DNA of 53,374 nucleotides, taken from positions 1 through 53,374 of the forward strand of contig DAIDJD010000143.1 of the NCBI GenBank assembly GCA_027451505.1, in the 5' to 3' direction. The stretch comes from a candidate division FCPU426 bacterium. GTDB taxonomy: Bacteria > Oederibacteriota > JAJYGY01 > DAIDJD01. Every line of letters starts with the position of its first letter. Within the stretch, counting starts at the first letter, position 1. The translations under genes and the position numbers were made by a program. Below, piece by piece: positions 1 to 53,374 of this stretch. The notes under the pieces are model-generated. The model made no database searches. It was not told the origin of the DNA and worked only from the letters and a program-made list of their open reading frames with translations.

Positions 1-592
1 CCTCGCGGCGCGAGGCCAGGGCCCGCGCCACGGTCACCTGGTCGGCGTACTCCAGTTCGCTCCCCTGCGGCAGGCCCGCGGCTAGGCGCGTGACGCGGGG
101 CCCCAGCGGCTTGAGCAGCCGCGTCAGGTACAGGGCCGTGGCGTCCCCCTCCACGTCCGGATCCAGGGCCAGGATGACCTCCTCCACCCCCTGCCCCGCC
201 CGTTCCACCAATTCGCGGACCTTCAATTCCCCCGGGCCTATCCCCTCCAACGGCGACAGCACCCCCAGAAGCACGTGGTAGCGGCCCCGGAATTCCGCCG
301 TGGCCTCGATCACGTCGACGTCGCGGGGATCCTCCACCACGCACAACACCCGCCCGTCCCGACGCGGATCCCCGCAGATCGCGCAGAGCTCCCCCGACGC
401 CAGGTACGAGCAACGCGGGCACAGCCGGACCCTGGCGTGCAGGCCGGCCAAGTCCCGGCCCAGGGCCGCGGAAAGGGCGGGTTCGGATTTGAGCAGGTGG
501 AAGGCCAGGCGCTGGGCGCTTTTGCGGCCCACGCCCGGCAGCCGGGCCAGGTTCTCGACCAGGCTCTGGAACGCGGGCGGGTGGCTCGCCAC
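1..592 (-). CDS. recR: Recombination protein RecR (3' end runs off the window)
   Basis: Not in the ORF track. Manual translation from GTG at 592 gives MASHPPAFQSLVENLARLPGVGRKSAQRLAFHLL, a C4 zinc finger (CPRC...CAIC) and a C-terminal TRLAAGLPQGSELEYADQVT. Conserved dnaX-ybaB-recR order. Confidence 0.96.
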   Translation of the reverse strand, partial: MASHPPAFQSLVENLARLPGVGRKSAQRLAFHLLKSEPALSAALGRDLAGLHARVRLCPRCSYLASGELCAICGDPRRDGRVLCVVEDPRDVDVIEATAEFRGRYHVLLGVLSPLEGIGPGELKVRELVERAGQGVEEVILALDPDVEGDATALYLTRLLKPLGPRVTRLAAGLPQGSELEYADQVTVARALASRRE

Positions 593-599
593 GGGGCCG

Positions 600-911
600 C
601 TAGAAGGGCAGCTTGAAGCCGCCGGTGAGGCGGCTCATCTCGGCGGAGGCCTGGGATTGGGCCTGCTCCAAGGCGGCGTTGCAGGCCGCAAGCACCAGGT
701 CCTGGAGCATGTCGCGGTCTCCGGCCCGGACCAGGTCCTCCTGGATCGCCACGGCCTTCAGCTTCATGTCGCAGGTGGCGGTGGCCGTCACGGCCCCGCC
801 GCCGGCGGAGGAGGTGACCTCCTTGAGGGCCAGTTCCTCCTTGAGCTTGGCCATGCGGGCCTGGAGCTGCTGGGCCTGTTTGAGCATGTTTCCCATGTTT
901 CCGGGGAACAT
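600..911 (-). CDS. ybaB: YbaB/EbfC nucleoid-associated protein
   Basis: MFPGNMGNMLKQAQQLQARM...SAGGGAVTATATC...DMLQDLVLAACNAA; lies between dnaX and recR. Confidence 0.95.
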   Translation of the reverse strand: MFPGNMGNMLKQAQQLQARMAKLKEELALKEVTSSAGGGAVTATATCDMKLKAVAIQEDLVRAGDRDMLQDLVLAACNAALEQAQSQASAEMSRLTGGFKLPF

Positions 912-922
912 AGGGCGTCCTC

Positions 923-2722
923 CTAGTCTTCGCTGATCTCGACGATCTCGCCGCCGAAGAGGTCCTGCACCCGCTTCAACTCCGGGCTTTGCGCCAGAAG
1001 GCGCTGGACCTCCTCCGGCGAGGGGGGCGCGCCCTTGGGGCCGCGCGTCCGGGGGGCCGGGGGCTCGTAGGAGACCCGCACCTCGAAGGGGCGCCCATAG
1101 CGGCCCTCCAGGGACGCCTCCAGGCGGCGCTTCTCGGACGGGTCCTCCAGAACCTTGCGCTGGAACGCGTTGACCGCGGCCAGGGTCAGGCGGCCGCCCT
1201 CCAGGGCCTTCAGTCCGGCGTCCTTGGCCGCGGAGGCCAGGTTCAGGGAGCCGGCCGCGAGGTCCGCCACCAGGGCCTCCCAATCCGCGGCCAGGACCGC
1301 CAGGTCCGGTTCCTTGGGCGCGGCGGGTTCCTCCACCGAGAGCACCGGCGGCACGGGTTCCCCGGCCTCGGCCGGGTCCTGGGCCGGGCCCGCAGCGGGC
1401 GCACCCGAGGGCGCCGGGGAGGACTCCATCCCGCCCGTGCCGGGGCCGGGGGCGGCCTCCGGCGCGGGGCCCGGTCGGCCGGCCTCCCGGGCCATCGCCT
1501 TCGCCGCGGGCGCCCCGGACGCGGCGGCGTGCGTCTCCGCGGGGGCCGCCTGGGGCGCGGACCGCAGGCGCTGCTCCAGGTCCCTCAGTTCGTCGACGAT
1601 CTCGCCGAGCCCGGCGGAGGGCCCCGCCGGCGCCAATTCGATGAGCAGCAGCTCCAGGGCCAGCCGGCCCTGGCCGCCGTAGCGCAGCGCGGTCTCGGCG
1701 TCCGAGCAGGCCTTCAGGGCCGTGAATAGCCGCGACAGTCCCAACCCCGGAGCCGCCGCCGCCAGGGCCGCCGCGGTCTCGGGAAGGAGTTCGGCGTCGG
1801 CCCCACCCTGGGGCGCGGCCTTCATCAGGATGAGCCCCCGCAGCAGCGCCCGGAAGGCCTCCAGGACCTGCTCCAAGTCCGCGCCGCGCTGGTACTGCTC
1901 CTGAAGCCACTCCAGGGCCTCGGCCAGGTCCCCCCGCAGGGCCGCCGACAAGGCGGCCCAAGCCTGCCCCTCCTGGACGCCCCCCAGGACCGCCAGCACG
2001 TCCTCGGCGCGCAGGGCCCGGCGTTCACCCCCGGTCAGGGCGAAGGAGATGACCTGGTCCAGCAGCGTCTGGCTGTCCCGGACGCTCCCCTCGCCGGCGC
2101 GGGCCACCAGGCGCAGGGCCTCCTCGGAGGCGCCCAGCCCCTCGGCCTCCAGGATGCGGGCCAGCTGGGCCGCGACGTCGGCCGAGCCCACCCTGCGGAA
2201 GTCGAAGCGCTGGGTGCGGCTGACGATGGTGGCGGGGACCTTGGACGCCTCGGTGGTGGCGAAGATGAAGACGACGTGCGGGGGCGGCTCCTCAAGGGTC
2301 TTCAGCAGGGCGTTGAAGGCCGCCTGCGAGAGCATATGCACTTCGTCGATGATGTAGACCTTGTAGCGGTCGCGGGCGCCGACGTACTGGACCTTCTCCC
2401 GCAGCGCGCGCACGTCCTCGACGCTGTTGTTGCTGGCGCCGTCGATCTCGATGACGTCGACGCTGCCCGGTCCGGCCACCTCAAGGCAGGCCGGGCAGGC
2501 CAGGCAGGGATGCGGGGTGGGGCCCTTCTCGCACTTGAGGGCCTTGGCCAGGATGCGCGCGGTCGAGGTCTTGCCCACGCCGCGCGGCCCGGTGAAGAGG
2601 TACCCGTGCGCCACCCTGCCCGCGGCCACCGCGTTCTGCAGCGTGCGGGTGACGTGGGCCTGGCCGACGACGTCCTCAAAGGTCTGGGGGCGCCATTTTC
2701 GGGCGATGACGAGGTAGGACAT
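923..2722 (-). CDS. dnaX: DNA polymerase III subunit gamma/tau
   Basis: ARKWRPQTF, Walker A GPRGVGKT, EIDGASNNSV, IDEVHML, FNALLKTLEEPP; Pro/Ala-rich linker. Confidence 0.98.
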   Translation of the reverse strand: MSYLVIARKWRPQTFEDVVGQAHVTRTLQNAVAAGRVAHGYLFTGPRGVGKTSTARILAKALKCEKGPTPHPCLACPACLEVAGPGSVDVIEIDGASNNSVEDVRALREKVQYVGARDRYKVYIIDEVHMLSQAAFNALLKTLEEPPPHVVFIFATTEASKVPATIVSRTQRFDFRRVGSADVAAQLARILEAEGLGASEEALRLVARAGEGSVRDSQTLLDQVISFALTGGERRALRAEDVLAVLGGVQEGQAWAALSAALRGDLAEALEWLQEQYQRGADLEQVLEAFRALLRGLILMKAAPQGGADAELLPETAAALAAAAPGLGLSRLFTALKACSDAETALRYGGQGRLALELLLIELAPAGPSAGLGEIVDELRDLEQRLRSAPQAAPAETHAAASGAPAAKAMAREAGRPGPAPEAAPGPGTGGMESSPAPSGAPAAGPAQDPAEAGEPVPPVLSVEEPAAPKEPDLAVLAADWEALVADLAAGSLNLASAAKDAGLKALEGGRLTLAAVNAFQRKVLEDPSEKRRLEASLEGRYGRPFEVRVSYEPPAPRTRGPKGAPPSPEEVQRLLAQSPELKRVQDLFGGEIVEISED

Positions 2723-2730
2723 GGGGCCTT

Positions 2731-2873
2731 CCGCGCCGGCGCGGGGCTGGCGGCAGGGTGGCCGGCTTCACACCGCTCCCAGGTACCGCTGCTCCCTTCC
2801 GGGCCTGACGGGGTTCCCTGGTCGCACACGTTGAGCCGGGCCCGGCCGCCAGCCCGGCGCCGGCGCCGCGCGG
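2731..2873 (-). ncRNA. ffs: Signal recognition particle RNA (4.5S/ffs); ends approximate
   Basis: The minus strand contains the SRP helix-8 signature GTCAGGCCCGGAAGGGAGCAGC inside a long self-complementary stem. Position upstream of dnaX is typical. Confidence 0.92.
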
Positions 2874-2938
2874 GATGGAGGACGGCCGCGCGCCCTTCAA
2901 GGGCGGACGGGAGGTCGATGATATCCCCGCCGGGCCCC

Positions 2939-4132
2939 TCAAGGCAAGCGGGGGGCCTCCCTGGCGGGGCGCCCGGCCGCCTCGGCGAAGGCCGCCAAGT
3001 GGCCCCGGGCGCTGCGGTCCCAGGAGAAACGGACGGCCCGGGCGCGGCCGGCCCGCGCCAGACGGAACCGGGCCCCGGGGGCGCAGGCTCGCGCCAGCCC
3101 TCGGGCGAGATCGGGGACATCCAAGGGATCGGCGTAGACCGCGGCCGGGCCGGCCACCTCGGGGAGGGCGCCGGCCCGGGCCGCCAGCACCGGGCATCCC
3201 AATCCGAAGGCCTCCAGCACCGGGAGGCCGAACCCCTCCTCCAGGCTGGGGAAGGCGTAGCACAGGGCGCCCTGGTAGAGGGCCTTGAGCGCGGGGTCGT
3301 CGACGTAGGGCAGGAACCGCACGGCCCCGGCCACGCCGGCCGAGGCGGCGGTGCGGGCGTAGGTGGTGGTGGCCGCCTCGCCCGGGCGCAGCGAGGTCAC
3401 CACCAGTTCCGCCCGGGAGAGGCCCCCCCGCCCGGCGCGGGCCCGGGCGAAGGCCAGGATGAGGCGGTCGATGTTCTTGCGCCGGTCCGAGGCCCCCGAG
3501 GCCAGCACATAGGAACCCTCCACGCCCAGTCCCCGGCGCAGTTCCGCGGCCTGGGCCGCGGGCAGGGGCTCCCGGAAGGCCGGGTCCGCGGCCGAGGGCA
3601 GCACCCGCACGCGCGCGGGATCCACCCCCAGGGCGGCGACGGCGGCGGCCGAATGGCGCGACACCGTAAGCACCAAGGCGGCGGCATGGGCCGCGCGGGG
3701 GCAGACGAACTTGCGGTAGGGGTCCTGGAGGCGCTGGCGCGCCGTGGGGCGGGCGATGGCCTCCCGCAGCGGCCGCAGCCATAGGGTGTCGTGGAGGGTC
3801 AGCGCCAGGGGCAGGCCGGGCCCCAGGGGGCCGGTGTTGTCAGGGAAGTGCAGCACGTCCGCCCCCCAACTCCGCGCGCGCCAGGGGATGACGCACTGCT
3901 CGGCCAACACGGGATGGAGACGGGAAAGGTCCTCGGTGTCGAAGCGGGGGTCGCGGGGCACCAGGTCCCGCACCGAGGCCCGGCCGAGGTAGAGCCGCAG
4001 GCGCACATCCTCCCGGGAGGCGGCCACGGCGCGCAACAGGTTGGCCAAATAGCGGCCTATGCCCCGTTGGCCCAGCACCCGAGCGTCCACGGCCACGGCC
4101 AGCGGCCGGCCGACGCCCTTCAGAACCGCCAC
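2939..4132 (-). CDS. Glycosyltransferase family 4 (GT-B fold); start approximate
   Basis: DARVLGQRGIGRY N-terminus, LTLHD, RKNIDRLI, and FPSLEEGFGLPVLEA (EX7E motif). Confidence 0.9.
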   Translation of the reverse strand: MAVLKGVGRPLAVAVDARVLGQRGIGRYLANLLRAVAASREDVRLRLYLGRASVRDLVPRDPRFDTEDLSRLHPVLAEQCVIPWRARSWGADVLHFPDNTGPLGPGLPLALTLHDTLWLRPLREAIARPTARQRLQDPYRKFVCPRAAHAAALVLTVSRHSAAAVAALGVDPARVRVLPSAADPAFREPLPAAQAAELRRGLGVEGSYVLASGASDRRKNIDRLILAFARARAGRGGLSRAELVVTSLRPGEAATTTYARTAASAGVAGAVRFLPYVDDPALKALYQGALCYAFPSLEEGFGLPVLEAFGLGCPVLAARAGALPEVAGPAAVYADPLDVPDLARGLARACAPGARFRLARAGRARAVRFSWDRSARGHLAAFAEAAGRPAREAPRLP

Positions 4133-4692
4133 AGCAGGGCTGCCGCCGTCAGCACCGGGGCCCCCAGGAGCCCGGCCAGGGCGTCGTCGACCACGATGCC
4201 CCAGCCCCCGGGCAGGGACTGGCTGCGCCCCACCGGGCCGGGCTTCCACACGTCGAGGATCCGGAAGAGCAGGAAGGCGGCGGCATAGGTGCGGAAGTCG
4301 GCGAACGCGGACCCAGGCAGGAAGGCCATCGTCAGGAGGGTGCCCACGGTCTCGTCGACCACCGCGGCACCGGGGTCGTGGCGCCCCAGCGCGGCCTCGA
4401 TGCGGCCGGCCGCGGCCACGGCCGGCAGGAAGAGCGCCAAGGCCGCGGCCAGGCACCAGGGGTTCCAGGGCCCCCAGGCGGGCAGGCGCCCCAGGGCCCA
4501 GGCCAGGGGGAGCGTGGCCAGGGTCCCGGCCGTGCCCGGGGCCACCGGGGAGAGCCCGGAGCCGAACCAGGTGCCCAGGACCCAGGCCCAGGCCGGGGCC
4601 GCCTTGCGGGCCGCGGGGGTCGCGGCGGGGGGCCCGTCCGGCGCGGGGGCCGGAGGCCGGTTCCGGCGCGGCCGACGGACGGCGGGGCTCAC
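4120..4692 (-). CDS. pgpA: Phosphatidylglycerophosphatase A
   Basis: FGSGLSPVAPGTAGT, HDPGAAVVDETVG, FRILDVWKP, GIVVDDALAG. Confidence 0.95.
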   Translation of the reverse strand: MSPAVRRPRRNRPPAPAPDGPPAATPAARKAAPAWAWVLGTWFGSGLSPVAPGTAGTLATLPLAWALGRLPAWGPWNPWCLAAALALFLPAVAAAGRIEAALGRHDPGAAVVDETVGTLLTMAFLPGSAFADFRTYAAAFLLFRILDVWKPGPVGRSQSLPGGWGIVVDDALAGLLGAPVLTAAALLWRF

Positions 4693-5470
4693 GGGTCCAA
4701 CCTCTCGGCGTCCTCAAGCTCCAGGCAGACCACCTCCCAATTCCTGCGGAAGTAGTGGATGCCCGAGACGATGGCCAGGGCCGCCGAGGCGAGCATGGCC
4801 CAATAGGGCACCGCGTTGGTGTCGAGCATCTCGGCGCTGATCCAGCCGGCCGACCCGAGGTTGCCCAGGCGCAGGCGCCAGTCCGGCACCGCCGCGTTGA
4901 GGGTGTTCTGGAGGCAGTACACCAGCATGCCCCCCACCACGGCGACCACCTGCAGCGCGGTCTTGGCCTTGCCCCAGGCGTCGGCCGCCAGCACGTGGCG
5001 GCGGGCGGCCATGAGGATGCGCAACCCCATGACGGCCAGTTCCCGCCACCAGATGACCACGATCATCCAGCCCGGCACCAGGCCGAGCTGCACGAACAGG
5101 ATCATGGCCGTGAGCATGAGCAGCTTGTCGGCCAGGGGGTCCATCACCTTGCCGAAGTTGGTGACCATGCGGAAGCGCCGGGCCACATAACCGTCGAGCC
5201 AGTCGGTGAAGGCGCAGATCCCGAAGACGCCCAGGCCCAGCCACTGCGAGACCACCCCGTCGCCCAGGAAGAGCCAGGCGTAGAGGGGCAGAAGGGCGAT
5301 GCGCAGCAGGGTGAGCTGGTTGGCCAGGTTGACCTTGTGGATGCGGAACAGCGGGAAGGGCAGCGCCAGGAAGCGCCGGAGCAGGCGGGCCCCCTCCCGC
5401 ACCGGGCGCGTCCGGCCCCCGGCGGCGGCGCGTCCGGCCCGCGCCTCGGCCCGCGGGCCCAGGGCCGCCT

Positions 5471-5474
<4 letters not shown>
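4689..5474 (-). CDS. pgsA: CDP-diacylglycerol--glycerol-3-phosphate 3-phosphatidyltransferase
   Basis: NLANQLTLLRI, TDWLDGYVARRFRMVTNFGKVMDPLADK (CDP-alcohol phosphotransferase motif), WGKAKT. Start taken at the GTGA overlap with the rimO stop; it may be further downstream. Confidence 0.95.
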
Positions 5475-6904
<1,430 letters not shown>

Positions 6905-6910
6905 GGCTCC

Positions 6911-8068
6911 CTAGTTCCGCGGCGCGGGCGTCGCCGCAGCCGCGGCCGCGCGGGCCCGCTCCAGGCGGGATTCGGCGATCCTGAGCGCCTGAACCACGGT
7001 GTCGTCCTCGTTGGTGTTGGCCAGGGCCTTCTCCACGGCCGGGAGGGCCGAGGGGTCGCCGATGGCCGCCAGGGCCAGGGCCACCTGGATGCGCACCAGC
7101 GGGCTCCGGTCGCGCCACACCGCCGCGGCCATGCGCGGGGGCACGGTCTTGAGGTGCTCACCCAGCCGGAAGGCGGCGTCGCGACGCTCGAAGGGCGAGG
7201 AGGCGGTGTAGAGCTTGCGCAGTTCCTGGCGGTCCTGGTAGAAGTCGAAGTCCGCGGGATCCCAGGCGAAACGCTCGCTGTAGCGCACCGTCGACGAGGG
7301 CGGGGCCTGGGCCTCGGGCACGCCCATGTAGTGTTCGAACTCCTCCCGCCGCATCCAGGGGTAGCTGTCGATGCGCACCCGGCGCAGGATGGACTGGTTC
7401 CCGGGGAAGACCAGCTTCTCGGTGACGTGCTCGGAGTGCCCCAGGTACTTGGCCGTGATGTAGGCGTCGTCGACCTCCTGGAAGGTCAGGCGCATGCGCC
7501 CCTCCTCATCGTAGCGGAAGAGGCTGGCCACCTGGACCCGGCCGTAGATGTCGTCCTGGACGATGTGCTTGACCTCCCAGAAGCGGATGTCGTCGCCCAG
7601 GATGTCGGGGAAGGCCGTCCACAGGCCCCGGACGGGGTCCGTCTTGAAACGGAACACCTGGAACGCCCTCCAAGGGCGCTCGCCCCGCCCGTCCTGGCGC
7701 AGGATCACCGCGTACCAGTGCTGGCGGCCCAGCTCCGGGACGGTGAGGACGGCGAGCTTGAGGCGCTCGAACTCCAGGAACTGGGCCGTGACGCGGACCG
7801 GCGCGTCGAAACGCGGGTAGGCAACCTCGCCCCGGCCCCTATCCTCCCGGATGAAGCCCAGGGCCTTGAGCGCGGCGGCGTGCCGGAAGGGGTCGGTGGT
7901 GCGCAGGCCGGCCATGACGTCCTCGAGCTTGACCAGGGGCTGGTCGGCCTCGAGGGTCCAGGTGCGGTACCCGGGGCCCTGGACCACGACCGGGCGCGGG
8001 TCGAGGGCCCGGAGCGAGCCGGCGAAGGCCAGCAGGAGGGCGGCGACGATCGTCAGGGAACGCTTCAT
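6911..8068 (-). CDS. Secreted hypothetical protein with C-terminal HEAT (PBS lyase-like) repeats
   Basis: Signal peptide MKRSLTIVAALLLAFAGSLRA; C-terminal RRDAAFRLG and DRSPLVRIQVALALAAIGDPSALPAVEKAL repeats; GGAG upstream of the start. Confidence 0.75.
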   Translation of the reverse strand: MKRSLTIVAALLLAFAGSLRALDPRPVVVQGPGYRTWTLEADQPLVKLEDVMAGLRTTDPFRHAAALKALGFIREDRGRGEVAYPRFDAPVRVTAQFLEFERLKLAVLTVPELGRQHWYAVILRQDGRGERPWRAFQVFRFKTDPVRGLWTAFPDILGDDIRFWEVKHIVQDDIYGRVQVASLFRYDEEGRMRLTFQEVDDAYITAKYLGHSEHVTEKLVFPGNQSILRRVRIDSYPWMRREEFEHYMGVPEAQAPPSSTVRYSERFAWDPADFDFYQDRQELRKLYTASSPFERRDAAFRLGEHLKTVPPRMAAAVWRDRSPLVRIQVALALAAIGDPSALPAVEKALANTNEDDTVVQALRIAESRLERARAAAAAATPAPRN

Positions 8069-8076
8069 GCACGCTC

Positions 8077-8574
8077 CTACTTGAAATTGGTGAACTGGAT
8101 GTCGAGCTCCAGGTCCATGCCCCGCACCAGGGCCATGACGGCCTGCAGTTCGTCCTTGCTCTTGGACGCTACCCGTACGCTGTCGCCCTGGATGCTGGCG
8201 GTGACCTTGAGCTTCTTGTCCTTGATGGCGGCCACGATCTGCTTGGCCTTCTCCGCGGGGATCCCGTCGACGAGCTTGGCCTTGCGCCGCCACAGGCCCC
8301 CGCCCGCGGGTTCGGGGTCCTTGAGTTCCAGGCAGCGCAGGCTCAGGCCCCGCTTGACCAACCGGCCCTGGAGCACGTCCAGGACGGACTTCAGCCGGCC
8401 CTCGCTGTCGCTCTCCAGGCGCAATTCCTTGGCCTTGAGGTCGAGCTCCACCTTCGTGTGGACGCCGCGGAAGTCGAACCGGGTGGCCAATTCCTTGAGG
8501 GTCTGGTTGACGGCGTTGTCGAGTTCCTGGGCGTCGGGCTTGGATACGATGTCGAAGGAATTCTCGGAAGGCAT
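8077..8574 (-). CDS. yajQ: YajQ family nucleotide/c-di-GMP-binding protein
   Basis: SFDIVSK, RFDFRG, ASIQGDSVRVASKSKDELQAV, IQFTNF. Confidence 0.96.
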   Translation of the reverse strand: MPSENSFDIVSKPDAQELDNAVNQTLKELATRFDFRGVHTKVELDLKAKELRLESDSEGRLKSVLDVLQGRLVKRGLSLRCLELKDPEPAGGGLWRRKAKLVDGIPAEKAKQIVAAIKDKKLKVTASIQGDSVRVASKSKDELQAVMALVRGMDLELDIQFTNFK

Positions 8575-8593
8575 GCTCCTCCCTTCTCGTTGG

Positions 8594-9628
8594 CTATTCG
8601 ATGCCGGCGGGCAGGGGCAGGTCCGCCCCGGGATCCGGGCGCGGCTCATGGCCCCTCTCGAAGACCAGCCCGTTGGTTCGCCGGTCCAGCGGGCCCAGGT
8701 ACCCCAGGTTGTCCCCCTGCCACCACACTCTCAGGGCCCCGATGTTGCCGGCCAGGAGCACGGCCCGGTCGTCGACCTGGAAACGCACCTTTTGCCCGTC
8801 GGCCAGGGTCAGGGTCTCGGGAGGGCGGCCGTCAACCTTGAGCACCAGCCAGCAGGGGCGGCGGGCCCTCAGGACCAGGGAGGTCGGCGCACCGGCGTCG
8901 GCCCCCGCGGCCGTCCCCGAGGCCGACACGGAGGCGCCGGCGGAGGCCGCGTCATAGGCCCGCATGGCCTCCGGGGCCAAGCGTCCGACCGGTCCCCCGC
9001 CCAGGGCGCCCGGAGCCGGGACCGCGGCCGCCGGGTGGGCGCCCGGAGCCGTTGCCGCCGTGGCGGCGGCCGGGGTGGCCGCGGCCAGGATGGCGGCGGC
9101 TTCGCGGTCGCGCCAGCGCTGCACCGACCAGGCGGCCAGGAAGCTCAGGGAGCCTGCGGCGCCCAAAAGGGCCAGGAGCAGGCCCAGGGGCAGGGCGCGC
9201 AGCCGGGCCGAGGCCTCCAGCATGGCGGATCCCCGCGCCTCCCCCCCCTCCCGCCGGGCGGCGGCGTAGACGGGCTCCAGGGGCGCGCCCTCCGGGCCGG
9301 CCTTATGGGCCAGGGAGGGCGGCGGAGCGGGCGTGTCGAAACTGCGGTCCCCGCCCGGCCGGGCCGGAACGGGCGCGGTGGCGGCCAGGGTCCTCAGGGC
9401 CAGGTCCGCGGCGCGGGTCCCATCGGTTCCGCAGGCGCGGGCGATGGCCACGCTGAAGGCCCGCACATGGGTGTTGGAGGGCAGCTCGCCCCAGCGGCCG
9501 GCCTCCAGGGCCTCCACGAAGCGCGCCTGGATCTTGGTCCGGGCGCACACCGCCTCCACATCGAGGCCGGCGGAGCGGCGCAGCCCCGCCAAGTACCCTG
9601 CCAGGTTCTCCTCGTCTCGTCCGCTCAC
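8594..9628 (-). CDS. rodZ: RodZ-like protein (HTH, TM helix, DUF4115)
   Basis: N-terminal HTH (TKIQARFVEALEAGRWGELP), a single TM helix, and a periplasmic domain CWLVLKVDG...GNIGAL; follows ftsK-lolA. Confidence 0.88.
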   Translation of the reverse strand: MSGRDEENLAGYLAGLRRSAGLDVEAVCARTKIQARFVEALEAGRWGELPSNTHVRAFSVAIARACGTDGTRAADLALRTLAATAPVPARPGGDRSFDTPAPPPSLAHKAGPEGAPLEPVYAAARREGGEARGSAMLEASARLRALPLGLLLALLGAAGSLSFLAAWSVQRWRDREAAAILAAATPAAATAATAPGAHPAAAVPAPGALGGGPVGRLAPEAMRAYDAASAGASVSASGTAAGADAGAPTSLVLRARRPCWLVLKVDGRPPETLTLADGQKVRFQVDDRAVLLAGNIGALRVWWQGDNLGYLGPLDRRTNGLVFERGHEPRPDPGADLPLPAGIE

Positions 9629-10377
9629 AGCCCGTCCATGTCGAAGACCTGGTACCGCCGCGGGGGCCGGTACCGGAACGCGTCCTTGCGCAGCCTTTGG
9701 CCGGGGTCGGCGCGAAGCCCCGCCGCGCTCATGGCCCGCACCCCGGGGAAGTCGATGTCGTCGCGCACCCCGGCCCGGTCCAGGACCACGCGCAGCACCA
9801 CCCAGCGGCGCACGTTGACCCACACCTTCAGGCGCCGGAAGTCCGCCACCGCGCCGCGCCGGGGGGTCAACACCAGGGCCTGGTCCCAGTCCGGGTTGAA
9901 CCCGGGGCCCAGGCGGGCCGGCCGGGGCTTCCCCAAAGCGGCATAATGCCGAATGCTGCTTGCCAGGTCGAGGAAGAAATTCCCGCCCGCGGCCAGGCGG
10001 GCCTGGTCGTAGCGGTAGACCTGGCCGACCTGGGGCAGTTCCACCCAGAGGTGGCGCCCGTCGGCCACCACCAGCCCCTTGGCCGGCGCCGTGATGCGCA
10101 GGCGGGCCTTCCCGCGCGCGCACAGGAGCCTCCCCCGGGTCACCTGGGCCCGACCCCGCGGACGATCCCGCGCGTCCAGGCGCCGCTCCACTTTGACCAC
10201 CCCGGCGCGGGTCCAGTAGCGGGAATCCTGGGCCGCCAACAGGCGGCGGATCAGGTCCCCGGGGCTATAGTGCGGACGCCTCCCGCGGGCCGCCAGCGGG
10301 GCCGTCGGCGGCAGCGCGGCCAGCAGGGCCGCGGCCAGGACCACCCCGACGGCGGCCCGGGGCGCCCACGGCCTCAC
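9625..10377 (-). CDS. lolA: Outer membrane lipoprotein carrier LolA-like
   Basis: Signal peptide; GRLLCARGKARL...LVVADGRHLWVELPQVGQV; C-terminal FRYRPP; directly after ftsK. Confidence 0.78.
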   Translation of the reverse strand: MRPWAPRAAVGVVLAAALLAALPPTAPLAARGRRPHYSPGDLIRRLLAAQDSRYWTRAGVVKVERRLDARDRPRGRAQVTRGRLLCARGKARLRITAPAKGLVVADGRHLWVELPQVGQVYRYDQARLAAGGNFFLDLASSIRHYAALGKPRPARLGPGFNPDWDQALVLTPRRGAVADFRRLKVWVNVRRWVVLRVVLDRAGVRDDIDFPGVRAMSAAGLRADPGQRLRKDAFRYRPPRRYQVFDMDGL

Positions 10378-12875
10378 GCCGCCGGCGCCGAGCGGGGGGG
10401 CTCGTCGCTGTACTCGGAGGCGTTGATGAGCAGCTTGCGGGGCTTGTTGTGCTCCGCCGGCCCGATGATGCCCTCGGCCTCCATGCGGTCCAGCAGACGC
10501 GAGGCCCGGCCAAAGCCGAGCTTGAGGCGCCTCTGCAGCACGCTGGTGCTGCCCTGGCCCGCGGAGATGACCACCTTGAGGGCCTCCTCGTACAGGGCGT
10601 CGTCGACGTCGCCGTAGTCCTCGCCCACGTCGGCGGCGGATTCCCCGACCGCCGGGGCCGCGAAGCGGGGATCGTAGACCGGCTGGGCCTGCCGCTTCAC
10701 GTGGGCGACGACGCGGGCCACCTCCGCCCCGGAAAGGAAGCAGCCCTGCACCCGCACCGGCTTGTTGACGTTGTACGGGTTGTAGAGCATGTCACCCCGC
10801 CCCAGAAGGGCCTCGGCCCCGTTGCCGTCGAGGATGGTCCGGCTGTCGATCTTGCTGGAGACCTGGAAGGCGATGCGGCTGGGCAGGTTGGCCTTGATGA
10901 CGCCCGTGATGACGTCCACCGAGGGCCTTTGGGTGGCGATGACCAGGTGGATGCCCACGCCGCGGGCCATCTGGGCCAGGCGGCAGATGCTGTTTTCGAC
11001 CTCGTTGGCGCTGACCATCATCAGGTCGGCCAACTCGTCGACCACCACCACGATGTAGGGCAGGCGGCGGTGGGGGTCGGTCTCCCTGGGGACGGCCTCG
11101 GCCTCCTCGGCGGACAGCTCCGGGCTGCGCTCCCGCTCCCCGTCGCGCGCGGCCACCCACTCGTTGTAGTCGTCGATCTTGCGCATGCCGGCCTGGGCCA
11201 GCAGCTTGTAGCGGTCCTCCATCTCCTCGACGAGCAGGCGCAGGGCCCCGGCGGCCTCCTTGGGGTTGGAGACCACCGGCCGCAGAAGGTGGGGGATGCC
11301 GTCGTAGGGCGTCAACTCGACGCGCTTGGGGTCGACCATGAGCAGCTTGACCTCGTCGGGCGCGGCCCGGAAGAGGACGCTGGTGATGATGGCGTTCAGG
11401 CATACCGACTTGCCCGAGCCCGTGGACCCGGCCACCAGCAGGTGCGGCATCTCGGCCAGGTTGCTGAAGATCATGCTCCCGCCGATGTCCTTGCCCAGGG
11501 CGAAGATCAGCTTGTGGGCGCTTTCCCGGAACTCGGCGGTCTCGACGAGTTCGCGCATCATCACGGGCACGGACTTGGAGTTGGGGATTTCCACGCCCAG
11601 GGTGCCCTTGCCCGGGATGGGCCCCTCGATGCGCACGGCGCTGGCCTTGGCCCCCAGCGCGATGTCGTCGGCCAGCGAGACCACCCGGCTCATCTTGACC
11701 CCCGGGGCCAGGGCGATCTCGTAGCGGGTCACCGTGGGGCCGGGGCAGACCTCCACCACCTTCGCGGAGACCCCGAAGCTGGCCAGCACCCGCTCAAGGT
11801 TGGTTGAGACCTGCTCGTAGTCCTTGGGCGCGGCGATGGAGCCGGCAGCCGGCTGCAACAAATCGGGGTCCGGAAGCCGGTACCCCTCCAGGGCGCTGGC
11901 GCTACCCTGCGCGGTCACGGCCAAGGCGTCGGTGCTGGCCAGGGTGTTCACCCTGGGCCCGGCCTCGGAGACCTTGATCTTCTCGCCGCGCTTGCGCTCG
12001 ATGACGCGCTCGGCCAGGGCCTCGCGCTCCCGCGCCGAGGCGGCCCGGGCCCCGGCCGGATCCGCGACGGCGCCGGCATCCCCCCGGCCGGCCCCCGCGT
12101 CCGCATCCTGCTCCCCGGCCTCCCCGGCTTCAGGCTCCCAGGACGCGCCCTTGCGCCCCAGCCTGGGGGCCGCGTCGGCGGCCTCCCCGGCGCCGAGGCG
12201 CCCCAGCCGAAGGCGCTCATAGGCCCGCAGCACCACGGTCTTGACCCGGGCCTCCTGCTCCAACAGGTAGACCGAAACGGCCAGCAGCGCCAGGCACACG
12301 AGGACCGTGCCCACGGCCGAAAGGTACTGCTCCATGGCCGCGCCCAGGAGGGTCCCCAGCATGCCGCCCAGGTAAAGCCCCTGGGCCGGGCCGGTGGCCA
12401 GCGGCGCGGGCGCCACCAGGTGCACCAGGCTACAGACGGCGACCATGGCCAGCCCGGTGCCGGCGGCCTTCACCGAAGGAGCCCTCAGGGAGCGCCGGCG
12501 CAGGTTCAGCCAGCCCAGCAGCAGGAGGGCCAGGGGCGGCGCCACGTAGGACAGGCCCAGCAGGCCGAAGCAGGCCCGGAAGCAGTACATGCCCGCCACG
12601 CCCAGAAGGTCCTTGTCCAGGGGCACCAGGGCCAGGGCCAGGGCCAGGCCGGCCAAAAACTGCATCAGCCCGGTCAGTTCCTGGCGCCGTTCCTGGCCGA
12701 AATCCAGGGCGGCCTCCCAGGCCTGGGCCACGAACCCGGGACGGGACCGTCCCCGGGGCGCGGCCACCGCCGGGACGCGGCGGGACGCGGCCCGCCGAGG
12801 GGCGGCGGGGGCACGGCGAGATGGCTTCCTGGCGCGGGCGCTGGACAAACGTCCTCCCTCCGGGTCGCGGTTCAC
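10374..12875 (-). CDS. ftsK: DNA translocase FtsK/SpoIIIE
   Basis: N-terminal 4TM region, GPTVTRYE, MPHLLVAGSTGSGKS, VVDELADLM, LATQRPS-type motif, LLGRGDML, gamma domain LQRRLKLGFGRA. Confidence 0.98.
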   Translation of the reverse strand: MNRDPEGGRLSSARARKPSRRAPAAPRRAASRRVPAVAAPRGRSRPGFVAQAWEAALDFGQERRQELTGLMQFLAGLALALALVPLDKDLLGVAGMYCFRACFGLLGLSYVAPPLALLLLGWLNLRRRSLRAPSVKAAGTGLAMVAVCSLVHLVAPAPLATGPAQGLYLGGMLGTLLGAAMEQYLSAVGTVLVCLALLAVSVYLLEQEARVKTVVLRAYERLRLGRLGAGEAADAAPRLGRKGASWEPEAGEAGEQDADAGAGRGDAGAVADPAGARAASAREREALAERVIERKRGEKIKVSEAGPRVNTLASTDALAVTAQGSASALEGYRLPDPDLLQPAAGSIAAPKDYEQVSTNLERVLASFGVSAKVVEVCPGPTVTRYEIALAPGVKMSRVVSLADDIALGAKASAVRIEGPIPGKGTLGVEIPNSKSVPVMMRELVETAEFRESAHKLIFALGKDIGGSMIFSNLAEMPHLLVAGSTGSGKSVCLNAIITSVLFRAAPDEVKLLMVDPKRVELTPYDGIPHLLRPVVSNPKEAAGALRLLVEEMEDRYKLLAQAGMRKIDDYNEWVAARDGERERSPELSAEEAEAVPRETDPHRRLPYIVVVVDELADLMMVSANEVENSICRLAQMARGVGIHLVIATQRPSVDVITGVIKANLPSRIAFQVSSKIDSRTILDGNGAEALLGRGDMLYNPYNVNKPVRVQGCFLSGAEVARVVAHVKRQAQPVYDPRFAAPAVGESAADVGEDYGDVDDALYEEALKVVISAGQGSTSVLQRRLKLGFGRASRLLDRMEAEGIIGPAEHNKPRKLLINASEYSDEPPRSAPAA

Positions 12876-14602
12876 AGCTCCAGGACCGCCGGTACGATCA
12901 CCGGGCGGGCCTGGAGCCGCTTCTTGAAGAAGCGCTTGAGCGTGGTGGTGGTGAGGTCGCGCGCCTGGTCCCAGTCCGGCGGCTTGCCGTAGGCGGCCTG
13001 TTCCGAGAGCACGGCGTGCACCTGCCCCTCGGCCTGGGCCAGCAGGCCGTCCAGGTCCGGGGCCATCAGGCCCCGGGCCAACAGGTGGGGCCCTTGGAGC
13101 ACTTCCCCGTCGCGGCGGCTCAGGCCCACCGAGCAGACCACGAACCCGTCCTCGCGCAGGTGCTGGCGGTCGCGCAGCACCACGGAATCGGGCTCGTCCG
13201 TGGCCAACCCGTCGACGAGCACCTCGCCCGCGGGCACGAAGACGTCGGCGGCGGCCCGGGCCCCGTCGAAGGTCCAGCGCTGGCCGTTCTCCAGCAGGAA
13301 CACCCGCTCGGAGGGGATGCCCTCGTCGTAGGCCAGGCGGCGGTGGTTGACCTGGTGGCGCAGTTCTCCGTGGACGGGCAGGAAGAAACGGGGCTTGAGC
13401 AGCCTCAACATCTCGCGGCCGTCCTCGCGCGAACCGTGCCCGCTGACGTGCACGCGGTCGTTGCGTTCGGTGATGACCTCGGCGCCGCGGCGGTAGAAGT
13501 TGTTGATGAGCGCGCCGATGGTGCGTTCGTTGCCCGGGATGGCCCGGGCCGAGTACACCAGCACATCGCCCGGGGCCACCTTCAAGTCGGAGTGGGTGCC
13601 GTCGGCCAGGCGGGCCAGCCCGCTGCGGGGCTCGCCCTGGCTGCCGGTGCTGACCACCACGCTACGCTCCGGGGGCAGGCGCTGCACCGTGGCCAAGTCC
13701 ACCAGCACGCCCTCGGGCACGCGCAGGTAGCCCAATTCCCGGGCCAGGCGCATGTTGCCCTCCATGCTGCGGCCCAGGGGGCAGACCACGCGCCCCGTGT
13801 CGCTGGCGGCGTCGAGCACCTGCTGGAAACGGTGCACATGGCTGGCGAAGCTGGTCAGGAAGACCCGGCCCGGGGCGTCGGCCAGGGCCCGTTCCAGTCC
13901 GGGCCGCACGCTGCGCTCCCCGGGGGTCCAGCCCGGCAGTTCGACGTTGGTGCTGTCGCTCATCAGCGCCAGCACACCCTCCTCGCCCAGGCGCCGCAGC
14001 AGCTCTCGGTCCAAACGCCGCCCGTCGACCGGGTCGGAGTCGAACTTGAAGTCCCCGCTGTGGACCACCATCCCCAAGGGCGTGCCCACCGCCACGCCCA
14101 TCCCGTCGCAGACGCTGTGGCAGACGCTGAAGAAGCGAAGGCGGAAAGGCCGCAGCTCCAGGGTGCCGCCGGCGGCGACCTCCACGAAACGGGCCCGTTC
14201 CAGCAGCCCCATCTCCCGCACCCGGCCCTGGGCCAGCGCCAGGGTGTAGCGGGTGCCGTAGACCGTGAGGGGCCTCTCCCGCAGCAGGAAGGCCAAGGCC
14301 CCGATGTGGTCCTCGTGGCCGTGGGTCAGGACCAACCCCACCACCTCCCCGGCCTGGCGGAGGTAGCTGAAGTCCGGGATGATCAGGTCGATGCCCGGGT
14401 GCTCCGCCACGTTGGGGAAGCGCAACCCGCAGTCGATGATCAGGGTCTTGCCGCCGTACTCGATGAGGGTGAAGTTCTTGCCGACCTCGCCCACCCCCCC
14501 CAGGGGGGTCACGGAGAGCACCCCGGGTGACGGCGGGGCCAATTCCGCGGCTTTATCCCCGCTCAGACGTTCCTGCACCACCTGGCCGGCCTGGACCTCC
14601 AT
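12872..14602 (-). CDS. rnj: Ribonuclease J
   Basis: PLGGVGEVGKN, THGHEDHIG, HSGDFK, SDSTN, HVSGH, PVHGE. Confidence 0.97.
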   Translation of the reverse strand: MEVQAGQVVQERLSGDKAAELAPPSPGVLSVTPLGGVGEVGKNFTLIEYGGKTLIIDCGLRFPNVAEHPGIDLIIPDFSYLRQAGEVVGLVLTHGHEDHIGALAFLLRERPLTVYGTRYTLALAQGRVREMGLLERARFVEVAAGGTLELRPFRLRFFSVCHSVCDGMGVAVGTPLGMVVHSGDFKFDSDPVDGRRLDRELLRRLGEEGVLALMSDSTNVELPGWTPGERSVRPGLERALADAPGRVFLTSFASHVHRFQQVLDAASDTGRVVCPLGRSMEGNMRLARELGYLRVPEGVLVDLATVQRLPPERSVVVSTGSQGEPRSGLARLADGTHSDLKVAPGDVLVYSARAIPGNERTIGALINNFYRRGAEVITERNDRVHVSGHGSREDGREMLRLLKPRFFLPVHGELRHQVNHRRLAYDEGIPSERVFLLENGQRWTFDGARAAADVFVPAGEVLVDGLATDEPDSVVLRDRQHLREDGFVVCSVGLSRRDGEVLQGPHLLARGLMAPDLDGLLAQAEGQVHAVLSEQAAYGKPPDWDQARDLTTTTLKRFFKKRLQARPVIVPAVLEL

Positions 14603-14634
14603 GCACCCTCGTCAGCTTATGTTTTGGACCAGAA

Positions 14635-14643
14635 ATTGTACCA
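14635..14643 (-). promoter_or_regulatory. Extended -10 promoter (TGnTACAAT) upstream of the rnj operon
   Basis: The minus strand reads TGGTACAAT about 33 nt upstream of the rnj ATG, in an AT-richer gap. Confidence 0.5.
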
Positions 14644-14657
14644 TAAGAAAGGCCTTT

Positions 14658-15080
14658 TCACCGCCCGGCACGGGCCACCAGGACCCCCAGGCAACGGTCC
14701 GCCACCACCCGGTATCCGGCGGCTTCCAGGCGGGCCTCGGATTCGGGGTGGCGGATGCCGGTCTGAAGCCAGACGGTCCGGGGCCGCCGCGGCGGGGGCA
14801 AGGCCAGCAATTCCTCGGCCAGCTCCGGGATGGCATCGCTGCGGCGGAAGACATCCACCACATCCGGGACTTCCCTGAGATCGGCCAGATGGGGCACGGA
14901 GGTCTCGCCCAAGGCCGCGGAGATCATGGGATTCACCGGGAGAACCCTCAGGCCCCGCTTCTGGAGCATCTGCGGGATCTCGAAGCTGGCGCGCCCGGGT
15001 TTGGACCCATCGGTCATGCCCACCACGGCCACGACCCGGGCGGTGCGGGCGACTTCCAGGGCTTCCTCGTCGGAAAGCAT
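14658..15080 (-). CDS. CoA-binding protein (YccU-like)
   Basis: VAVVGM...VLPVNP...DVVDVFRRS...VWLQTGI...VVADRC. Confidence 0.92.
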   Translation of the reverse strand: MLSDEEALEVARTARVVAVVGMTDGSKPGRASFEIPQMLQKRGLRVLPVNPMISAALGETSVPHLADLREVPDVVDVFRRSDAIPELAEELLALPPPRRPRTVWLQTGIRHPESEARLEAAGYRVVADRCLGVLVARAGR

Positions 15081-15114
15081 GCGTTCCCCCGAATATTCCG
15101 TGAAAATCCTTTAT

Positions 15115-15816
15115 TTAGAAGCGTATTTCTTGGTCGCCATAGAAGAACTTGCCGCTGACTTCAAAGGGCAGGGCCGCCAGGGCCAAGACCCGGTGCCCGC
15201 CGTCGACGGGTTCCCCCGGCGCGTTGGGGCCGCCGAGGTCGGTCTTGAGCCAGCCCGGATCCAGGGCGTTGACGGCCACCGCGCCCTTGAGCTCGCCGGC
15301 CCACAGGATGGTCAGGCCTCCCAGGGTATATTTGGTGAGGCGGTAGGTGGGCATGTCCGGGGTCTCGATGAGGGCTTGGCGCGTGCCGGCGCCGGAGCTG
15401 ACGTTGATGACCCTGGGCTCGTCGCCGTTGCGCAGCAAGGGCAGCAGGTGGAAGGTCAGCTCATGGGGCGCCAGCACGTTGACGCGCAGTTGGCGCTCCA
15501 GAAGGTCCACCCCTTCGGCCATCCAGTCCTTCTTGTAGGTCTGCACGCCGGCGTTGTTGACCAAAAGGTCCAAAGCTCCCCATTGGCGGCCGACCGCCTC
15601 GGCCAGGCGCTTGGGCGCGGCCGGGTCGAAGAAATCCGCCACCACGGGCGTGAAGGCCCCCAGGGCCTTGAGCTCGGAGGCGGCCTTCCGCAGGCGTTCC
15701 GGGTCGCGGCCCGTGCCGAGGACCTCGGCGCCGGCCTCGAGGAAGAGGCGGGCGGCGTGGTAGCCGACGCCGCGCGAGGCCCCGGTGATGACGATGCGTT
15801 TGCCTTTGAACGACAT
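15115..15816 (-). CDS. Short-chain dehydrogenase/reductase
   Basis: [23 protein letters not shown] (YxxxK), [11 protein letters not shown]. Confidence 0.93.
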
Positions 15817-16085
15817 GGGTTCTCCTGACGGGAAGTCCACCGGCCCCGGGCCGGCGCTTGGCCATGATACCCGCCCGGGCCCGGGGACGCCACGCCTTAG
15901 GGTCCGGCCGGCGAATCCCGCTGGCTCCCCTTGAAGCGGCCCGCACCCGTAGTCCGGCCCCGGAAAACCGGGACGCCCCCAAGATGGGGCTGGACAAGAC
16001 AGGGGGGGCTTTTGAGAATCGAGCTTCCATCCACCCCAATGAGGACCCTCCCTGTCGCGGGGATGCGGCCTCAAGGAGCCCCACG

Positions 16086-18353
16086 ATGCCCGTGATCGAG
16101 ACCACGCCCGAAATGGTGGAGCGCGTCTACGCCACCACCCGCAGGAACCTAGCCGCCGTGCGCAAGCGCCTGAACCGGCCGCTGACCCTGGCCGAGAAGA
16201 TCGTCTTCGGCCACCTGGACAAACCCGAGTCCCAGGAGCTGGCCGTGGGCGCGGCCTTCCTGGACACCCGCCCGGACCGCGTGGCCATGCAGGACGCCAC
16301 GGCCCAGATGGCCATCCTCCAGTTCAGCCAGGCCCAGATCCCCACGGTGCGCGTCCCCTCCACCGTCCATTGCGACCACCTCATCCAGGCCTACCGGGGC
16401 TCCTCCCAGGACCTGGCCACGGCCGAGGACACGAACAAGGAAGTCTACGCCTTCCTGGCCTCGGCCTCGGACAAGTTCGGCATCGGCTTCTGGAAGCCGG
16501 GCGCGGGCATCATCCACCAGGTGGTCTTCGAGAACTACGCCTTCCCCGGCGGCATGATGATCGGCACCGACAGCCACACCCCCAACGCCGGCGGCCTGGG
16601 CATGGTGGCCTGCGGCGTGGGCGGGGCCGACGCCGTGGACGTGATGGCCGGCCTGCCCTGGGTGGTCAAGCACCCCAAGCGCATCGCCGTCGTACTCACG
16701 GGGGCCATGTCCGGATGGACCTCGCCCAAGGACGTGATCCTGAAGGTGGCCCAGATCCTCACGGTCAAGGGCGGCACCAACGCCATCGTGGAGTACATCG
16801 GCCCCGGGGCGCGCAGCTTCAGCTGCACCGGCAAGGGAACCATCACCAACATGGGCGCCGAGATCGGGGCCACCACCTCGGTGTTCCCCTACGACGCCTC
16901 CATGGCCCGCTACCTTCGGGGCACGGGCCGCGCCGCGCTGGCCGCCCTGGCGGACGCGAACAAGGACCTCCTGGAGCCCGACCCGGAATGCGAGGCCGAC
17001 CCCGAACGCCACTACGACCAGGTGGTGCGCATCGACCTGTCCGCGCTGGAGCCCCACGTGGTGGGACCCCACACGCCGGATTTGGCCCGCCCGGTGAGCC
17101 AGATGGCGCGGGACGCCGCCTCCAACGGCTACCCCGTCGAGCTGAAGGCGGCGCTCATCGGCAGCTGCACAAACTCCAGCTACGAGGACCTCGGACGGGC
17201 CGCCGATGTCGCCGAGCAGGCCGCGTCCCGGGGCGCCAAGACCTCGGCTCCCCTGCTCATCACCCCGGGTTCGGAGCAGATCTACCGCACCATCCAGCGC
17301 GACGGGCAGATGGCCAGCCTGGAGAAGGTGGGCGCCACGGTGATGGCCAACGCCTGCGGGCCCTGCATCGGCCAGTGGAAGCGCGACGACGTCAAGAAAG
17401 GGGAGGTCAACAGCATCATCAGCTCCTTCAACCGCAACTTCCCCGCCCGCAACGACGGCAACGACGCCACCATGAGCTTCATCGGCTCCCCCGAGGTCGT
17501 GATAGCCTTCGCCCTGGCCGGGCGCCTGGACGTCAACCCCCTGGCCGGGGAGTTCACCACGGCCGCCGGCGTGAAGGTGCGCCTCGAGCCGCCCAAGCCC
17601 GCCGACGACCTCCCCAAAGCCGGCTTCGTGCCTCCCCAGGGCGTCTACGCGGCCCCGGCCAAGGACGGGTCCGCGGTGCGCATCGTGGTCGACCCCAAGA
17701 GCGACCGCCTGCAGTTGCTCTCGCCCTTCGACGCCTGGCACGGCCGCGACTTCACGGGCCTGCCGCTGCTGTTGAAAGCCAAGGGCAAGTGCACCACGGA
17801 CCACATCTCCCCGGCCGGGCCCTGGCTGAAATACCGTGGCCACCTGGACAACATCTCCAACAACATGTTCCTGGGCGCGGTGAACGCCTTCACCGGCAAG
17901 CCCGGCCAGGCCAAGGACCAGGCCACCGGCGAATGGAAGGAGCCCCAGGCCGTGGCCCGGAGCTACAAGGCCCGCGGCCTGAAGTGGGCCGTGGTCGGCG
18001 ACGAGAACTACGGCGAGGGCTCCAGCCGCGAACACGCGGCCATGAGCCCGCGCCACCTCGGCGCGGCCGTGGTGCTGGTCAAGAGCTTCGCCCGCATCCA
18101 CGAGACCAACCTGAAGAAGCAGGGCATCCTGCCCCTGACCTTCGCCGACCCCAAGGACTACGACAAGGTTTTGGAGGACGACACCCTCGACGTGCTGGGG
18201 CTGAAGGACCTGGCCCCGGGCCGGGACTTGACCGTGGTCCTGCGGCACAAGGGCGGCTCCGAGGAGCGCATCCAGGCCCGGCATTCCCTCAACGCCGACC
18301 AGATCGCCTGGTTCAAAGCCGGCAGCGCCCTGAACCTGATGAGCAAGAACTGA
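16086..18353 (+). CDS. acn: Aconitate hydratase, mitochondrial-like type
   Basis: [26 protein letters not shown], FeS ligands IGSCTNS and [27 protein letters not shown]; about 755 aa. Confidence 0.96.
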
Positions 18354-18374
18354 CCCGCGCAGGCCGATGAAACG

Positions 18375-18412
18375 GAAAGGGCCGCCCCATTGGGGCGGCC
18401 CTTTCGCTTTTT
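18375..18412 (+). terminator. Intrinsic terminator between convergent aconitase and aldo/keto reductase genes
   Basis: Inverted repeat GAAAGGGCCGCCCC / GGGGCGGCCCTTTC followed by GCTTTTT. Confidence 0.85.
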
Positions 18413-18429
18413 GAAGGCCCGTCGACCCG

Positions 18430-19407
18430 CTACCAGGCGTACGCCTCGGGGGCGGTCCCGCCCGGACCCGGGAACAGGCGGTCCAGTTCGCCCAGACGCT
18501 TGGCGTCGAGCTCCACCTTGAAGGCGCCCAGGCTGCCCTCCAACTGCTCCAGGGTGCGCGGCCCGATGATGGGCGCCGTGACCACGGGGTTGCGCAGCAG
18601 CCAGGCCAGGGCCACGTCGGCGGGGGCGTGCCCCCAGCGCCGGCACAGGCGCTCGTAGGCCTCCAGGGTCTTGGCGTGCTCCTTGACGAAGCCCTTGGTC
18701 CACTCGTGCTGGCGGCGCTTGCCCTGCCCCCGGGTCGCCCCCCCGGCCAGGGCGCCCCCGGCCAGCGGGCTCCAGGGGATCAACCCCAGGCCGTAGCCTT
18801 GGGCCGCGGGCAGGACCTCCAGCTCCGGGACGCGGCAGGCCAGGTTGTACTTGGTCTGCTCGCAGACGAGCCCCAGGAAGCGGCGCGAACGGGCGGCCTC
18901 CTGGGCCTGGGCCAGGTGCCAGCCCGCGAAGTTGCTGCTTCCGAAGTACGTGACCTTGCCCTGCTGCACCAGGACCTCGCAGGCCTGCCAGATCTCCTCC
19001 CAAGGCACGTTGCGGTCGACGTGGTGGAACTGGTACAGGTCGATGTGGTCGGTGCGCAGGCGCTTGAGGCTGTCCTCGCAGGCCCGCCGTATGTGCAGCG
19101 CCGACAGCCCGCGCTCGTTGGGCCACTCGCCCATGGGGTTGAAGACCTTGGTGGCCAAGACCACCTTCTCACGCCGCCCGCCGCCCAGGCGGAACCAGCG
19201 GCCCAGGATCTGCTCGGTGAGGCCCTCGCCCATCTTCCAGCCGTACACGTTGGCGGTGTCGAAGAAGTTGATGCCCAGCTCCAGGGCCCGGTCCATGATG
19301 GCGAAGGCCGTGCTTTCGTCGGAATCCCATCCGAAATTCATGGTGCCCAGGCACAGGCGGCTCACCACCACGCCGCTGCGCCCCAGGCGCGTTTTTTGCA
19401 TCTCCAT
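18430..19407 (-). CDS. Aldo/keto reductase
   Basis: SRLCLGTMNFG, DTANVY, LATK, SLKRLRTDHIDLYQFH, PWSPLAGG, PIIG. Confidence 0.95.
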   Translation of the reverse strand: MEMQKTRLGRSGVVVSRLCLGTMNFGWDSDESTAFAIMDRALELGINFFDTANVYGWKMGEGLTEQILGRWFRLGGGRREKVVLATKVFNPMGEWPNERGLSALHIRRACEDSLKRLRTDHIDLYQFHHVDRNVPWEEIWQACEVLVQQGKVTYFGSSNFAGWHLAQAQEAARSRRFLGLVCEQTKYNLACRVPELEVLPAAQGYGLGLIPWSPLAGGALAGGATRGQGKRRQHEWTKGFVKEHAKTLEAYERLCRRWGHAPADVALAWLLRNPVVTAPIIGPRTLEQLEGSLGAFKVELDAKRLGELDRLFPGPGGTAPEAYAW

Positions 19408-19469
19408 CGCAGCACTCTCCCAAGGAAAAGGTACGTCCCACTTTACCACCGCGCCGCGCGTGGGGCATG

Positions 19470-19499
19470 AAAAAGCCCTCCCCCGGGCGGGGGAGGGCC
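19470..19499 (-). terminator. Intrinsic terminator after the TPR gene
   Basis: Minus strand GCCCTCCCC-gcccg-GGGGAGGGC followed by TTTTT. Confidence 0.7.
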
Positions 19500-19530
19500 C
19501 TTCGAAAAGCCTTCAGGAACCCTGGAGAGG

Positions 19531-20190
19531 CTAGTATCCCACCGTGGCGGCTGCGTTGGTGACCGCGGCGGCGGCATGGGTGGTGGCCGAGACGGCCGCG
19601 GGCAGGGACTTCTTGATGGACTTCAGCTTGCCCTTGGCCAGGCGCTCGGCGGCGGCCTGCAGCGACTGCAGGTTCTGGTCCAGCCGGGAGTGGTCGGCAC
19701 CGTCCTTGGTGAGCTGGGCGACGCCCTTCTGGTACGTGGCGATGGCCGCGGCCCGGTCGCCGGAATTCACCTGGGCCGAAGCCAGGTCGTTCCAGGCGCC
19801 TTCCAGGTCCGGGTTGAGGGCCAGGGCGGCCTGGGCCGCCTTCTCGGCGTTCGCATAGTCGTTCTCGCCCAGGTACGCGGTGGCGAGGTCGAGCTGGCGG
19901 TACGGCTCACGCTTGGCCTTGCCGTGGTCGGCGACCTGCTCGCCGATGCCGGTGAAGTACGCCACCGCATCGGCGTACTTGCCCGCGTCCAGAAGGGCCT
20001 TGCCCTTCTTCAGCGAACCGGGCGCGTCGTTCTTGGCCACGCCGGAGGCATCCGGAGCGGCCGCGCCGGCGGCGGCGGTCGAACCGGTCGCGGCCGTGGA
20101 CGAGGTGGCCGCCGGGGCGTCGGCCCTCAAGGCGCCGGACAGTCCCAGGCACGCGCAGGCGGACAGGGTAAGCAACAAGGACTTGTTCAT
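19531..20190 (-). CDS. Secreted tetratricopeptide-repeat protein
   Basis: Signal peptide MNKSLLLTLSACACLGLSGALRA; TPR-like helices LATAYLGENDYANAEKAAQAALALNP and AWNDLASAQVNSGDRAAAIATYQKG. Confidence 0.82.
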   Translation of the reverse strand: MNKSLLLTLSACACLGLSGALRADAPAATSSTAATGSTAAAGAAAPDASGVAKNDAPGSLKKGKALLDAGKYADAVAYFTGIGEQVADHGKAKREPYRQLDLATAYLGENDYANAEKAAQAALALNPDLEGAWNDLASAQVNSGDRAAAIATYQKGVAQLTKDGADHSRLDQNLQSLQAAAERLAKGKLKSIKKSLPAAVSATTHAAAAVTNAAATVGY

Positions 20191-20233
20191 CAGGAACCTC
20201 CCAGGGCCGAAGTGAGTGGATGCGGCTGAAATG

Positions 20234-20262
20234 ATGATAGGTAGGGGGCGGCACAAAATCAA
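20234..20262 (-). promoter_or_regulatory. Sigma70-type promoter for the TPR gene
   Basis: Minus strand TTGATT-N17-TATCAT. Confidence 0.6.
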
Positions 20263-20428
20263 GGAGCGCATGAAACGTCGTTCCAAAAAAGTTGCGCCCG
20301 TGATCCCGCAGGGGGAAGGGCCGGGGCCCCTCCCGGCTCAGCGGATTCCGGATGCCGATGACCCCGAACGCTGAAGCCTAAAAATGCAGAAAGCCCGAGT
20401 CTCGAGAGACAGGGGCTGCTGCTTTTTT

Positions 20429-20502
20429 TAGCGCCTACGGGGCTCGAACCCGTGATCTCCGCCTTGAGAGGGCGGCGTCCTAACCAGCTAGACCAAGGCG
20501 CC
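20429..20502 (-). tRNA. tRNA-Glu (anticodon CTC); CCA not encoded
   Basis: GGCGCCTTGGTCTAGCTGGTTAGGACGCCGCCCTCTCAAGGCGGAGATCACGGGTTCGAGCCCCGTAGGCGCTA folds as a cloverleaf with anticodon loop CT-CTC-AA and T-loop GTTCGAG. Confidence 0.97.
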
Positions 20503-20641
20503 TCAGTTTTCCTTTGTGTCGCAAGGCTTTTGGCCCGCGTGGGGAAGCCAAAATGCCCGTGTGCGCCAGGACGGATGGCGTGGGAACGCAAATCCTGCCG
20601 ACGCACAGCGCCCCGGTTCAGAACCCAAACCAGGGGCGGAT

Positions 20642-20670
20642 ACCATACGGGAAGGGGGTGTTGGGGTCAA
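20642..20670 (-). promoter_or_regulatory. Putative sigma70 promoter for the tRNA-Glu transcript
   Basis: Minus strand TTGACC-N17-TATGGT about 140 nt upstream of the tRNA. Confidence 0.5.
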
Positions 20671-21028
20671 GGGATTTTGGGGAGTGGCAGGAGACACGCG
20701 CCACCTTGCCGCCAGTCCCCGTAGGTGCCGACTTCTTTAAGATCCTGCTTTAAGGCCGTGGTGCTTCATCAAGAACGCCCACACCCAGCGTGGAACCGCC
20801 GCTGGAATAGGGCGATGCCCCTCTTCCCACGAAATCCAGAATCTATTGAGACGCTAACAAGGTGCTACCAAACCCGCATTCGATTTCCTCCCCGAGCCCT
20901 TAAAGCCTTCGATTAAAGGCTCAAATCAAGTTCTGGCCACACATTGCGGGGCTGGGTTGGGATCCTTGGAAGGGTTGGGAAAGAAGGCTGGGCTTATTCC
21001 CGAAGGTGCGGAGTTTTGATTTTAAAGC

Positions 21029-21046
21029 TATATCATATATGATATA
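21029..21046. promoter_or_regulatory. Perfect 18-bp palindrome overlapping the -10 region; likely TA autorepression operator
   Basis: TATATCATA|TATGATATA overlaps TATGAT/TATAAT, 18 nt before the toxin ATG. Confidence 0.75.
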
Positions 21047-21064
21047 ATCATTCCGAGGAGACCC

Positions 21065-21406
21065 ATGGCAGGGTATCGGATCAAGGAATACCTACTCAAT
21101 GGCGAGAGCCCCTTCAGGCAATGGCTTGATGCGCTGGACAAGCCTGTTCGTATTCGGATCCAGGCCAGGATTCAACGATTCGAAGTGGGCAACCTGGGCA
21201 AAGGGCGACACTTTGCTTCTGGTCTCTGCGAAGCGATCCTGGATTTTGGACCTGGCTATCGGCTCTATTACGGTCTGCATGGGGACACTCTGGTTGTCCT
21301 CCTCTGCGGTGGTTCCAAGTCGGGACAACAGAGCGACATAGCCCGAGCAATGCAATACTGGGAAGACTACCTACAGGAGAAGGGCCATGCCCAAAAAGAG
21401 TGTTGA
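21065..21406 (+). CDS. Type II TA toxin, RelE/ParE superfamily (HigB-like addiction module killer protein)
   Basis: GESPFRQWLDAL...RIQRFEVGNLG...DFGPGYRLYY...LLCGGSKSGQQSDIARA; toxin-first arrangement. Confidence 0.92.
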   Translation: MAGYRIKEYLLNGESPFRQWLDALDKPVRIRIQARIQRFEVGNLGKGRHFASGLCEAILDFGPGYRLYYGLHGDTLVVLLCGGSKSGQQSDIARAMQYWEDYLQEKGHAQKEC

Positions 21407-21722
21407 TTGGAATGAGGGGCTGCTGGAGGACCTCAAGGACCCTGAATTCGCCAAGGGTTTTGTCCACGCTTGCCTGGAGGAGGGAATCCCCCTGAAGGTA
21501 GCCGTGGGCAAAGTTGTGAAGGCGCAGGGTTATTCTGCTGTAGCTCGCAGAATCCACATGGCGGTTCCAAATGTCATAAGGGCGGCTCAACCCAAGTCCA
21601 ACCCCACCCTTGAGACATTTGAAAAATTGATGGCTGGGGTAGGCTTGAAATTTGCCGCAGACTCTATTGGCGTCACCGGAGTCAAACGCAACGGTTCCCG
21701 CAGGTTGGCGAAAGCAATTTAA
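21387..21722 (+). CDS. Type II TA antitoxin (HTH, addiction module antidote)
   Basis: LKDPEFA...AVGKVVKAQGYSAVARR...NPTLETFEKLMAGVGLKF; overlaps the toxin by 20 nt. Confidence 0.88.
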   Translation: MPKKSVDWNEGLLEDLKDPEFAKGFVHACLEEGIPLKVAVGKVVKAQGYSAVARRIHMAVPNVIRAAQPKSNPTLETFEKLMAGVGLKFAADSIGVTGVKRNGSRRLAKAI

Positions 21723-21871
21723 ACGGGAGCCCCCTGAGGCTTGAGAACCTCCTCCCGCAGGATGTGGTCACAAACTTCCTTGGGTGTGCTTCCCCTGGCG
21801 TAGAGTCGGCGTGGGGGCTGGGCCGCGACGTTGTGGGAGAAGCCGACATTACGGCCGGGGGAAATGGGCGC

Positions 21872-22306
21872 TCACCAAGGCAGGGGCCGGTCGCGGATCG
21901 GGGCAGCGTCTTTGGGGATGTCCTTGAGGCGGGCCCCTCCGGCGCGTATGCAGATCCATTTCAGGGGCACCGGGCTCGTGGGCGCGCAGCGCCAAGTGCG
22001 CAGCACACCCTGGCCCACCCGCACTGCGGTGCCGGCCTTGACCGGAACGACCCGGTCGTCCAGACCCATCTCGCCCTCGCCCTCCAGGAACAAATAGAGC
22101 TCCTCCAGGACGGAATGGGAGTGCCAATAGTCGACGCCCTCGCCCGGGACGCGCGAATTGAGCGAGACCCCGAAGTATCCCAGGTCCATCTCGCGGTCCA
22201 CGAATTTTCGGCCCGGAGCCAGCGTTTGGGGGGAGTACCCGCCGAAGAAGGCGCCCCAGGACTCCATAGGCCCGAATTCCACAACTTGGTAATCCGATTC
22301 CGCCAT
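21872..22306 (-). CDS. Cupin domain protein
   Basis: WHSHSVLEELYLFLEGEGEMGLD...VPVKAGTAVRV. Confidence 0.88.
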   Translation of the reverse strand: MAESDYQVVEFGPMESWGAFFGGYSPQTLAPGRKFVDREMDLGYFGVSLNSRVPGEGVDYWHSHSVLEELYLFLEGEGEMGLDDRVVPVKAGTAVRVGQGVLRTWRCAPTSPVPLKWICIRAGGARLKDIPKDAAPIRDRPLPW

Positions 22307-22392
22307 CCTCGCCTCCTGGAAGGGTCTTGGGGCGGCGTCCCGCCTGCACGCCTAAGCTGGCCCGTCGGCCCGGCCCAGGCTATCATAGCCCC

Positions 22393-22680
22393 ATGCCCAC
22401 CCCCACGCGGAAGATCCCCGGCGGGACGGTCCATCCCCTGCCGCCGGACCTGCGCTCCATGCTCCGGGCCGACGCCGCGGCGCGCGCGGCCTGGGACGAC
22501 GTCACGCCCCTGGCCCGCAACGAGTGGATCTGCTGGATCACGTTCTTCAAGAAACCCGAGACCCGGGTGGAGCACCTACGCCGGGCCCGGGAACAGCTCA
22601 AGGCGGGAAAGCGCCGGCCCTGCTGCTGGCCGGGCTGTCCGCACCGGGAGCGCGGCTCCGGGAGCCGCGGGCGGCCCTGA
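22393..22680 (+). CDS. Short YdeI/OmpD-associated (OmdA) family protein
   Basis: LPPDLRSML...AWDDVTPLARNEWICWI...KKPETR; C-terminal RPCCWPGCPHR. Confidence 0.85.
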   Translation: MPTPTRKIPGGTVHPLPPDLRSMLRADAAARAAWDDVTPLARNEWICWITFFKKPETRVEHLRRAREQLKAGKRRPCCWPGCPHRERGSGSRGRP

Positions 22681-22768
22681 CCCGCGCGGGCCTCCCGCAT
22701 CGTTCCAGGAATGACGATCCGTCCCCAACGGCGTCCCCCGCGCCGAAACCACCCCTCCGGGAAGCGCC

Positions 22769-23467
22769 ATGCTCACCCTCAGACCGGGCACCCAACGCGG
22801 CCGGGCCGATCACGGCTGGCTCCTGTCCCTGCACACCTTTTCCTTCGCGCAATACCACGACCCGGCGCACATGGGCTTCCGCTGCCTGCGCGTGATCAAC
22901 GAGGACCGGGTCCAGGGAGGCCACGGCTTCGACCTGCATCCCCACCAGGACGTGGAAGTCCTCACCTACGTGCTTGAGGGCGCCCTGGAGCACCAGGACA
23001 GCCTGGGGCGGCGCGCCACGATCCGCGCGGGGGAGGCTCAGCTCATCAGCGCCGGGACCGGGATCGCGCACAGCGAGGTCAACGCCTCACCGACGGAGGA
23101 GACCCACTTCCTGCAGATCTGGATCCTCCCCTCCCGGCGTGGGGGCGAACCCGCGTACCACCAAGCCACGCTGACGGAATCCGCCTTGCGCAACCGCCTG
23201 GCTCCGGTCGCCTCGGGCGACGGCCGGGAGGGCTCCCTACCTTTGCTCCAGGACGCCGTGGTGGAGGCCTGCCGCCTGGACGCGGGGGCCCGGGTGGGGC
23301 GCACCTTGCTGCCCGGGCGCCACGCTTGGGTGCAGGTGGCGCGGGGAAAGCTGGAACTCCAGGGCCAGCGGCTCGTCCAGGGGGATGGGGCCGCGCTCAG
23401 CGGGGAGCGCTCCCTGGATATTCGGGCGGCCGGCGCCTGCGAATTCCTCCTGTTCGACCTTCCCTGA
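22769..23467 (+). CDS. Pirin family protein (YhhW-like)
   Basis: HGWLLSLHTFSF, LRVINED, HPHQDVE, AGTGIAHSE, FLQIWI. Confidence 0.95.
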   Translation: MLTLRPGTQRGRADHGWLLSLHTFSFAQYHDPAHMGFRCLRVINEDRVQGGHGFDLHPHQDVEVLTYVLEGALEHQDSLGRRATIRAGEAQLISAGTGIAHSEVNASPTEETHFLQIWILPSRRGGEPAYHQATLTESALRNRLAPVASGDGREGSLPLLQDAVVEACRLDAGARVGRTLLPGRHAWVQVARGKLELQGQRLVQGDGAALSGERSLDIRAAGACEFLLFDLP

Positions 23468-23479
23468 GGCCACCCCGGC

Positions 23480-23983
23480 CTAACGCCCCCCATCGCGCAG
23501 GGGCGCCGGCAATTGCTCCAGGGCCGCGGGGGTCCAGACGGCCCCGGCCGAGGCGGGCCTGAGGCGAGCCAGCAGACGCAAAGCCTCCCCCCGCTCCAAC
23601 TGCGCGGAGCAGTACGCGCGGCCCTCGAACTGCAGCTCGACCTCGTAGGTGCCGGCGGGGTTCTTGGGCGGGCGGCAGTCCACCCCCCGGATCCCGTCCC
23701 AGGCCACGAAGCGGTAGCGGAAGGCCCCCAAAGACAGGTACCGCAGCCCAGCCGGCTCCAGCCGGAACCTGGGCCTCGCGGTGGAGGCGGCCAAGGCCAA
23801 AAAAACCGCCGCCAGCCCCAGGCTGGCCACCAGGTCCATGCCGTAGTCCTGGGGGCCGGCCTTGGCCATGCGATGGACGTCCAGGCCGCACTCCACGATC
23901 TGGGTGAGCATGAGGAACCCCCAGACCCAAGGGGAACGCAGAATCCCGCGTTCGCGGAAGTCGTTGGGCGAGGCTTCCTTCAC
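23480..23983 (-). CDS. Hypothetical membrane protein (2 TM plus a small beta-rich domain)
   Basis: The GTG start overlaps the upstream gene's stop (GTGA); two hydrophobic segments followed by FRLEPAGLRY...VAWDGI. Confidence 0.6.
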   Translation of the reverse strand: MKEASPNDFRERGILRSPWVWGFLMLTQIVECGLDVHRMAKAGPQDYGMDLVASLGLAAVFLALAASTARPRFRLEPAGLRYLSLGAFRYRFVAWDGIRGVDCRPPKNPAGTYEVELQFEGRAYCSAQLERGEALRLLARLRPASAGAVWTPAALEQLPAPLRDGGR

Positions 23984-24594
23984 GATTCCCCCTTGGTTCG
24001 GGCCGTCGGCCCGTGGAAGGCGCGGCGCTCCTGGAGCATGGCCAGAATGGCGGCCTGGCGCCGGGCCAGGGTTTCGGGTTTCTTGGCCGTGGCCAAGCGG
24101 TAGGCGATGGCGTAGCGGTTGGCCTTGTCCAGGCCCTCGAAAAAGGCTTGGGCGCCCTTGTGGCGGGCGAGGGCCTTGAGAAAGCCCTCGGGCAGCGCCG
24201 CGTCGGAGCGCGAGGGCGGGGCATAGGCCTGGGCCCAGCGCCCGTTGGCCTTGGCCTCGGCCACCCGCGCCAGGCCCGCGGGCCGCATGCGCCCTTCCCG
24301 GGCCAGCCGCTCCACGTGCCCGACATTGACTTGGGACCAGAGGCTGCCCGCGCGGCGGGGGGTGAAGCGCCTGAGCCAGGACCGGGCATCGCCCTTGCGC
24401 AGGGGGCCGTCGATCCACCCGTAGCACAGGGCGCCGTCCAAGGCCTGCGCGTAGCTCATGGAAGCCACGCCCGATGCCTTCTTGTACAGCCGCACCCATA
24501 GGCCCGGATGGGAGGCGTGGTGGGACTCCAGCCAGGCCTCCCAGTCCTTCGCCGAGGGGAAGGCGCGGATCTCGCCGGGGACCGGGGCCGTCAT
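23980..24594 (-). CDS. YdeI/OmpD-associated family protein
   Basis: WEAWLESHH, ALCYGWIDG, FTPRRAGSLWSQVN, AKKPET. Confidence 0.93.
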   Translation of the reverse strand: MTAPVPGEIRAFPSAKDWEAWLESHHASHPGLWVRLYKKASGVASMSYAQALDGALCYGWIDGPLRKGDARSWLRRFTPRRAGSLWSQVNVGHVERLAREGRMRPAGLARVAEAKANGRWAQAYAPPSRSDAALPEGFLKALARHKGAQAFFEGLDKANRYAIAYRLATAKKPETLARRQAAILAMLQERRAFHGPTARTKGES

Positions 24595-25133
24595 TCCGCT
24601 CCCTGGAGCAGGGCCGCCAGGGCCTCGACCGTGCGCAGGTTGCGCAGCGTGCACACCGTCTTGAGCCGGGAGTCGAAGTAGGCGTTGGTGAGTTTGGTGC
24701 CGGCCACCCCGTGCGGCAGGAGCAGGTGCACTTCGCGTCCCAGCACCCGGACCTCCTCGCCCGGGGCGCGGGGCGCCTGCCGCACTGCCGCGTCCGCGGC
24801 GGCCTTGGCCGGCGCTTCCTTGAGGAAACCGATGTGGCGGTGGGCGGGATCGGCCCCCGGAAAGGGCCGGGCGGCCAGGGCCTCCCCCCATTCCCGCGCG
24901 GAACGCTGGACCACCGGCGCTTCGAACCCGAAGCGCCCGCGCAGGGCCGCTTCCAACCGCGCCGGCAGGTCCTTGGCCAGGGCGGCGGGGGCCTCGTAGA
25001 CGGCGTTGCCGCTTTGGATGTGGGTCACCACGCCGCCGCAGCCGAGCCCGGCCATGACCTCCTTCAGCTCGGCCATGGGCATCCGATGGGCGCCCCCGAC
25101 GTTGACGCCGCGCAGCAGGACCAGGAAACGCAT
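24591..25133 (-). CDS. DUF1697 domain protein
   Basis: LLRGVNVGG...MAELK...THIQSGN; C-terminal TLRNLRTV. Confidence 0.92.
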   Translation of the reverse strand: MRFLVLLRGVNVGGAHRMPMAELKEVMAGLGCGGVVTHIQSGNAVYEAPAALAKDLPARLEAALRGRFGFEAPVVQRSAREWGEALAARPFPGADPAHRHIGFLKEAPAKAAADAAVRQAPRAPGEEVRVLGREVHLLLPHGVAGTKLTNAYFDSRLKTVCTLRNLRTVEALAALLQGAE

Positions 25134-25159
25134 GGGTCGCTCCGGCCGGGACGGGCCCC

Positions 25160-26691
<1,532 letters not shown>

Positions 26692-26792
26692 CCTAGGCCC
26701 GGGCGGGGCCCCCCAAAGGCGTCACAGTCCGGGCCCGCGGCGCGTATCGTAGGGAAGGGGCAGGCCGCCCCGCCGGGACACAAGGGGGAGCC

Positions 26793-27116
26793 ATGAAGGC
26801 GCTGGGACTGGTCGGGCTTTTGGTCGTGCTCGGGATCGCGGGATGGATCATGGTGGGGCAGGGAGGCCCTTCCGCCGCGTTGGGCGGCGGGGAGCTGGCC
26901 GAGGCCTCGCGGGCCCAGGCCATGGAACAGAGCGCCCGCAACGCCGTGGCGGAGGCGGACCTGGCGAATTTGAAAACGGCGGTGTCCGCGTTCCAAGCGG
27001 CCCAGGGGCGCCTGCCCGGGAGCCTCGACGAACTCAAGGACGGGGGCTACATCCAGTCCGTGCCCGCAGGGGTTCGCTACGACCCCGCCACCGGGGCCGT
27101 GACCGCGGTGCCTTGA
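26793..27116 (+). CDS. Small membrane-anchored protein with a pilin/pseudopilin-like helix
   Basis: N-terminal TM; LANLKTAVSAFQAAQGRLPGSLDELKDGGYIQSVP resembles the GspG-type alpha1 region; GGGGAG RBS. Confidence 0.65.
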   Translation: MKALGLVGLLVVLGIAGWIMVGQGGPSAALGGGELAEASRAQAMEQSARNAVAEADLANLKTAVSAFQAAQGRLPGSLDELKDGGYIQSVPAGVRYDPATGAVTAVP

Positions 27117-27121
27117 AGGCC

Positions 27122-27562
27122 TCAGCCCAGGAGGCCCAGGAGCCGGCGCAGGCCCTCCTGGGCCAGGGAGGCCATGCGCACGCCGGCCACGGGCTCGCCG
27201 GCGGATTCCCCGGTCCACACCACCTCGCCCAGCAGCTTCACCACCCGCCTATCCCCGGGAAGGTGCACGTCCAGGCACAGGCCCTTGCCCGTGGAGACCC
27301 CCTCCAGGCCTTGCACTTTCAGGCGCAGCCCCGAGGCCGAAACGTCGCGGCTCTCCAGGCGCGTGAGCCCGTGGCGCGGCCGGCTCAGGGAAAGGGCCTC
27401 GTCGTCGAGCTCGGCGAAACCCTGGCCCGCCATCAGCGCGTGGCGTTCCTCGGGGCGCACCAAACGCGCGTCCACGCGCAGGCGCGCCGCGGTGCGCGGG
27501 GTGATCCTTTTTTCGCCGGATTCGGGGACGGTGGGGCGCGGTTCGGGATGGTCCTGGGTCAC
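27122..27562 (-). CDS. PilZ domain protein
   Basis: EKRITPR (RxxxR) and DVSASG (DxSxxG); LGEVVW. Confidence 0.85.
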   Translation of the reverse strand: MTQDHPEPRPTVPESGEKRITPRTAARLRVDARLVRPEERHALMAGQGFAELDDEALSLSRPRHGLTRLESRDVSASGLRLKVQGLEGVSTGKGLCLDVHLPGDRRVVKLLGEVVWTGESAGEPVAGVRMASLAQEGLRRLLGLLG

Positions 27563-27576
27563 GTAGCTTCCGGACC

Positions 27577-28017
27577 TCAGGCGGGGACGGCTTCGCGGTC
27601 CCGGGGCAGCAGGGCCAGATAGCTCTTGAGGCGTTTGAGTCCGTCCTCGTCCATGGCGGCGAAACGCAGTCCGCAGGAATGGGGCCGGGTCTCGTCGGCG
27701 GCGGGTTGGGACCACACCACCTCGGCCAGGGCCTTGAGCGCCACGCGTTCGTCCAAAAGATGCAGGTCCAGGGCCGCCACCTCCCCTTCCTTCATGGGCA
27801 GGGGTCCTTCCAGGCACAGGCCGCCGGGACTGAGATTCTTGATGCGTGCCGGCAGCATGCCTTGGCGGGGCCGGCTCAGGGCCAAGCTGGCGTAGGCCAG
27901 TTCGCTGTAGCCGTGGCCGTCGAGGATGTCCTTGATCTCGGCGGAGGAAAGGGGCTTGCAGTCCACCCGCATGCGTACCGGAATGCGGTTGGAACTTCTC
28001 TGCTCCGTGAACACCAT
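27577..28017 (-). CDS. PilZ domain protein
   Basis: EQRSSNR (RxxxR), NLSPGG, AEVVW, GLRF. Confidence 0.9.
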   Translation of the reverse strand: MVFTEQRSSNRIPVRMRVDCKPLSSAEIKDILDGHGYSELAYASLALSRPRQGMLPARIKNLSPGGLCLEGPLPMKEGEVAALDLHLLDERVALKALAEVVWSQPAADETRPHSCGLRFAAMDEDGLKRLKSYLALLPRDREAVPA

Positions 28018-28303
28018 GTCAGCCTCGTTTCAGTGTGCGCGATTTCCATAGTCTATCAAAGAACCTCACACATGGAGGAGAAAATTGGTTAAATTCAATC
28101 GATTAAACCAGGTTAAATCAGATACTTTCCTACAACTAATGCATTAACCATTAGACAATTTCTTCAAAGCCATTAGGAGGCTGTTTTTAAGGTAAATTTT
28201 TCGTTACGGACCCCGAACCCCCCTGCGCCCCGCTTTTTCTTGGCGCGGGCCAATCCTCTGCGCTAAGGTGTCCGGACCCACTTAGCCCCAACTCAAGGCC
28301 GCC

Positions 28304-30019
28304 ATGAACGCCCGCCCGTGGACCCGGTTCTACGCCCCCAACACCCCCCACGAACTGCCGCCCCTACCCGAGGACCACCTGGCGCGCTTCCTGCGGGCCC
28401 ACGCAAGCCTGCACAGCCATAGGCCGGCCTTCACCACCGTGCTACCGGGAGGCCAATCCGGCACCCTCAGCTTCGGACGGCTCGACGAGCTCAGCGATGC
28501 CTTCGCCGCGCACCTGCGCGAGGACCTGGGGCTCAAACCCGGCGAGCGGGTGGCCCTGCAGCTGCCCAACTGCCTGGCCTACCCCATCGCCGCCTTCGGC
28601 GTGCTCAAGGCCGGGTTGGTGCTGGTCAACACCAACCCGCTCTACACCCCCGCGGAGATGGCCTACCAACTCAAGGACAGCGGTGCCGCGGCCCTGGTGA
28701 TCCTGGACCTCTTCGCCGACAAGCTGGAGGCCGGACTGGCCGGGACCGGGGTGCGCCACGTGGTGCGGGCCTCGCTGGCCGAGGGCTTCGGGACGCTCCA
28801 GGGGGCCTTGGTGCGCTTCGTGCTCGAGCGCATGCAGCGCCGCGTGCCGCGCCAGGCCCGCGGCCTCGCGGACCTGCGCTCGGCCCTGGAGGCGGGACGC
28901 CGGCGCATCGCCTCGGGCGCCGACCCCATCGCCTACACCTCCGGATCGGGCCCGGACTCCCTGGCCTGCCTTCAGTACACCGGGGGGACCACCGGCGTGA
29001 GCAAGGGCACCATGCTCACCCACGGCAACCTGCTGAGCAACGTCGAGCAAACCTGGCTTTTCTGCCGCCACCGCATCGTGCCGGAGCAGGAGGTCGTGCT
29101 CGCCCCGCTGCCTCTGTACCACATCTTCGCCTTCACCGTGAACCTGCTGACGTTCTACCGCACCGGATCGCACGGCATCCTGGTGCCCAGCCCGCGGCCC
29201 CTGTCCAACCTGAAGGCCGCCTTCCGCGGGCGCCGGATCACGTGGATGTGCGGGGTGAACACCCTTTACGCCGGGCTGCTGGCCGAGCCCTGGTTCCGGG
29301 AGCGCCCGCCCGAAAGCCTCAAGTTCTCATTGGCCGGGGGCGCGGCCCTGCTGAGCGCGGTGGCCGAACGCTGGCGGGTGCTTCAGGGGAACCCCGTGAC
29401 CGAGGGCTACGGCCTCAGCGAAGCCTCCCCCGTCGTCTGCGTCAATCCCCTGGGCGGGGAGCGGGTGGGCTGCATCGGGGTGCCGCTGCCCGGCACCGAC
29501 GTGCGCCTGCTGCACGACGATGGGAGCGAGGCCCGCCAAGGCGAGGCCGGCGAGCTGTGCGTGCGCGGCCCCCAGGTCATGAAGGGCTACTGGAACCGGC
29601 CCGAGGACACGGCCCAGGTGCTCCGGGACGGCTGGCTGCGCACGGGGGACGTGGCCGTGATGGACGAGGACGGCTTCCTGCGCATCGTGGACCGGCTCAA
29701 GGACGTGGTGGTGGTCAGCGGCTTCAAGGTCTTCCCCAACGAGGTGGAGGACTGCCTGGCCAAGCTGCAGGGGGTGCGCCTCGCCGCGGTGGTGGGGGCC
29801 CCGGCCGGGGACCACGGCGAGCAGGTGGTGGCTTTCGTGGTGGGCGAACCGGGGTCCCGGCTGACCGAGGAGGCGGTGCGGGAGCACTGCCGCCTGAGCC
29901 TGACCGCCTACAAGGTGCCCAAACGGGTGGTGTTCAAGGACGACCTTCCCAAATCCAACATCGGCAAGATCCTGCGCAAGGACCTCAAGGCCGAGGCCGC
30001 CCGCGTGGTCGCGGCATGA
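28304..30019 (+). CDS. fadD: Long-chain fatty acid--CoA ligase
   Basis: LQYTGGTTGVSKG, LPLYHIFA, EGYGLSE, RGPQVMKGYW, TGD, LPKSNIGKILR. Confidence 0.93.
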   Translation: MNARPWTRFYAPNTPHELPPLPEDHLARFLRAHASLHSHRPAFTTVLPGGQSGTLSFGRLDELSDAFAAHLREDLGLKPGERVALQLPNCLAYPIAAFGVLKAGLVLVNTNPLYTPAEMAYQLKDSGAAALVILDLFADKLEAGLAGTGVRHVVRASLAEGFGTLQGALVRFVLERMQRRVPRQARGLADLRSALEAGRRRIASGADPIAYTSGSGPDSLACLQYTGGTTGVSKGTMLTHGNLLSNVEQTWLFCRHRIVPEQEVVLAPLPLYHIFAFTVNLLTFYRTGSHGILVPSPRPLSNLKAAFRGRRITWMCGVNTLYAGLLAEPWFRERPPESLKFSLAGGAALLSAVAERWRVLQGNPVTEGYGLSEASPVVCVNPLGGERVGCIGVPLPGTDVRLLHDDGSEARQGEAGELCVRGPQVMKGYWNRPEDTAQVLRDGWLRTGDVAVMDEDGFLRIVDRLKDVVVVSGFKVFPNEVEDCLAKLQGVRLAAVVGAPAGDHGEQVVAFVVGEPGSRLTEEAVREHCRLSLTAYKVPKRVVFKDDLPKSNIGKILRKDLKAEAARVVAA

Positions 30020-30786
30020 AGCTTTTCGTCCAGACCCTGGGCCAGGGCGGCACCCCCCTGGCCTGCCTGCACGGCTTTCTCGGATCCGGCGACAACCTCT
30101 GGCCCCTGGCCGACCACCTCAGGGCCAGCCACCGCTGCCTTCTGGTGGACCTGCGGGGCCACGGCCGCAGCCCCCACGGGGGGCCCTACACCCTCGAGGG
30201 AATGGCCGACGACGTGGCCGAAACGCTCGCCGACGCCGGGGTGGGTCCCACCGCGGTGCTCGGCCACAGCCTGGGCGGCAAGGTGGCCATGGCCCTGGCC
30301 CTGCGCCACCCCGGCCTGGTGGAACGCCTGGTCCTGGCCGACATCACCATGGCCAAGGTCCCCCCGGTCTTCACCGTGCTGTTGGAGGACATGGCCAAGG
30401 TCCCCCTGGCGGGCCTGGAGCGCCGGGAGCAGGCCGAACCCTACCTCCGCGACGCCGAGCCCCTGCTGGCGACCCGACGCTTTCTTCTGAAGAACTTGGT
30501 GGCGCTCCCGGAGGGGGGCTTCCGCTGGCGCCTGGACCTGGAGGGGCTCACCCGGGACCATCCCCGCATCCTCGACGCGGTGCCCGCGGAGGGTTCCCCG
30601 TACCCGGGCCCGACCCTGCTCATCCACGGGCGGGACAGCACCATCGTCACCCGGGAGGGGCTGGACCTGACCCGGCGTTCCTTCCCGCGCCTGGAGGTCC
30701 TCGACCTGCCGGGCGGGCACTGGATCCACGTCGACGCCAAGGACGCCTTCAACGCGGCCGTAGAGGCCTTCCTCGGCAAACCCTGA
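30016..30786 (+). CDS. Alpha/beta hydrolase (YbfF-like esterase)
   Basis: LHGFLGSGDN, DLRGHG, GHSLGG nucleophile elbow, GHWIH; ATGA coupling to fadD. Confidence 0.9.
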   Translation: MKLFVQTLGQGGTPLACLHGFLGSGDNLWPLADHLRASHRCLLVDLRGHGRSPHGGPYTLEGMADDVAETLADAGVGPTAVLGHSLGGKVAMALALRHPGLVERLVLADITMAKVPPVFTVLLEDMAKVPLAGLERREQAEPYLRDAEPLLATRRFLLKNLVALPEGGFRWRLDLEGLTRDHPRILDAVPAEGSPYPGPTLLIHGRDSTIVTREGLDLTRRSFPRLEVLDLPGGHWIHVDAKDAFNAAVEAFLGKP

Positions 30787-30817
30787 GCCCGCCTCGCGGG
30801 CGGGCCTTCCCGGGATT

Positions 30818-31501
30818 TCAGGCCCGCCCGAGTTCGGCGAGGTCGCGCGGCTCCAACACGGCCTTGGGGGATTGCCCCAGCGCCACCCGCACCATGGCCC
30901 GGCCCAGGGTGGGGCCGTCCAGCACCATGCCGGCCCCCAGGACGCGCTTGAGGACCGGCAGCAGAGGCCCCAGGACGGCGTAGCCCAGGCGGGTCGCCCA
31001 GGCCCGCGAGCGGAACCCCGGAGTCGGCACCAGCGCGGCCAGGCGCACCATGCCGTGGTGGGCGAAGGGCAGGGCCAGCAGGTCGTTCTCGGTGCGGCCC
31101 TTGACCCGGGCCCACATCACCCGGCCGGCGCCGCTGGAGTCGGTCCCGGTTCCGGAGACATAGCAGAAGGCCATGCCCGGGTTGAGCTTGAGCAGGGCCC
31201 GGGCCGCGGCCAGGGTCAGGTCATGGGTGTCGCGGGTGTACTCGGCCTCGCCCAGCCCCAGTGAGGAACGCCCCAGGCAGAAGAAGCAGGCGTCGATCCC
31301 GCCCAACACCCCGGCCGCGTCGGAATAGTCGAAAAAATCGGAGCGCAGATGCTCGGTGAGCTTGGGATGGCTCCGTCCGCAGCCCCTGCGTCCGACCACG
31401 AGCACGGAGGCCACGGCCGAGTCGGCGAGGCAATGCTCCAGCACGGCGTGCCCCACCATGCCGGTGGCGCCGAACAGGGCGACCCTCAACCCCCCCTTCA
31501 C
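30818..31501 (-). CDS. NAD(P)-binding atypical SDR/epimerase (CC3/TIP30-like)
   Basis: LFGATGMVG, ACFFCLG, FCYVSGTGTD, MWARVKGRTEN. Confidence 0.88.
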   Translation of the reverse strand: MKGGLRVALFGATGMVGHAVLEHCLADSAVASVLVVGRRGCGRSHPKLTEHLRSDFFDYSDAAGVLGGIDACFFCLGRSSLGLGEAEYTRDTHDLTLAAARALLKLNPGMAFCYVSGTGTDSSGAGRVMWARVKGRTENDLLALPFAHHGMVRLAALVPTPGFRSRAWATRLGYAVLGPLLPVLKRVLGAGMVLDGPTLGRAMVRVALGQSPKAVLEPRDLAELGRA

Positions 31502-32655
31502 CGGCCCCCTTCCTCGCCGGCCAAGCGGCGTGCGAAGGCGCGGAAGGCGGGCGGGTCGAGCTCATGGATGCGGCCCTCGTCGCAGGCCAGGGCCACGGCC
31601 GGGTCCACGGGCAGGCTGCCCCAATACGGCACCCCGTGCTCCTCGGCGGTGCGCGCGCCCAGCAGCGGCCCGAAGAGGTAGTAGGGATCGCGGCGCTCGG
31701 GGATCTGGACATAGGCCAGGTTCTCCACCAGCCCCAGGACAGGCACCCGCAGGGTCTTGGCCATGCCTAGGCTCTTGGCCACGATCATCCCCACCAGGGA
31801 CTGCGGCGTGGTCACGATGACGACCCCGTCCAAAGGCAGGCTCTGGTAGATGGTGAGGGTGGCGTCCCCGGTCCCCGGGGGCATGTCCACGAGCAGGTAC
31901 TCCAGCCCTTCCCAAGCCGCGTTGGCGTAGAGCTGGCGGATGGCGCCGTTGATGAGGGGCCCGCGCCAGATGACCGGGGCCTTCTCGTCGCCCAACAGCA
32001 GGTTCATGCTCAGCACCCGCACCCCGGATCGGGTTTCCACGGGCACCAGCACGTCGCCCTCGCCTTCCTTCACGCGGGGGCGCTCCTCGGTTCCGAAGAT
32101 GCGCGCGATGCTGGGCCCGGTGATGTCGGCGTCGAGGATGCCGGTGGGGTGCCCCTCCCGGACAAGGGCGCAGGCCAGTTGGGCCGTCACGCTGCTCTTG
32201 CCCACCCCGCCCTTGCCCGAACCCACCGCCACCACATGGGGTACCTTCTTGGCCAGCAGGTTGATGCCCCCCGCGTTGCCGGTGAGCTTGCCCGCGGTGG
32301 CCCCCGGGCCGGCCGGCCCAGGCTCGGCCCCCGGGCCGCTCCCGCCGCGCGATCCTATGGCCTGGGACTTCTGGGCCCCCAGACGGCGCTTGAGCCGGTC
32401 GAGTTCCTCGGCGCTCAGGGCCCCCAAGGTGAGCTCCAGGCGGGCCTTGGGCATGGCCTTGCGCACCGCCTCCTCCACCTCCCGGCGGATCTGCTCCTTG
32501 AGCGGGCAGCCCGGGATGGTCAGGTCCACGCCGACTTCAACGAGGTCGCCGGAGACCTCGACTTTTTTGACCAAGCCCAGATCGATGATGGATAGGCCCA
32601 ATTCCGGGTCGATGACCTCGCGAAGGGACTCCAGAATCCGCGTTCGGGAAGACAT
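31498..32655 (-). CDS. mrp: Mrp/ApbC/NBP35 family ATPase with N-terminal DUF59 domain
   Basis: DPELG...LTIPGCPL, SGKGGVGKS, DADITGPS, VIWRGP, DMPPGTGD, VTTPQ, VENL. Confidence 0.92.
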   Translation of the reverse strand: MSSRTRILESLREVIDPELGLSIIDLGLVKKVEVSGDLVEVGVDLTIPGCPLKEQIRREVEEAVRKAMPKARLELTLGALSAEELDRLKRRLGAQKSQAIGSRGGSGPGAEPGPAGPGATAGKLTGNAGGINLLAKKVPHVVAVGSGKGGVGKSSVTAQLACALVREGHPTGILDADITGPSIARIFGTEERPRVKEGEGDVLVPVETRSGVRVLSMNLLLGDEKAPVIWRGPLINGAIRQLYANAAWEGLEYLLVDMPPGTGDATLTIYQSLPLDGVVIVTTPQSLVGMIVAKSLGMAKTLRVPVLGLVENLAYVQIPERRDPYYLFGPLLGARTAEEHGVPYWGSLPVDPAVALACDEGRIHELDPPAFRAFARRLAGEEGGR

Positions 32656-32821
32656 AAGCGCTTTTTTCCTCCAGGGTCGGGGAGGACCAGCCTAACGCGG
32701 GCCCCCGCGTTCCGCAAGGCGGACCCCGGGGACGCGCCGCGCCAGGAAACGCCTCGCCAAAGTCCTCGCCCCTTTGCTACGATAACCGGGCCCAAAGCAA
32801 TTCCCACCCGAAGGAGCCCGC

Positions 32822-35050
32822 ATGCGGCCGTCCAAACGTTTCCTGCTGTTCGCCCTGGCCCTGGCCTTCACGGCCCGCCTGTCCGCAGACATCACCACGG
32901 TCTACAATTTCGAGCACGGCACGGACGGCTTCGACGGCAACACCTCGACCTCGACGCTGTGGGCAAGTTCGGGCCAGCACTCGCTCGCCATCGACGCCAC
33001 GGGCTCCACGGGGTGGAACCAGAACCTGGCGGTGAACGGGAGCAACAACGTCGACTGGACCCACGCGGTGGAGTTCCTCTGCGACGTGTACATGCCCGCG
33101 GGCACCAAGGCCGCGGCCACCTACGTGCAGTTCATCCCGACCTTCTCCGGACCGGTAAACAGCTTCTACCAAGCCGGCAAGGTGGACCTCGTCGACGGGG
33201 TCAACCACGTCGCCCTGAAGATCAACGGCTCTCAGATCACCACGCCCTGGAAGATCTACCTGATCCTCAACACCGGCGGGGCCATCCCCGGCAAGATCTA
33301 CGTCGACGACATCCGCATGCGCACCCCGGGCAAGCCCGGGCGCCTGACGCTGACCCTGCGCACCCCCTACGGGTCCCCGGTCCCGGGCGTGGTAGTGGCC
33401 GCGGGCACGGCAGCGGTGACCACGGATTCCGGGGGCCGGGCCGTGCTGGCCCTGCCCAGCGACAACTATGACGCCGAGGTGCTGGGGTCCGACGTCGTGG
33501 ACACGCCCTTCACGGCCCGCGTGCCCGTCGGCGACGGCAGCCAGGAGGTGACGGTCTCGTACCTTCCGCGCACGCCCCCGCGCCGGGCCCAAGTGGTGGT
33601 CCGCGCCGGGTCCGTCCTGCGCCCCTTCGACGCCGACCATGTCTACGGCCACAACCTGGCCATGTGGAGCGGCCTGGATCCCTTCACCAACCCGATCCAA
33701 AAGGCCAAGCTGCTGGCCATACGCACCCGCCTCATCCGCCTGCCCGGCGGCGAATACGGCAACCAATGGAACTGGCGCACGGGCGGCATCTTCAAGCAGA
33801 CCGCCGATGCGCCCCTGGACTGGACGCCCGAGGCCAACTGGGACGTCTGGAAGACCTTCCTCCACGGCCTGGGCCCCCAGACCGAGGCCCTCATGATCCT
33901 CAACGTGTTCCAGAGCACGCCGCAGGAACAGGTGGCTTGGATCCGCAACGCCTTGGACTCGGGCCTGAAGGTCCCCTACGTGGAGTTGGGCAACGAGCCC
34001 GACCTGGACCCGAACCGCTACATGTCCGGGGTCCCGGGCGGCTCCACGGTGCTGTCGAACTACGTGCGCACGGTGCTGCCCTTCGCCCGGGCCGTGCGCG
34101 CCGCCTTCCCGAACATCAAGATCCTGGGACCGGTGATCGCCCAGATCGACGACCCGGTCTGCCCGGGCAAGCACCCCTGGGACTGCTACCAGTACGTCAA
34201 CGGGGAGCAGGTCGACAACACCCGGGACAACTGGATCCACAAATTCCTGGCCCTCTATTCCAGCCTGGGCGGCCCCCTGGACGGGGTGAGCTTCCACAGC
34301 TACCCGTTCTACGAGAAGTGGGACAACCACCCCACCGGGTACTGGGACGCCACGCAGGCCTGGACCAAGATCCCCAAGCTGGTCCCCTGGATGCGGCGCT
34401 ATGAGAAGTGGATGGCCCAGTACTACCCCTCCCAGGCCGGCCGCATGGAACTGGGCATGACCGAGTTCAACATGCAGGTCGACGAGACCTGGGCCACGGC
34501 GGCGGTGGAGGACGCGGTGTGGAACGCGGCCTACCTCGGCGAGTTCATCCGGGGCGGCGGCACCCTGGCCACGGACTGGGACATCAACACCGAGAAGCCC
34601 ACGGACGGCGGCGGCCACGGGTTCCTGGACCCCAACAACGACCCCACCCGCCCCTACGCCGAACGCGCCCGGTACTGGCTGTATAAGATGATGGCCAACA
34701 ACTTCACCGGGGATCTGGTGCGCTCCACGAGCAGCTCCCCCATGGTGGAGGTCTACGCCGCCAGCGACCGGGGACGGGTGACGGTCCTGCTCATCAACCA
34801 CGACGAGAACCGCCCCGCGGACGCGACGCTCTACGTCGCCGGCGCCGGGGACGCCACCCGGCTCAGGGTGATGAGCCTCTCGCGGCGCAACTACCTGTGG
34901 AGCAAGGTCCTCTACCGCGCCGTGCTCAACCTGGACCCCACCGTCCCCCCGCAGGTCAAGGTCTACGGGGTCCCGCCCGAGCGCTCGGGCTGGCGCGTCT
35001 ACACCCAGCACCTCGACCCGATGAGCGTGACCATGGCGGTGTTCGAATAG
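32822..35050 (+). CDS. Secreted multidomain glycoside hydrolase (clan GH-A-like)
   Basis: Signal peptide; N-terminal beta-sandwich ending IYVDDI; Ig-like linker domain; IRLPGG, ELGNEPD (acid/base), GVSFHSYP, GMTEFN (nucleophile); C-terminal beta domain. Confidence 0.82.
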   Translation: MRPSKRFLLFALALAFTARLSADITTVYNFEHGTDGFDGNTSTSTLWASSGQHSLAIDATGSTGWNQNLAVNGSNNVDWTHAVEFLCDVYMPAGTKAAATYVQFIPTFSGPVNSFYQAGKVDLVDGVNHVALKINGSQITTPWKIYLILNTGGAIPGKIYVDDIRMRTPGKPGRLTLTLRTPYGSPVPGVVVAAGTAAVTTDSGGRAVLALPSDNYDAEVLGSDVVDTPFTARVPVGDGSQEVTVSYLPRTPPRRAQVVVRAGSVLRPFDADHVYGHNLAMWSGLDPFTNPIQKAKLLAIRTRLIRLPGGEYGNQWNWRTGGIFKQTADAPLDWTPEANWDVWKTFLHGLGPQTEALMILNVFQSTPQEQVAWIRNALDSGLKVPYVELGNEPDLDPNRYMSGVPGGSTVLSNYVRTVLPFARAVRAAFPNIKILGPVIAQIDDPVCPGKHPWDCYQYVNGEQVDNTRDNWIHKFLALYSSLGGPLDGVSFHSYPFYEKWDNHPTGYWDATQAWTKIPKLVPWMRRYEKWMAQYYPSQAGRMELGMTEFNMQVDETWATAAVEDAVWNAAYLGEFIRGGGTLATDWDINTEKPTDGGGHGFLDPNNDPTRPYAERARYWLYKMMANNFTGDLVRSTSSSPMVEVYAASDRGRVTVLLINHDENRPADATLYVAGAGDATRLRVMSLSRRNYLWSKVLYRAVLNLDPTVPPQVKVYGVPPERSGWRVYTQHLDPMSVTMAVFE

Positions 35051-35091
35051 CCCGCCGGGCCGGCCCACCGCCGCCCGCCGCCCCGAAAACA

Positions 35092-35124
35092 AGGAAGCCC
35101 GGCGCCAAAGGCGCCGGGCTTCCT
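35092..35124. terminator. Hairpin terminator between convergent genes
   Basis: AGGAAGCCCGGCGCC-aaa-GGCGCCGGGCTTCCT; T-rich tail on the minus strand. Confidence 0.8.
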
Positions 35125-35150
35125 CCATTTAAGGACCCCTTGGGGCCGCC

Positions 35151-35561
35151 TTAGGGGCGGGATCCCGGCCCCGCCGCGCCTGCGGGAAGCTGCTTGGCGA
35201 TCTCGCCGGGGTCCGAGGACTCGTAGGTGTAGCTGCTGACCACGCCCTTGGAGTTGAAGACCACGTCGAGGTTCTTCACGGTGGAGGCCCCGAAGGCGCT
35301 GTAGTGGTAGTAGGCGTAGGCCCACTTCTCGGAGCCGTCGTCGTACCCCACCCGGGTGGGCCGACCGAACTCGGCGACCAGATCGGCCTTGTCGGTCTTG
35401 CCCACGGTGATGGAACCGGGGCCGGGGAAGGCGAAGGGAGTCCCCAAGGTGGCGCAGGCCGAAGCCAAAAGGGGCAGGGCGGAGACGAGGGCCAGGGCGC
35501 GAAGCCTGGCGTACGGGACGGGGACGGGCACGGCGTACCTCCTGGGGGTTCGGGACATCAT
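35151..35561 (-). CDS. Lipoprotein, BamE/SmpA-like domain
   Basis: Lipobox LASAC; ITVGKTDKADLVAEFGRP...WAYAY...LDVVFNSKGVV. Confidence 0.78.
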   Translation of the reverse strand: MMSRTPRRYAVPVPVPYARLRALALVSALPLLASACATLGTPFAFPGPGSITVGKTDKADLVAEFGRPTRVGYDDGSEKWAYAYYHYSAFGASTVKNLDVVFNSKGVVSSYTYESSDPGEIAKQLPAGAAGPGSRP

Positions 35562-36091
35562 TCCTTCCACTTGATGGTGCAGCCCACGGCGAAGGTCTCG
35601 GGAAGGCGCACGGGGCGCCCCGCCAGGACGTCGTCGACCGCCTCGCGGAGCTCGCTGCGGGTGACCTTGGCGGGGTTGTCCCAACTGTCGTCGATGCGGC
35701 CCACGTAGGCCAGGCGCCGGGCGCCGTCGAAAAGGAAGACGTGGGGGGTGCGCACCGCCCCATAGGCGCGGGCCACCGCCTGGCTTTCGTCGCGCAGATA
35801 AGGGAAGTTGAAGCCCCGCTCCGCGGCCCGCGCACGCATGGCCTCGAAGGAATCCTCGGGGTAGCCCTCGGCGTCGTTGGAATTCACCGCCACGAGTTGG
35901 AAGCCCTTGGGGCCCAGTTCGGCCTGCATCGCGACGAAGCGGCCCTCGTAGGCCTTGACGTAGGGGCAGTGGTTGCAGGAAAAGACCACGCACAGGGCCT
36001 TGGCGTCCCCGAAGGAGGCCAGGGTCCGCACGCCGCCGTCCACCCCGGGGAGGCTGAAGTCCGGGGCCTTGGAACCGAGTTCAAGCATCAT
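35558..36091 (-). CDS. Thioredoxin-like AhpC/TSA family protein
   Basis: APDFSLP, FSCNHCPYV, FPYLRDESQ, GRIDD, GCTIKW. Confidence 0.93.
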   Translation of the reverse strand: MMLELGSKAPDFSLPGVDGGVRTLASFGDAKALCVVFSCNHCPYVKAYEGRFVAMQAELGPKGFQLVAVNSNDAEGYPEDSFEAMRARAAERGFNFPYLRDESQAVARAYGAVRTPHVFLFDGARRLAYVGRIDDSWDNPAKVTRSELREAVDDVLAGRPVRLPETFAVGCTIKWKE

Positions 36092-36125
36092 GCGCTCCCC
36101 CTCATGGGCCCGGGCAAAGCCCGGG

Positions 36126-36596
36126 CTACTGCACCGCCAGGAGTTCGACGTCGAAGACCAGGGTGGCGTCGGGCGGGATGGGCCCCTGGCCGGTGTCGCC
36201 GTATCCCAGGTAGGGCGGGATGACCAGTTCCCGCTTGCCCCCGACGCGCATGCCGTTGAGGCCCATGTCCCAGCCCTTGATGACCTGGCCCGCCCCCATG
36301 GTGAAGGTGAAGGGCCCGCGGCCGTAGCTGCTGTCGAACTGGGCCCCGGTGAGCAGGCGGCCGGTGTAGTTGACGGTCACGGTCTTGCCCGGCGCGGCCT
36401 CGGCGCCGGTCCCCAGAACCAGGTCCGTGATCTTGAGGCTGCCCAGGCCGGGATCCGGGGTGGCCGCCGGGGACGGGCTCGGGGCCGGCGTGGGCGTGGA
36501 CGCCGGCTGCGGGGCCGGCGAAGAGGCGCATCCGAAGGCCAATCCGGCGGCGAGCAGGAGGGCGGTCAGGGTGGGCGGAGACGCGTACCGGGTCAT
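36126..36596 (-). CDS. FKBP-type peptidyl-prolyl isomerase, lipoprotein
   Basis: Lipobox LAFGC; [37 protein letters not shown]. Confidence 0.95.
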
Positions 36597-36630
36597 GGTC
36601 TTACCTCGAGAGGGCGCCCGCGGGCGGGGT

Positions 36631-37218
36631 TCAAGCCAGCCCGAGGAAGGCGAAGAATTCGTCGCGGGTTCCGGTGCTGTGCGCGCGGTTCCAAGCGCTG
36701 ACCTTGGCCGCCCAGGCCGCGTCCTGGCGGTCGTCCCAGCGCCAGTCGGCCGCCAATTCCGCCACCGTGTTGCGGCCGTCGAGCTCGTAGGGGCAGGGCA
36801 GGGCAGGGTTGATGGAAAGCGAGCTGACCCGGCGGCCGGAGGCGTCGAAGCCCAGGGTGAAGGGCCAGACCCTGCAGGTCACCGGCCTGTGGGCGTAGGC
36901 CGAACAGCGGTCGCCCACGAAGAAGCGGCAGGCTTCGCGCCCGTTGGCCCGGTCCTGGCGCTTCAGCAGCCCCAGCGTGCGCCGGCCGCCCTCCAGGTTG
37001 GCGAACTGCAGCCCCTCGCCCTTGTCGTCGAAGTCGGATTCGCGGTAGAGGGTGGCCACGTCGGCGGCCTTGAGTCCCATCCCCGCGGCCAAGCGCCGCA
37101 CATCCTCGTCCGTGACCGGGACGATGGTGTCGCTGCAGCAGTTGCCGCATTCGGTGCAGCGGAATTTCAGGTAGCGTTCGCCCCGCATGCGGGGCCGGCG
37201 GGCGTGGTAGGGGTTCAT
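36631..37218 (-). CDS. YkgJ family cysteine cluster (CxxCxxCC) protein
   Basis: [30 protein letters not shown]. Confidence 0.92.
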
Positions 37219-37234
37219 GCTCTCCGGGTGGCCG

Positions 37235-38473
37235 TCAGGCCGGTTCGACGTAGTCCAGGTCCTTGTGGAAGCTTTCCTCCAGCCCGGAAAGCCCCCACAG
37301 GCCCAGGGCGAAGACGGCCGCCCCCACCACCAGGGCCGACGCCGTCGGCGTCAGCGCGCGGGACTGGAGCCAGGCGAAGGCCAGCGTCATCGGCACGGTG
37401 GCACCGCGGACCATGTTGGGCACGGTGGTGGCCACGGTGGCGCGGATGTTGGTCCCGAACTGCTCCGCGCCGATGGTCACGAACAGGGCCCAATAGCCCC
37501 CGGTCAGGCCCAGCGCCAGGCAGCAGGCGTAGAAGGCCCGCTGCGAATCCCGCCCCAGCAGGAAGTAGGCGCCCACGCCCAGGGCCTGGGCCAGCATGAA
37601 GAGGGCCACCGCCTTGACCCGGCTGCGCAGCGCCTGGCTGAGCATGCCGCTGAGGAAGTCCCCCGCGGCCAAGCCCACGTAGCACAGCGCCACGGCCGGC
37701 CCCGCCTTGGGCGCCGGGTTTAGGCCCAAGGATGCGCCTATCTCCGGGCTGAAGATGATGAGGATGCCCACCAAGTACCAAAGCGGCAGCCCTATGGCCA
37801 CCACCCGAAGGTATTTGAGCGCCCGGCCCCGGTCCGTGAAGAGCATGAGGAAGTCGCCGCGCCGGGCCGCGGAGGCCTCGGCCTTGCGGAACAGGCCGCT
37901 TTCGGCGGCCCCCAGCCGCAGCAGCAGCAGGGCCAGGCCCAGCCCGCCGCCGATGACATAGGCGTGGCGCCAAGTGGTGAGGTCGGCCACGCCGAAGCCC
38001 ACCACCGCGCCCAGGATGCCCACCGCGGCGACGATGCTGGTGCCCCAGCCCCGGCTCTCCTTTGGCATCACCTCGCTGACCAGGGTGATGCCGGCGCCCA
38101 GTTCCCCGGCCAGGCCCACGCCGGCGGCCAGACGCAGCCAGGCGTACTGGTCCACGGTGGTCACCAAGCCGTTGGCCAGGTTGGCGATGGAATAAAGGAT
38201 GATCGAACCGAACAGGACCGAGAGCCGGCCGCGCCTGTCCCCCAACACCCCCCACAGGATGCCACCCAGCAGCAGCCCGCCCATCTGCATGTTCTCGAGG
38301 AAGGCGCCGGCGCGGAAGAGGTCCGCCGGGGCCACCCCCAGGCCCTTGAGGCTGGCTACGCGCACCATGCCGAACAGCAGCAGGTCGTAGATGTCGACGA
38401 AGTAGCCCAGGGCCGCGACCAAGATCAAAAGCAGGACCTGGCGCCGCTGCGCTGGGGGGAGCGAACCGAACAC
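37235..38473 (-). CDS. MFS transporter
   Basis: ALGYFVDIYDLL, motif A GVLGDRRGRL, EQFGTNIRAT; about 12 TM. Start chosen at the GTG after GGAGG. Confidence 0.93.
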   Translation of the reverse strand: MFGSLPPAQRRQVLLLILVAALGYFVDIYDLLLFGMVRVASLKGLGVAPADLFRAGAFLENMQMGGLLLGGILWGVLGDRRGRLSVLFGSIILYSIANLANGLVTTVDQYAWLRLAAGVGLAGELGAGITLVSEVMPKESRGWGTSIVAAVGILGAVVGFGVADLTTWRHAYVIGGGLGLALLLLRLGAAESGLFRKAEASAARRGDFLMLFTDRGRALKYLRVVAIGLPLWYLVGILIIFSPEIGASLGLNPAPKAGPAVALCYVGLAAGDFLSGMLSQALRSRVKAVALFMLAQALGVGAYFLLGRDSQRAFYACCLALGLTGGYWALFVTIGAEQFGTNIRATVATTVPNMVRGATVPMTLAFAWLQSRALTPTASALVVGAAVFALGLWGLSGLEESFHKDLDYVEPA

Positions 38474-38554
38474 GCGCACCTCCGGGAAGGACGCCAGGGT
38501 AGCGGAGCCGGCGGTGGGGCGCAAGCCCCTAGGCCCGGACCGGTCCGGGGCGTG

Positions 38555-40642
38555 TCAGGCCGCGGCCCGTCCCGAGCGCATCGCGGCGCAGGGCTTGAGC
38601 CATGGGGCGACGCGGGCCAACTCGTCGGCCCGGTCGGCCCAGCGGGGCAGGCCGCGCACCCCGGCCAAACGCAGGGGCCCACCCTTGTAGGGCGGGAACC
38701 CGGTGCCGTAGATCATGGCCAAGTCCAGGAGCCCGGGGTCCGACACCAGACCCTCGTCCATGGCCCGCAGCGACTCGTTGAGCATGGCCAAATAGAGCCG
38801 GTCCTCCAGGTCGGGGGCCGGCATCCCGGGGTCGGGCCGTCCCACCCAGGCGCGGATGCGCGCCGCGTCCACGGACAGGCGCCCATCGGCGCCGCGGGGG
38901 AAGGCCGAAGCGAGGTCCTCGCGGTTCACCCAATCGGGCGCCGGGAGGTGGTCCCCGAAGGCCCCTCGCAGGATGCCCAGCACGTGCTTGATCACCGGCA
39001 CGCCCACCTCGCCGATGAGCTTGATCGGACCCACCGGCATGCCGAACTCGAGGGCCGCGGAATCCACGGTCCGGGGGTCGACGCCCTCGGCCACGAGTTG
39101 GGTGGCCTCCAGGATGTAGGGCAGCAGGATTCGGTTGACCAGGAAGCCGGGGCTGTCCTTGACCACCACCGGGGTCTTGCCCATGCGCAGGGCCAGGTCC
39201 ACGGCCGCGGCCACCGTCTTGGGCGAACTGCGCGGGCCCGGGATCACCTCCACCAGGGGCATGACCTCGGCGGGGCTGAAGAAATGCATCCCCACGAAAC
39301 GCTCCGGATGCCGGGCCTTCGCGGCGATGTCCGCTATGGGCAGGGTACTGGTGTTGCTGCCCAGCACCGCGGCCTCCGGGACCAGGGCCTCAAGCTCGGC
39401 GAAGACCGCGTGCTTGATCTCGAGCACCTCGGGCACGGCCTCGATGACGAAGTCGACGCGCCGCAGGTCCTGGGCCTCGGCGCCCGGGGCCAGCAGGTTG
39501 AACCCCGCCGCCGCCTGCACCGGGGTGAGCTTCCGCTTCGCCACGGCCTTGTCCAGGTGGCCGCGCACCTTCTTGAGGGCCCGGCCCAGAACCTCCAGGT
39601 TGGCTTCCTTCAGCGCCGTGGGCAGCTTGGCCTTGGTCACCAGCGGGATGGCGATGCCCGAACCCATGAACCCGGCGCCGACCACGGCCGCGCGGGCGGC
39701 GCTGGGGGAGCCCTCCCCGGCCTGCTTCTTGGCGTCCTGCCCCAGGAAAAAGATCCTCACCAGGTTGCGGCTGACATCGGTGGCGAGCAGTTCGCCCAGG
39801 GCCCGCGCCTCCCGCTCGAGGTAGGCCGCCCGGCCGCCCGAACGGTCGCCCAGGAGCGCCAGGACCTTGAGGGGGGCGGGGTAGCGGCCCTTGGTCTTGG
39901 CCAGGACGTCCTTGCGGGCCTTGGAAAGCGCCAAGCTCCGTAGGGGGGCGGAATCCAGGACCCGGTTCATCCTCGGGATCCGGGCCCGCCTCACCCGGGC
40001 CGCGCGCTCCGGGGCGCCGGGCCGGGCCAGGGAGAGGGCGAGTTCCTCGGCCACCTGGACCAAGCGCGGCAGGGGCGCCAGGGTGTCGGCCAGGCCCGCC
40101 TTGAGGGCCCGCCGGGGGTCGAACGGCGCCCCGGTGAGGATGGCCGGAAGGGCGGCAGGGAGGGTCAGCAGCCGCGGCAACCGCCAGGTCCCGCCGAAGC
40201 CGGGCAGGATGCCCAACTGGGTCTCGGGCAGTCCGACGCTGGCGCCTTCCTCGGCCAGGACGCGCGCCGTGCAGGCCAGGGCAAGTTCGCATCCCCCGCC
40301 CAGGGCCGCGCCGTGGACCGCCGCCACCACGGGCTTGCCCAAGTCCTCGACCAGGTCCATGAGGCCCTGGCCCTCGCGGGCGGCCCGGTACCCGGCCTGC
40401 GCCGCGTCGGCGGCCTCGGAAAGGGCCTTGAGCTCGCGCAGGTCGGCCCCGGCCAGGAAACCCCCGGGCTTGGCCGAACGCACCACCACCGCCCTCACCG
40501 CGGCGTCGGATTTGAGAGCGGCGAAGCGCTCCTTGAGCTCGGCGATCATGGCCGCGCCCAGGGTGTTGAGCTTGGCCTCGGGGTCGTCCAGCACGAGATG
40601 GGCGACGGCCCCGCTGGTTTCCAGGGTGGTCTTGGGTGCCAC
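38555..40642 (-). CDS. fadJ: Fatty acid oxidation complex alpha subunit (enoyl-CoA hydratase / 3-hydroxyacyl-CoA dehydrogenase)
   Basis: GGGCELALAC, GLPETQLGILPGFGG, GAGFMGSGIA, IEAVPE, SNTS, MHFFSP, GFLVNRIL. Confidence 0.92.
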   Translation of the reverse strand: MAPKTTLETSGAVAHLVLDDPEAKLNTLGAAMIAELKERFAALKSDAAVRAVVVRSAKPGGFLAGADLRELKALSEAADAAQAGYRAAREGQGLMDLVEDLGKPVVAAVHGAALGGGCELALACTARVLAEEGASVGLPETQLGILPGFGGTWRLPRLLTLPAALPAILTGAPFDPRRALKAGLADTLAPLPRLVQVAEELALSLARPGAPERAARVRRARIPRMNRVLDSAPLRSLALSKARKDVLAKTKGRYPAPLKVLALLGDRSGGRAAYLEREARALGELLATDVSRNLVRIFFLGQDAKKQAGEGSPSAARAAVVGAGFMGSGIAIPLVTKAKLPTALKEANLEVLGRALKKVRGHLDKAVAKRKLTPVQAAAGFNLLAPGAEAQDLRRVDFVIEAVPEVLEIKHAVFAELEALVPEAAVLGSNTSTLPIADIAAKARHPERFVGMHFFSPAEVMPLVEVIPGPRSSPKTVAAAVDLALRMGKTPVVVKDSPGFLVNRILLPYILEATQLVAEGVDPRTVDSAALEFGMPVGPIKLIGEVGVPVIKHVLGILRGAFGDHLPAPDWVNREDLASAFPRGADGRLSVDAARIRAWVGRPDPGMPAPDLEDRLYLAMLNESLRAMDEGLVSDPGLLDLAMIYGTGFPPYKGGPLRLAGVRGLPRWADRADELARVAPWLKPCAAMRSGRAAA

Positions 40643-40668
40643 GGCGTCGGACCTGAGAGGAGGGGGCT

Positions 40669-41973
40669 TCAGCGGGTGTGTTCGTCGCGTTCGAGGACGA
40701 AGGCGGCGCCCTGGCCGCCCCCCACGCACAGCGTGGCCAATCCGCGGGCCGCGCGGCGCTCGATGAGTTCGTGCGCCAGGGTCAGCAGCAGGCGACCGCC
40801 CGAACTGCCCACGGGATGCCCCAAGGCGATGGCCCCCCCATGGACGTTGAGCCGGGCCGGATCCAGCGCGCCCGCGGCCCGCTTCAGCCCCAGCCGGCCC
40901 ACGGCGATTTTCTCGTCGGCGAAGCCCTTGAGGCAGGCCAACACCTGGGCGGCGAAGGCCTCGTTGATCTCCACGACGTCCATGTCGGCCATGGAAAGGC
41001 CCAGGCCGTCGAACAGGCGCCCCGTGGAGTACACCGGGCCGAGGCCCATGCGCCGCGGGTCGAGGCCGGCGTAGGCTTGGCCGCGCAGGATGGCCAAGGG
41101 TTTGAGTCCCCACGAGAGCGCCCGCTCCATCGTGGTGATGAGCAGGGCCACGGCCCCGTCGGTGATCTGGCTGGAGTTGCCCGCGGTGACCGTGCCGTGC
41201 TCGCGGGCGAAGACGGCCTTGAGCTTGGCCAGCTTCTCGACGCTGCTGTCGGGGCGGATGCCGTTGTCCTTGGTCAGGGGCGCCATCGAGGGGGGCGCGA
41301 AGAGGGGCACGATCTCCCGGTCGAAGCGCCCCGAGGTTTGGGCCTGGGCCGCCTTGAGGTGGGACCGCACCGCGTACTCGTCCTGCTCGCGCCGGCTGAT
41401 CCCGAACTCGTCGGCCAGCAGTTCGGCCGTCTGGCCCATGCCCATGCCGCAGGTGGGGTCGGTGAGCCCCTCCAGCAGCGTGACGCGGGGCTTGAGGAAC
41501 TCCCCCCAGGGCGCCTTCAGCAGGAGCCCGGCCTTCTGCAGGGGCGTCTTGGCCCGGCCCAGGCGGGCGAACCAGGCCACGGCCTTGCGGTTGTAGGCCA
41601 GCGGGGTGTTGCTCAGGCTTTCAGTGCCCCCGGCCACCACCACCTGGGCGCGCCCGCTGAGGATCTGTTCGCAGGCGCTGGTGACCGCCTGCATGGAACT
41701 GGCGCAGTTGCGGTGGACGGTGTAGGCGGGGATGGAGAGGGGCAGCCCGGAGTTGATCTGGGCCACCCGGGCCACGTTGGCCTGGTCGAAGGGCTGCGCC
41801 ACGCAACCGAAGATGATCTCGTCGATCTCCTGGGGGTCCACGCTCACCCGCTTGAGCAGGGCCTGCAGGACCTGGCGGGCCATTTCCCCGGCGCTGGCCT
41901 CCTTGGCGTCGGTGCCGGATTTGAGGAAGGGCGTGCGCACGCCCTCGGCGATGACCAGGATGGGTTGGGACAC
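40669..41973 (-). CDS. fadI: Acetyl-CoA C-acyltransferase (thiolase)
   Basis: GVRTPF, RNCASS, TAGNSS, NEAFA, GGAIALGHP, LCVGGGQG; upstream of the fadJ-like gene. Confidence 0.92.
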   Translation of the reverse strand: MSQPILVIAEGVRTPFLKSGTDAKEASAGEMARQVLQALLKRVSVDPQEIDEIIFGCVAQPFDQANVARVAQINSGLPLSIPAYTVHRNCASSMQAVTSACEQILSGRAQVVVAGGTESLSNTPLAYNRKAVAWFARLGRAKTPLQKAGLLLKAPWGEFLKPRVTLLEGLTDPTCGMGMGQTAELLADEFGISRREQDEYAVRSHLKAAQAQTSGRFDREIVPLFAPPSMAPLTKDNGIRPDSSVEKLAKLKAVFAREHGTVTAGNSSQITDGAVALLITTMERALSWGLKPLAILRGQAYAGLDPRRMGLGPVYSTGRLFDGLGLSMADMDVVEINEAFAAQVLACLKGFADEKIAVGRLGLKRAAGALDPARLNVHGGAIALGHPVGSSGGRLLLTLAHELIERRAARGLATLCVGGGQGAAFVLERDEHTR

Positions 41974-42228
41974 GTCCGACTCCTTCGTCTTTTGGGGGGA
42001 CCGCCGGCCCCGAAAAACGGCTTAAAATTGGGGCAAAATCGTCCTAGATTCCATCATACCAGCGTCGCCCCAGGGCCACAAGGCCGGGGGCGCCGGGGGG
42101 CCAAGGGCCTGCGCCGGGGCCGGTATGGCCCCTTGTACGGCCCTCGGCCAGACCCGATAATCCGGCCGGGCGCCGCCTTCCGCGGCGCTTATCCCCGGGC
42201 GCCGGGGCCCCCTTAAGCAGGCATCCCT

Positions 42229-44169
42229 ATGTGTGGCATCGCCGGGGCCTTCGCCCCCCAACCGAATCCCCCGGATCTGCGCCCGGGCCTGGAGCGCGCC
42301 CTGGTCCGCCTTGAGCGGCGGGGCCCGGACGGCGGCGGCGTGGCCTCGGGCAAGGGCTGGGCCTTCGGGCACCGCCGCCTGGCGATCATCGACCTAGCGG
42401 GCGGGGCCCAGCCCTTCACCGGCCCCGGCGGCGCGGCCCTGACCTACAACGGCGAACTCTACAACACCCGCGAGCTGCGCGAGGAACTGCGCTCCGCGGG
42501 CTGGACCTTCACGACCGCCTCGGACACCGAGGTCGTGCTCAAGGCCTGGCTGGCCTGGGGGCCGGAATGCCTGCCGCGCTTCAACGGGATGTTCGCCTTC
42601 GCCGTCTACGATCCCTCGCGCGACAGCGTCTTCCTGGCGCGGGACCACTTGGGGATCAAGCCCCTGTTCCACCACACGGGGCCGGTGGCCTTCCACTTCG
42701 CCTCGACGCTGGCGGCCCTGCTGGCGTTCCCCGGGGTGGACGCCGTGGCCGACCCGGTCGGGGTGTCCCACTACCTCTCCACGACCAAGGTGGTCCTGGG
42801 GACGCGGACCCTGATCCGCGGGGTCTCCTGCCTGGAGCCCGGAACCTGGATGGAGGTCCGCAGGGGGCGCCCGCCCTCGGCGCCGGCGCGATATTGGAGC
42901 CCGCCCGCCGTCTCCCCGGAGCCTCTTCCCTTCGCCGAGGCGGCGGCACGGGTCCGGGAACTGGTGGGGGACTCGGTCCGCCGCCAACTCGTCAGCGACG
43001 TGCCGTTGGGCGGCTTCCTCAGCGGCGGCCTCGATTCCACCGTCATCGCCTCCCTGGCGTCCCGCCACTCGCCGCGCCCCTACCACGCCTACAGCGTGGG
43101 CTACGCCGAGGGGTCCGACGCCTACCAGGAATGGGACTACGCCCGCGAGGCGGCCGCGGCCTATGGTCTGGCCTGCGACGTGATCCCGCTGCGGCGGGAG
43201 GACTATCCCGGGGACTGGCGCCTGCTCATCGCCGAGAAGGGGCAGCCCCTGAGCACCCCCAACGAGGTCGGCATCTACCGGCTGGCCCGGGCCCTGAAGT
43301 CGGATTCCACGGTGGCCCTCAGCGGCGAGGGCGCCGACGAGGTCTTCGGCGGGTACTCGGTGTATTTCTCGGCCCACGACTACGAGCGCTCGCGCGGCCT
43401 GGACCGGATGGCCCCCGAGGGCCGGGCGTCCCTGTCCGCGGCCCTCAAGCGCATGTACGGGACCGACCGCTTCGGGTCCTTGACCGACCACTTCATCAGG
43501 ACCGTGTTTTGGATGGGATCCGGGGCCAAATTCGCGCTGCTGCGTCCGCAATGGCGGGAGGCCTTGCGCGACGACGAGACCCTGTTGCGCCACTACCTGG
43601 GCCGTTTCGAGGACCTGCGCGACCTGAGCCCCTTCGACGCGTACCTGCGCATGATCCTGGAGAAGAACCTGGAGAACCTGCTGTTCCGCCTGGATTCCAG
43701 CACCATGGCGGCCTCCGTGGAGGGCCGCGTACCCTTCACCGACCCCCGCCTGGTTTCCCTGCTGTTCTCGCTGCCGGGGAGCTACAAGATGGCCTGGGCC
43801 CCGGGGGTGGCCGAGGAACAGCGCCTGGGCGTCAACACCGCGGAAGCCGAGGCCCAGGGATGGATCACGGGAAAACTGCTGCTGCGGGCCGCCTTCGCCG
43901 ATGCCGTGCCGGAACGCATCCTGAAGCGGCCCAAGATGAGCTTCCCGGTGCCCTTCAGGGAATGGTTCGCCGGTCCCATGAGGCCCCTGGTGGAGTCCCT
44001 CCTGCGTGAGAACCCCTGGGCCCGGGACTGGCTCGCCCCGGCCGCGGTGGACGCCCTGGTCGCCGGGTTGAACCAACCGCACCAGGCCCTGCTGGCCTGG
44101 CCCCTGGTGAATCTGTGCCTCTGGCAGCAAGAGTTTGGGGTGTCCTGGGGATCCGGGAACCCGAATTAG
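42229..44169 (+). CDS. asnB: Asparagine synthase (glutamine-hydrolysing) family amidotransferase
   Basis: N-terminal MCGIAG, HRRLAIID, YNGELYN, LSGGLDS, SGEGADEVFGGY, SVEGRVPF, RPKMSF. The substrate may not be Asp. Confidence 0.9.
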   Translation: MCGIAGAFAPQPNPPDLRPGLERALVRLERRGPDGGGVASGKGWAFGHRRLAIIDLAGGAQPFTGPGGAALTYNGELYNTRELREELRSAGWTFTTASDTEVVLKAWLAWGPECLPRFNGMFAFAVYDPSRDSVFLARDHLGIKPLFHHTGPVAFHFASTLAALLAFPGVDAVADPVGVSHYLSTTKVVLGTRTLIRGVSCLEPGTWMEVRRGRPPSAPARYWSPPAVSPEPLPFAEAAARVRELVGDSVRRQLVSDVPLGGFLSGGLDSTVIASLASRHSPRPYHAYSVGYAEGSDAYQEWDYAREAAAAYGLACDVIPLRREDYPGDWRLLIAEKGQPLSTPNEVGIYRLARALKSDSTVALSGEGADEVFGGYSVYFSAHDYERSRGLDRMAPEGRASLSAALKRMYGTDRFGSLTDHFIRTVFWMGSGAKFALLRPQWREALRDDETLLRHYLGRFEDLRDLSPFDAYLRMILEKNLENLLFRLDSSTMAASVEGRVPFTDPRLVSLLFSLPGSYKMAWAPGVAEEQRLGVNTAEAEAQGWITGKLLLRAAFADAVPERILKRPKMSFPVPFREWFAGPMRPLVESLLRENPWARDWLAPAAVDALVAGLNQPHQALLAWPLVNLCLWQQEFGVSWGSGNPN

Positions 44170-44285
44170 TCCGTTGACTTTACATCTGTCAAATCGATAT
44201 CCATCTCGGTCTATTTGCCGGAATGGTCTTTAAGTCGCTACGATTGACCAAAATGATTACATGACAATCGATTAATGACTTTCAT

Positions 44286-44314
44286 TTGACGAAATATCTG
44301 GGCGACTTTATAAT
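44286..44314 (+). promoter_or_regulatory. Near-consensus sigma70 promoter of the hdr/tusA/dsrE operon
   Basis: TTGACG (44286-44291), N17, TATAAT (44309-44314). Confidence 0.85.
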
Positions 44315-44321
44315 TCAGTTG

Positions 44322-44345
44322 TTAATAAATTAATTAATTTATTAA
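44322..44345. promoter_or_regulatory. Perfect 24-bp AT-only palindrome at the predicted start site; putative repressor operator
   Basis: TTAATAAATTAA|TTAATTTATTAA, 7 nt after the -10 box. Confidence 0.75.
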
Positions 44346-44371
44346 TTTAATCCTCCCCTACGGGGTGCGCC

Positions 44372-44782
44372 ATGACGGATGCTGCGACGACAAGGCCGAC
44401 GCAAGATCGGATCCTGATCCTCGCGACCCAGGCCAGCTCCTACCCCGGAGCCAACGCCGTGGGCCAGGCCCGGCTCCAGTACGCGCCCGACACCTACATC
44501 TTCAGGGTACCGGATCCGGTGATGTTCCCCGAAACGTTCTACCTGCGCCGTTTCGAGCGCGGCTTCGCCGGGATCATCGTCATGTCCAGCGGCTCCGACT
44601 GCCCCTATGAGGGGGCCTACGCCCGCCTCTCCCAACGGATCGCCCGCGTCTACGACCTGATGAAGGAACGCGGCATCCCCTCCTCCCGGCTCAAGCTCAC
44701 GACCATCTGCACCGTGTGCCGGGCCGCCTTCCTAAAGGAGATCGCCTCGATGCGCGAGGCCATCGCGGCCCCCACCGGCTGA
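44372..44782 (+). CDS. Divergent MvhD/FlpD-like protein
   Basis: SYPGANAVGQARLQY...FRVP...FERGFAGIIV...DCPY...GIPSSRLKL matches the MvhD pattern, but most [2Fe-2S] Cys are missing and a CTVC motif is present. Confidence 0.8.
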   Translation: MTDAATTRPTQDRILILATQASSYPGANAVGQARLQYAPDTYIFRVPDPVMFPETFYLRRFERGFAGIIVMSSGSDCPYEGAYARLSQRIARVYDLMKERGIPSSRLKLTTICTVCRAAFLKEIASMREAIAAPTG

Positions 44783-44844
44783 CAACGCCCCCCCCGCCCC
44801 TCCGGGGACGCCCCACGGCGGCCCCGCCCCCTTCGGAGAACGCC

Positions 44845-45093
44845 ATGCCAGAACTCAGCGAAATCAAGGCCGCCAAGACGGTGGACGCGCGCTCGATGGC
44901 CTGCCCCGGCCCCCTGCTGGAGGCCAAAAAGGCCGTCGGCGGGGTCCCGGTGGGCCAGGTCCTGGAGGTGCTCTCCGGGGACAAGGGCAGCCGCGAGGAC
45001 ATCCCCGCGTGGTGCCGCAAGATGGGGCACGAATTCCTCGGGTTCCTCGAACGCGACGGCCACGACAGCCTCTTCCTCATCCGCAAGAGGTAG
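44845..45093 (+). CDS. tusA: TusA family sulfur carrier protein
   Basis: VDARSMACPGPLL (CPxP), GQVLEVLSGD, DIPAWC...GHEF. Confidence 0.93.
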   Translation: MPELSEIKAAKTVDARSMACPGPLLEAKKAVGGVPVGQVLEVLSGDKGSREDIPAWCRKMGHEFLGFLERDGHDSLFLIRKR

Positions 45094-45095
45094 CC

Positions 45096-46427
45096 ATGAC
45101 GGCCTCAGCCACCGTTTCCGCCTCCGCCGCGACGCTGGACGTCGACGTCCTGGTGGTGGGCGGGGGGATCGCCGGGCTTCAGTCCGCGCTCGAGGCCGCC
45201 GAACAGGGGCGCAAGGTGCTGGTGGTGGAGCGCCAACCCAGCATCGGTGGGCGCATGATCAACCTGAGCAAGGTCTTCCCGACCCTGGACTGCGCCAGCT
45301 GCATCACCACGCCGCGCATGGCCTCCGCCGCCCACCACCCCAACATCACCATCCGCACGTACTCGGAACTGGGCCCCATCCGCCGGGAGGGACCCCGCTT
45401 CACCTCCACCCTGCGCCAGAAGGCCCGCTACGTCGACGAAGCGGCCTGCATCGGCTGCAAGCGCTGCGAGGAGGCCTGCCCCGTGTTCGTCCCGGACGAA
45501 TACGAGCACGCCCTGGGGGCCCGCAAGGCCATCCGCATCCCCTTCACCAACGCCATCCCCCAGACGGCCGTGCTGGACATGGACCACTGCACCCTGTGCG
45601 GCCTCTGCGCCAAGGCCTGCCCCACGGACTGCATCGACTTCCTCCAGGAGGACGCCGAGATCCCGGTGACGGCGGGGGCCGTGATCCTGGCGACCGGCCA
45701 CGAACTCACCAGCATGGCCGCGAAGCCGGAGTATGGCAGGGCCGCCCTCCCCAACGTGATCTCCCCCATGCAGGCCGAACGCCTGCTGGCGCCCCACGGC
45801 GCCTACGGGCGGGTCCTGCGGCCCTCGGACGGGAAGATTCCGGACTCCATCGCCTACGTGCAGTGCGCCGGCAGCCGCGACGCCAGCCTGGGCGTGCCCT
45901 ATTGCTCGCGCGTCTGCTGCATGTACGCGGTCAAGCAAGCCATGCTCCTTTCCGGCTCCCTGCCGGTGGCCGACATCACCATCTACTACATGGACATCCG
46001 GGCCTTCGGGAAGGGCTACGAACAGTTCGTGGCCAGCGCCCGCGCCATGGGCATCAATTTCGTGAAGGCCAAGGTCGCGCGCATCCGCGAGGACGCCGAC
46101 CACAATCCGATCGTCCGAATCGAGCGCCAGGAGGCCGGCGGAACCGTCGAGGAGGTGCGCCACGACTTGGTGGTGCTCTCCCTCGGCATGCTCCCAGGGG
46201 CCGACCCCGAACGGGAGGGCTTCGCCGGGGTGCTCCGGGACGCGGACGGCTTCGTGCGCACGCCGGAGGCCAAGCTGTCGCCCACGCTCACCGACGAACC
46301 GGGGATCTTCGTCGCCGGGACGGCGGCCGGGCCCAAGGACATCGTCGATTCCATCCAGGACGCCGGGGGCGCCGCCATGGAGGCCCTGCGCCACCTGCGT
46401 TCCAACGGACTCGAGGGGCGGCCATGA
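45096..46427 (+). CDS. hdrA: HdrA/QmoA-B-like FAD/FeS protein, copy 1
   Basis: GGGIAG, KVFPTLDCASC, inserted 2x[4Fe-4S] (CIGCKRCEEACP, CTLCGLCAKACP), QCAGSRD...YCSRVCCMY, DIRAFGKGYE, GPKDI. Confidence 0.92.
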   Translation: MTASATVSASAATLDVDVLVVGGGIAGLQSALEAAEQGRKVLVVERQPSIGGRMINLSKVFPTLDCASCITTPRMASAAHHPNITIRTYSELGPIRREGPRFTSTLRQKARYVDEAACIGCKRCEEACPVFVPDEYEHALGARKAIRIPFTNAIPQTAVLDMDHCTLCGLCAKACPTDCIDFLQEDAEIPVTAGAVILATGHELTSMAAKPEYGRAALPNVISPMQAERLLAPHGAYGRVLRPSDGKIPDSIAYVQCAGSRDASLGVPYCSRVCCMYAVKQAMLLSGSLPVADITIYYMDIRAFGKGYEQFVASARAMGINFVKAKVARIREDADHNPIVRIERQEAGGTVEEVRHDLVVLSLGMLPGADPEREGFAGVLRDADGFVRTPEAKLSPTLTDEPGIFVAGTAAGPKDIVDSIQDAGGAAMEALRHLRSNGLEGRP

Positions 46428-48205
46428 ACGGCCCAGGAACGGCCCCGGACTCCGGGCTGGGCGAGGAAACCGAGGACGTGCGCGTGGGCGTGTACGTGTG
46501 CCACTGCGGTGGGAACATCAGCGACGTGGTCGACGTGAAGGAACTCGCCGCCCTATCGGCGGAATACCCCCACGTCGTGGTCGCGAAGGACTACCCCTTC
46601 ATGTGTTCGGACCCGGGCCAGGCCCTGATCGTCGAGGACATCAAGGCGCACGGGGTCAACCGGGTGGTGGTGGCCTCCTGCGCCCCGGCCCTCCACGAGC
46701 AGACCTTCCGGCGCGCGCTCCAGCGCGGCGGCCTCAACCCCTACCTTTACGAACACGTCAACATCCGGGAGCAGGTGAGCTGGGTCCACAAGGCGGACCA
46801 CGCCGCGGCGACCCGCAAAAGCTTGGCCCTGGTCCGTGCGGGTATCGAAAAGGTGGTGCGGCAGGACCCCTTGGAGGCCCTGCGGGTCTCGGCCGAACGC
46901 CGGGTCGCGGTCATCGGCGGGGGCGTGGCCGGGATGAAGGCCGCCCTGGCGGCGGCCGGCGCGGGCCTCGCGGTGACCCTGTTCGAGAAGGGCCCGGCCC
47001 TGGGAGGGCGCCTGCCCGAACTGGGCCGGGTTTTCCCCACCGAAGACGAGGGGGCGGCCCTGTCCCGCCGCATGGAGGAGGAGGTGCGTTCCCAACCCGC
47101 CATCGAGGTACGGCTGGGCGCCGAGGTCCGCAGGGTGGACGGCTTCGTGGGACGCTTCAGCGTGGAGGCCGGGGACGGACCTCCGGTGAAGGCCGGGGCG
47201 CTCATCGTGGCCACCGGCTATGACCCCTACGCCCCGGCGCCCGGCGAATTCGGGGCGGGCGGCCCCCTCACCGTGACCTTGCCGGAATTCCGGGCCGCGC
47301 TTGAGGGGCTTACCGAGGGCCCCCTGCTCACCTGGAAGGGCCGCCCCATCCGGGACCTGGCCTTCATCCACTGCGTGGGCAGCCGCCAAGTGGAGGGGAT
47401 CCACGCGCCCCAGGCCGACGGCAAGGTCAACGACTACTGTTCGCGGGTCTGCTGCACCGCGACGCTGCAGACCGCCGAGCGGGTGCTCGACCGGCACCCC
47501 GGCACGCGCGTCTACGACTGCTATAGGGACATACGCACCTATGGCCGGGGCCACGAGGCCATCTACGAGCGCGCCGCGAGGAAGGGGACGCTCTTCTTCC
47601 GCTACCGGGAGGACGCCCCCCCGACCCTGGTGGAGGAGGGCGGGCGCGCGCGCCTGAGGGTCAAGGACGTCCTGACCTGGGACACCGAGGTGGACCTTCC
47701 CGTGGACTTGGTCGTCCTGGCCACCGGGATGGTCCCGCGGGACATAGGGGCCCTCGCCGACTCGCAGAAGCTGCCCCGGGGCGCCGACCGCTTCCTGCAG
47801 GAGGCCCACCCCAAGCTCAGGCCGGTGGAACTGGCCAACAACGGGATCTTCCTCGCCGGGACGGCCCAGGCGCCGATGACCGTGGACGAGGCCTGCGCCG
47901 CCGCCGGGGCCGCCGCGTCAAAGGCCGCCCAACTGCTCCTGCCGGGGGAAATCCAGCTCGACCCGTTCATCGTGGCCCTGAAGCCGGAGCGATGCGACGG
48001 CTGCGGGGCCTGCCTCGACGCCTGCTCCTACACGGGCTCGCTGACCCTCAGCGGGGAGGGTCCCGGGAGACGGGTGGAGGTGAACCCGGCCTTGTGCAAG
48101 GGCTGCGGCGCCTGCGTGGCGGTGTGCCCCACGCGGGCTTTGGATATCGCCGGCTGGGGCCTCGACCAGTTCGAGGCCATGGCCGACGCGATCGCAGCGG
48201 TCTGA
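46424..48205 (+). CDS. hdrA: HdrA/QmoA-B-like FAD/FeS protein, copy 2
   Basis: N-terminal VYVCHCGGNI...FMCS...ASCAP..HEQTF...NIREQ; GGGVAG; HCVGSR...YCSRVCC; HPKLRP; C-terminal CDGCGACLDAC and CKGCGACVAVCP. Confidence 0.92.
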   Translation: MNGPGTAPDSGLGEETEDVRVGVYVCHCGGNISDVVDVKELAALSAEYPHVVVAKDYPFMCSDPGQALIVEDIKAHGVNRVVVASCAPALHEQTFRRALQRGGLNPYLYEHVNIREQVSWVHKADHAAATRKSLALVRAGIEKVVRQDPLEALRVSAERRVAVIGGGVAGMKAALAAAGAGLAVTLFEKGPALGGRLPELGRVFPTEDEGAALSRRMEEEVRSQPAIEVRLGAEVRRVDGFVGRFSVEAGDGPPVKAGALIVATGYDPYAPAPGEFGAGGPLTVTLPEFRAALEGLTEGPLLTWKGRPIRDLAFIHCVGSRQVEGIHAPQADGKVNDYCSRVCCTATLQTAERVLDRHPGTRVYDCYRDIRTYGRGHEAIYERAARKGTLFFRYREDAPPTLVEEGGRARLRVKDVLTWDTEVDLPVDLVVLATGMVPRDIGALADSQKLPRGADRFLQEAHPKLRPVELANNGIFLAGTAQAPMTVDEACAAAGAAASKAAQLLLPGEIQLDPFIVALKPERCDGCGACLDACSYTGSLTLSGEGPGRRVEVNPALCKGCGACVAVCPTRALDIAGWGLDQFEAMADAIAAV

Positions 48206-48217
48206 AGGGGGAGGGCC

Positions 48218-48511
48218 ATGACCGTCGAGGGCATGAAGAAGGTCCAGGAACAGCTCAAGACCCTGCGCAAAAGGCGCGGGCCCGTGCCGGAGGCGCTGGC
48301 CGAATCGGTCAAATCCGTGGCGCGGGCCCAGGGCGCGGTGCTGGCCGCGCTGAAGGGGGGGCCCCGCACGGTCCCGGAGCTCTCCGCCTCCACGGGCCTG
48401 CCCGGCGCCGAAGTCCTCTGGAACGTGACCGCGCTGCGGAAGTACGGGCAGATCGACGACGGCCCGGCGCGGGACGGCTACCCCACCTATGCGCGAAAGG
48501 AACGGCCATGA
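48218..48511 (+). CDS. Small winged-helix-like protein
   Basis: VLAALKGGPRTVPELSASTGLPGAEVLWNVTALRKYG...DGYPTY; ATGA-coupled to the next gene. Confidence 0.7.
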   Translation: MTVEGMKKVQEQLKTLRKRRGPVPEALAESVKSVARAQGAVLAALKGGPRTVPELSASTGLPGAEVLWNVTALRKYGQIDDGPARDGYPTYARKERP

Positions 48512-49656
48512 GCGACGTGGTCGACGCGGGCCTGCTTCCCGAGCTCAGGTCCTACGGCGCCTTCGACATCTCGGCATGCTTCAACTGCGGCAACTGCTCG
48601 GCGGTCTGCCCGCTGTCCGACGGGGAGGGTTCCTTCCCGCGGAGGATGATCCGCCTGGGCCAACTCGGCCTGCGGGACCGCCTCCTCGCCGGCCGCGAGG
48701 CGTGGTTGTGCTACGCCTGCGGGGAATGCACCGCCACCTGCCCGCGCCAGGCCGGCCCCTCCGACTACATGGCGGCCTTGCGGCGGTGGTCGGCGGCCCG
48801 GCACGAGCCCACCGGCCTGGGCAGGCTTATGCACCGCGGAGCCTGGGGCGTCTCCGCCGTGACCCTCGGGCTGGGGGCGGCCCTGGCGGCGGCGCTCCTC
48901 ACCGTGCCGGCCCCCCCCTCGCCGCCCCAGTGGATCTTCCGCGCGGTGCCCTACGGCGCCATCCACGAGGTGGGTCTGGCGGTGTCCGCCCTCCTGGCCG
49001 TGTCCCTGGCGTGGTCCCTGGGCCGCTTCCTGCGCCGGGCCGACCCGGGATTCCGGTCGCTGTCGAGGCCGCTGGCCGACCACCGCGCCGCGGCCAAGGC
49101 GACCCTGCGGGAACTGGTCCAACTCCGCCGCTGGGCTCCGGCGGCGCCGGGGCGTGCCGACCCCGGTTCACCCCGGGCCGCGCACATGCTGATCGCGGGC
49201 GGGTTCATGGCCCTCCTGGCGGCGACCAGCCTGGACTTCGTCTTCATCTACCTGCTCAAGTTCGCCTCGTTCCCGCCGGCCCGCGTCCTGGGCACCCTGG
49301 GAGGCGCGGCCCTGCTCCTGGGCGTGAGCGCGGCCCTGCTGCGGCGCGCCCGGGCGGCGGACCCGGCCGTGCGCCGCAGCCACGCCGCGGACTGGTGGCT
49401 GCTGGGGGCCCTATGGTTCCTGGCGGTGAGCGGATTCTGGCTGGAGGCCGACGTGGGCCTGCGCGTCGCCGGGGCGTTCCAGGACGGGGTGCTGCTGCTG
49501 CATGTGGTGGCTGCCCTAGAGCTCATCCTGCTGTTGGGCTCCGGCAAACTGGCCCACGTCGTGTACCGTCCCCTCTCCCTTTACCTCCATTACTTGGACG
49601 GGGGATCCGCGTCCGCCGGGGGCTGCGGCGGGGCCGTTTCGAGGAGCGCGCCATGA
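48508..49656 (+). CDS. QmoC-like protein: HdrC-type 2x[4Fe-4S] domain fused to a membrane cytochrome b domain
   Basis: CFNCGNCSAVCP and WLCYACGECTATCP, then about 6 TM helices with His at IHE, AHM, LHV and KLAHVVYRP. Confidence 0.87.
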   Translation: MSDVVDAGLLPELRSYGAFDISACFNCGNCSAVCPLSDGEGSFPRRMIRLGQLGLRDRLLAGREAWLCYACGECTATCPRQAGPSDYMAALRRWSAARHEPTGLGRLMHRGAWGVSAVTLGLGAALAAALLTVPAPPSPPQWIFRAVPYGAIHEVGLAVSALLAVSLAWSLGRFLRRADPGFRSLSRPLADHRAAAKATLRELVQLRRWAPAAPGRADPGSPRAAHMLIAGGFMALLAATSLDFVFIYLLKFASFPPARVLGTLGGAALLLGVSAALLRRARAADPAVRRSHAADWWLLGALWFLAVSGFWLEADVGLRVAGAFQDGVLLLHVVAALELILLLGSGKLAHVVYRPLSLYLHYLDGGSASAGGCGGAVSRSAP

Positions 49657-50210
49657 GCACGTCGCCCGAAGAACTCGACCGCAAGGTCGCCGAACTGGAG
49701 GGCCGGCTTTCCCGCCTGGAGGGATCCGCGCCGGAGGACCGCCTCAGCATGGTGGTGATGAGCGGGGACCTGGACCACCTGCTGGCCGCGTTCATCATCG
49801 CCACCGGCGCCAGCGCCATGTTCGAGAAGGTGAGCATGTTCTTCACCTTCTGGGCCACGGCGGCGCTGCGCGACCCCAAACTGGCCCCGCCCCGCAAGGA
49901 CGTGATGGGAGCCGCCTTCGGCGCGCTGCTGCCGAAGGGGCCCCCCAAGTTGGGCCTTTCCCGGATGCACTTCTGCGGCCTGGGAACCTCCGTGCTGAAG
50001 CGCCTGATGAAGAGCAAGGGGGTGCGCTCCCTGGACGAACTGATCGCGCTGGCGGCGGAGGGGGGCGTGGAGATCTTCGTCTGCGAGATGAGCATGAACC
50101 TCATGGGCATGCGCCGCGAGGAGCTCATCGACTACCCCGGGTTGAAGCTCGCCGGGGTGGCCACCTTCCTCCAGCGGGCGGGAGCCTCCAAGGCGTCGCT
50201 GTTCATCTGA
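49653..50210 (+). CDS. DsrE/DsrF/DrsH-like (DsrE2-type) sulfurtransferase/peroxiredoxin-like protein
   Basis: SMVVMSGDLD...AFIIATGA...MFFTFW...LSRMHFCGLG...CEMSMNLMG...AGVATFL. Confidence 0.92.
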   Translation: MSTSPEELDRKVAELEGRLSRLEGSAPEDRLSMVVMSGDLDHLLAAFIIATGASAMFEKVSMFFTFWATAALRDPKLAPPRKDVMGAAFGALLPKGPPKLGLSRMHFCGLGTSVLKRLMKSKGVRSLDELIALAAEGGVEIFVCEMSMNLMGMRREELIDYPGLKLAGVATFLQRAGASKASLFI

Positions 50211-51006
50211 ACGCCCCTGGGACCGCGGGCGCCGCCTCCGCGCCCGCCCCCGCGGGGGCGTCGGGGGCCCGGTTGAGCCTGCTCCGACGCAGGCGCCAAT
50301 CCGGCATCCGGCGGTCCAGGATGGCCCGGAAACGGGGCCCGTGGGTTCGGACCAAAAGGTGGGCCCATTCGTGCGTGAGGATGTATTCCAGGGCCTCCGG
50401 GGGCCGGCGGGCGAGTTCCAGGGCCAGGGTGATGGTCCGGGTGCGTATCGCGCAGCTCCCCCAGCGGGTGCGCATGGCGCGCACCCTTATCCGCGCCGCG
50501 TCCACCCCCAGGGCCTCCCGGAGCCCCGGCGCGAGCCGCAGGGCGGCGCCGACCAACTCCCTGGCGTACCAGCGCTCCACGGCCGCCGCGCGGATCCCCT
50601 GAGGCGCCGCTTCGGGAACCCGCAAATCCAGGATCCCATCGACCGCGGCTTCGGCCCGGGCCCGCGATCCGCCCGCGCGCACCCGCAGGATCCAGCGGGC
50701 GCCCCAGACCGTGAGAGCCTCCCCGTCCCGGTATTGGGGAGGGGACACCGGCGGCGGAAGGGCCCGACGCCGGCGAAGCACCCACTCCCGATGGTCCAGG
50801 ATGAAACTGAGGATGGACGCATCGGTGGCCCGCAGCGGGGCCGAAACGTGCAGGGCCCCATCGGGCGGGCGCAGGCTGAGGCGCAGGGTGCGGATGGCCT
50901 TGCGCCGGACCGTGGCGCTCAGGTCGCCGGCGGCCAGCGTGTAGGGGATCCCGGCGCGCGGCGCGGGTTCCGGGCTTCGCGGTGATGGGAAGGGCCAGGG
51001 GGGCAT
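50203..51006 (-). CDS. YgjP/SprT-like (M48-type) zinc metallohydrolase; start uncertain
   Basis: VSAP, MRTRWGSC, YILTHEWAHL, HGPRF. Confidence 0.9.
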   Translation of the reverse strand: MPPWPFPSPRSPEPAPRAGIPYTLAAGDLSATVRRKAIRTLRLSLRPPDGALHVSAPLRATDASILSFILDHREWVLRRRRALPPPVSPPQYRDGEALTVWGARWILRVRAGGSRARAEAAVDGILDLRVPEAAPQGIRAAAVERWYARELVGAALRLAPGLREALGVDAARIRVRAMRTRWGSCAIRTRTITLALELARRPPEALEYILTHEWAHLLVRTHGPRFRAILDRRMPDWRLRRSRLNRAPDAPAGAGAEAAPAVPGAFR

Positions 51007-51121
51007 GGGCCGATGCGGCTCCTAGCGGCGGGAGGGGGCTCGCGGTATTTTATACCCGGACGCGGGTCCGGGTGCGATGCTAACCAAGGGCCGGAAAAAG
51101 TGTCCCCGACCGGAGGTGGCC

Positions 51122-51928
51122 ATGCAGGATGATCGGATCAAACCCGGGACCAAGGTGAGGCTGAAGGACTGGGACACCCGTCCGCCCGAGGAAGGCGATG
51201 CCTTCAAGCGCGAAGCCCGGGAACGGCTGGAGTCCCTGGTGGGGCGCCTGGCCGAGCTCCAGCATCTGCTGTACGCCCAGCGCCGGCACCGGGTTTTGGT
51301 GGTGCTCCAAGGCATGGACACCTCGGGCAAGGACGGCACCATCAAGGCCGTGTTCTCGGGGGTCAGCCCTTCGGGCCTGAGGGTCGTTTCGTTCAAGGCC
51401 CCCACCCAGCCTGAGCTGGAGCGCGACTTCCTCTGGCGCGTGCACCGGGAGGTCCCCGCCGACGGCGAACTGGTGGTGTTCAACCGCAGCCATTACGAGG
51501 ACGTGCTGGCGGTGCGGGTCCGCGGCCTGCGCCCCGAGGAGGTCTGGCGCAGGCGCTACCGCCACATCGCCGAATTTGAGCGGCTCCTGGCCGAGGAAGG
51601 CACCCTGGTGCTGAAGTTCTTCCTGCATATCTCCAAGGCCACCCAGAAGAAGCGCCTCGAGGAGCGCCTCGCCCAAAAGGACAAGAATTGGAAGTGGGAC
51701 CCGTCCGACCTCCGGGACCGGGAGTCCTGGGACGCCTTCCAGGGGGCCTATGAGGAGGCCCTGGAGCGCACCGCCTCCGACCACGCCCCCTGGTTCGTGG
51801 TTCCCTCGGACAAGAAATGGTGGCGGGACCTGTCCGTGGCCCGGAGCCTCGTGGAGGCCCTCGAGGGACTGAAGATGCGCTACCCCACCCCCAAGATGGA
51901 CGTCCAAACCATCCGCATCGGCGACTGA
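51122..51928 (+). CDS. ppk2: Polyphosphate kinase 2 (class III-like)
   Basis: QGMDTSGKDG Walker A, FKAPT, FNRSHYEDV, KFFLHISK, APWFVVPSDKKW. Confidence 0.95.
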   Translation: MQDDRIKPGTKVRLKDWDTRPPEEGDAFKREARERLESLVGRLAELQHLLYAQRRHRVLVVLQGMDTSGKDGTIKAVFSGVSPSGLRVVSFKAPTQPELERDFLWRVHREVPADGELVVFNRSHYEDVLAVRVRGLRPEEVWRRRYRHIAEFERLLAEEGTLVLKFFLHISKATQKKRLEERLAQKDKNWKWDPSDLRDRESWDAFQGAYEEALERTASDHAPWFVVPSDKKWWRDLSVARSLVEALEGLKMRYPTPKMDVQTIRIGD

Positions 51929-51953
51929 GCCGGGGACGCCGCGGCCCCGGGCG

Positions 51954-53374
51954 TCAACGCACCACCGCGACCTTCAGGAAAGACCGCGAAAGGGGCGCCC
52001 CTGAGGCGCCCGCCCGGGAGAACTCCAGCACCGCGATGTACACGCCCGAGGCCAGCCCCGAGGTCGGGAAGATCAACGCGGCGGTTCCCCCCAACTCCCG
52101 CTCCACCAGGGAGCCCCGAACGTCATAAAGCAGGCCCTCCACCAAACCCCCCGCGACCGGGTTGTAGTCCACGGTCAGCGGCGTCCCGGCCATGGCTGGA
52201 TTGGGGCCGAACTTCAGGCCCGACAGGCCCCCCTGGTCCACGGACACCACATTGAAGCTCTTGGCGATCACGACGCGGCTGGCCCCTTCCTCGGAGAAGT
52301 AGACCAAGTCGGCGGTGTAGACGCCCGAGGCCACGGGGGAACCCGCGTCGCTGAGCCCGTCCCAGGAGGTCTGGGCCGGCGCGCCCCCCGAGGCCTCCGA
52401 AAGGTCGAACACCAGGGGATTTCCGGCCTTCCCCGTGGCCGGGTCATAAGCGGGCGCCCAGGTGGTGACGGGAAGGCTGAAGCCCACCACCCCGCCGGCG
52501 GAGGTCGGCAAGGTCAGCCTTCGGACGACCTCCCCCGAACTGTCGTAGATCACCAGGGAATTCTGGGGCCCTTCGTCGATGACCTGGATCGACCGGTCCA
52601 GGGTGGTGGCCTGGCCGAAGGTGTTCAGGTACTGGACCTCGATTTCGTAGATGCCGGAGGCCACCAACTGCCCGCCGCTGTTGAGCGCGGACCACACCAA
52701 CACGTCCGAGGCCGAACCGCTGGGCATCTTCAAGTATCCCGGGAAGGTGATGTGGACGCTGCCGTCGGGCCCCTGCGACCCGCCGTTGATGACCGTGGAA
52801 CTGAGCGTCAACTGGCCCGGGACGTATTCCGCGCTGCCGTTGAAGAGGGTATCCACCAACTCGCCGGCGCTGTTGTAGACGCCCACGGTCAATTGGTCGC
52901 CGCCGGGGAACGGGGTCGGCGACGCCGTGGGGCTGTCCGACGCAGTGGGGCTGGCCGTATAGGTCGGGCTGGGCGTGGGCGTGGGGCTGCGGGTCGCTGT
53001 GTCCGTGACCGTCGGCGTCGAGGTCCAGGATGGCGTGGCGGTGGGGGTCGCCGATGGGCTCGGCGAGTCGGTGAAGGTGGCCGACTTCGTGGCCGTGTCC
53101 GACGCCGTGAAACTCGCCGTGGGCGTGGCCGTGGCCGTGGCCGTGGGCGAGTCGGTGGAAGTGGAGGACTGGGTGGCCGTGTCCGACGCCGTGAAGCTCG
53201 CCGTGGGCGTCGCCGTGGCCGTGGCCGTGGGTGAATCGGTGGAGGTGGAGGACTGGGTGGCCGTTTCCGACGGCGTGAAGCTCGCCGTCCACGACGCCGT
53301 GGGCGTGGAGGTCGGGGTGCCCGTGGCCGTGTCCGAGGACGTGAAGGTCGGGGTGGCCGTGGGGGAGGACGTCG
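51954..53374 (-). CDS. C-terminal part of a large extracellular protein: Thr/Ser/Pro-rich stalk plus FlgD-Ig/T9SS-CTD-like domains (5' end outside the window)
   Basis: The frame of the 51954..52892 ORF appears to stay open upstream as TATRSPTPTPSPTYTASPT...; three VYNSAGELV/IYDSSGEVV/LYDVRGSLV ... ASGxY modules follow. Confidence 0.85.
   Translation of the reverse strand, partial: TSSPTATPTFTSSDTATGTPTSTPTASWTASFTPSETATQSSTSTDSPTATATATPTASFTASDTATQSSTSTDSPTATATATPTASFTASDTATKSATFTDSPSPSATPTATPSWTSTPTVTDTATRSPTPTPSPTYTASPTASDSPTASPTPFPGGDQLTVGVYNSAGELVDTLFNGSAEYVPGQLTLSSTVINGGSQGPDGSVHITFPGYLKMPSGSASDVLVWSALNSGGQLVASGIYEIEVQYLNTFGQATTLDRSIQVIDEGPQNSLVIYDSSGEVVRRLTLPTSAGGVVGFSLPVTTWAPAYDPATGKAGNPLVFDLSEASGGAPAQTSWDGLSDAGSPVASGVYTADLVYFSEEGASRVVIAKSFNVVSVDQGGLSGLKFGPNPAMAGTPLTVDYNPVAGGLVEGLLYDVRGSLVERELGGTAALIFPTSGLASGVYIAVLEFSRAGASGAPLSRSFLKVAVVR
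53089..53290 (-). repeat. 84-bp tandem coding repeat (about 2.4 copies)
   Basis: Units begin at 53089, 53173 and 53257 and encode TASFTASDTATQSSTSTDSPTATATATP. Confidence 0.88.

Follow-up and report, generated by a model that had tools for sequence, protein, structure and literature searches.

Two described systems come close to the locus reported here. One is the type II QmoABC, a published, uncharacterised complex (Chernyh et al. 2020, cited in Neukirchen et al. 2023, PMC10504309, and in DiSCo, PMC8477390), which is outlined in the relevant passages of the latter two papers as closer to HdrA than the canonical form and as occurring with or without Apr/Dsr. The other is a flavoprotein-rhodanese-TusA-DsrE fusion, for which the part of the source describing Pcar_0429-type proteins proposes an S0 reductase activity, in which a persulfide gives a disulfide and H2S and the disulfide is then re-reduced (PMC3543383). 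We analysed a seven-gene operon at positions 44372-50210 of a 53,374-nucleotide stretch of DNA, hereafter the window, that is best read, going by its predicted proteins, as a Qmo "type II"-like HdrA complex. We propose, with a probability of about 0.5, that it is an accessory, self-contained module whose HdrA-based complex re-reduces a TusA-DsrE2 heterodisulfide and so links menaquinone, a low-potential carrier and sulfane sulfur, following the same persulfide-to-disulfide logic as the fusion protein.

The operon had first been recognised in a sequence-only reading, and Pfam and NCBIfam searches recovered all seven of its co-oriented + strand ORFs with the identities given there, in the order FlpD/MvhD-like protein, TusA, HdrA1, HdrA2, small winged-helix protein, QmoC-like protein and DsrE2-family protein. 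The single strong promoter postulated for them corresponds to one near-consensus sigma-70-like match upstream of the first gene (TTGACG-17-TATAAT, 44286..44314, + strand), recognised by its 11/12 consensus matches only; it was the one site in a scan of 43900-50500, for which 0.4 were expected from shuffles, and it lies within a 202-nt intergenic region of 36% G+C in a window of ~71% G+C. Downstream of the -10 box, ahead of the first start codon, is a perfect 13/13 overlapping palindrome, TTAATAAATTAAT / ATTAATTTATTAA (44322..44345, no strand assigned), a candidate operator. Palindromes arise readily in AT-rich sequence, and the closest relative, L004, has a different upstream inverted repeat, 7-4-7, as read by eye. 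The ATGA overlaps at 46424, 48508 and 49653 are all real, and the HdrA1 ATG at 45096 falls 2 nt past the TusA stop; the description of junctions as overlaps or gaps of at most 12 nt holds for HdrA2 to the winged-helix gene (12 nt) and does not extend to FlpD to TusA (62 nt). The scan detected no intrinsic terminator-like site after 50210. As had been claimed, no apr, sat, dsr or hdrB was seen in the remainder of the window, where a Pfam search covered 10 of the 28 frames left by a codon-bias filter (housekeeping families only) and the other neighbours were judged by eye.

The two flavoproteins are complementary in their domains. HdrA1 (45096..46427, + strand; 443 aa) is QmoA-like, scores 461 bits to positions 133-561 of the NCBIfam HdrA2 model, and carries a FAD site, an inserted 2x[4Fe-4S] ferredoxin domain and an HdrA-type four-Cys motif; it is 32-37% identical to aprBA-linked QmoA. 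HdrA2 (46424..48205, + strand; 593 aa) is QmoB-like, scores 482 bits as HdrA-like in NCBIfam, and has an HdrA N-terminal Cys domain, a FAD site, an HdrA-type four-Cys motif and a C-terminal 2x[4Fe-4S] domain, its best solved relative being the methanogen HdrA 8rvu_a (424 bits). Together the two would hold about nine Fe-S clusters. Canonical QmoB (729-826 aa) is 24-32% identical to HdrA2 and has a C-terminal fused MvhD-like domain, whereas HdrA2 has none; the MvhD-like protein plus HdrA2 corresponds to a split QmoB.

That MvhD-like protein (44372..44782, + strand; 136 aa; PF02662, 58 bits), which we call FlpD-like, has degenerate cluster ligands. Alignment to the MvhD chains 9sw2_D and 5odc_D showed other residues in place of the N-terminal CxxC and the middle Cys, and the loss of most of the canonical cluster cysteines. 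A C-terminal CxxC (C113, C116) is instead kept in 61/61 family members and in 0/11 aligned MvhD-like domains of canonical QmoB, while the remaining Cys positions differ between lineages. In an AF2 model (pLDDT 84.7) this motif sits between a strand (107-111) and a helix (117-132). Instead of working as a redox dithiol it may simply ligate an altered Fe-S cluster, since in most lineages four to five FlpD-like Cys lie in neighbouring loops.

The membrane subunit (48508..49656, + strand; 382 aa) matches NCBIfam qmoC over model positions 5-358 of 360 at 162 bits, against a cut-off of 300. It comprises an N-terminal HdrC-type 2x[4Fe-4S] domain, about six transmembrane helices and conserved His for haem b; eight Cys together with H153, H226, H332 and H350 do not vary among 36 homologues, and the eight Cys with H226, H332 and H350 are common to 8/8 canonical QmoC. 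The QmoC phylogeny suggested by the sequence-only reading placed nine apr-linked proteins and one stray copy on one side of a branch of length 0.98 (SH-aLRT 100), and the window protein with 80 other QmoC-like proteins from the loci described below on the far side. The QmoC-like protein thus forms a separate clade outside the aprBA-linked group and does not cluster with canonical QmoC.

Both presumed carriers have a single conserved cysteine. TusA (44845..45093, + strand; 82 aa; PF01206, 77 bits) contains the Cys-Pro-Gly-Pro motif, and C20, P21, G22 and P23 are conserved without exception in 64 sequences. The DsrE2-family protein (49653..50210, + strand; 185 aa) scores 144 bits to PF13686 (DrsE_2) and 74 bits to NCBIfam DsrE2, whose cut-off is 210; its solved relative is 3pnx_A, a 'putative sulfurtransferase DsrE' (E = 1.9e-23), and its single Cys, C144, is kept in 79/79 sequences. 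The remaining gene encodes a Cys-free winged-helix protein (48218..48511, + strand; 97 aa) with sub-threshold Pfam HTH matches only and an ArsR/SmtB-like fold (AF2 pLDDT 94). Its best Foldseek matches are ArsR/SmtB-family chains (TMq ~0.54), with BigR and SqrR lower in the list, and the closest clusters in the Atlas bear the name ArsR family (score 0.96); it is possibly a regulator or a subunit of the complex.

We then compared 80 related loci, whose 80 species-level genomes belong to 15 named phyla; the upstream gene set was assessable in 62 of the loci, where at least 5 kb of upstream DNA was available. TusA, FlpD, HdrA1 and HdrA2 precede QmoC in 61 of these 62, TusA is present in all 62, and the winged-helix gene lies ahead of QmoC in 54. 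A DsrE2-family gene adjoins the cluster in 65/80 loci, 37 times immediately behind QmoC and 28 times immediately ahead of TusA. Because the block recurs in 61/62 assessable loci of other genomes, the arrangement is well beyond chance, and the linkage of tusA and dsrE2 with the hdrA pair, whose conservation had been set as a test, holds across the 15 phyla. No other family was common in the 10-kb flanks. The extras that do recur there are all sulfur-trafficking, thiol/disulfide or regulatory: ArsR-type regulators (31 sources, upstream), thioredoxin (8), rhodanese (7), TauE/SafE (6), cysteine desulfurase (4) and DsrC (4).

The wider genomes point to a module that stands apart from known dissimilatory sulfur pathways. 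A search of the window's own MAG (89.6% complete) found no aprA, dsrA, dsrC, sat or HdrB-type CCG protein, as well as no LbpA, the sole GcvH lying between gcvT and gcvP; a partner may be encoded on DNA that is unassembled. Among 50 carrier genomes, aprA exceeds the cut-off in 11 and dsrA in 11; aprA is below the cut-off or missing in the other 39, one of which has a split copy, and the aprA-positive genomes hold a second, aprBA-linked qmoABC. The module is therefore independent of Apr/Dsr and separate from canonical QmoABC. With no apr, dsr or HdrB found, QmoC outside the canonical group and the linkage conserved, the earlier proposal of a module that is self-contained and differs from both canonical Qmo and sHdr is supported.

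One may postulate that the operon encodes a plain type II QmoABC serving electron transfer from or to the quinone pool, its soluble partner (for example an Apr-like or other reductase) not being linked to the locus, with TusA and DsrE2 as co-transcribed passengers for general sulfur trafficking. The subunits match those of QmoABC once QmoB is taken as split, HdrB-like proteins occur elsewhere in 32/50 carrier genomes (E <= 1e-10), and type II Qmo is noted in the relevant part of PMC10504309 for two characterised sulfate reducers. TusA and the DsrE2-family gene are nevertheless too constant for passengers, aprA is wanting at the cut-off in most carriers and in the window's MAG, 18/50 carriers have no HdrB-like match at E <= 1e-10, and no further enzyme family recurs in the flanks, which leaves this explanation improbable.

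Three Bacteroidota loci qualify the description of the operon as lacking HdrB: the core operon has no CCG protein, but directly upstream of it these loci add DsrC, a 5-TM membrane protein, a DsrK/HdrD-like CCG protein and cysteine desulfurase. Since they bring their own DsrK-like protein and DsrC, the core complex may not reduce sulfur species alone. Their cysteine desulfurase and DsrC/TusE-family protein beside DsrE2 and TusA recall the order of the E. coli relay IscS-TusA-TusBCD-TusE, and would fit a biosynthetic or homeostatic role in which cysteine-derived sulfur is passed on for tRNA or cofactor thiolation or persulfide buffering and the flavoprotein complex supplies reductant only. For such a relay, however, an anchor with dihaem cytochrome b on top of two HdrA proteins would be heavy machinery, the DsrC of these loci has both C-terminal Cys and is of the dissimilatory type, and the patchy occurrence of the module (5/40 same-phylum relatives, 0/4 same-family genomes) speaks against housekeeping; we regard this role as very improbable.

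The function that we favour, quinone-coupled persulfide/disulfide redox on TusA and DsrE2, is inferred from the genes present and those around them. The FlpD-like protein, an HdrA1/HdrA2 heterodimer and QmoC would assemble into a membrane-anchored complex, with the single-cysteine carriers TusA and DsrE2 as its presumed protein substrates. Three redox pools would meet there: menaquinone, through the two haems b and HdrC-like clusters of QmoC; a low-potential soluble carrier, probably ferredoxin here, through the ferredoxin domain inserted in HdrA1; and sulfane sulfur on the carriers. The S0/HS- couple (~ -270 mV) is midway between menaquinone (~ -74 mV) and ferredoxin (~ -450 mV). In the Bacteroidota version, NAD(P)H would probably take the place of ferredoxin, because a GltD/NfnB-like module (Fer4_20 + Pyr_redox_2, residues 158-546) separates the two Fer4 halves of the HdrA1 ferredoxin domain; this GltD-like NAD(P)H module family was seen in 7 loci. 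The DsrE2 thiol would attack the TusA persulfide, or the reverse, releasing H2S and leaving a TusA-S-S-DsrE2 heterodisulfide that the complex would re-reduce. As the operon has no CCG/HdrB-type disulfide-reducing site, the catalytic site is conjectural; the family-invariant CxxC of the FlpD-like protein is a candidate for thiol/disulfide exchange in place of HdrB. Which way electrons run, and whether flavins bifurcate or confurcate them, would likewise be matters of inference.

The complex could also run oxidatively, taking sulfide or low-molecular-weight persulfide to carrier-bound sulfane sulfur and passing electrons to menaquinone, and possibly to ferredoxin by bifurcation, as an SQR-like entry or in detoxification with rhodanese and TauE. 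The window's genome encodes a haem-copper oxidase and, with only one weak molybdopterin match, shows no evident Psr/Phs/Ttr-type reductase; at Chloroflexota loci, rhodanese, TauE/SafE and another ArsR-TusA-DsrE2 set occur within 10 kb. The oxidase, and a rhodanese/TauE pairing like that of sulfide-oxidising or detoxifying operons, count against a fixed reductive direction. The upstream ArsR-type regulators also suit oxidation, as does the MvhD position, which in the literature on 5ODC is reportedly the electron entry of the methanogen complex. Against this, the search of the window's genome turned up none of the enzymes that would oxidise sulfane sulfur further, to sulfite or sulfate (dsrA, dsrC, aprA, sat, HdrB-type CCG proteins), and cysteine desulfurase, thioredoxin, a Crp/Fnr regulator and the NAD(P)H module in strict-anaerobe lineages are better suited to reduction. 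We consider the oxidative direction unlikely, though the most probable alternative to re-reduction of the heterodisulfide.

Set against known systems, the module resembles the canonical (type I) QmoABC of sulfate reducers and Chlorobi in its two adjacent HdrA-like flavoproteins, its MvhD-like module and a QmoC that joins an HdrC-like 2x[4Fe-4S] domain to a dihaem cytochrome b. It differs in that the MvhD-like module is a separate gene with degenerate Cys ligands and a new invariant CxxC, aprBA linkage is absent, and TusA, DsrE2 and the winged-helix gene are built in; in carrier genomes with both systems, identity to the aprBA-linked copies is 24-37%, and QmoC lies across the SH-aLRT-100 branch and below the NCBIfam cut-off. 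The likeness to type II QmoABC is by published description, the V. moutnovskia and A. degensii sequences lying outside the comparison: the QmoA/B-like subunits score 424-482 bits to HdrA versus at most 245 bits to canonical QmoA/B, and carriers include genomes with and without Apr/Dsr. The passages on type II QmoABC in PMC10504309 and PMC8477390 make no mention of TusA, DsrE2, a free MvhD-like protein or a winged-helix gene. With the electron-bifurcating heterodisulfide reductase of methanogens, HdrABC-MvhAGD, the module shares the HdrA fold and cluster motifs, an HdrC-like domain, an MvhD-like protein and a three-partner logic; unlike it, the operon lacks HdrB (CCG) and a hydrogenase, fuses HdrC to a cytochrome b anchor and divides HdrA between two complementary paralogues, with the inserted ferredoxin domain on HdrA1 and the N- and C-terminal domains on HdrA2. 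The sHdr-LbpA sulfur-oxidising system, as outlined in the relevant part of PMC11094781, likewise pairs an Hdr-type flavoprotein with TusA and DsrE-family carriers, whereas here sHdrB1/B2/C1/C2 and LbpA are lacking and the complex would be membrane-bound via QmoC. DsrMK(JOP) with DsrC also couples a membrane cytochrome b and Fe-S module to a protein-bound sulfur or disulfide substrate, and the three Bacteroidota loci bring the resemblance closer with their upstream DsrC, 5-TM and DsrK-like proteins; the core operon differs in having neither a CCG protein nor DsrC, and none was found in the window's genome either. Finally, Pcar_0429 of Pelobacter carbinolicus, as described in that part of PMC3543383, similarly combines a flavoprotein reductase with TusA-like and DsrE-like carriers, yet it is one soluble protein, an NADH-dependent member of the pyridine-nucleotide-disulfide oxidoreductases, whereas the present module uses separate proteins, HdrA-type flavoproteins with many Fe-S clusters and a quinone-linked anchor.

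Between 44372 and 50210, seven ORFs follow one another on the plus strand of the window, and Pfam and NCBIfam models identify them as an FlpD-like (MvhD-like) protein (44372–44782), TusA (44845–45093; PF01206), HdrA1, an HdrA-like flavoprotein with an inserted 2×[4Fe-4S] domain (ATG at 45096, end at 46427), HdrA2, an HdrA-like flavoprotein with an HdrA N-terminal domain and a C-terminal 2×[4Fe-4S] domain (46424–48205), a 97-aa protein with weak helix-turn-helix matches only (48218–48511; Pfam), a QmoC-like protein (48508–49656; NCBIfam), and a DsrE2-family protein (49653–50210; PF13686). ATGA start/stop overlaps occur at 46424, 48508, and 49653, and the other gaps measure 2, 12, and 62 nt. The only strong promoter-like site in the region is a sigma-70-like consensus match, TTGACG-17-TATAAT (44286–44314, +), which falls within 202 nt of 36% G+C sequence immediately 5′ of the operon; the window as a whole is ~71% G+C. 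Together, the ORF identities, the overlaps, and this single site confirm the sequence-only reading of seven co-oriented genes under one strong promoter. The same 202-nt region holds, downstream of the −10 box and ahead of the first ATG, a perfect 13/13 AT-only palindrome (44322–44345), which may be a candidate operator for the ArsR-like protein encoded in the operon, or a chance product of AT-rich sequence. At the equivalent position of one related locus (L004), a different 7-4-7 inverted repeat is present.

The neighbours of the operon in the window are unrelated housekeeping genes. Read by eye, an asparagine-synthase-like ORF lies upstream, and downstream are a PPK2-like ORF and a metallopeptidase-like ORF, convergent with the operon and overlapping its final 8 nt; farther out are DnaX, a MiaB-like protein, RNase J, aconitase, IMPDH, thiolase, and others. 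Elsewhere in the window, the frame at 32786–35050 (+) encodes 754 aa with strong coding bias (GC3 0.95) and matches no Pfam family at E ≤ 1e-6, and an open-ended ORF at 51954–53372 (−), in which a long Thr/Pro/Ser-rich repeat region is followed by what appears by eye to be a globular C-terminal part, looks like a secreted or cell-surface protein. An SRP RNA lies at 2756–2842 (−), just upstream of dnaX, and a tRNA-Glu (CTC) at 20429–20502 (−), at the edge of the 2-kb bin with the lowest G+C (20001–22000; 0.59). A search of sequencing runs returned no RNA run among the matches; the four DNA runs all belong to a single study, the best share being 0.47.

To place the cluster in a broader context, one genome per GTDB species was scanned with a QmoC alignment, which yielded at least 551 confirmed relatives; the best 80 loci were kept, and these span 15 named phyla. 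Gene presence was then assessed by tblastn with the seven window proteins. In the 62 of these best 80 loci (of at least 551) that extend 5 kb or more upstream of QmoC, TusA, HdrA1, and HdrA2 were each present in all 62, FlpD in 61, and the winged-helix gene in 54, and the TusA–FlpD–HdrA1–HdrA2 block was complete in 61. A DsrE2-family ORF directly follows QmoC in 37 of the 80 loci, directly precedes TusA in 28, and lies elsewhere in the locus in 4; it was not found by tblastn in the remaining 11, several of which are on incomplete contigs. The concern that tusA and dsrE2 might lack conserved linkage to the hdrA pair across genomes is thus answered by TusA in 62 of 62 loci, the block in 61 of 62, and an adjoining DsrE2 gene in 65 of 80. 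When ORFs of 90 aa or longer from the best 80 of at least 551 loci were clustered, no other flank family came near the frequencies of the core genes, and no apr, dsrAB, or sat family appeared. Within the window's phylum, a QmoC-like match (E ≤ 1e-20) was found in 5 of 40 other genomes and in none of four from the same family; given this patchiness, the module behaves as an accessory unit.

The window is one contig of a 2.36-Mb assembly in 252 contigs (89.6% complete, 1.4% contaminated), in which family searches did not find aprA, dsrA, sat, or DsrC. CCG domains in this assembly are confined to a GlcF-like protein and a FAD-oxidase fusion, and its one strong GcvH match was rejected as LbpA since the gene lies between gcvT and gcvP. 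Two other ORFs of the assembly deserve mention: one of 475 aa (contig C98, 4439–5668) that weakly matches the [NiFe]-hydrogenase large subunit (51 and 39 bits), and a 199-aa frame containing a second, partial TusA-like match (contig C9, 8479–8589). We extended the family searches to 50 of the 80 carrier genomes, chosen to keep every phylum and drop near-duplicates. Eleven of the 50 have aprA above the cut-off, with a split copy in one further genome, and 11 have dsrA above the cut-off; HdrB (TIGR03288) never reached its cut-off in these genomes, weaker HdrB-like matches (E ≤ 1e-10) being present in 32 and absent from 18. The aprA-positive genomes carry a second, classical aprBA-qmoABC locus, whose proteins are 24–37% identical to those of the window. 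By a motif scan of the flanks, L025, L032, and L033 are the only related loci with a CCG protein close to the cluster; a match in L082 adjoins a FAD-linked oxidase. The module is therefore not canonical Qmo, and is independent of Apr, Dsr, and HdrB.

The membrane subunit leads to a similar conclusion. The QmoC-like protein has eight Cys, forming two HdrC-type clusters, and four His (H153, H226, H332, and H350) that are invariant in 36 homologues; the eight Cys together with H226, H332, and H350 are common to all eight canonical aprBA-linked QmoC compared, and a hydropathy scan indicates about six TM segments. The NCBIfam qmoC equivalog scores it at 162 bits, versus a cut-off of 300. A QmoC tree reconstructed by a quick search in IQ-TREE comprises 91 rows; it is unrooted, has some long branches, and takes in 9 of 11 fetched apr regions, one of the other two holding only a fragment (L084) and the other ending before qmoC (L087). 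One branch (SH-aLRT 100, length 0.98) separates the nine apr-linked proteins and a stray second copy from L060 from the window's protein and the other 80 QmoC-like proteins of the loci. This stray copy (L060:4954–6499, −) adjoins an ArsR-type gene on the opposite strand of a short contig, and no apr gene is visible on these 7.2 kb even though the protein groups with aprBA-linked QmoC. The sequence-only reading had left room for aprAB or hdrB elsewhere in the genome together with proteins of canonical clades; the searches of the assembly were negative, and the QmoC-like protein falls outside the apr-linked clade.

The FAD site and an HdrA-type four-Cys motif are kept in both HdrA1 and HdrA2 (Pfam, NCBIfam). 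The inserted ferredoxin domain is confined to HdrA1, as is a CxxC (positions 67/70); the N-terminal Cys domain and a ferredoxin domain at the C-terminus are confined to HdrA2. Because the cluster domains are split between them in this way, the two proteins look like complementary halves of an HdrA dimer, by analogy with the 5ODC structure. HdrA1 shares 32–37% identity with QmoA of aprBA loci and HdrA2 24–32% with QmoB, for best scores of 234 and 245 bits against the canonical proteins; the NCBIfam HdrA2 model scores HdrA1 at 461 and HdrA2 at 482 bits, and the solved HdrA 8rvu_a aligns to the window's HdrA2 at 424 bits. In seven Bacteroidota loci, HdrA1 (family f30; e.g., L033:5205–7952) is ~915 aa long, with a GltD/NfnB-like module (Fer4_20 and Pyr_redox_2, residues 158–546) between two halves of the ferredoxin domain. 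This arrangement points to NAD(P)H as the putative direct partner of HdrA1 in these seven loci and, by extension, to ferredoxin as the probable partner of the uninterrupted domain elsewhere.

The FlpD-like protein departs further from its known relatives. Aligned to the solved MvhD chains 9sw2_D and 5odc_D, it has the N-terminal CxxC and the middle Cys replaced. C113 and C116, which MvhD lacks and which lie in the motif I-C-x-V-C, are the only Cys that never vary among 61 family members, and at five other positions Cys is present in some lineages and missing from others; the MvhD-like domains of 11 canonical QmoB keep four Cys and have no equivalent CxxC. An AF2 model (pLDDT 84.7) places the CxxC between a strand (107–111) and a helix (117–132). 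The variable Cys allow an ordinary, if altered, Fe–S site. Complex prediction with TusA scored 0.01 where the mark is 0.32, a result that carries no weight for or against binding. A search of longer metagenome proteins for FlpD-like domains recovered P0121 (452 aa; TusA, FlpD, and an HdrA N-terminus) and several FlpD–HdrA1 combinations. P0121 and P0126 were not accepted as true fusions, as both run into low-complexity Arg/Pro/Ala-rich sequence partway; they are probably gene calls that arose by frameshift or read-through in high-G+C DNA, and we left them out of the counts. In one gene call, P0137 (323 aa), an FlpD-like domain is joined to a TauE/SafE membrane domain; coming from a 1.1-kb contig, this fusion may be real or an artefact.

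Both sulfur carriers have a single conserved candidate site. TusA matches PF01206 at 77 bits (cut-off 28.6), with the CPGP residues C20, P21, G22, and P23 invariant in 64 sequences; a selenium role as a YedF-like protein was dropped, YedF scores being only weak. The DsrE2-family protein matches PF13686 above cut-off (144 bits), scores 74 bits with the NCBIfam DsrE2 model (NF047629) versus a required 210, and has one invariant Cys, C144, in 79 of 79 sequences; on these scores it is best described as a family member, not the named equivalog. The 97-aa protein (model pLDDT 94) resembles ArsR/SmtB chains in fold (TMq ~0.54, E from 4.6e-4), with BigR and SqrR further down the list; its nearest Atlas clusters are named ArsR family, and Pfam HTH_20 gives 18.9 bits versus 27. 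BigR and SqrR sense persulfide through Cys. The 97-aa protein contains no Cys at all and would therefore not sense persulfide in their manner; it may bind the leader palindrome or be a structural subunit. ArsR regulators encoded upstream in other loci (family f9) have one of the paired BigR/SqrR sensory Cys in 23 of 37, the second position being variable.

The explanation we favour for these observations, to which we assign a probability of roughly 0.5, is that the FlpD-like protein, HdrA1, HdrA2, and QmoC would form a Qmo-like complex linking menaquinone, a low-potential soluble carrier, and sulfane sulfur on TusA/DsrE2. In the preferred version, the thiol of one carrier would attack the persulfide on the other, releasing H2S and leaving a TusA–DsrE2 disulfide, which the complex would then re-reduce, possibly through the FlpD CxxC. 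A precedent for this persulfide-to-disulfide logic is the flavoprotein–rhodanese–TusA–DsrE fusion of Pelobacter, proposed as an S0 reductase (PMC3543383). A main weakness of the mechanism is that, judged from its sequences, the complex appears to have no catalytic disulfide-reducing site of a known kind. Midpoint potentials are approximately −270 mV for S0/HS−, −74 mV for menaquinone, −450 mV for ferredoxin, and −320 mV for NAD. The sulfur couple thus falls halfway between menaquinone and ferredoxin, so that confurcation or bifurcation, which we purely infer, would be thermodynamically sensible.

Variable neighbours offer further clues, as every recurrent extra near the cluster in the best 80 of at least 551 loci concerns sulfur trafficking, thiol/disulfide chemistry, or regulation. 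In this set, ArsR-type regulators occur in 31 sources, mostly directly upstream of TusA, a Crp/Fnr regulator occurs in 11 Bacteroidota loci, and the flanks contain thioredoxin (8), rhodanese (7), and TauE/SafE (6). Five Chloroflexota loci (L057, L073, L075, L077, and L080) have rhodanese, methyltransferases, TauE/SafE, and a second ArsR–DsrE2–TusA set downstream, at ~11–19 kb in locus coordinates; in four other Chloroflexota loci, a PntAB transhydrogenase takes the place of the rhodanese–TauE/SafE set. The position of some loci among rhodanese and TauE genes, like the haem-copper oxidase of the window's organism, would also fit the same complex running in reverse, in the oxidative direction, which we regard as less likely but as a serious rival.

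The Bacteroidota loci L025, L032, and L033 have a longer operon. Directly upstream of dsrE2-tusA-flpD-hdrA1-hdrA2-qmoC they carry four co-directional genes (L033:320–3737), encoding a two-Cys DsrC (115 bits), a 210-aa five-TM protein without a Pfam family, a DsrK/HdrD-like protein with Fer4 and CCG domains, and a cysteine desulfurase (class-V aminotransferase); dsrA was not found in the L033 genome by family search. A cysteine desulfurase also follows DsrE2 in L067 (Anaerolineae). Taking the components together, one may postulate an energy-conserving heterodisulfide reductase of a new kind, which we consider a long shot. One carrier's thiol would expel H2S from the other's persulfide, making TusA–DsrE2 the heterodisulfide; thiol/disulfide exchange, in place of HdrB, would fall to the invariant CxxC of the degenerate MvhD-like protein; and the flavin pair of HdrA1 and HdrA2 would confurcate or bifurcate between menaquinone, ferredoxin (NAD(P)H in Bacteroidota), and the sulfur couple. 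If true, this would represent sulfane-sulfur respiration independent of Dsr, Apr, Psr, and HdrB in at least 15 phyla, and the Bacteroidota version with its in-operon cysteine desulfurase would in effect respire the sulfur atom of cysteine.

Sulfate respiration and methanogenesis both depend centrally on Qmo- and Hdr-type complexes, and the module studied here, a mobile and self-contained unit, is present in many phyla, among heterotrophs, fermenters, and sulfate reducers alike. If it does carry out redox chemistry on carrier-bound sulfane sulfur at the quinone pool, many organisms scored as having no dissimilatory sulfur genes would join cryptic sulfur cycling, annotation pipelines would need a new category for these genes, which they label "heterodisulfide reductase" or "QmoC", and the long-debated electron confurcation in Qmo complexes would become testable on a substrate simpler than APS reductase. 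The partner of type II Qmo (the published, uncharacterised, HdrA-closer QmoABC) in organisms without Apr or Dsr is acknowledged as an open point in PMC10504309; co-encoded TusA and DsrE2 offer a concrete candidate partner, with a candidate catalytic motif. Of the sequence-only interpretation, in which the operon links the quinone pool to persulfide/disulfide chemistry by a route distinct from Qmo and sHdr, the separate and conserved module has withstood both attempts at refutation, but its chemistry is still conjecture.

Compared with canonical QmoABC, the window's HdrA1 and HdrA2 match the two adjacent HdrA-related FAD/Fe–S subunits QmoA and QmoB, and its QmoC-like protein likewise combines an HdrC-like 2×[4Fe-4S] part with a multi-TM dihaem b domain, but sits outside the apr-linked clade and below the equivalog cut-off. 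The canonical MvhD-like domain is a C-terminal fusion to QmoB (729–826 aa in classical aprBA-qmoABC loci) with four Cys; in the window, HdrA2 ends after its ferredoxin domain with no fused MvhD-like part, and the domain is a separate gene with the canonical Cys replaced. Canonical QmoABC is also linked to and co-occurs with aprBA, whereas the module has no such linkage or dependence. HdrABC–MvhAGD relies on an HdrB with CCG domains (noncubane clusters), of which the window operon has none and for which no HdrB-type protein was found in the assembly, and on an MvhD whose [2Fe-2S] Cys ligands are conserved, unlike the N-terminal CxxC and middle Cys of the window's protein. The sHdr–LbpA system uses sHdrB/C and lipoate-binding LbpA, and searches of the assembly found neither an HdrB-type protein nor LbpA. 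HdrA1 and HdrA2 resemble the QmoA/B-like subunits of type II QmoABC in standing nearer to HdrA than to bacterial QmoAB, and the module appears to match type II as described in the literature, where the examples include V. moutnovskia and A. degensii. We found no description of the seven-gene set in the full-text literature searched; the supplements of PMC10504309 and Chernyh et al. (2020) may show TusA/DsrE2 linkage. The nearest published statement is that on the uncharacterised type II Qmo, and the parts are familiar; what is new is that TusA and DsrE2 are constantly coupled to the cluster, that the MvhD module is split off with its Cys remodelled, and that the whole is independent of Apr, Dsr, and HdrB.

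Follow-up and report, generated by a model that had tools for sequence, protein, structure and literature searches.

The first gene of a seven-gene operon in the window, by which we mean the whole stretch of 53,374 nucleotides that was analysed, encodes a genuine and very strongly conserved relative of MvhD (44372..44782, + strand; 136 amino acids) with a non-canonical set of cysteine and aspartate residues. Four of the five cysteines of canonical MvhD are missing and a new CxxC motif is present; judged from the homologous sequences, this pattern is not decay. We tentatively favour, at a confidence just short of even, the reading that the MvhD-like protein is an Fe-S electron-relay subunit whose ligands have moved to Cys77, Cys113, Cys116 and Asp48.

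The open reading frame runs from an ATG at 44372 to a TGA at 44780-44782 without an internal stop, and the homologues share the same end position. No in-frame TGA precedes the stop codon; selenocysteine was therefore ruled out as the cause of the cysteine loss, as an earlier note on this DNA had already stated. The product matched the Pfam family FlpD (PF02662) with E = 1e-15 over residues 14-132, its score of 58.2 bits lying above the curated cut-off of 22.3, and the match spanned profile positions 1-120 of 123. Solved MvhD chains (5odc_D, 9sw2_D, 7bkb_F, and 8rvu_F/8rvv_F) were matched by phmmer with E values from 7e-9 to 3e-7. On the NCBIfam HdrA2 model, the protein covered the C-terminal MvhD part, positions 639-768. 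Its AF2 model, with a pLDDT of 90.3, was aligned by Foldseek with the solved MvhD/ElpC chains 5odc_D, 5odh_D, 8rvu_F, and 7bkb_F at TM 0.80-0.83. The VIA comparison with solved MvhD/ElpC chains gave Z 17.8-18.4 and an rmsd of 1.7-2.1 Å over 126-128 residues; sequence identity in the structural matches was 23-26%. The next-ranked fold was found at Z 8.4; the VIA and Foldseek lists hold only the best chain of each PDB entry, so the HdrA chains of the same entries cannot appear in them. As modelled, the protein has the MvhD fold. The candidate ligands were located at or after the C-terminal ends of β2, β3, and β4, which is the canonical cofactor edge, and the CxxC was placed in a strand-loop-helix element. 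The dips in pLDDT coincided with the two cysteine loops (87 at residues 71-80 and 90 at residues 111-120).

In the phmmer alignments to the solved chains, the MvhD motif CNWC corresponded to T19-Q-A-S22, VMCSGR to V46-P-D48-P-V, GGCHxGDC to S72-S73-(gap)-G-S-D76-C77, and EWISAAEG to T111-I-C113-T-V-C116. These alignments indicated that one of the five MvhD cysteines survives, namely the second β3 cysteine (C77), and that the CxxC is new. The first N-terminal cysteine is replaced by Thr, Cys16 by Ser, the β2 cysteine by Asp, and the first β3 cysteine by Ser; when the protein was examined for the four canonical cysteine ligands and the conserved Cys16, C77 alone was retained. Together with the Pfam match, the alignments confirmed the description in the earlier note of an MvhD-like protein that has lost its [2Fe-2S] cysteines, kept one, and gained a CxxC. 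The cysteine losses listed there stand, but the second cysteine of the N-terminal CxxC (Cys16) should not be counted as a ligand, since it is described as a conserved non-ligand in the 2026 report on the Mvh-Hdr-Fmd structure (PMC13580544); from that description, the [2Fe-2S] ligands would be the first N-terminal cysteine, the β2 cysteine, and the two β3 cysteines. Asp48 (codon GAT, 44513..44515, + strand) occupies the position of the canonical β2-loop cysteine ligand: it shares an alignment column with the cysteine of VMCSGR and with that of LPCSS in relatives of the P0151 type, and a cysteine also occupies this position at locus L067. Asp76-Cys77 (44597..44602, + strand) is the start of the near-invariant DCPYEGAY, in which C77 is the retained canonical ligand. 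D76 aligned with MvhD Asp71 (numbering derived from the 9sw2_D alignment), which the same structural report locates at the HdrA' Cys202/Cys205 site (PMC13580544). The new CxxC, Cys113-Thr-Val-Cys116 (44708..44719, + strand), lies between β4 and the last helix and is invariant in our alignment of the protein family (A1).

Conservation of these residues was investigated using 72 operon homologues. C113 and C116 were present in all 72, C77 and D76 in 71 each, and D48 in 64; each residue of DCPYEGAY (residues 76-83) was at least 97% conserved across many phyla. The eight homologues without D48 were the N-terminally truncated L071 and seven sequences with C73, C46, or C48 instead. Among the best 120 homologues, C[TSAV][VIL]C was found in 120 and DCP[YFH] in 119, a pattern far beyond chance. 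The earlier note had proposed that the protein is repurposed, an idea to be refuted if CTVC were not conserved in homologues; it was clearly conserved, and the presence of the CxxC in 72/72 operon homologues and in all of the best 120 supports a repurposed rather than a decayed protein. D48, C77, C113, and C116 occurred together in 172 of 275 unique sequences. C19 was never combined with C113/C116 in the same set (0/275), i.e., the two are mutually exclusive, and the CxxC was absent from all 27 C19-bearing rows of the canonical type.

With canonical MvhD as the root, the tree placed every CxxC-bearing row in one clade (82 rows, SH-aLRT 99), whose basal members (P0172 and P0151 type) still hold the canonical β2 and β3 cysteines. 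This topology looks like a ligand swap, not an added thiol site. At least four candidate ligands were kept in 75 of the 82 rows, and the other seven had two or three (P0123, P0127, P0131, P0133, P0107 with G48, P0111 with S48, and P0094 with S77). Raw counts of C73 loss against Cys/Asp in the β2 loop were 69/6/4/3 in the 82 rows, but a phylogenetic compensation test yielded one independent pair on supported branches (sign test p = 1); the apparent ligand compensation is thus without significance when phylogeny is taken into account, and we do not claim covariation. A metagenome scan with the CxxC-only type P0127 identified one locus, L077, encoding TusA, the MvhD-like protein, HdrA1, and HdrA2. 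Its MvhD-like protein keeps the CxxC only and lacks D48, C73, and C77, so that it cannot bind a cluster on its own. The CxxC is the sole cysteine feature that is invariant over the whole operon family, L077 included. Four fused HdrA/HdrL-type C-terminal FlpD domains (P0203, P0209, P0211, and P0221), probably QmoB/HdrL-like judging by their Fer4-FlpD architecture, have lost the cluster cysteines, keep only the Cys16 equivalent, and have gained no CxxC. A merely structural role would therefore need no CxxC.

The operon consists, in order, of the genes for the MvhD-like protein, TusA, HdrA1, HdrA2, a winged-helix-like protein (wHTH), a QmoC-like subunit, and DsrE2, all present in the window. It recurs at 71 loci in many phyla, its hosts being Elusimicrobia, Armatimonadota, Spirochaetes, Fibrobacteres, Margulisbacteria, Chloroflexota, Acidobacteria, and 'delta proteobacterium' MAGs; all seven genes were found at ≥60% coverage in 52 of the 71 related loci, the remainder being mostly incomplete contigs. 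A sigma-70-like promoter, TTGACG-17-TATAAT within an AT-rich spacer (44286..44314, + strand), is proposed from its match to 11 of 12 consensus positions; one site of this type was found before the MvhD-like gene, against a mean of 0.4 in shuffles. Directly 3' of the -10 box, an inverted-repeat search identified a 24-nt perfect AT palindrome (TTAATAAATTAAT/ATTAATTTATTAA; 44322..44345) with overlapping 13-nt arms that are 100% complementary, a candidate operator in a window of 70.6% GC. The TusA sulfur carrier (44845..45093, + strand; Pfam TusA, E = 1.4e-21) has the CPGP cysteine, and Cys20 of TusA was invariant in 27/27. Its gene adjoins the MvhD-like gene in 70 of the 71 loci, and this adjacency is kept even where the order is swapped. 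The conserved, cysteine-free winged-helix-like protein of 97 amino acids (48218..48511, + strand) gave weak matches to Pfam HTH_20 and DprA_WH, both below the cut-off, and has a homologue at 61 of the 71 loci, a set in which many loci are truncated. The QmoC-like membrane subunit (48508..49656, + strand) has an N-terminal 2x[4Fe-4S] HdrC-like domain (Fer4_8, E = 6.5e-10) followed by a hydrophobic region, with a weak match to Nitrate_red_gam below the Pfam cut-off. The DsrE2-like sulfur carrier (49653..50210, + strand) matched Pfam DrsE_2 with E = 3.6e-42 and scored 73.8 bits on NCBIfam DsrE2, below its cut-off of 210. Median identity across the loci was 71% for the MvhD-like protein and 73% for TusA, compared with 33-67% for the other five products. 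A complex prediction for TusA (alignment A2) and the MvhD-like protein (A1), run without controls, returned a score of 0.01 against a mark of 0.32, which speaks neither for nor against the pairing. A Pfam search of the operon proteins detected no HdrB/CCG-domain protein, and the operon contains no MvhAG, FdhAB, or ElpAB genes (hydrogenase, Fdh, and Elp, respectively). The absence of HdrB assumed in the earlier note thus holds for the operon but not genome-wide, as contigs C94 and C135 encode CCG-domain proteins. The 89.6%-complete genome yielded neither dsrA nor aprA. By its gene content, the operon is type-II-Qmo-like and sulfur-carrier-linked, and is predicted to encode a widespread membrane redox complex.

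The two flavoproteins have complementary sets of domains. [quoted passage not shown] Of the 70 loci with an HdrA1 match, 65 have the cysteine pair, and lack of the N-domain is the norm among the HdrA1 homologues. HdrA2 (QmoB-like; 46424..48205, + strand), the start of which overlaps the HdrA1 stop by 4 nt, aligned to 8rvu_a residues 7-242 and 326-651 (E = 1e-125). It has an N-terminal Cys-rich domain, an FAD core without the cysteine pair (missing in 68/69) or the inserted domain, and a C-terminal 2x[4Fe-4S] ferredoxin domain, after which it ends with no fused MvhD domain. The accessory domains of one HdrA are thus split between HdrA1 and HdrA2, and the cysteine pair is kept by HdrA1 only. The MvhD-like gene is genetically linked to both, HdrA1 following in 70/71 loci and HdrA2 in 69/71. 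In one MAG (L066), HdrA1 carries the MvhD-like protein as an in-frame N-terminal fusion, which hints weakly at a physical association of the two; in the sister locus L064, a stop codon and a change of frame separate the genes.

These data bear on two further explanations of the gene. According to the earlier note, the protein could be the detached N-terminal domain of HdrA copy 1; it would then descend from the HdrA N-domain and supply a [4Fe-4S] cluster in trans. The start of HdrA1 at the FAD domain and the L066 fusion agree with this, but the sequence sides with MvhD, both in Pfam FlpD and in the part of the NCBIfam HdrA2 model that it covers: the MvhD matches were at 1e-8 to 1e-15, whereas a BLASTP comparison with the N-domain (residues 1-159) of the HdrA2 encoded nearby gave E = 0.59. 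Furthermore, the cysteine pattern of the HdrA N-domain (VCHCGG...MCSDPG...ASCAP in HdrA2) is absent from the protein, the fusion is interrupted in L064, and a search for fused relatives among 451 longer candidates gave one unrelated match, a histidine-kinase-type protein. As ancestry, this origin is unsupported, and we consider it highly improbable. The fold and the Pfam family would also fit an ordinary MvhD coupling a hydrogenase to HdrA, and one [NiFe] hydrogenase was found in the genome. This enzyme is, however, encoded on another contig (C98) amid Hox-type diaphorase genes (thioredoxin-like 2Fe-2S and NuoG-like) rather than Mvh genes. With four of the five canonical cysteines missing and a hydrogenase gene absent from an operon that has the same seven-gene order at 71 related loci, the role of canonical hydrogenase subunit was rejected, its likelihood being close to nil.

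Compared with known systems, the protein resembles MvhD/VhuD/ElpC of the Mvh-, Fdh-, and Elp-Hdr complexes of methanogens (5odc_D, 7bkb_F, 8rvu_F, and 9sw2_D) in PF02662 membership, fold, and similar size, and its gene likewise adjoins those of HdrA-type flavoproteins. The 'G-x-D-C-x-Y' β3 loop is kept, including the Asp that is placed at the HdrA' cysteine pair (PMC13580544). It differs from them in the T, S, D, and S at four cysteine positions, in the new CxxC after β4, and in its partner genes, which encode TusA, DsrE2, and a membrane subunit of QmoC type rather than a hydrogenase, Fdh, or Elp. Another comparison is with the MvhD-type domains fused at the C-terminus in proteins of the HdrA/HdrL/QmoB type; canonical QmoB is said to carry such a domain (PMC3333476). 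There, too, the module serves an HdrA-like flavoprotein pair and a QmoC-type anchor, and the canonical cluster cysteines are lost in the four examples above; unlike these, the present protein is free-standing and has the conserved C77/CxxC/D48 set. In contrast to type I QmoABC, which is aprBA-linked, HdrA2 has no fused C-terminal MvhD domain and aprA was not found in the genome. 'Type II' QmoAB(C) has been described from Vulcanisaeta moutnovskia, Ammonifex degensii, and organisms without Dsr/Apr, and its function is given as unknown (Neukirchen et al. 2023, PMC10504309). As described there, it shares with the present system an HdrA-like QmoA/QmoB pair closer to HdrA than type I Qmo, a QmoC-type anchor, and occurrence in genomes without Dsr or Apr (here, dsrA and aprA were not found at 89.6% completeness), while the account of type II Qmo itself mentions neither an MvhD-like subunit nor linkage to TusA/DsrE2 (PMC10504309). 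The annotated proteins of both V. moutnovskia and V. souniana include a CxxC-bearing MvhD-like protein, which belongs to the 90%-identity cluster of P0167. To our knowledge, sHdr has no MvhD-type or QmoC-type subunit. This sulfur-oxidising heterodisulfide-reductase-like complex with a TusA/DsrE sulfur-transferase cascade resembles the present system in that genes for TusA and DsrE-family carriers accompany that of an HdrA-type flavoprotein (PMC11094781). Unlike the operon here, which has no CCG-domain protein, it is described with HdrB/HdrC subunits and lipoate-binding proteins (PMC11094781). Full-text literature searches, with passages from PMC13580544, PMC3333476, PMC10504309, PMC6776052, PMC12142623, PMC13490349, and bioRxiv 10.1101/197269, gave no description of the cysteine pattern or of the operon function, and flavin feeding from the small adaptor is called still open in the 2026 structural report (PMC13580544).

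For the relay that we favour, we infer cluster binding, docking site, and electron route as follows. The MvhD-like protein would be the small redox adaptor of a TusA/DsrE2-linked, type-II-Qmo-like membrane complex formed by HdrA1, HdrA2, and the QmoC-like subunit. Its metal site would have moved while the MvhD fold was kept: the N-terminal ligand and one β3 ligand are gone, the CxxC after β4 (C113 and C116) would join the retained C77, and Asp48 would stand in at the former β2 cysteine position. These four residues may hold an iron-sulfur cluster, either as a 3Cys+1Asp site or as a 3-Cys site with an open iron. By homology, the subunit would dock on the arm of HdrA2, turn the face that bears D76 and C77 towards the single FPTLDCASC pair and the FAD of HdrA1, and pass single electrons between the HdrA1 flavin and an outside partner. 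Since the operon has no hydrogenase or formate dehydrogenase module, this partner would most likely be the sulfur-carrier side (TusA/DsrE2) or the iron-sulfur domain of QmoC. Of the two readings offered in the earlier note, the crown group agrees better with ligands for a different cluster, given the position of D48, the four or more candidate ligands in most of the clade, and the mutual exclusion of C19 and the CxxC. Against the relay speak the CxxC-only protein of L077 in the same operon context and the seven CxxC-clade rows with only two or three candidate ligands; compensation between C73 and the β2 loop also appears to trace to very few independent events. In a flavodoxin-like sheet, the β2 and β4 strands are not neighbours, and D48 follows β2 while the CxxC follows β4. 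This counts against Asp ligation in particular, and D48 is regarded as a candidate ligand.

The other reading of the earlier note, a thiol/persulfide site, stays alive through L077 and gains weight because that lineage keeps only the CxxC in the same operon context. It would amount to a cluster-free dithiol relay in which HdrA1, with its thioredoxin-reductase-like core (FAD and FPTLDCASC), and the MvhD-like protein, with C113-x-x-C116 and C77 as a third thiol, act like thioredoxin reductase and thioredoxin. Thiol-disulfide exchange would carry two-electron equivalents, in either direction, between this pair and the persulfide or polysulfide sulfur of TusA/DsrE2, and would take over the substrate-handling job of HdrB in Hdr and sHdr. 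We regard this, the main rival of the Fe-S relay, as possible but doubtful. The invariance of the CxxC alone agrees with it, as do the adjacency of TusA, also where the order is swapped, the position of these two proteins as the best-conserved operon products, and the absence of HdrB/CCG from the operon, which leaves no obvious substrate site. The strand-loop-helix setting of the CxxC in the AF2 model resembles redox-active CxxC sites. On the other hand, the intervening T-V is not typical of known redox-active CxxC motifs, and the dithiol relay leaves unexplained both the placement of D48 at the exact former ligand position and the fact that the CxxC never occurs with C19; basal members of the CxxC clade, moreover, also keep the full canonical cluster cysteine set. 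In favour of the dithiol relay, MvhD and the cysteine pair of HdrA have already been suspected of thiol or ligand chemistry with each other (PMC13580544). It seems unlikely that the MvhD fold was converted from an Fe-S carrier to the 'thioredoxin' of a thioredoxin-reductase-like HdrA, exchanging a disulfide between HdrA1 FAD/FPTLDCASC and C113/C116 (with C77) and then reducing or forming persulfide or polysulfide on TusA and DsrE2, or, as a variant, holding a 3-Cys [4Fe-4S] cluster with an open iron to which the sulfur of the carrier binds. If it were so, the complex would be a quinone-linked protein-persulfide oxidoreductase without need of HdrB. A structural adaptor without redox chemistry of its own is quite improbable. 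It would only position other domains, as fused MvhD-type domains do in proteins of the HdrA/HdrL/QmoB type, and its three cysteines and the aspartate would hold a structural metal such as zinc, or nothing. The loss of cluster cysteines from the four fused FlpD domains indicates that cluster-free MvhD-type modules exist, and the L077 type tolerates the loss of C77 and D48. However, those cluster-free domains never acquired a CxxC, while the present protein is among the most conserved operon products, with the CxxC and DCPYEGAY maintained across many phyla.

HdrA-type flavoproteins function in methanogenesis, sulfate reduction (Qmo), and sulfur oxidation (sHdr). The MvhD-like family is a natural experiment in which the fold and the HdrA-facing loop have been kept and the redox centre rebuilt, in an operon with sulfur carriers and a quinone anchor in place of hydrogenase and HdrB. 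What these bacteria pass between the quinone pool and the sulfur on the carriers, electrons or sulfur atoms, would follow from which of the two the subunit has, a cluster or a dithiol.

The open reading frame at 44372-44782 runs without interruption, and its 136-residue product matches the Pfam FlpD profile well over the threshold. In a PDB sequence search with E up to 10, all six matches were MvhD, VhuD or ElpC chains. Alignment with these chains confirmed the proposal of an earlier note that this MvhD-like protein had lost its [2Fe-2S] cysteines and gained a CxxC. The CNWC, VMCSGR and GGCxxGDC of MvhD are replaced by TQAS, VPDPV and SS-GSDC, respectively, and ICTVC follows strand beta4, in a region where MvhD has no cysteine. 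Because Cys16 of MvhD is described as an additional conserved, non-ligand cysteine (PMC13580544), the MvhD cluster would be held by the first N-terminal cysteine, the beta2 cysteine and the two beta3 cysteines. The sole one of these left in the window protein is C77. An AF2 model from a 34-row alignment (mean pLDDT 90.3, pTM 0.84) predicted an alpha/beta fold of four strands and four helices, in which D48 follows beta2 (41-46), C77 follows beta3 (65-72), and the segment joining beta4 (107-111) to the last helix (117-132) contains C113 and C116; both pLDDT dips fall in the cysteine loops. Foldseek placed four MvhD/ElpC chains (E about 1e-10, TM 0.80-0.83) ahead of lumazine synthases (E about 1e-3), and VIA-align gave Z = 17.8-18.4 for the MvhD/ElpC chains versus 8.4 for the next fold.

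A word-indexed search retrieved 246 relatives among 272 candidates. Over the best 120 of the 246, identity was 66-100%, the CxxC was present in all 120, and DCP[YFH] was present in 119; the two motifs singled out in the earlier note are thus conserved among homologues. When representatives at 50% identity were searched exhaustively with HMMER, 178 proteins scored E = 1e-3 or better and only 2 scored 1e-30 or better, so the close family collapses to very few clusters. A scan with one genome for each species identified 71 loci, every one from a MAG, in Elusimicrobia, Armatimonadota, Spirochaetes, Fibrobacteres, Margulisbacteria, Chloroflexota, Acidobacteria and bins labelled delta proteobacterium. 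Among the 72 rows formed by the window and these loci, C113 and C116 occur in 72, C77 and D76 each in 71, and D48 in 64, and every residue of 76-83 (DCPYEGAY) is at least 97% conserved. Judged from these alignments, the MvhD-like protein is a conserved family, and a decayed gene is excluded. The finding is real: the protein belongs to a separate branch of the MvhD family, and this branch is deeply conserved.

Its gene is the first of a plus-strand string of seven, followed by tusA (44845-45093), the HdrA-like genes HdrA1 (45096-46427) and HdrA2 (46424-48205), a winged-helix-like gene (wHTH, 48218-48511) for a cysteine-free protein of 97 residues, a QmoC-like gene (48508-49656) and a DsrE2-like gene (49653-50210). 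The string is flanked upstream by an asparagine synthase gene (42229-44169) and downstream by a gene for a YgjP-like peptidase (50203-51006), which converges on it from the minus strand. ATGA-type overlaps of 4 nt at HdrA1/HdrA2 (46424-46427), wHTH/QmoC-like (48508-48511) and QmoC-like/DsrE2 (49653-49656) suggest translational coupling of the joined genes. The GC content of the window is 70.6%, and directly upstream of the operon lies an AT-rich island. This spacer holds a putative sigma-70-type promoter, TTGACG-17-TATAAT (11/12 matches to the consensus), with a perfect AT palindrome of 24 nt immediately after it; together they span 44286-44345. The palindrome looks like a repressor operator, and the operon's own wHTH protein, which had no Pfam match above the cut-off, is a candidate regulator acting there; alternatively, this protein may be a structural subunit. 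Further downstream, a large open-ended reading frame on the minus strand (51954-53372) encodes Thr/Pro/Ser/Ala-rich repeats, after which comes a FlgD Ig-like domain; its product is probably secreted or surface-exposed.

The operon is retained across the 71 loci, as counted by tblastn with the seven window proteins. TusA adjoins the MvhD-like gene in 70 loci; HdrA1 was found in 70, HdrA2 in 69, wHTH and QmoC-like in 61 each, and DsrE2 in 59. All seven genes were recovered at a coverage of at least 60% in 52 loci, and most of the others are broken by contig ends. The order MvhD-TusA is seen in the window and a few nearest relatives, and TusA-MvhD in the remaining loci. Median identity to the window was 73% for TusA, 71% for the MvhD-like protein, 67% for HdrA1, 57% for HdrA2, 56% for DsrE2, 45% for wHTH and 33% for the QmoC-like protein; by this measure, the MvhD-like protein is one of the two most constrained operon products. 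In the TusA alignment, a second cysteine (PAWC) is found in the crown lineages, including the window; the position is alanine in most deep-branch loci, whose MvhD-like proteins retain C22 and C73, locus L067 being an exception. This hints that the thiols of the two neighbours co-vary.

Whole-genome searches of the source genome (2.36 Mb, 252 contigs, 89.6% complete) found one FlpD-family gene, a YeeE/YedE-type transporter, and CCG-domain proteins only on contigs other than that of the operon. Contig C185 encodes a heme-copper oxidase, which suggests that the host is aerobic or microaerobic. Neither dsrA nor aprA was found in these searches. The one [NiFe] hydrogenase found is on contig C98 (locus L076, 860-5746), where the gene for its large subunit clusters with those for a NuoG-like Fe-S protein and a thioredoxin-like [2Fe-2S] protein; HypB/CobW lies upstream of the cluster and adenylate kinase downstream of it. 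This arrangement is Hox-type, and Mvh is excluded. Therefore, the MvhD-like protein is no hydrogenase subunit, and the complex serves neither APS nor sulfite reductase.

HdrA1 matches residues about 140-560 of solved HdrA, namely the FAD core with the inserted ferredoxin domain, and retains the FPTLDCASC motif. Of the 70 loci that gave a match to HdrA1, 65 have this motif, four lack it in the aligned segment, and in one the region is uncovered. HdrA2 matches residues 7-242 and 326-651 (N-domain, core and C-terminal ferredoxin domain). Neither the inserted domain nor the cysteine pair is present in HdrA2 (FPTEDEGAA in the window), the pair being missing in 68 of 69 loci. These complementary domain sets indicate that the accessory parts of one HdrA are split between two copies. 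In methanogen complexes, a mobile arm of the N- and C-terminal HdrA domains and MvhD is described as carrying the MvhD cluster to the FAD and cysteine pair of the partner HdrA protomer, where a ligand of unassigned identity on the pair is also contacted by MvhD Asp71 (PMC13580544). Counted along the 9sw2_D alignment, Asp71 corresponds to D76. Given this arm architecture and the Asp71/D76 match, the MvhD-like arm would sit on HdrA2, with HdrA1 as its target. In one Terriglobia MAG (L066, 7986-9761), no stop separates the MvhD-like gene from HdrA1, and the two are read in a single frame across a linker of ~50 residues; at this junction, the sister locus L064 shows both a stop and a change of frame.

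When the set was widened to 275 unique sequences, 172 of them had the tetrad D48/C77/C113/C116. C113/C116 are in none of the 27 rows bearing the N-terminal C19, and no CxxC-bearing row has C19. Among the eight operon rows lacking D48, one (L071) ends before that position, and the other seven have an alternative candidate ligand: C73 (usually with C22), C46 or C48. In a quick maximum-likelihood tree (91 rows, with canonical MvhD as the root), the CxxC-bearing rows form one clade (82 rows, SH-aLRT 99), whose basal members, P0172 and the P0151 type, retain the canonical beta2 and beta3 cysteines. Within it, the operon family (74 rows, support 96) has early branches with C22, C73, C77 and CxxC, and the crown clade holding the window (59 rows, support 99) has S22, D48, S73, C77 and CxxC. 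Because the tree rests on few columns and leaves many forks unresolved, and a formal test of ligand compensation found one independent pair on supported branches (p = 1), this pattern is compatible with a ligand swap and lacks statistical support.

We tentatively favor a relocated Fe-S site formed by C77, C113, C116 and D48, in a subunit that would work like MvhD and serve an HdrA pair that is linked to sulfur carriers and anchored to quinone. Its serious rival is a dithiol relay free of any cluster, which we hold to be somewhat less probable. The main reason for this rival is a lineage with the CxxC only in the same operon: on a metagenome contig (L077, P0127-type, 30-2642), TusA, the MvhD-like gene, HdrA1 and HdrA2 stand in a row, and the MvhD-like protein has the CTVC cysteines and lacks D48, C73 and C77. 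This is the most important of the exceptions to the candidate-ligand set; in the CxxC clade, 7 of the 82 rows have only two or three candidate ligands. A purely structural role, set beside the invariant CxxC of the operon rows, appears doubtful. That the protein is a detached HdrA N-domain is very improbable; by sequence it falls with MvhD. With one inferred ligand left, an ordinary MvhD is the least credible reading.

Relatives that part differently from MvhD are the fused Fer4-FlpD C-termini of HdrA/HdrL type (P0203, P0209, P0211 and P0221), which have lost the cluster cysteines but lack the CxxC. The only cysteine left in their MvhD-type domain is the equivalent of Cys16, the non-ligand residue near the HdrA cysteine pair, and it may be of more general importance than the cluster. 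Neukirchen et al. (2023, PMC10504309) set a 'type II' QmoAB(C) apart from canonical Qmo as nearer to HdrA, reported it in Vulcanisaeta moutnovskia, in Ammonifex degensii and in organisms without Dsr or Apr, and stated that experiments are needed to establish its role. P0167 is a CxxC-bearing relative, and among the members of its 90%-identity cluster are proteins annotated in V. moutnovskia and V. souniana, which suggests a link between the CxxC clade and type II Qmo. Full-text literature searches yielded no published account of this cysteine pattern. The complex encoded by this operon is widespread and without prior characterization, and the chemistry of its MvhD-like protein would tell what kind of chemistry the complex performs.
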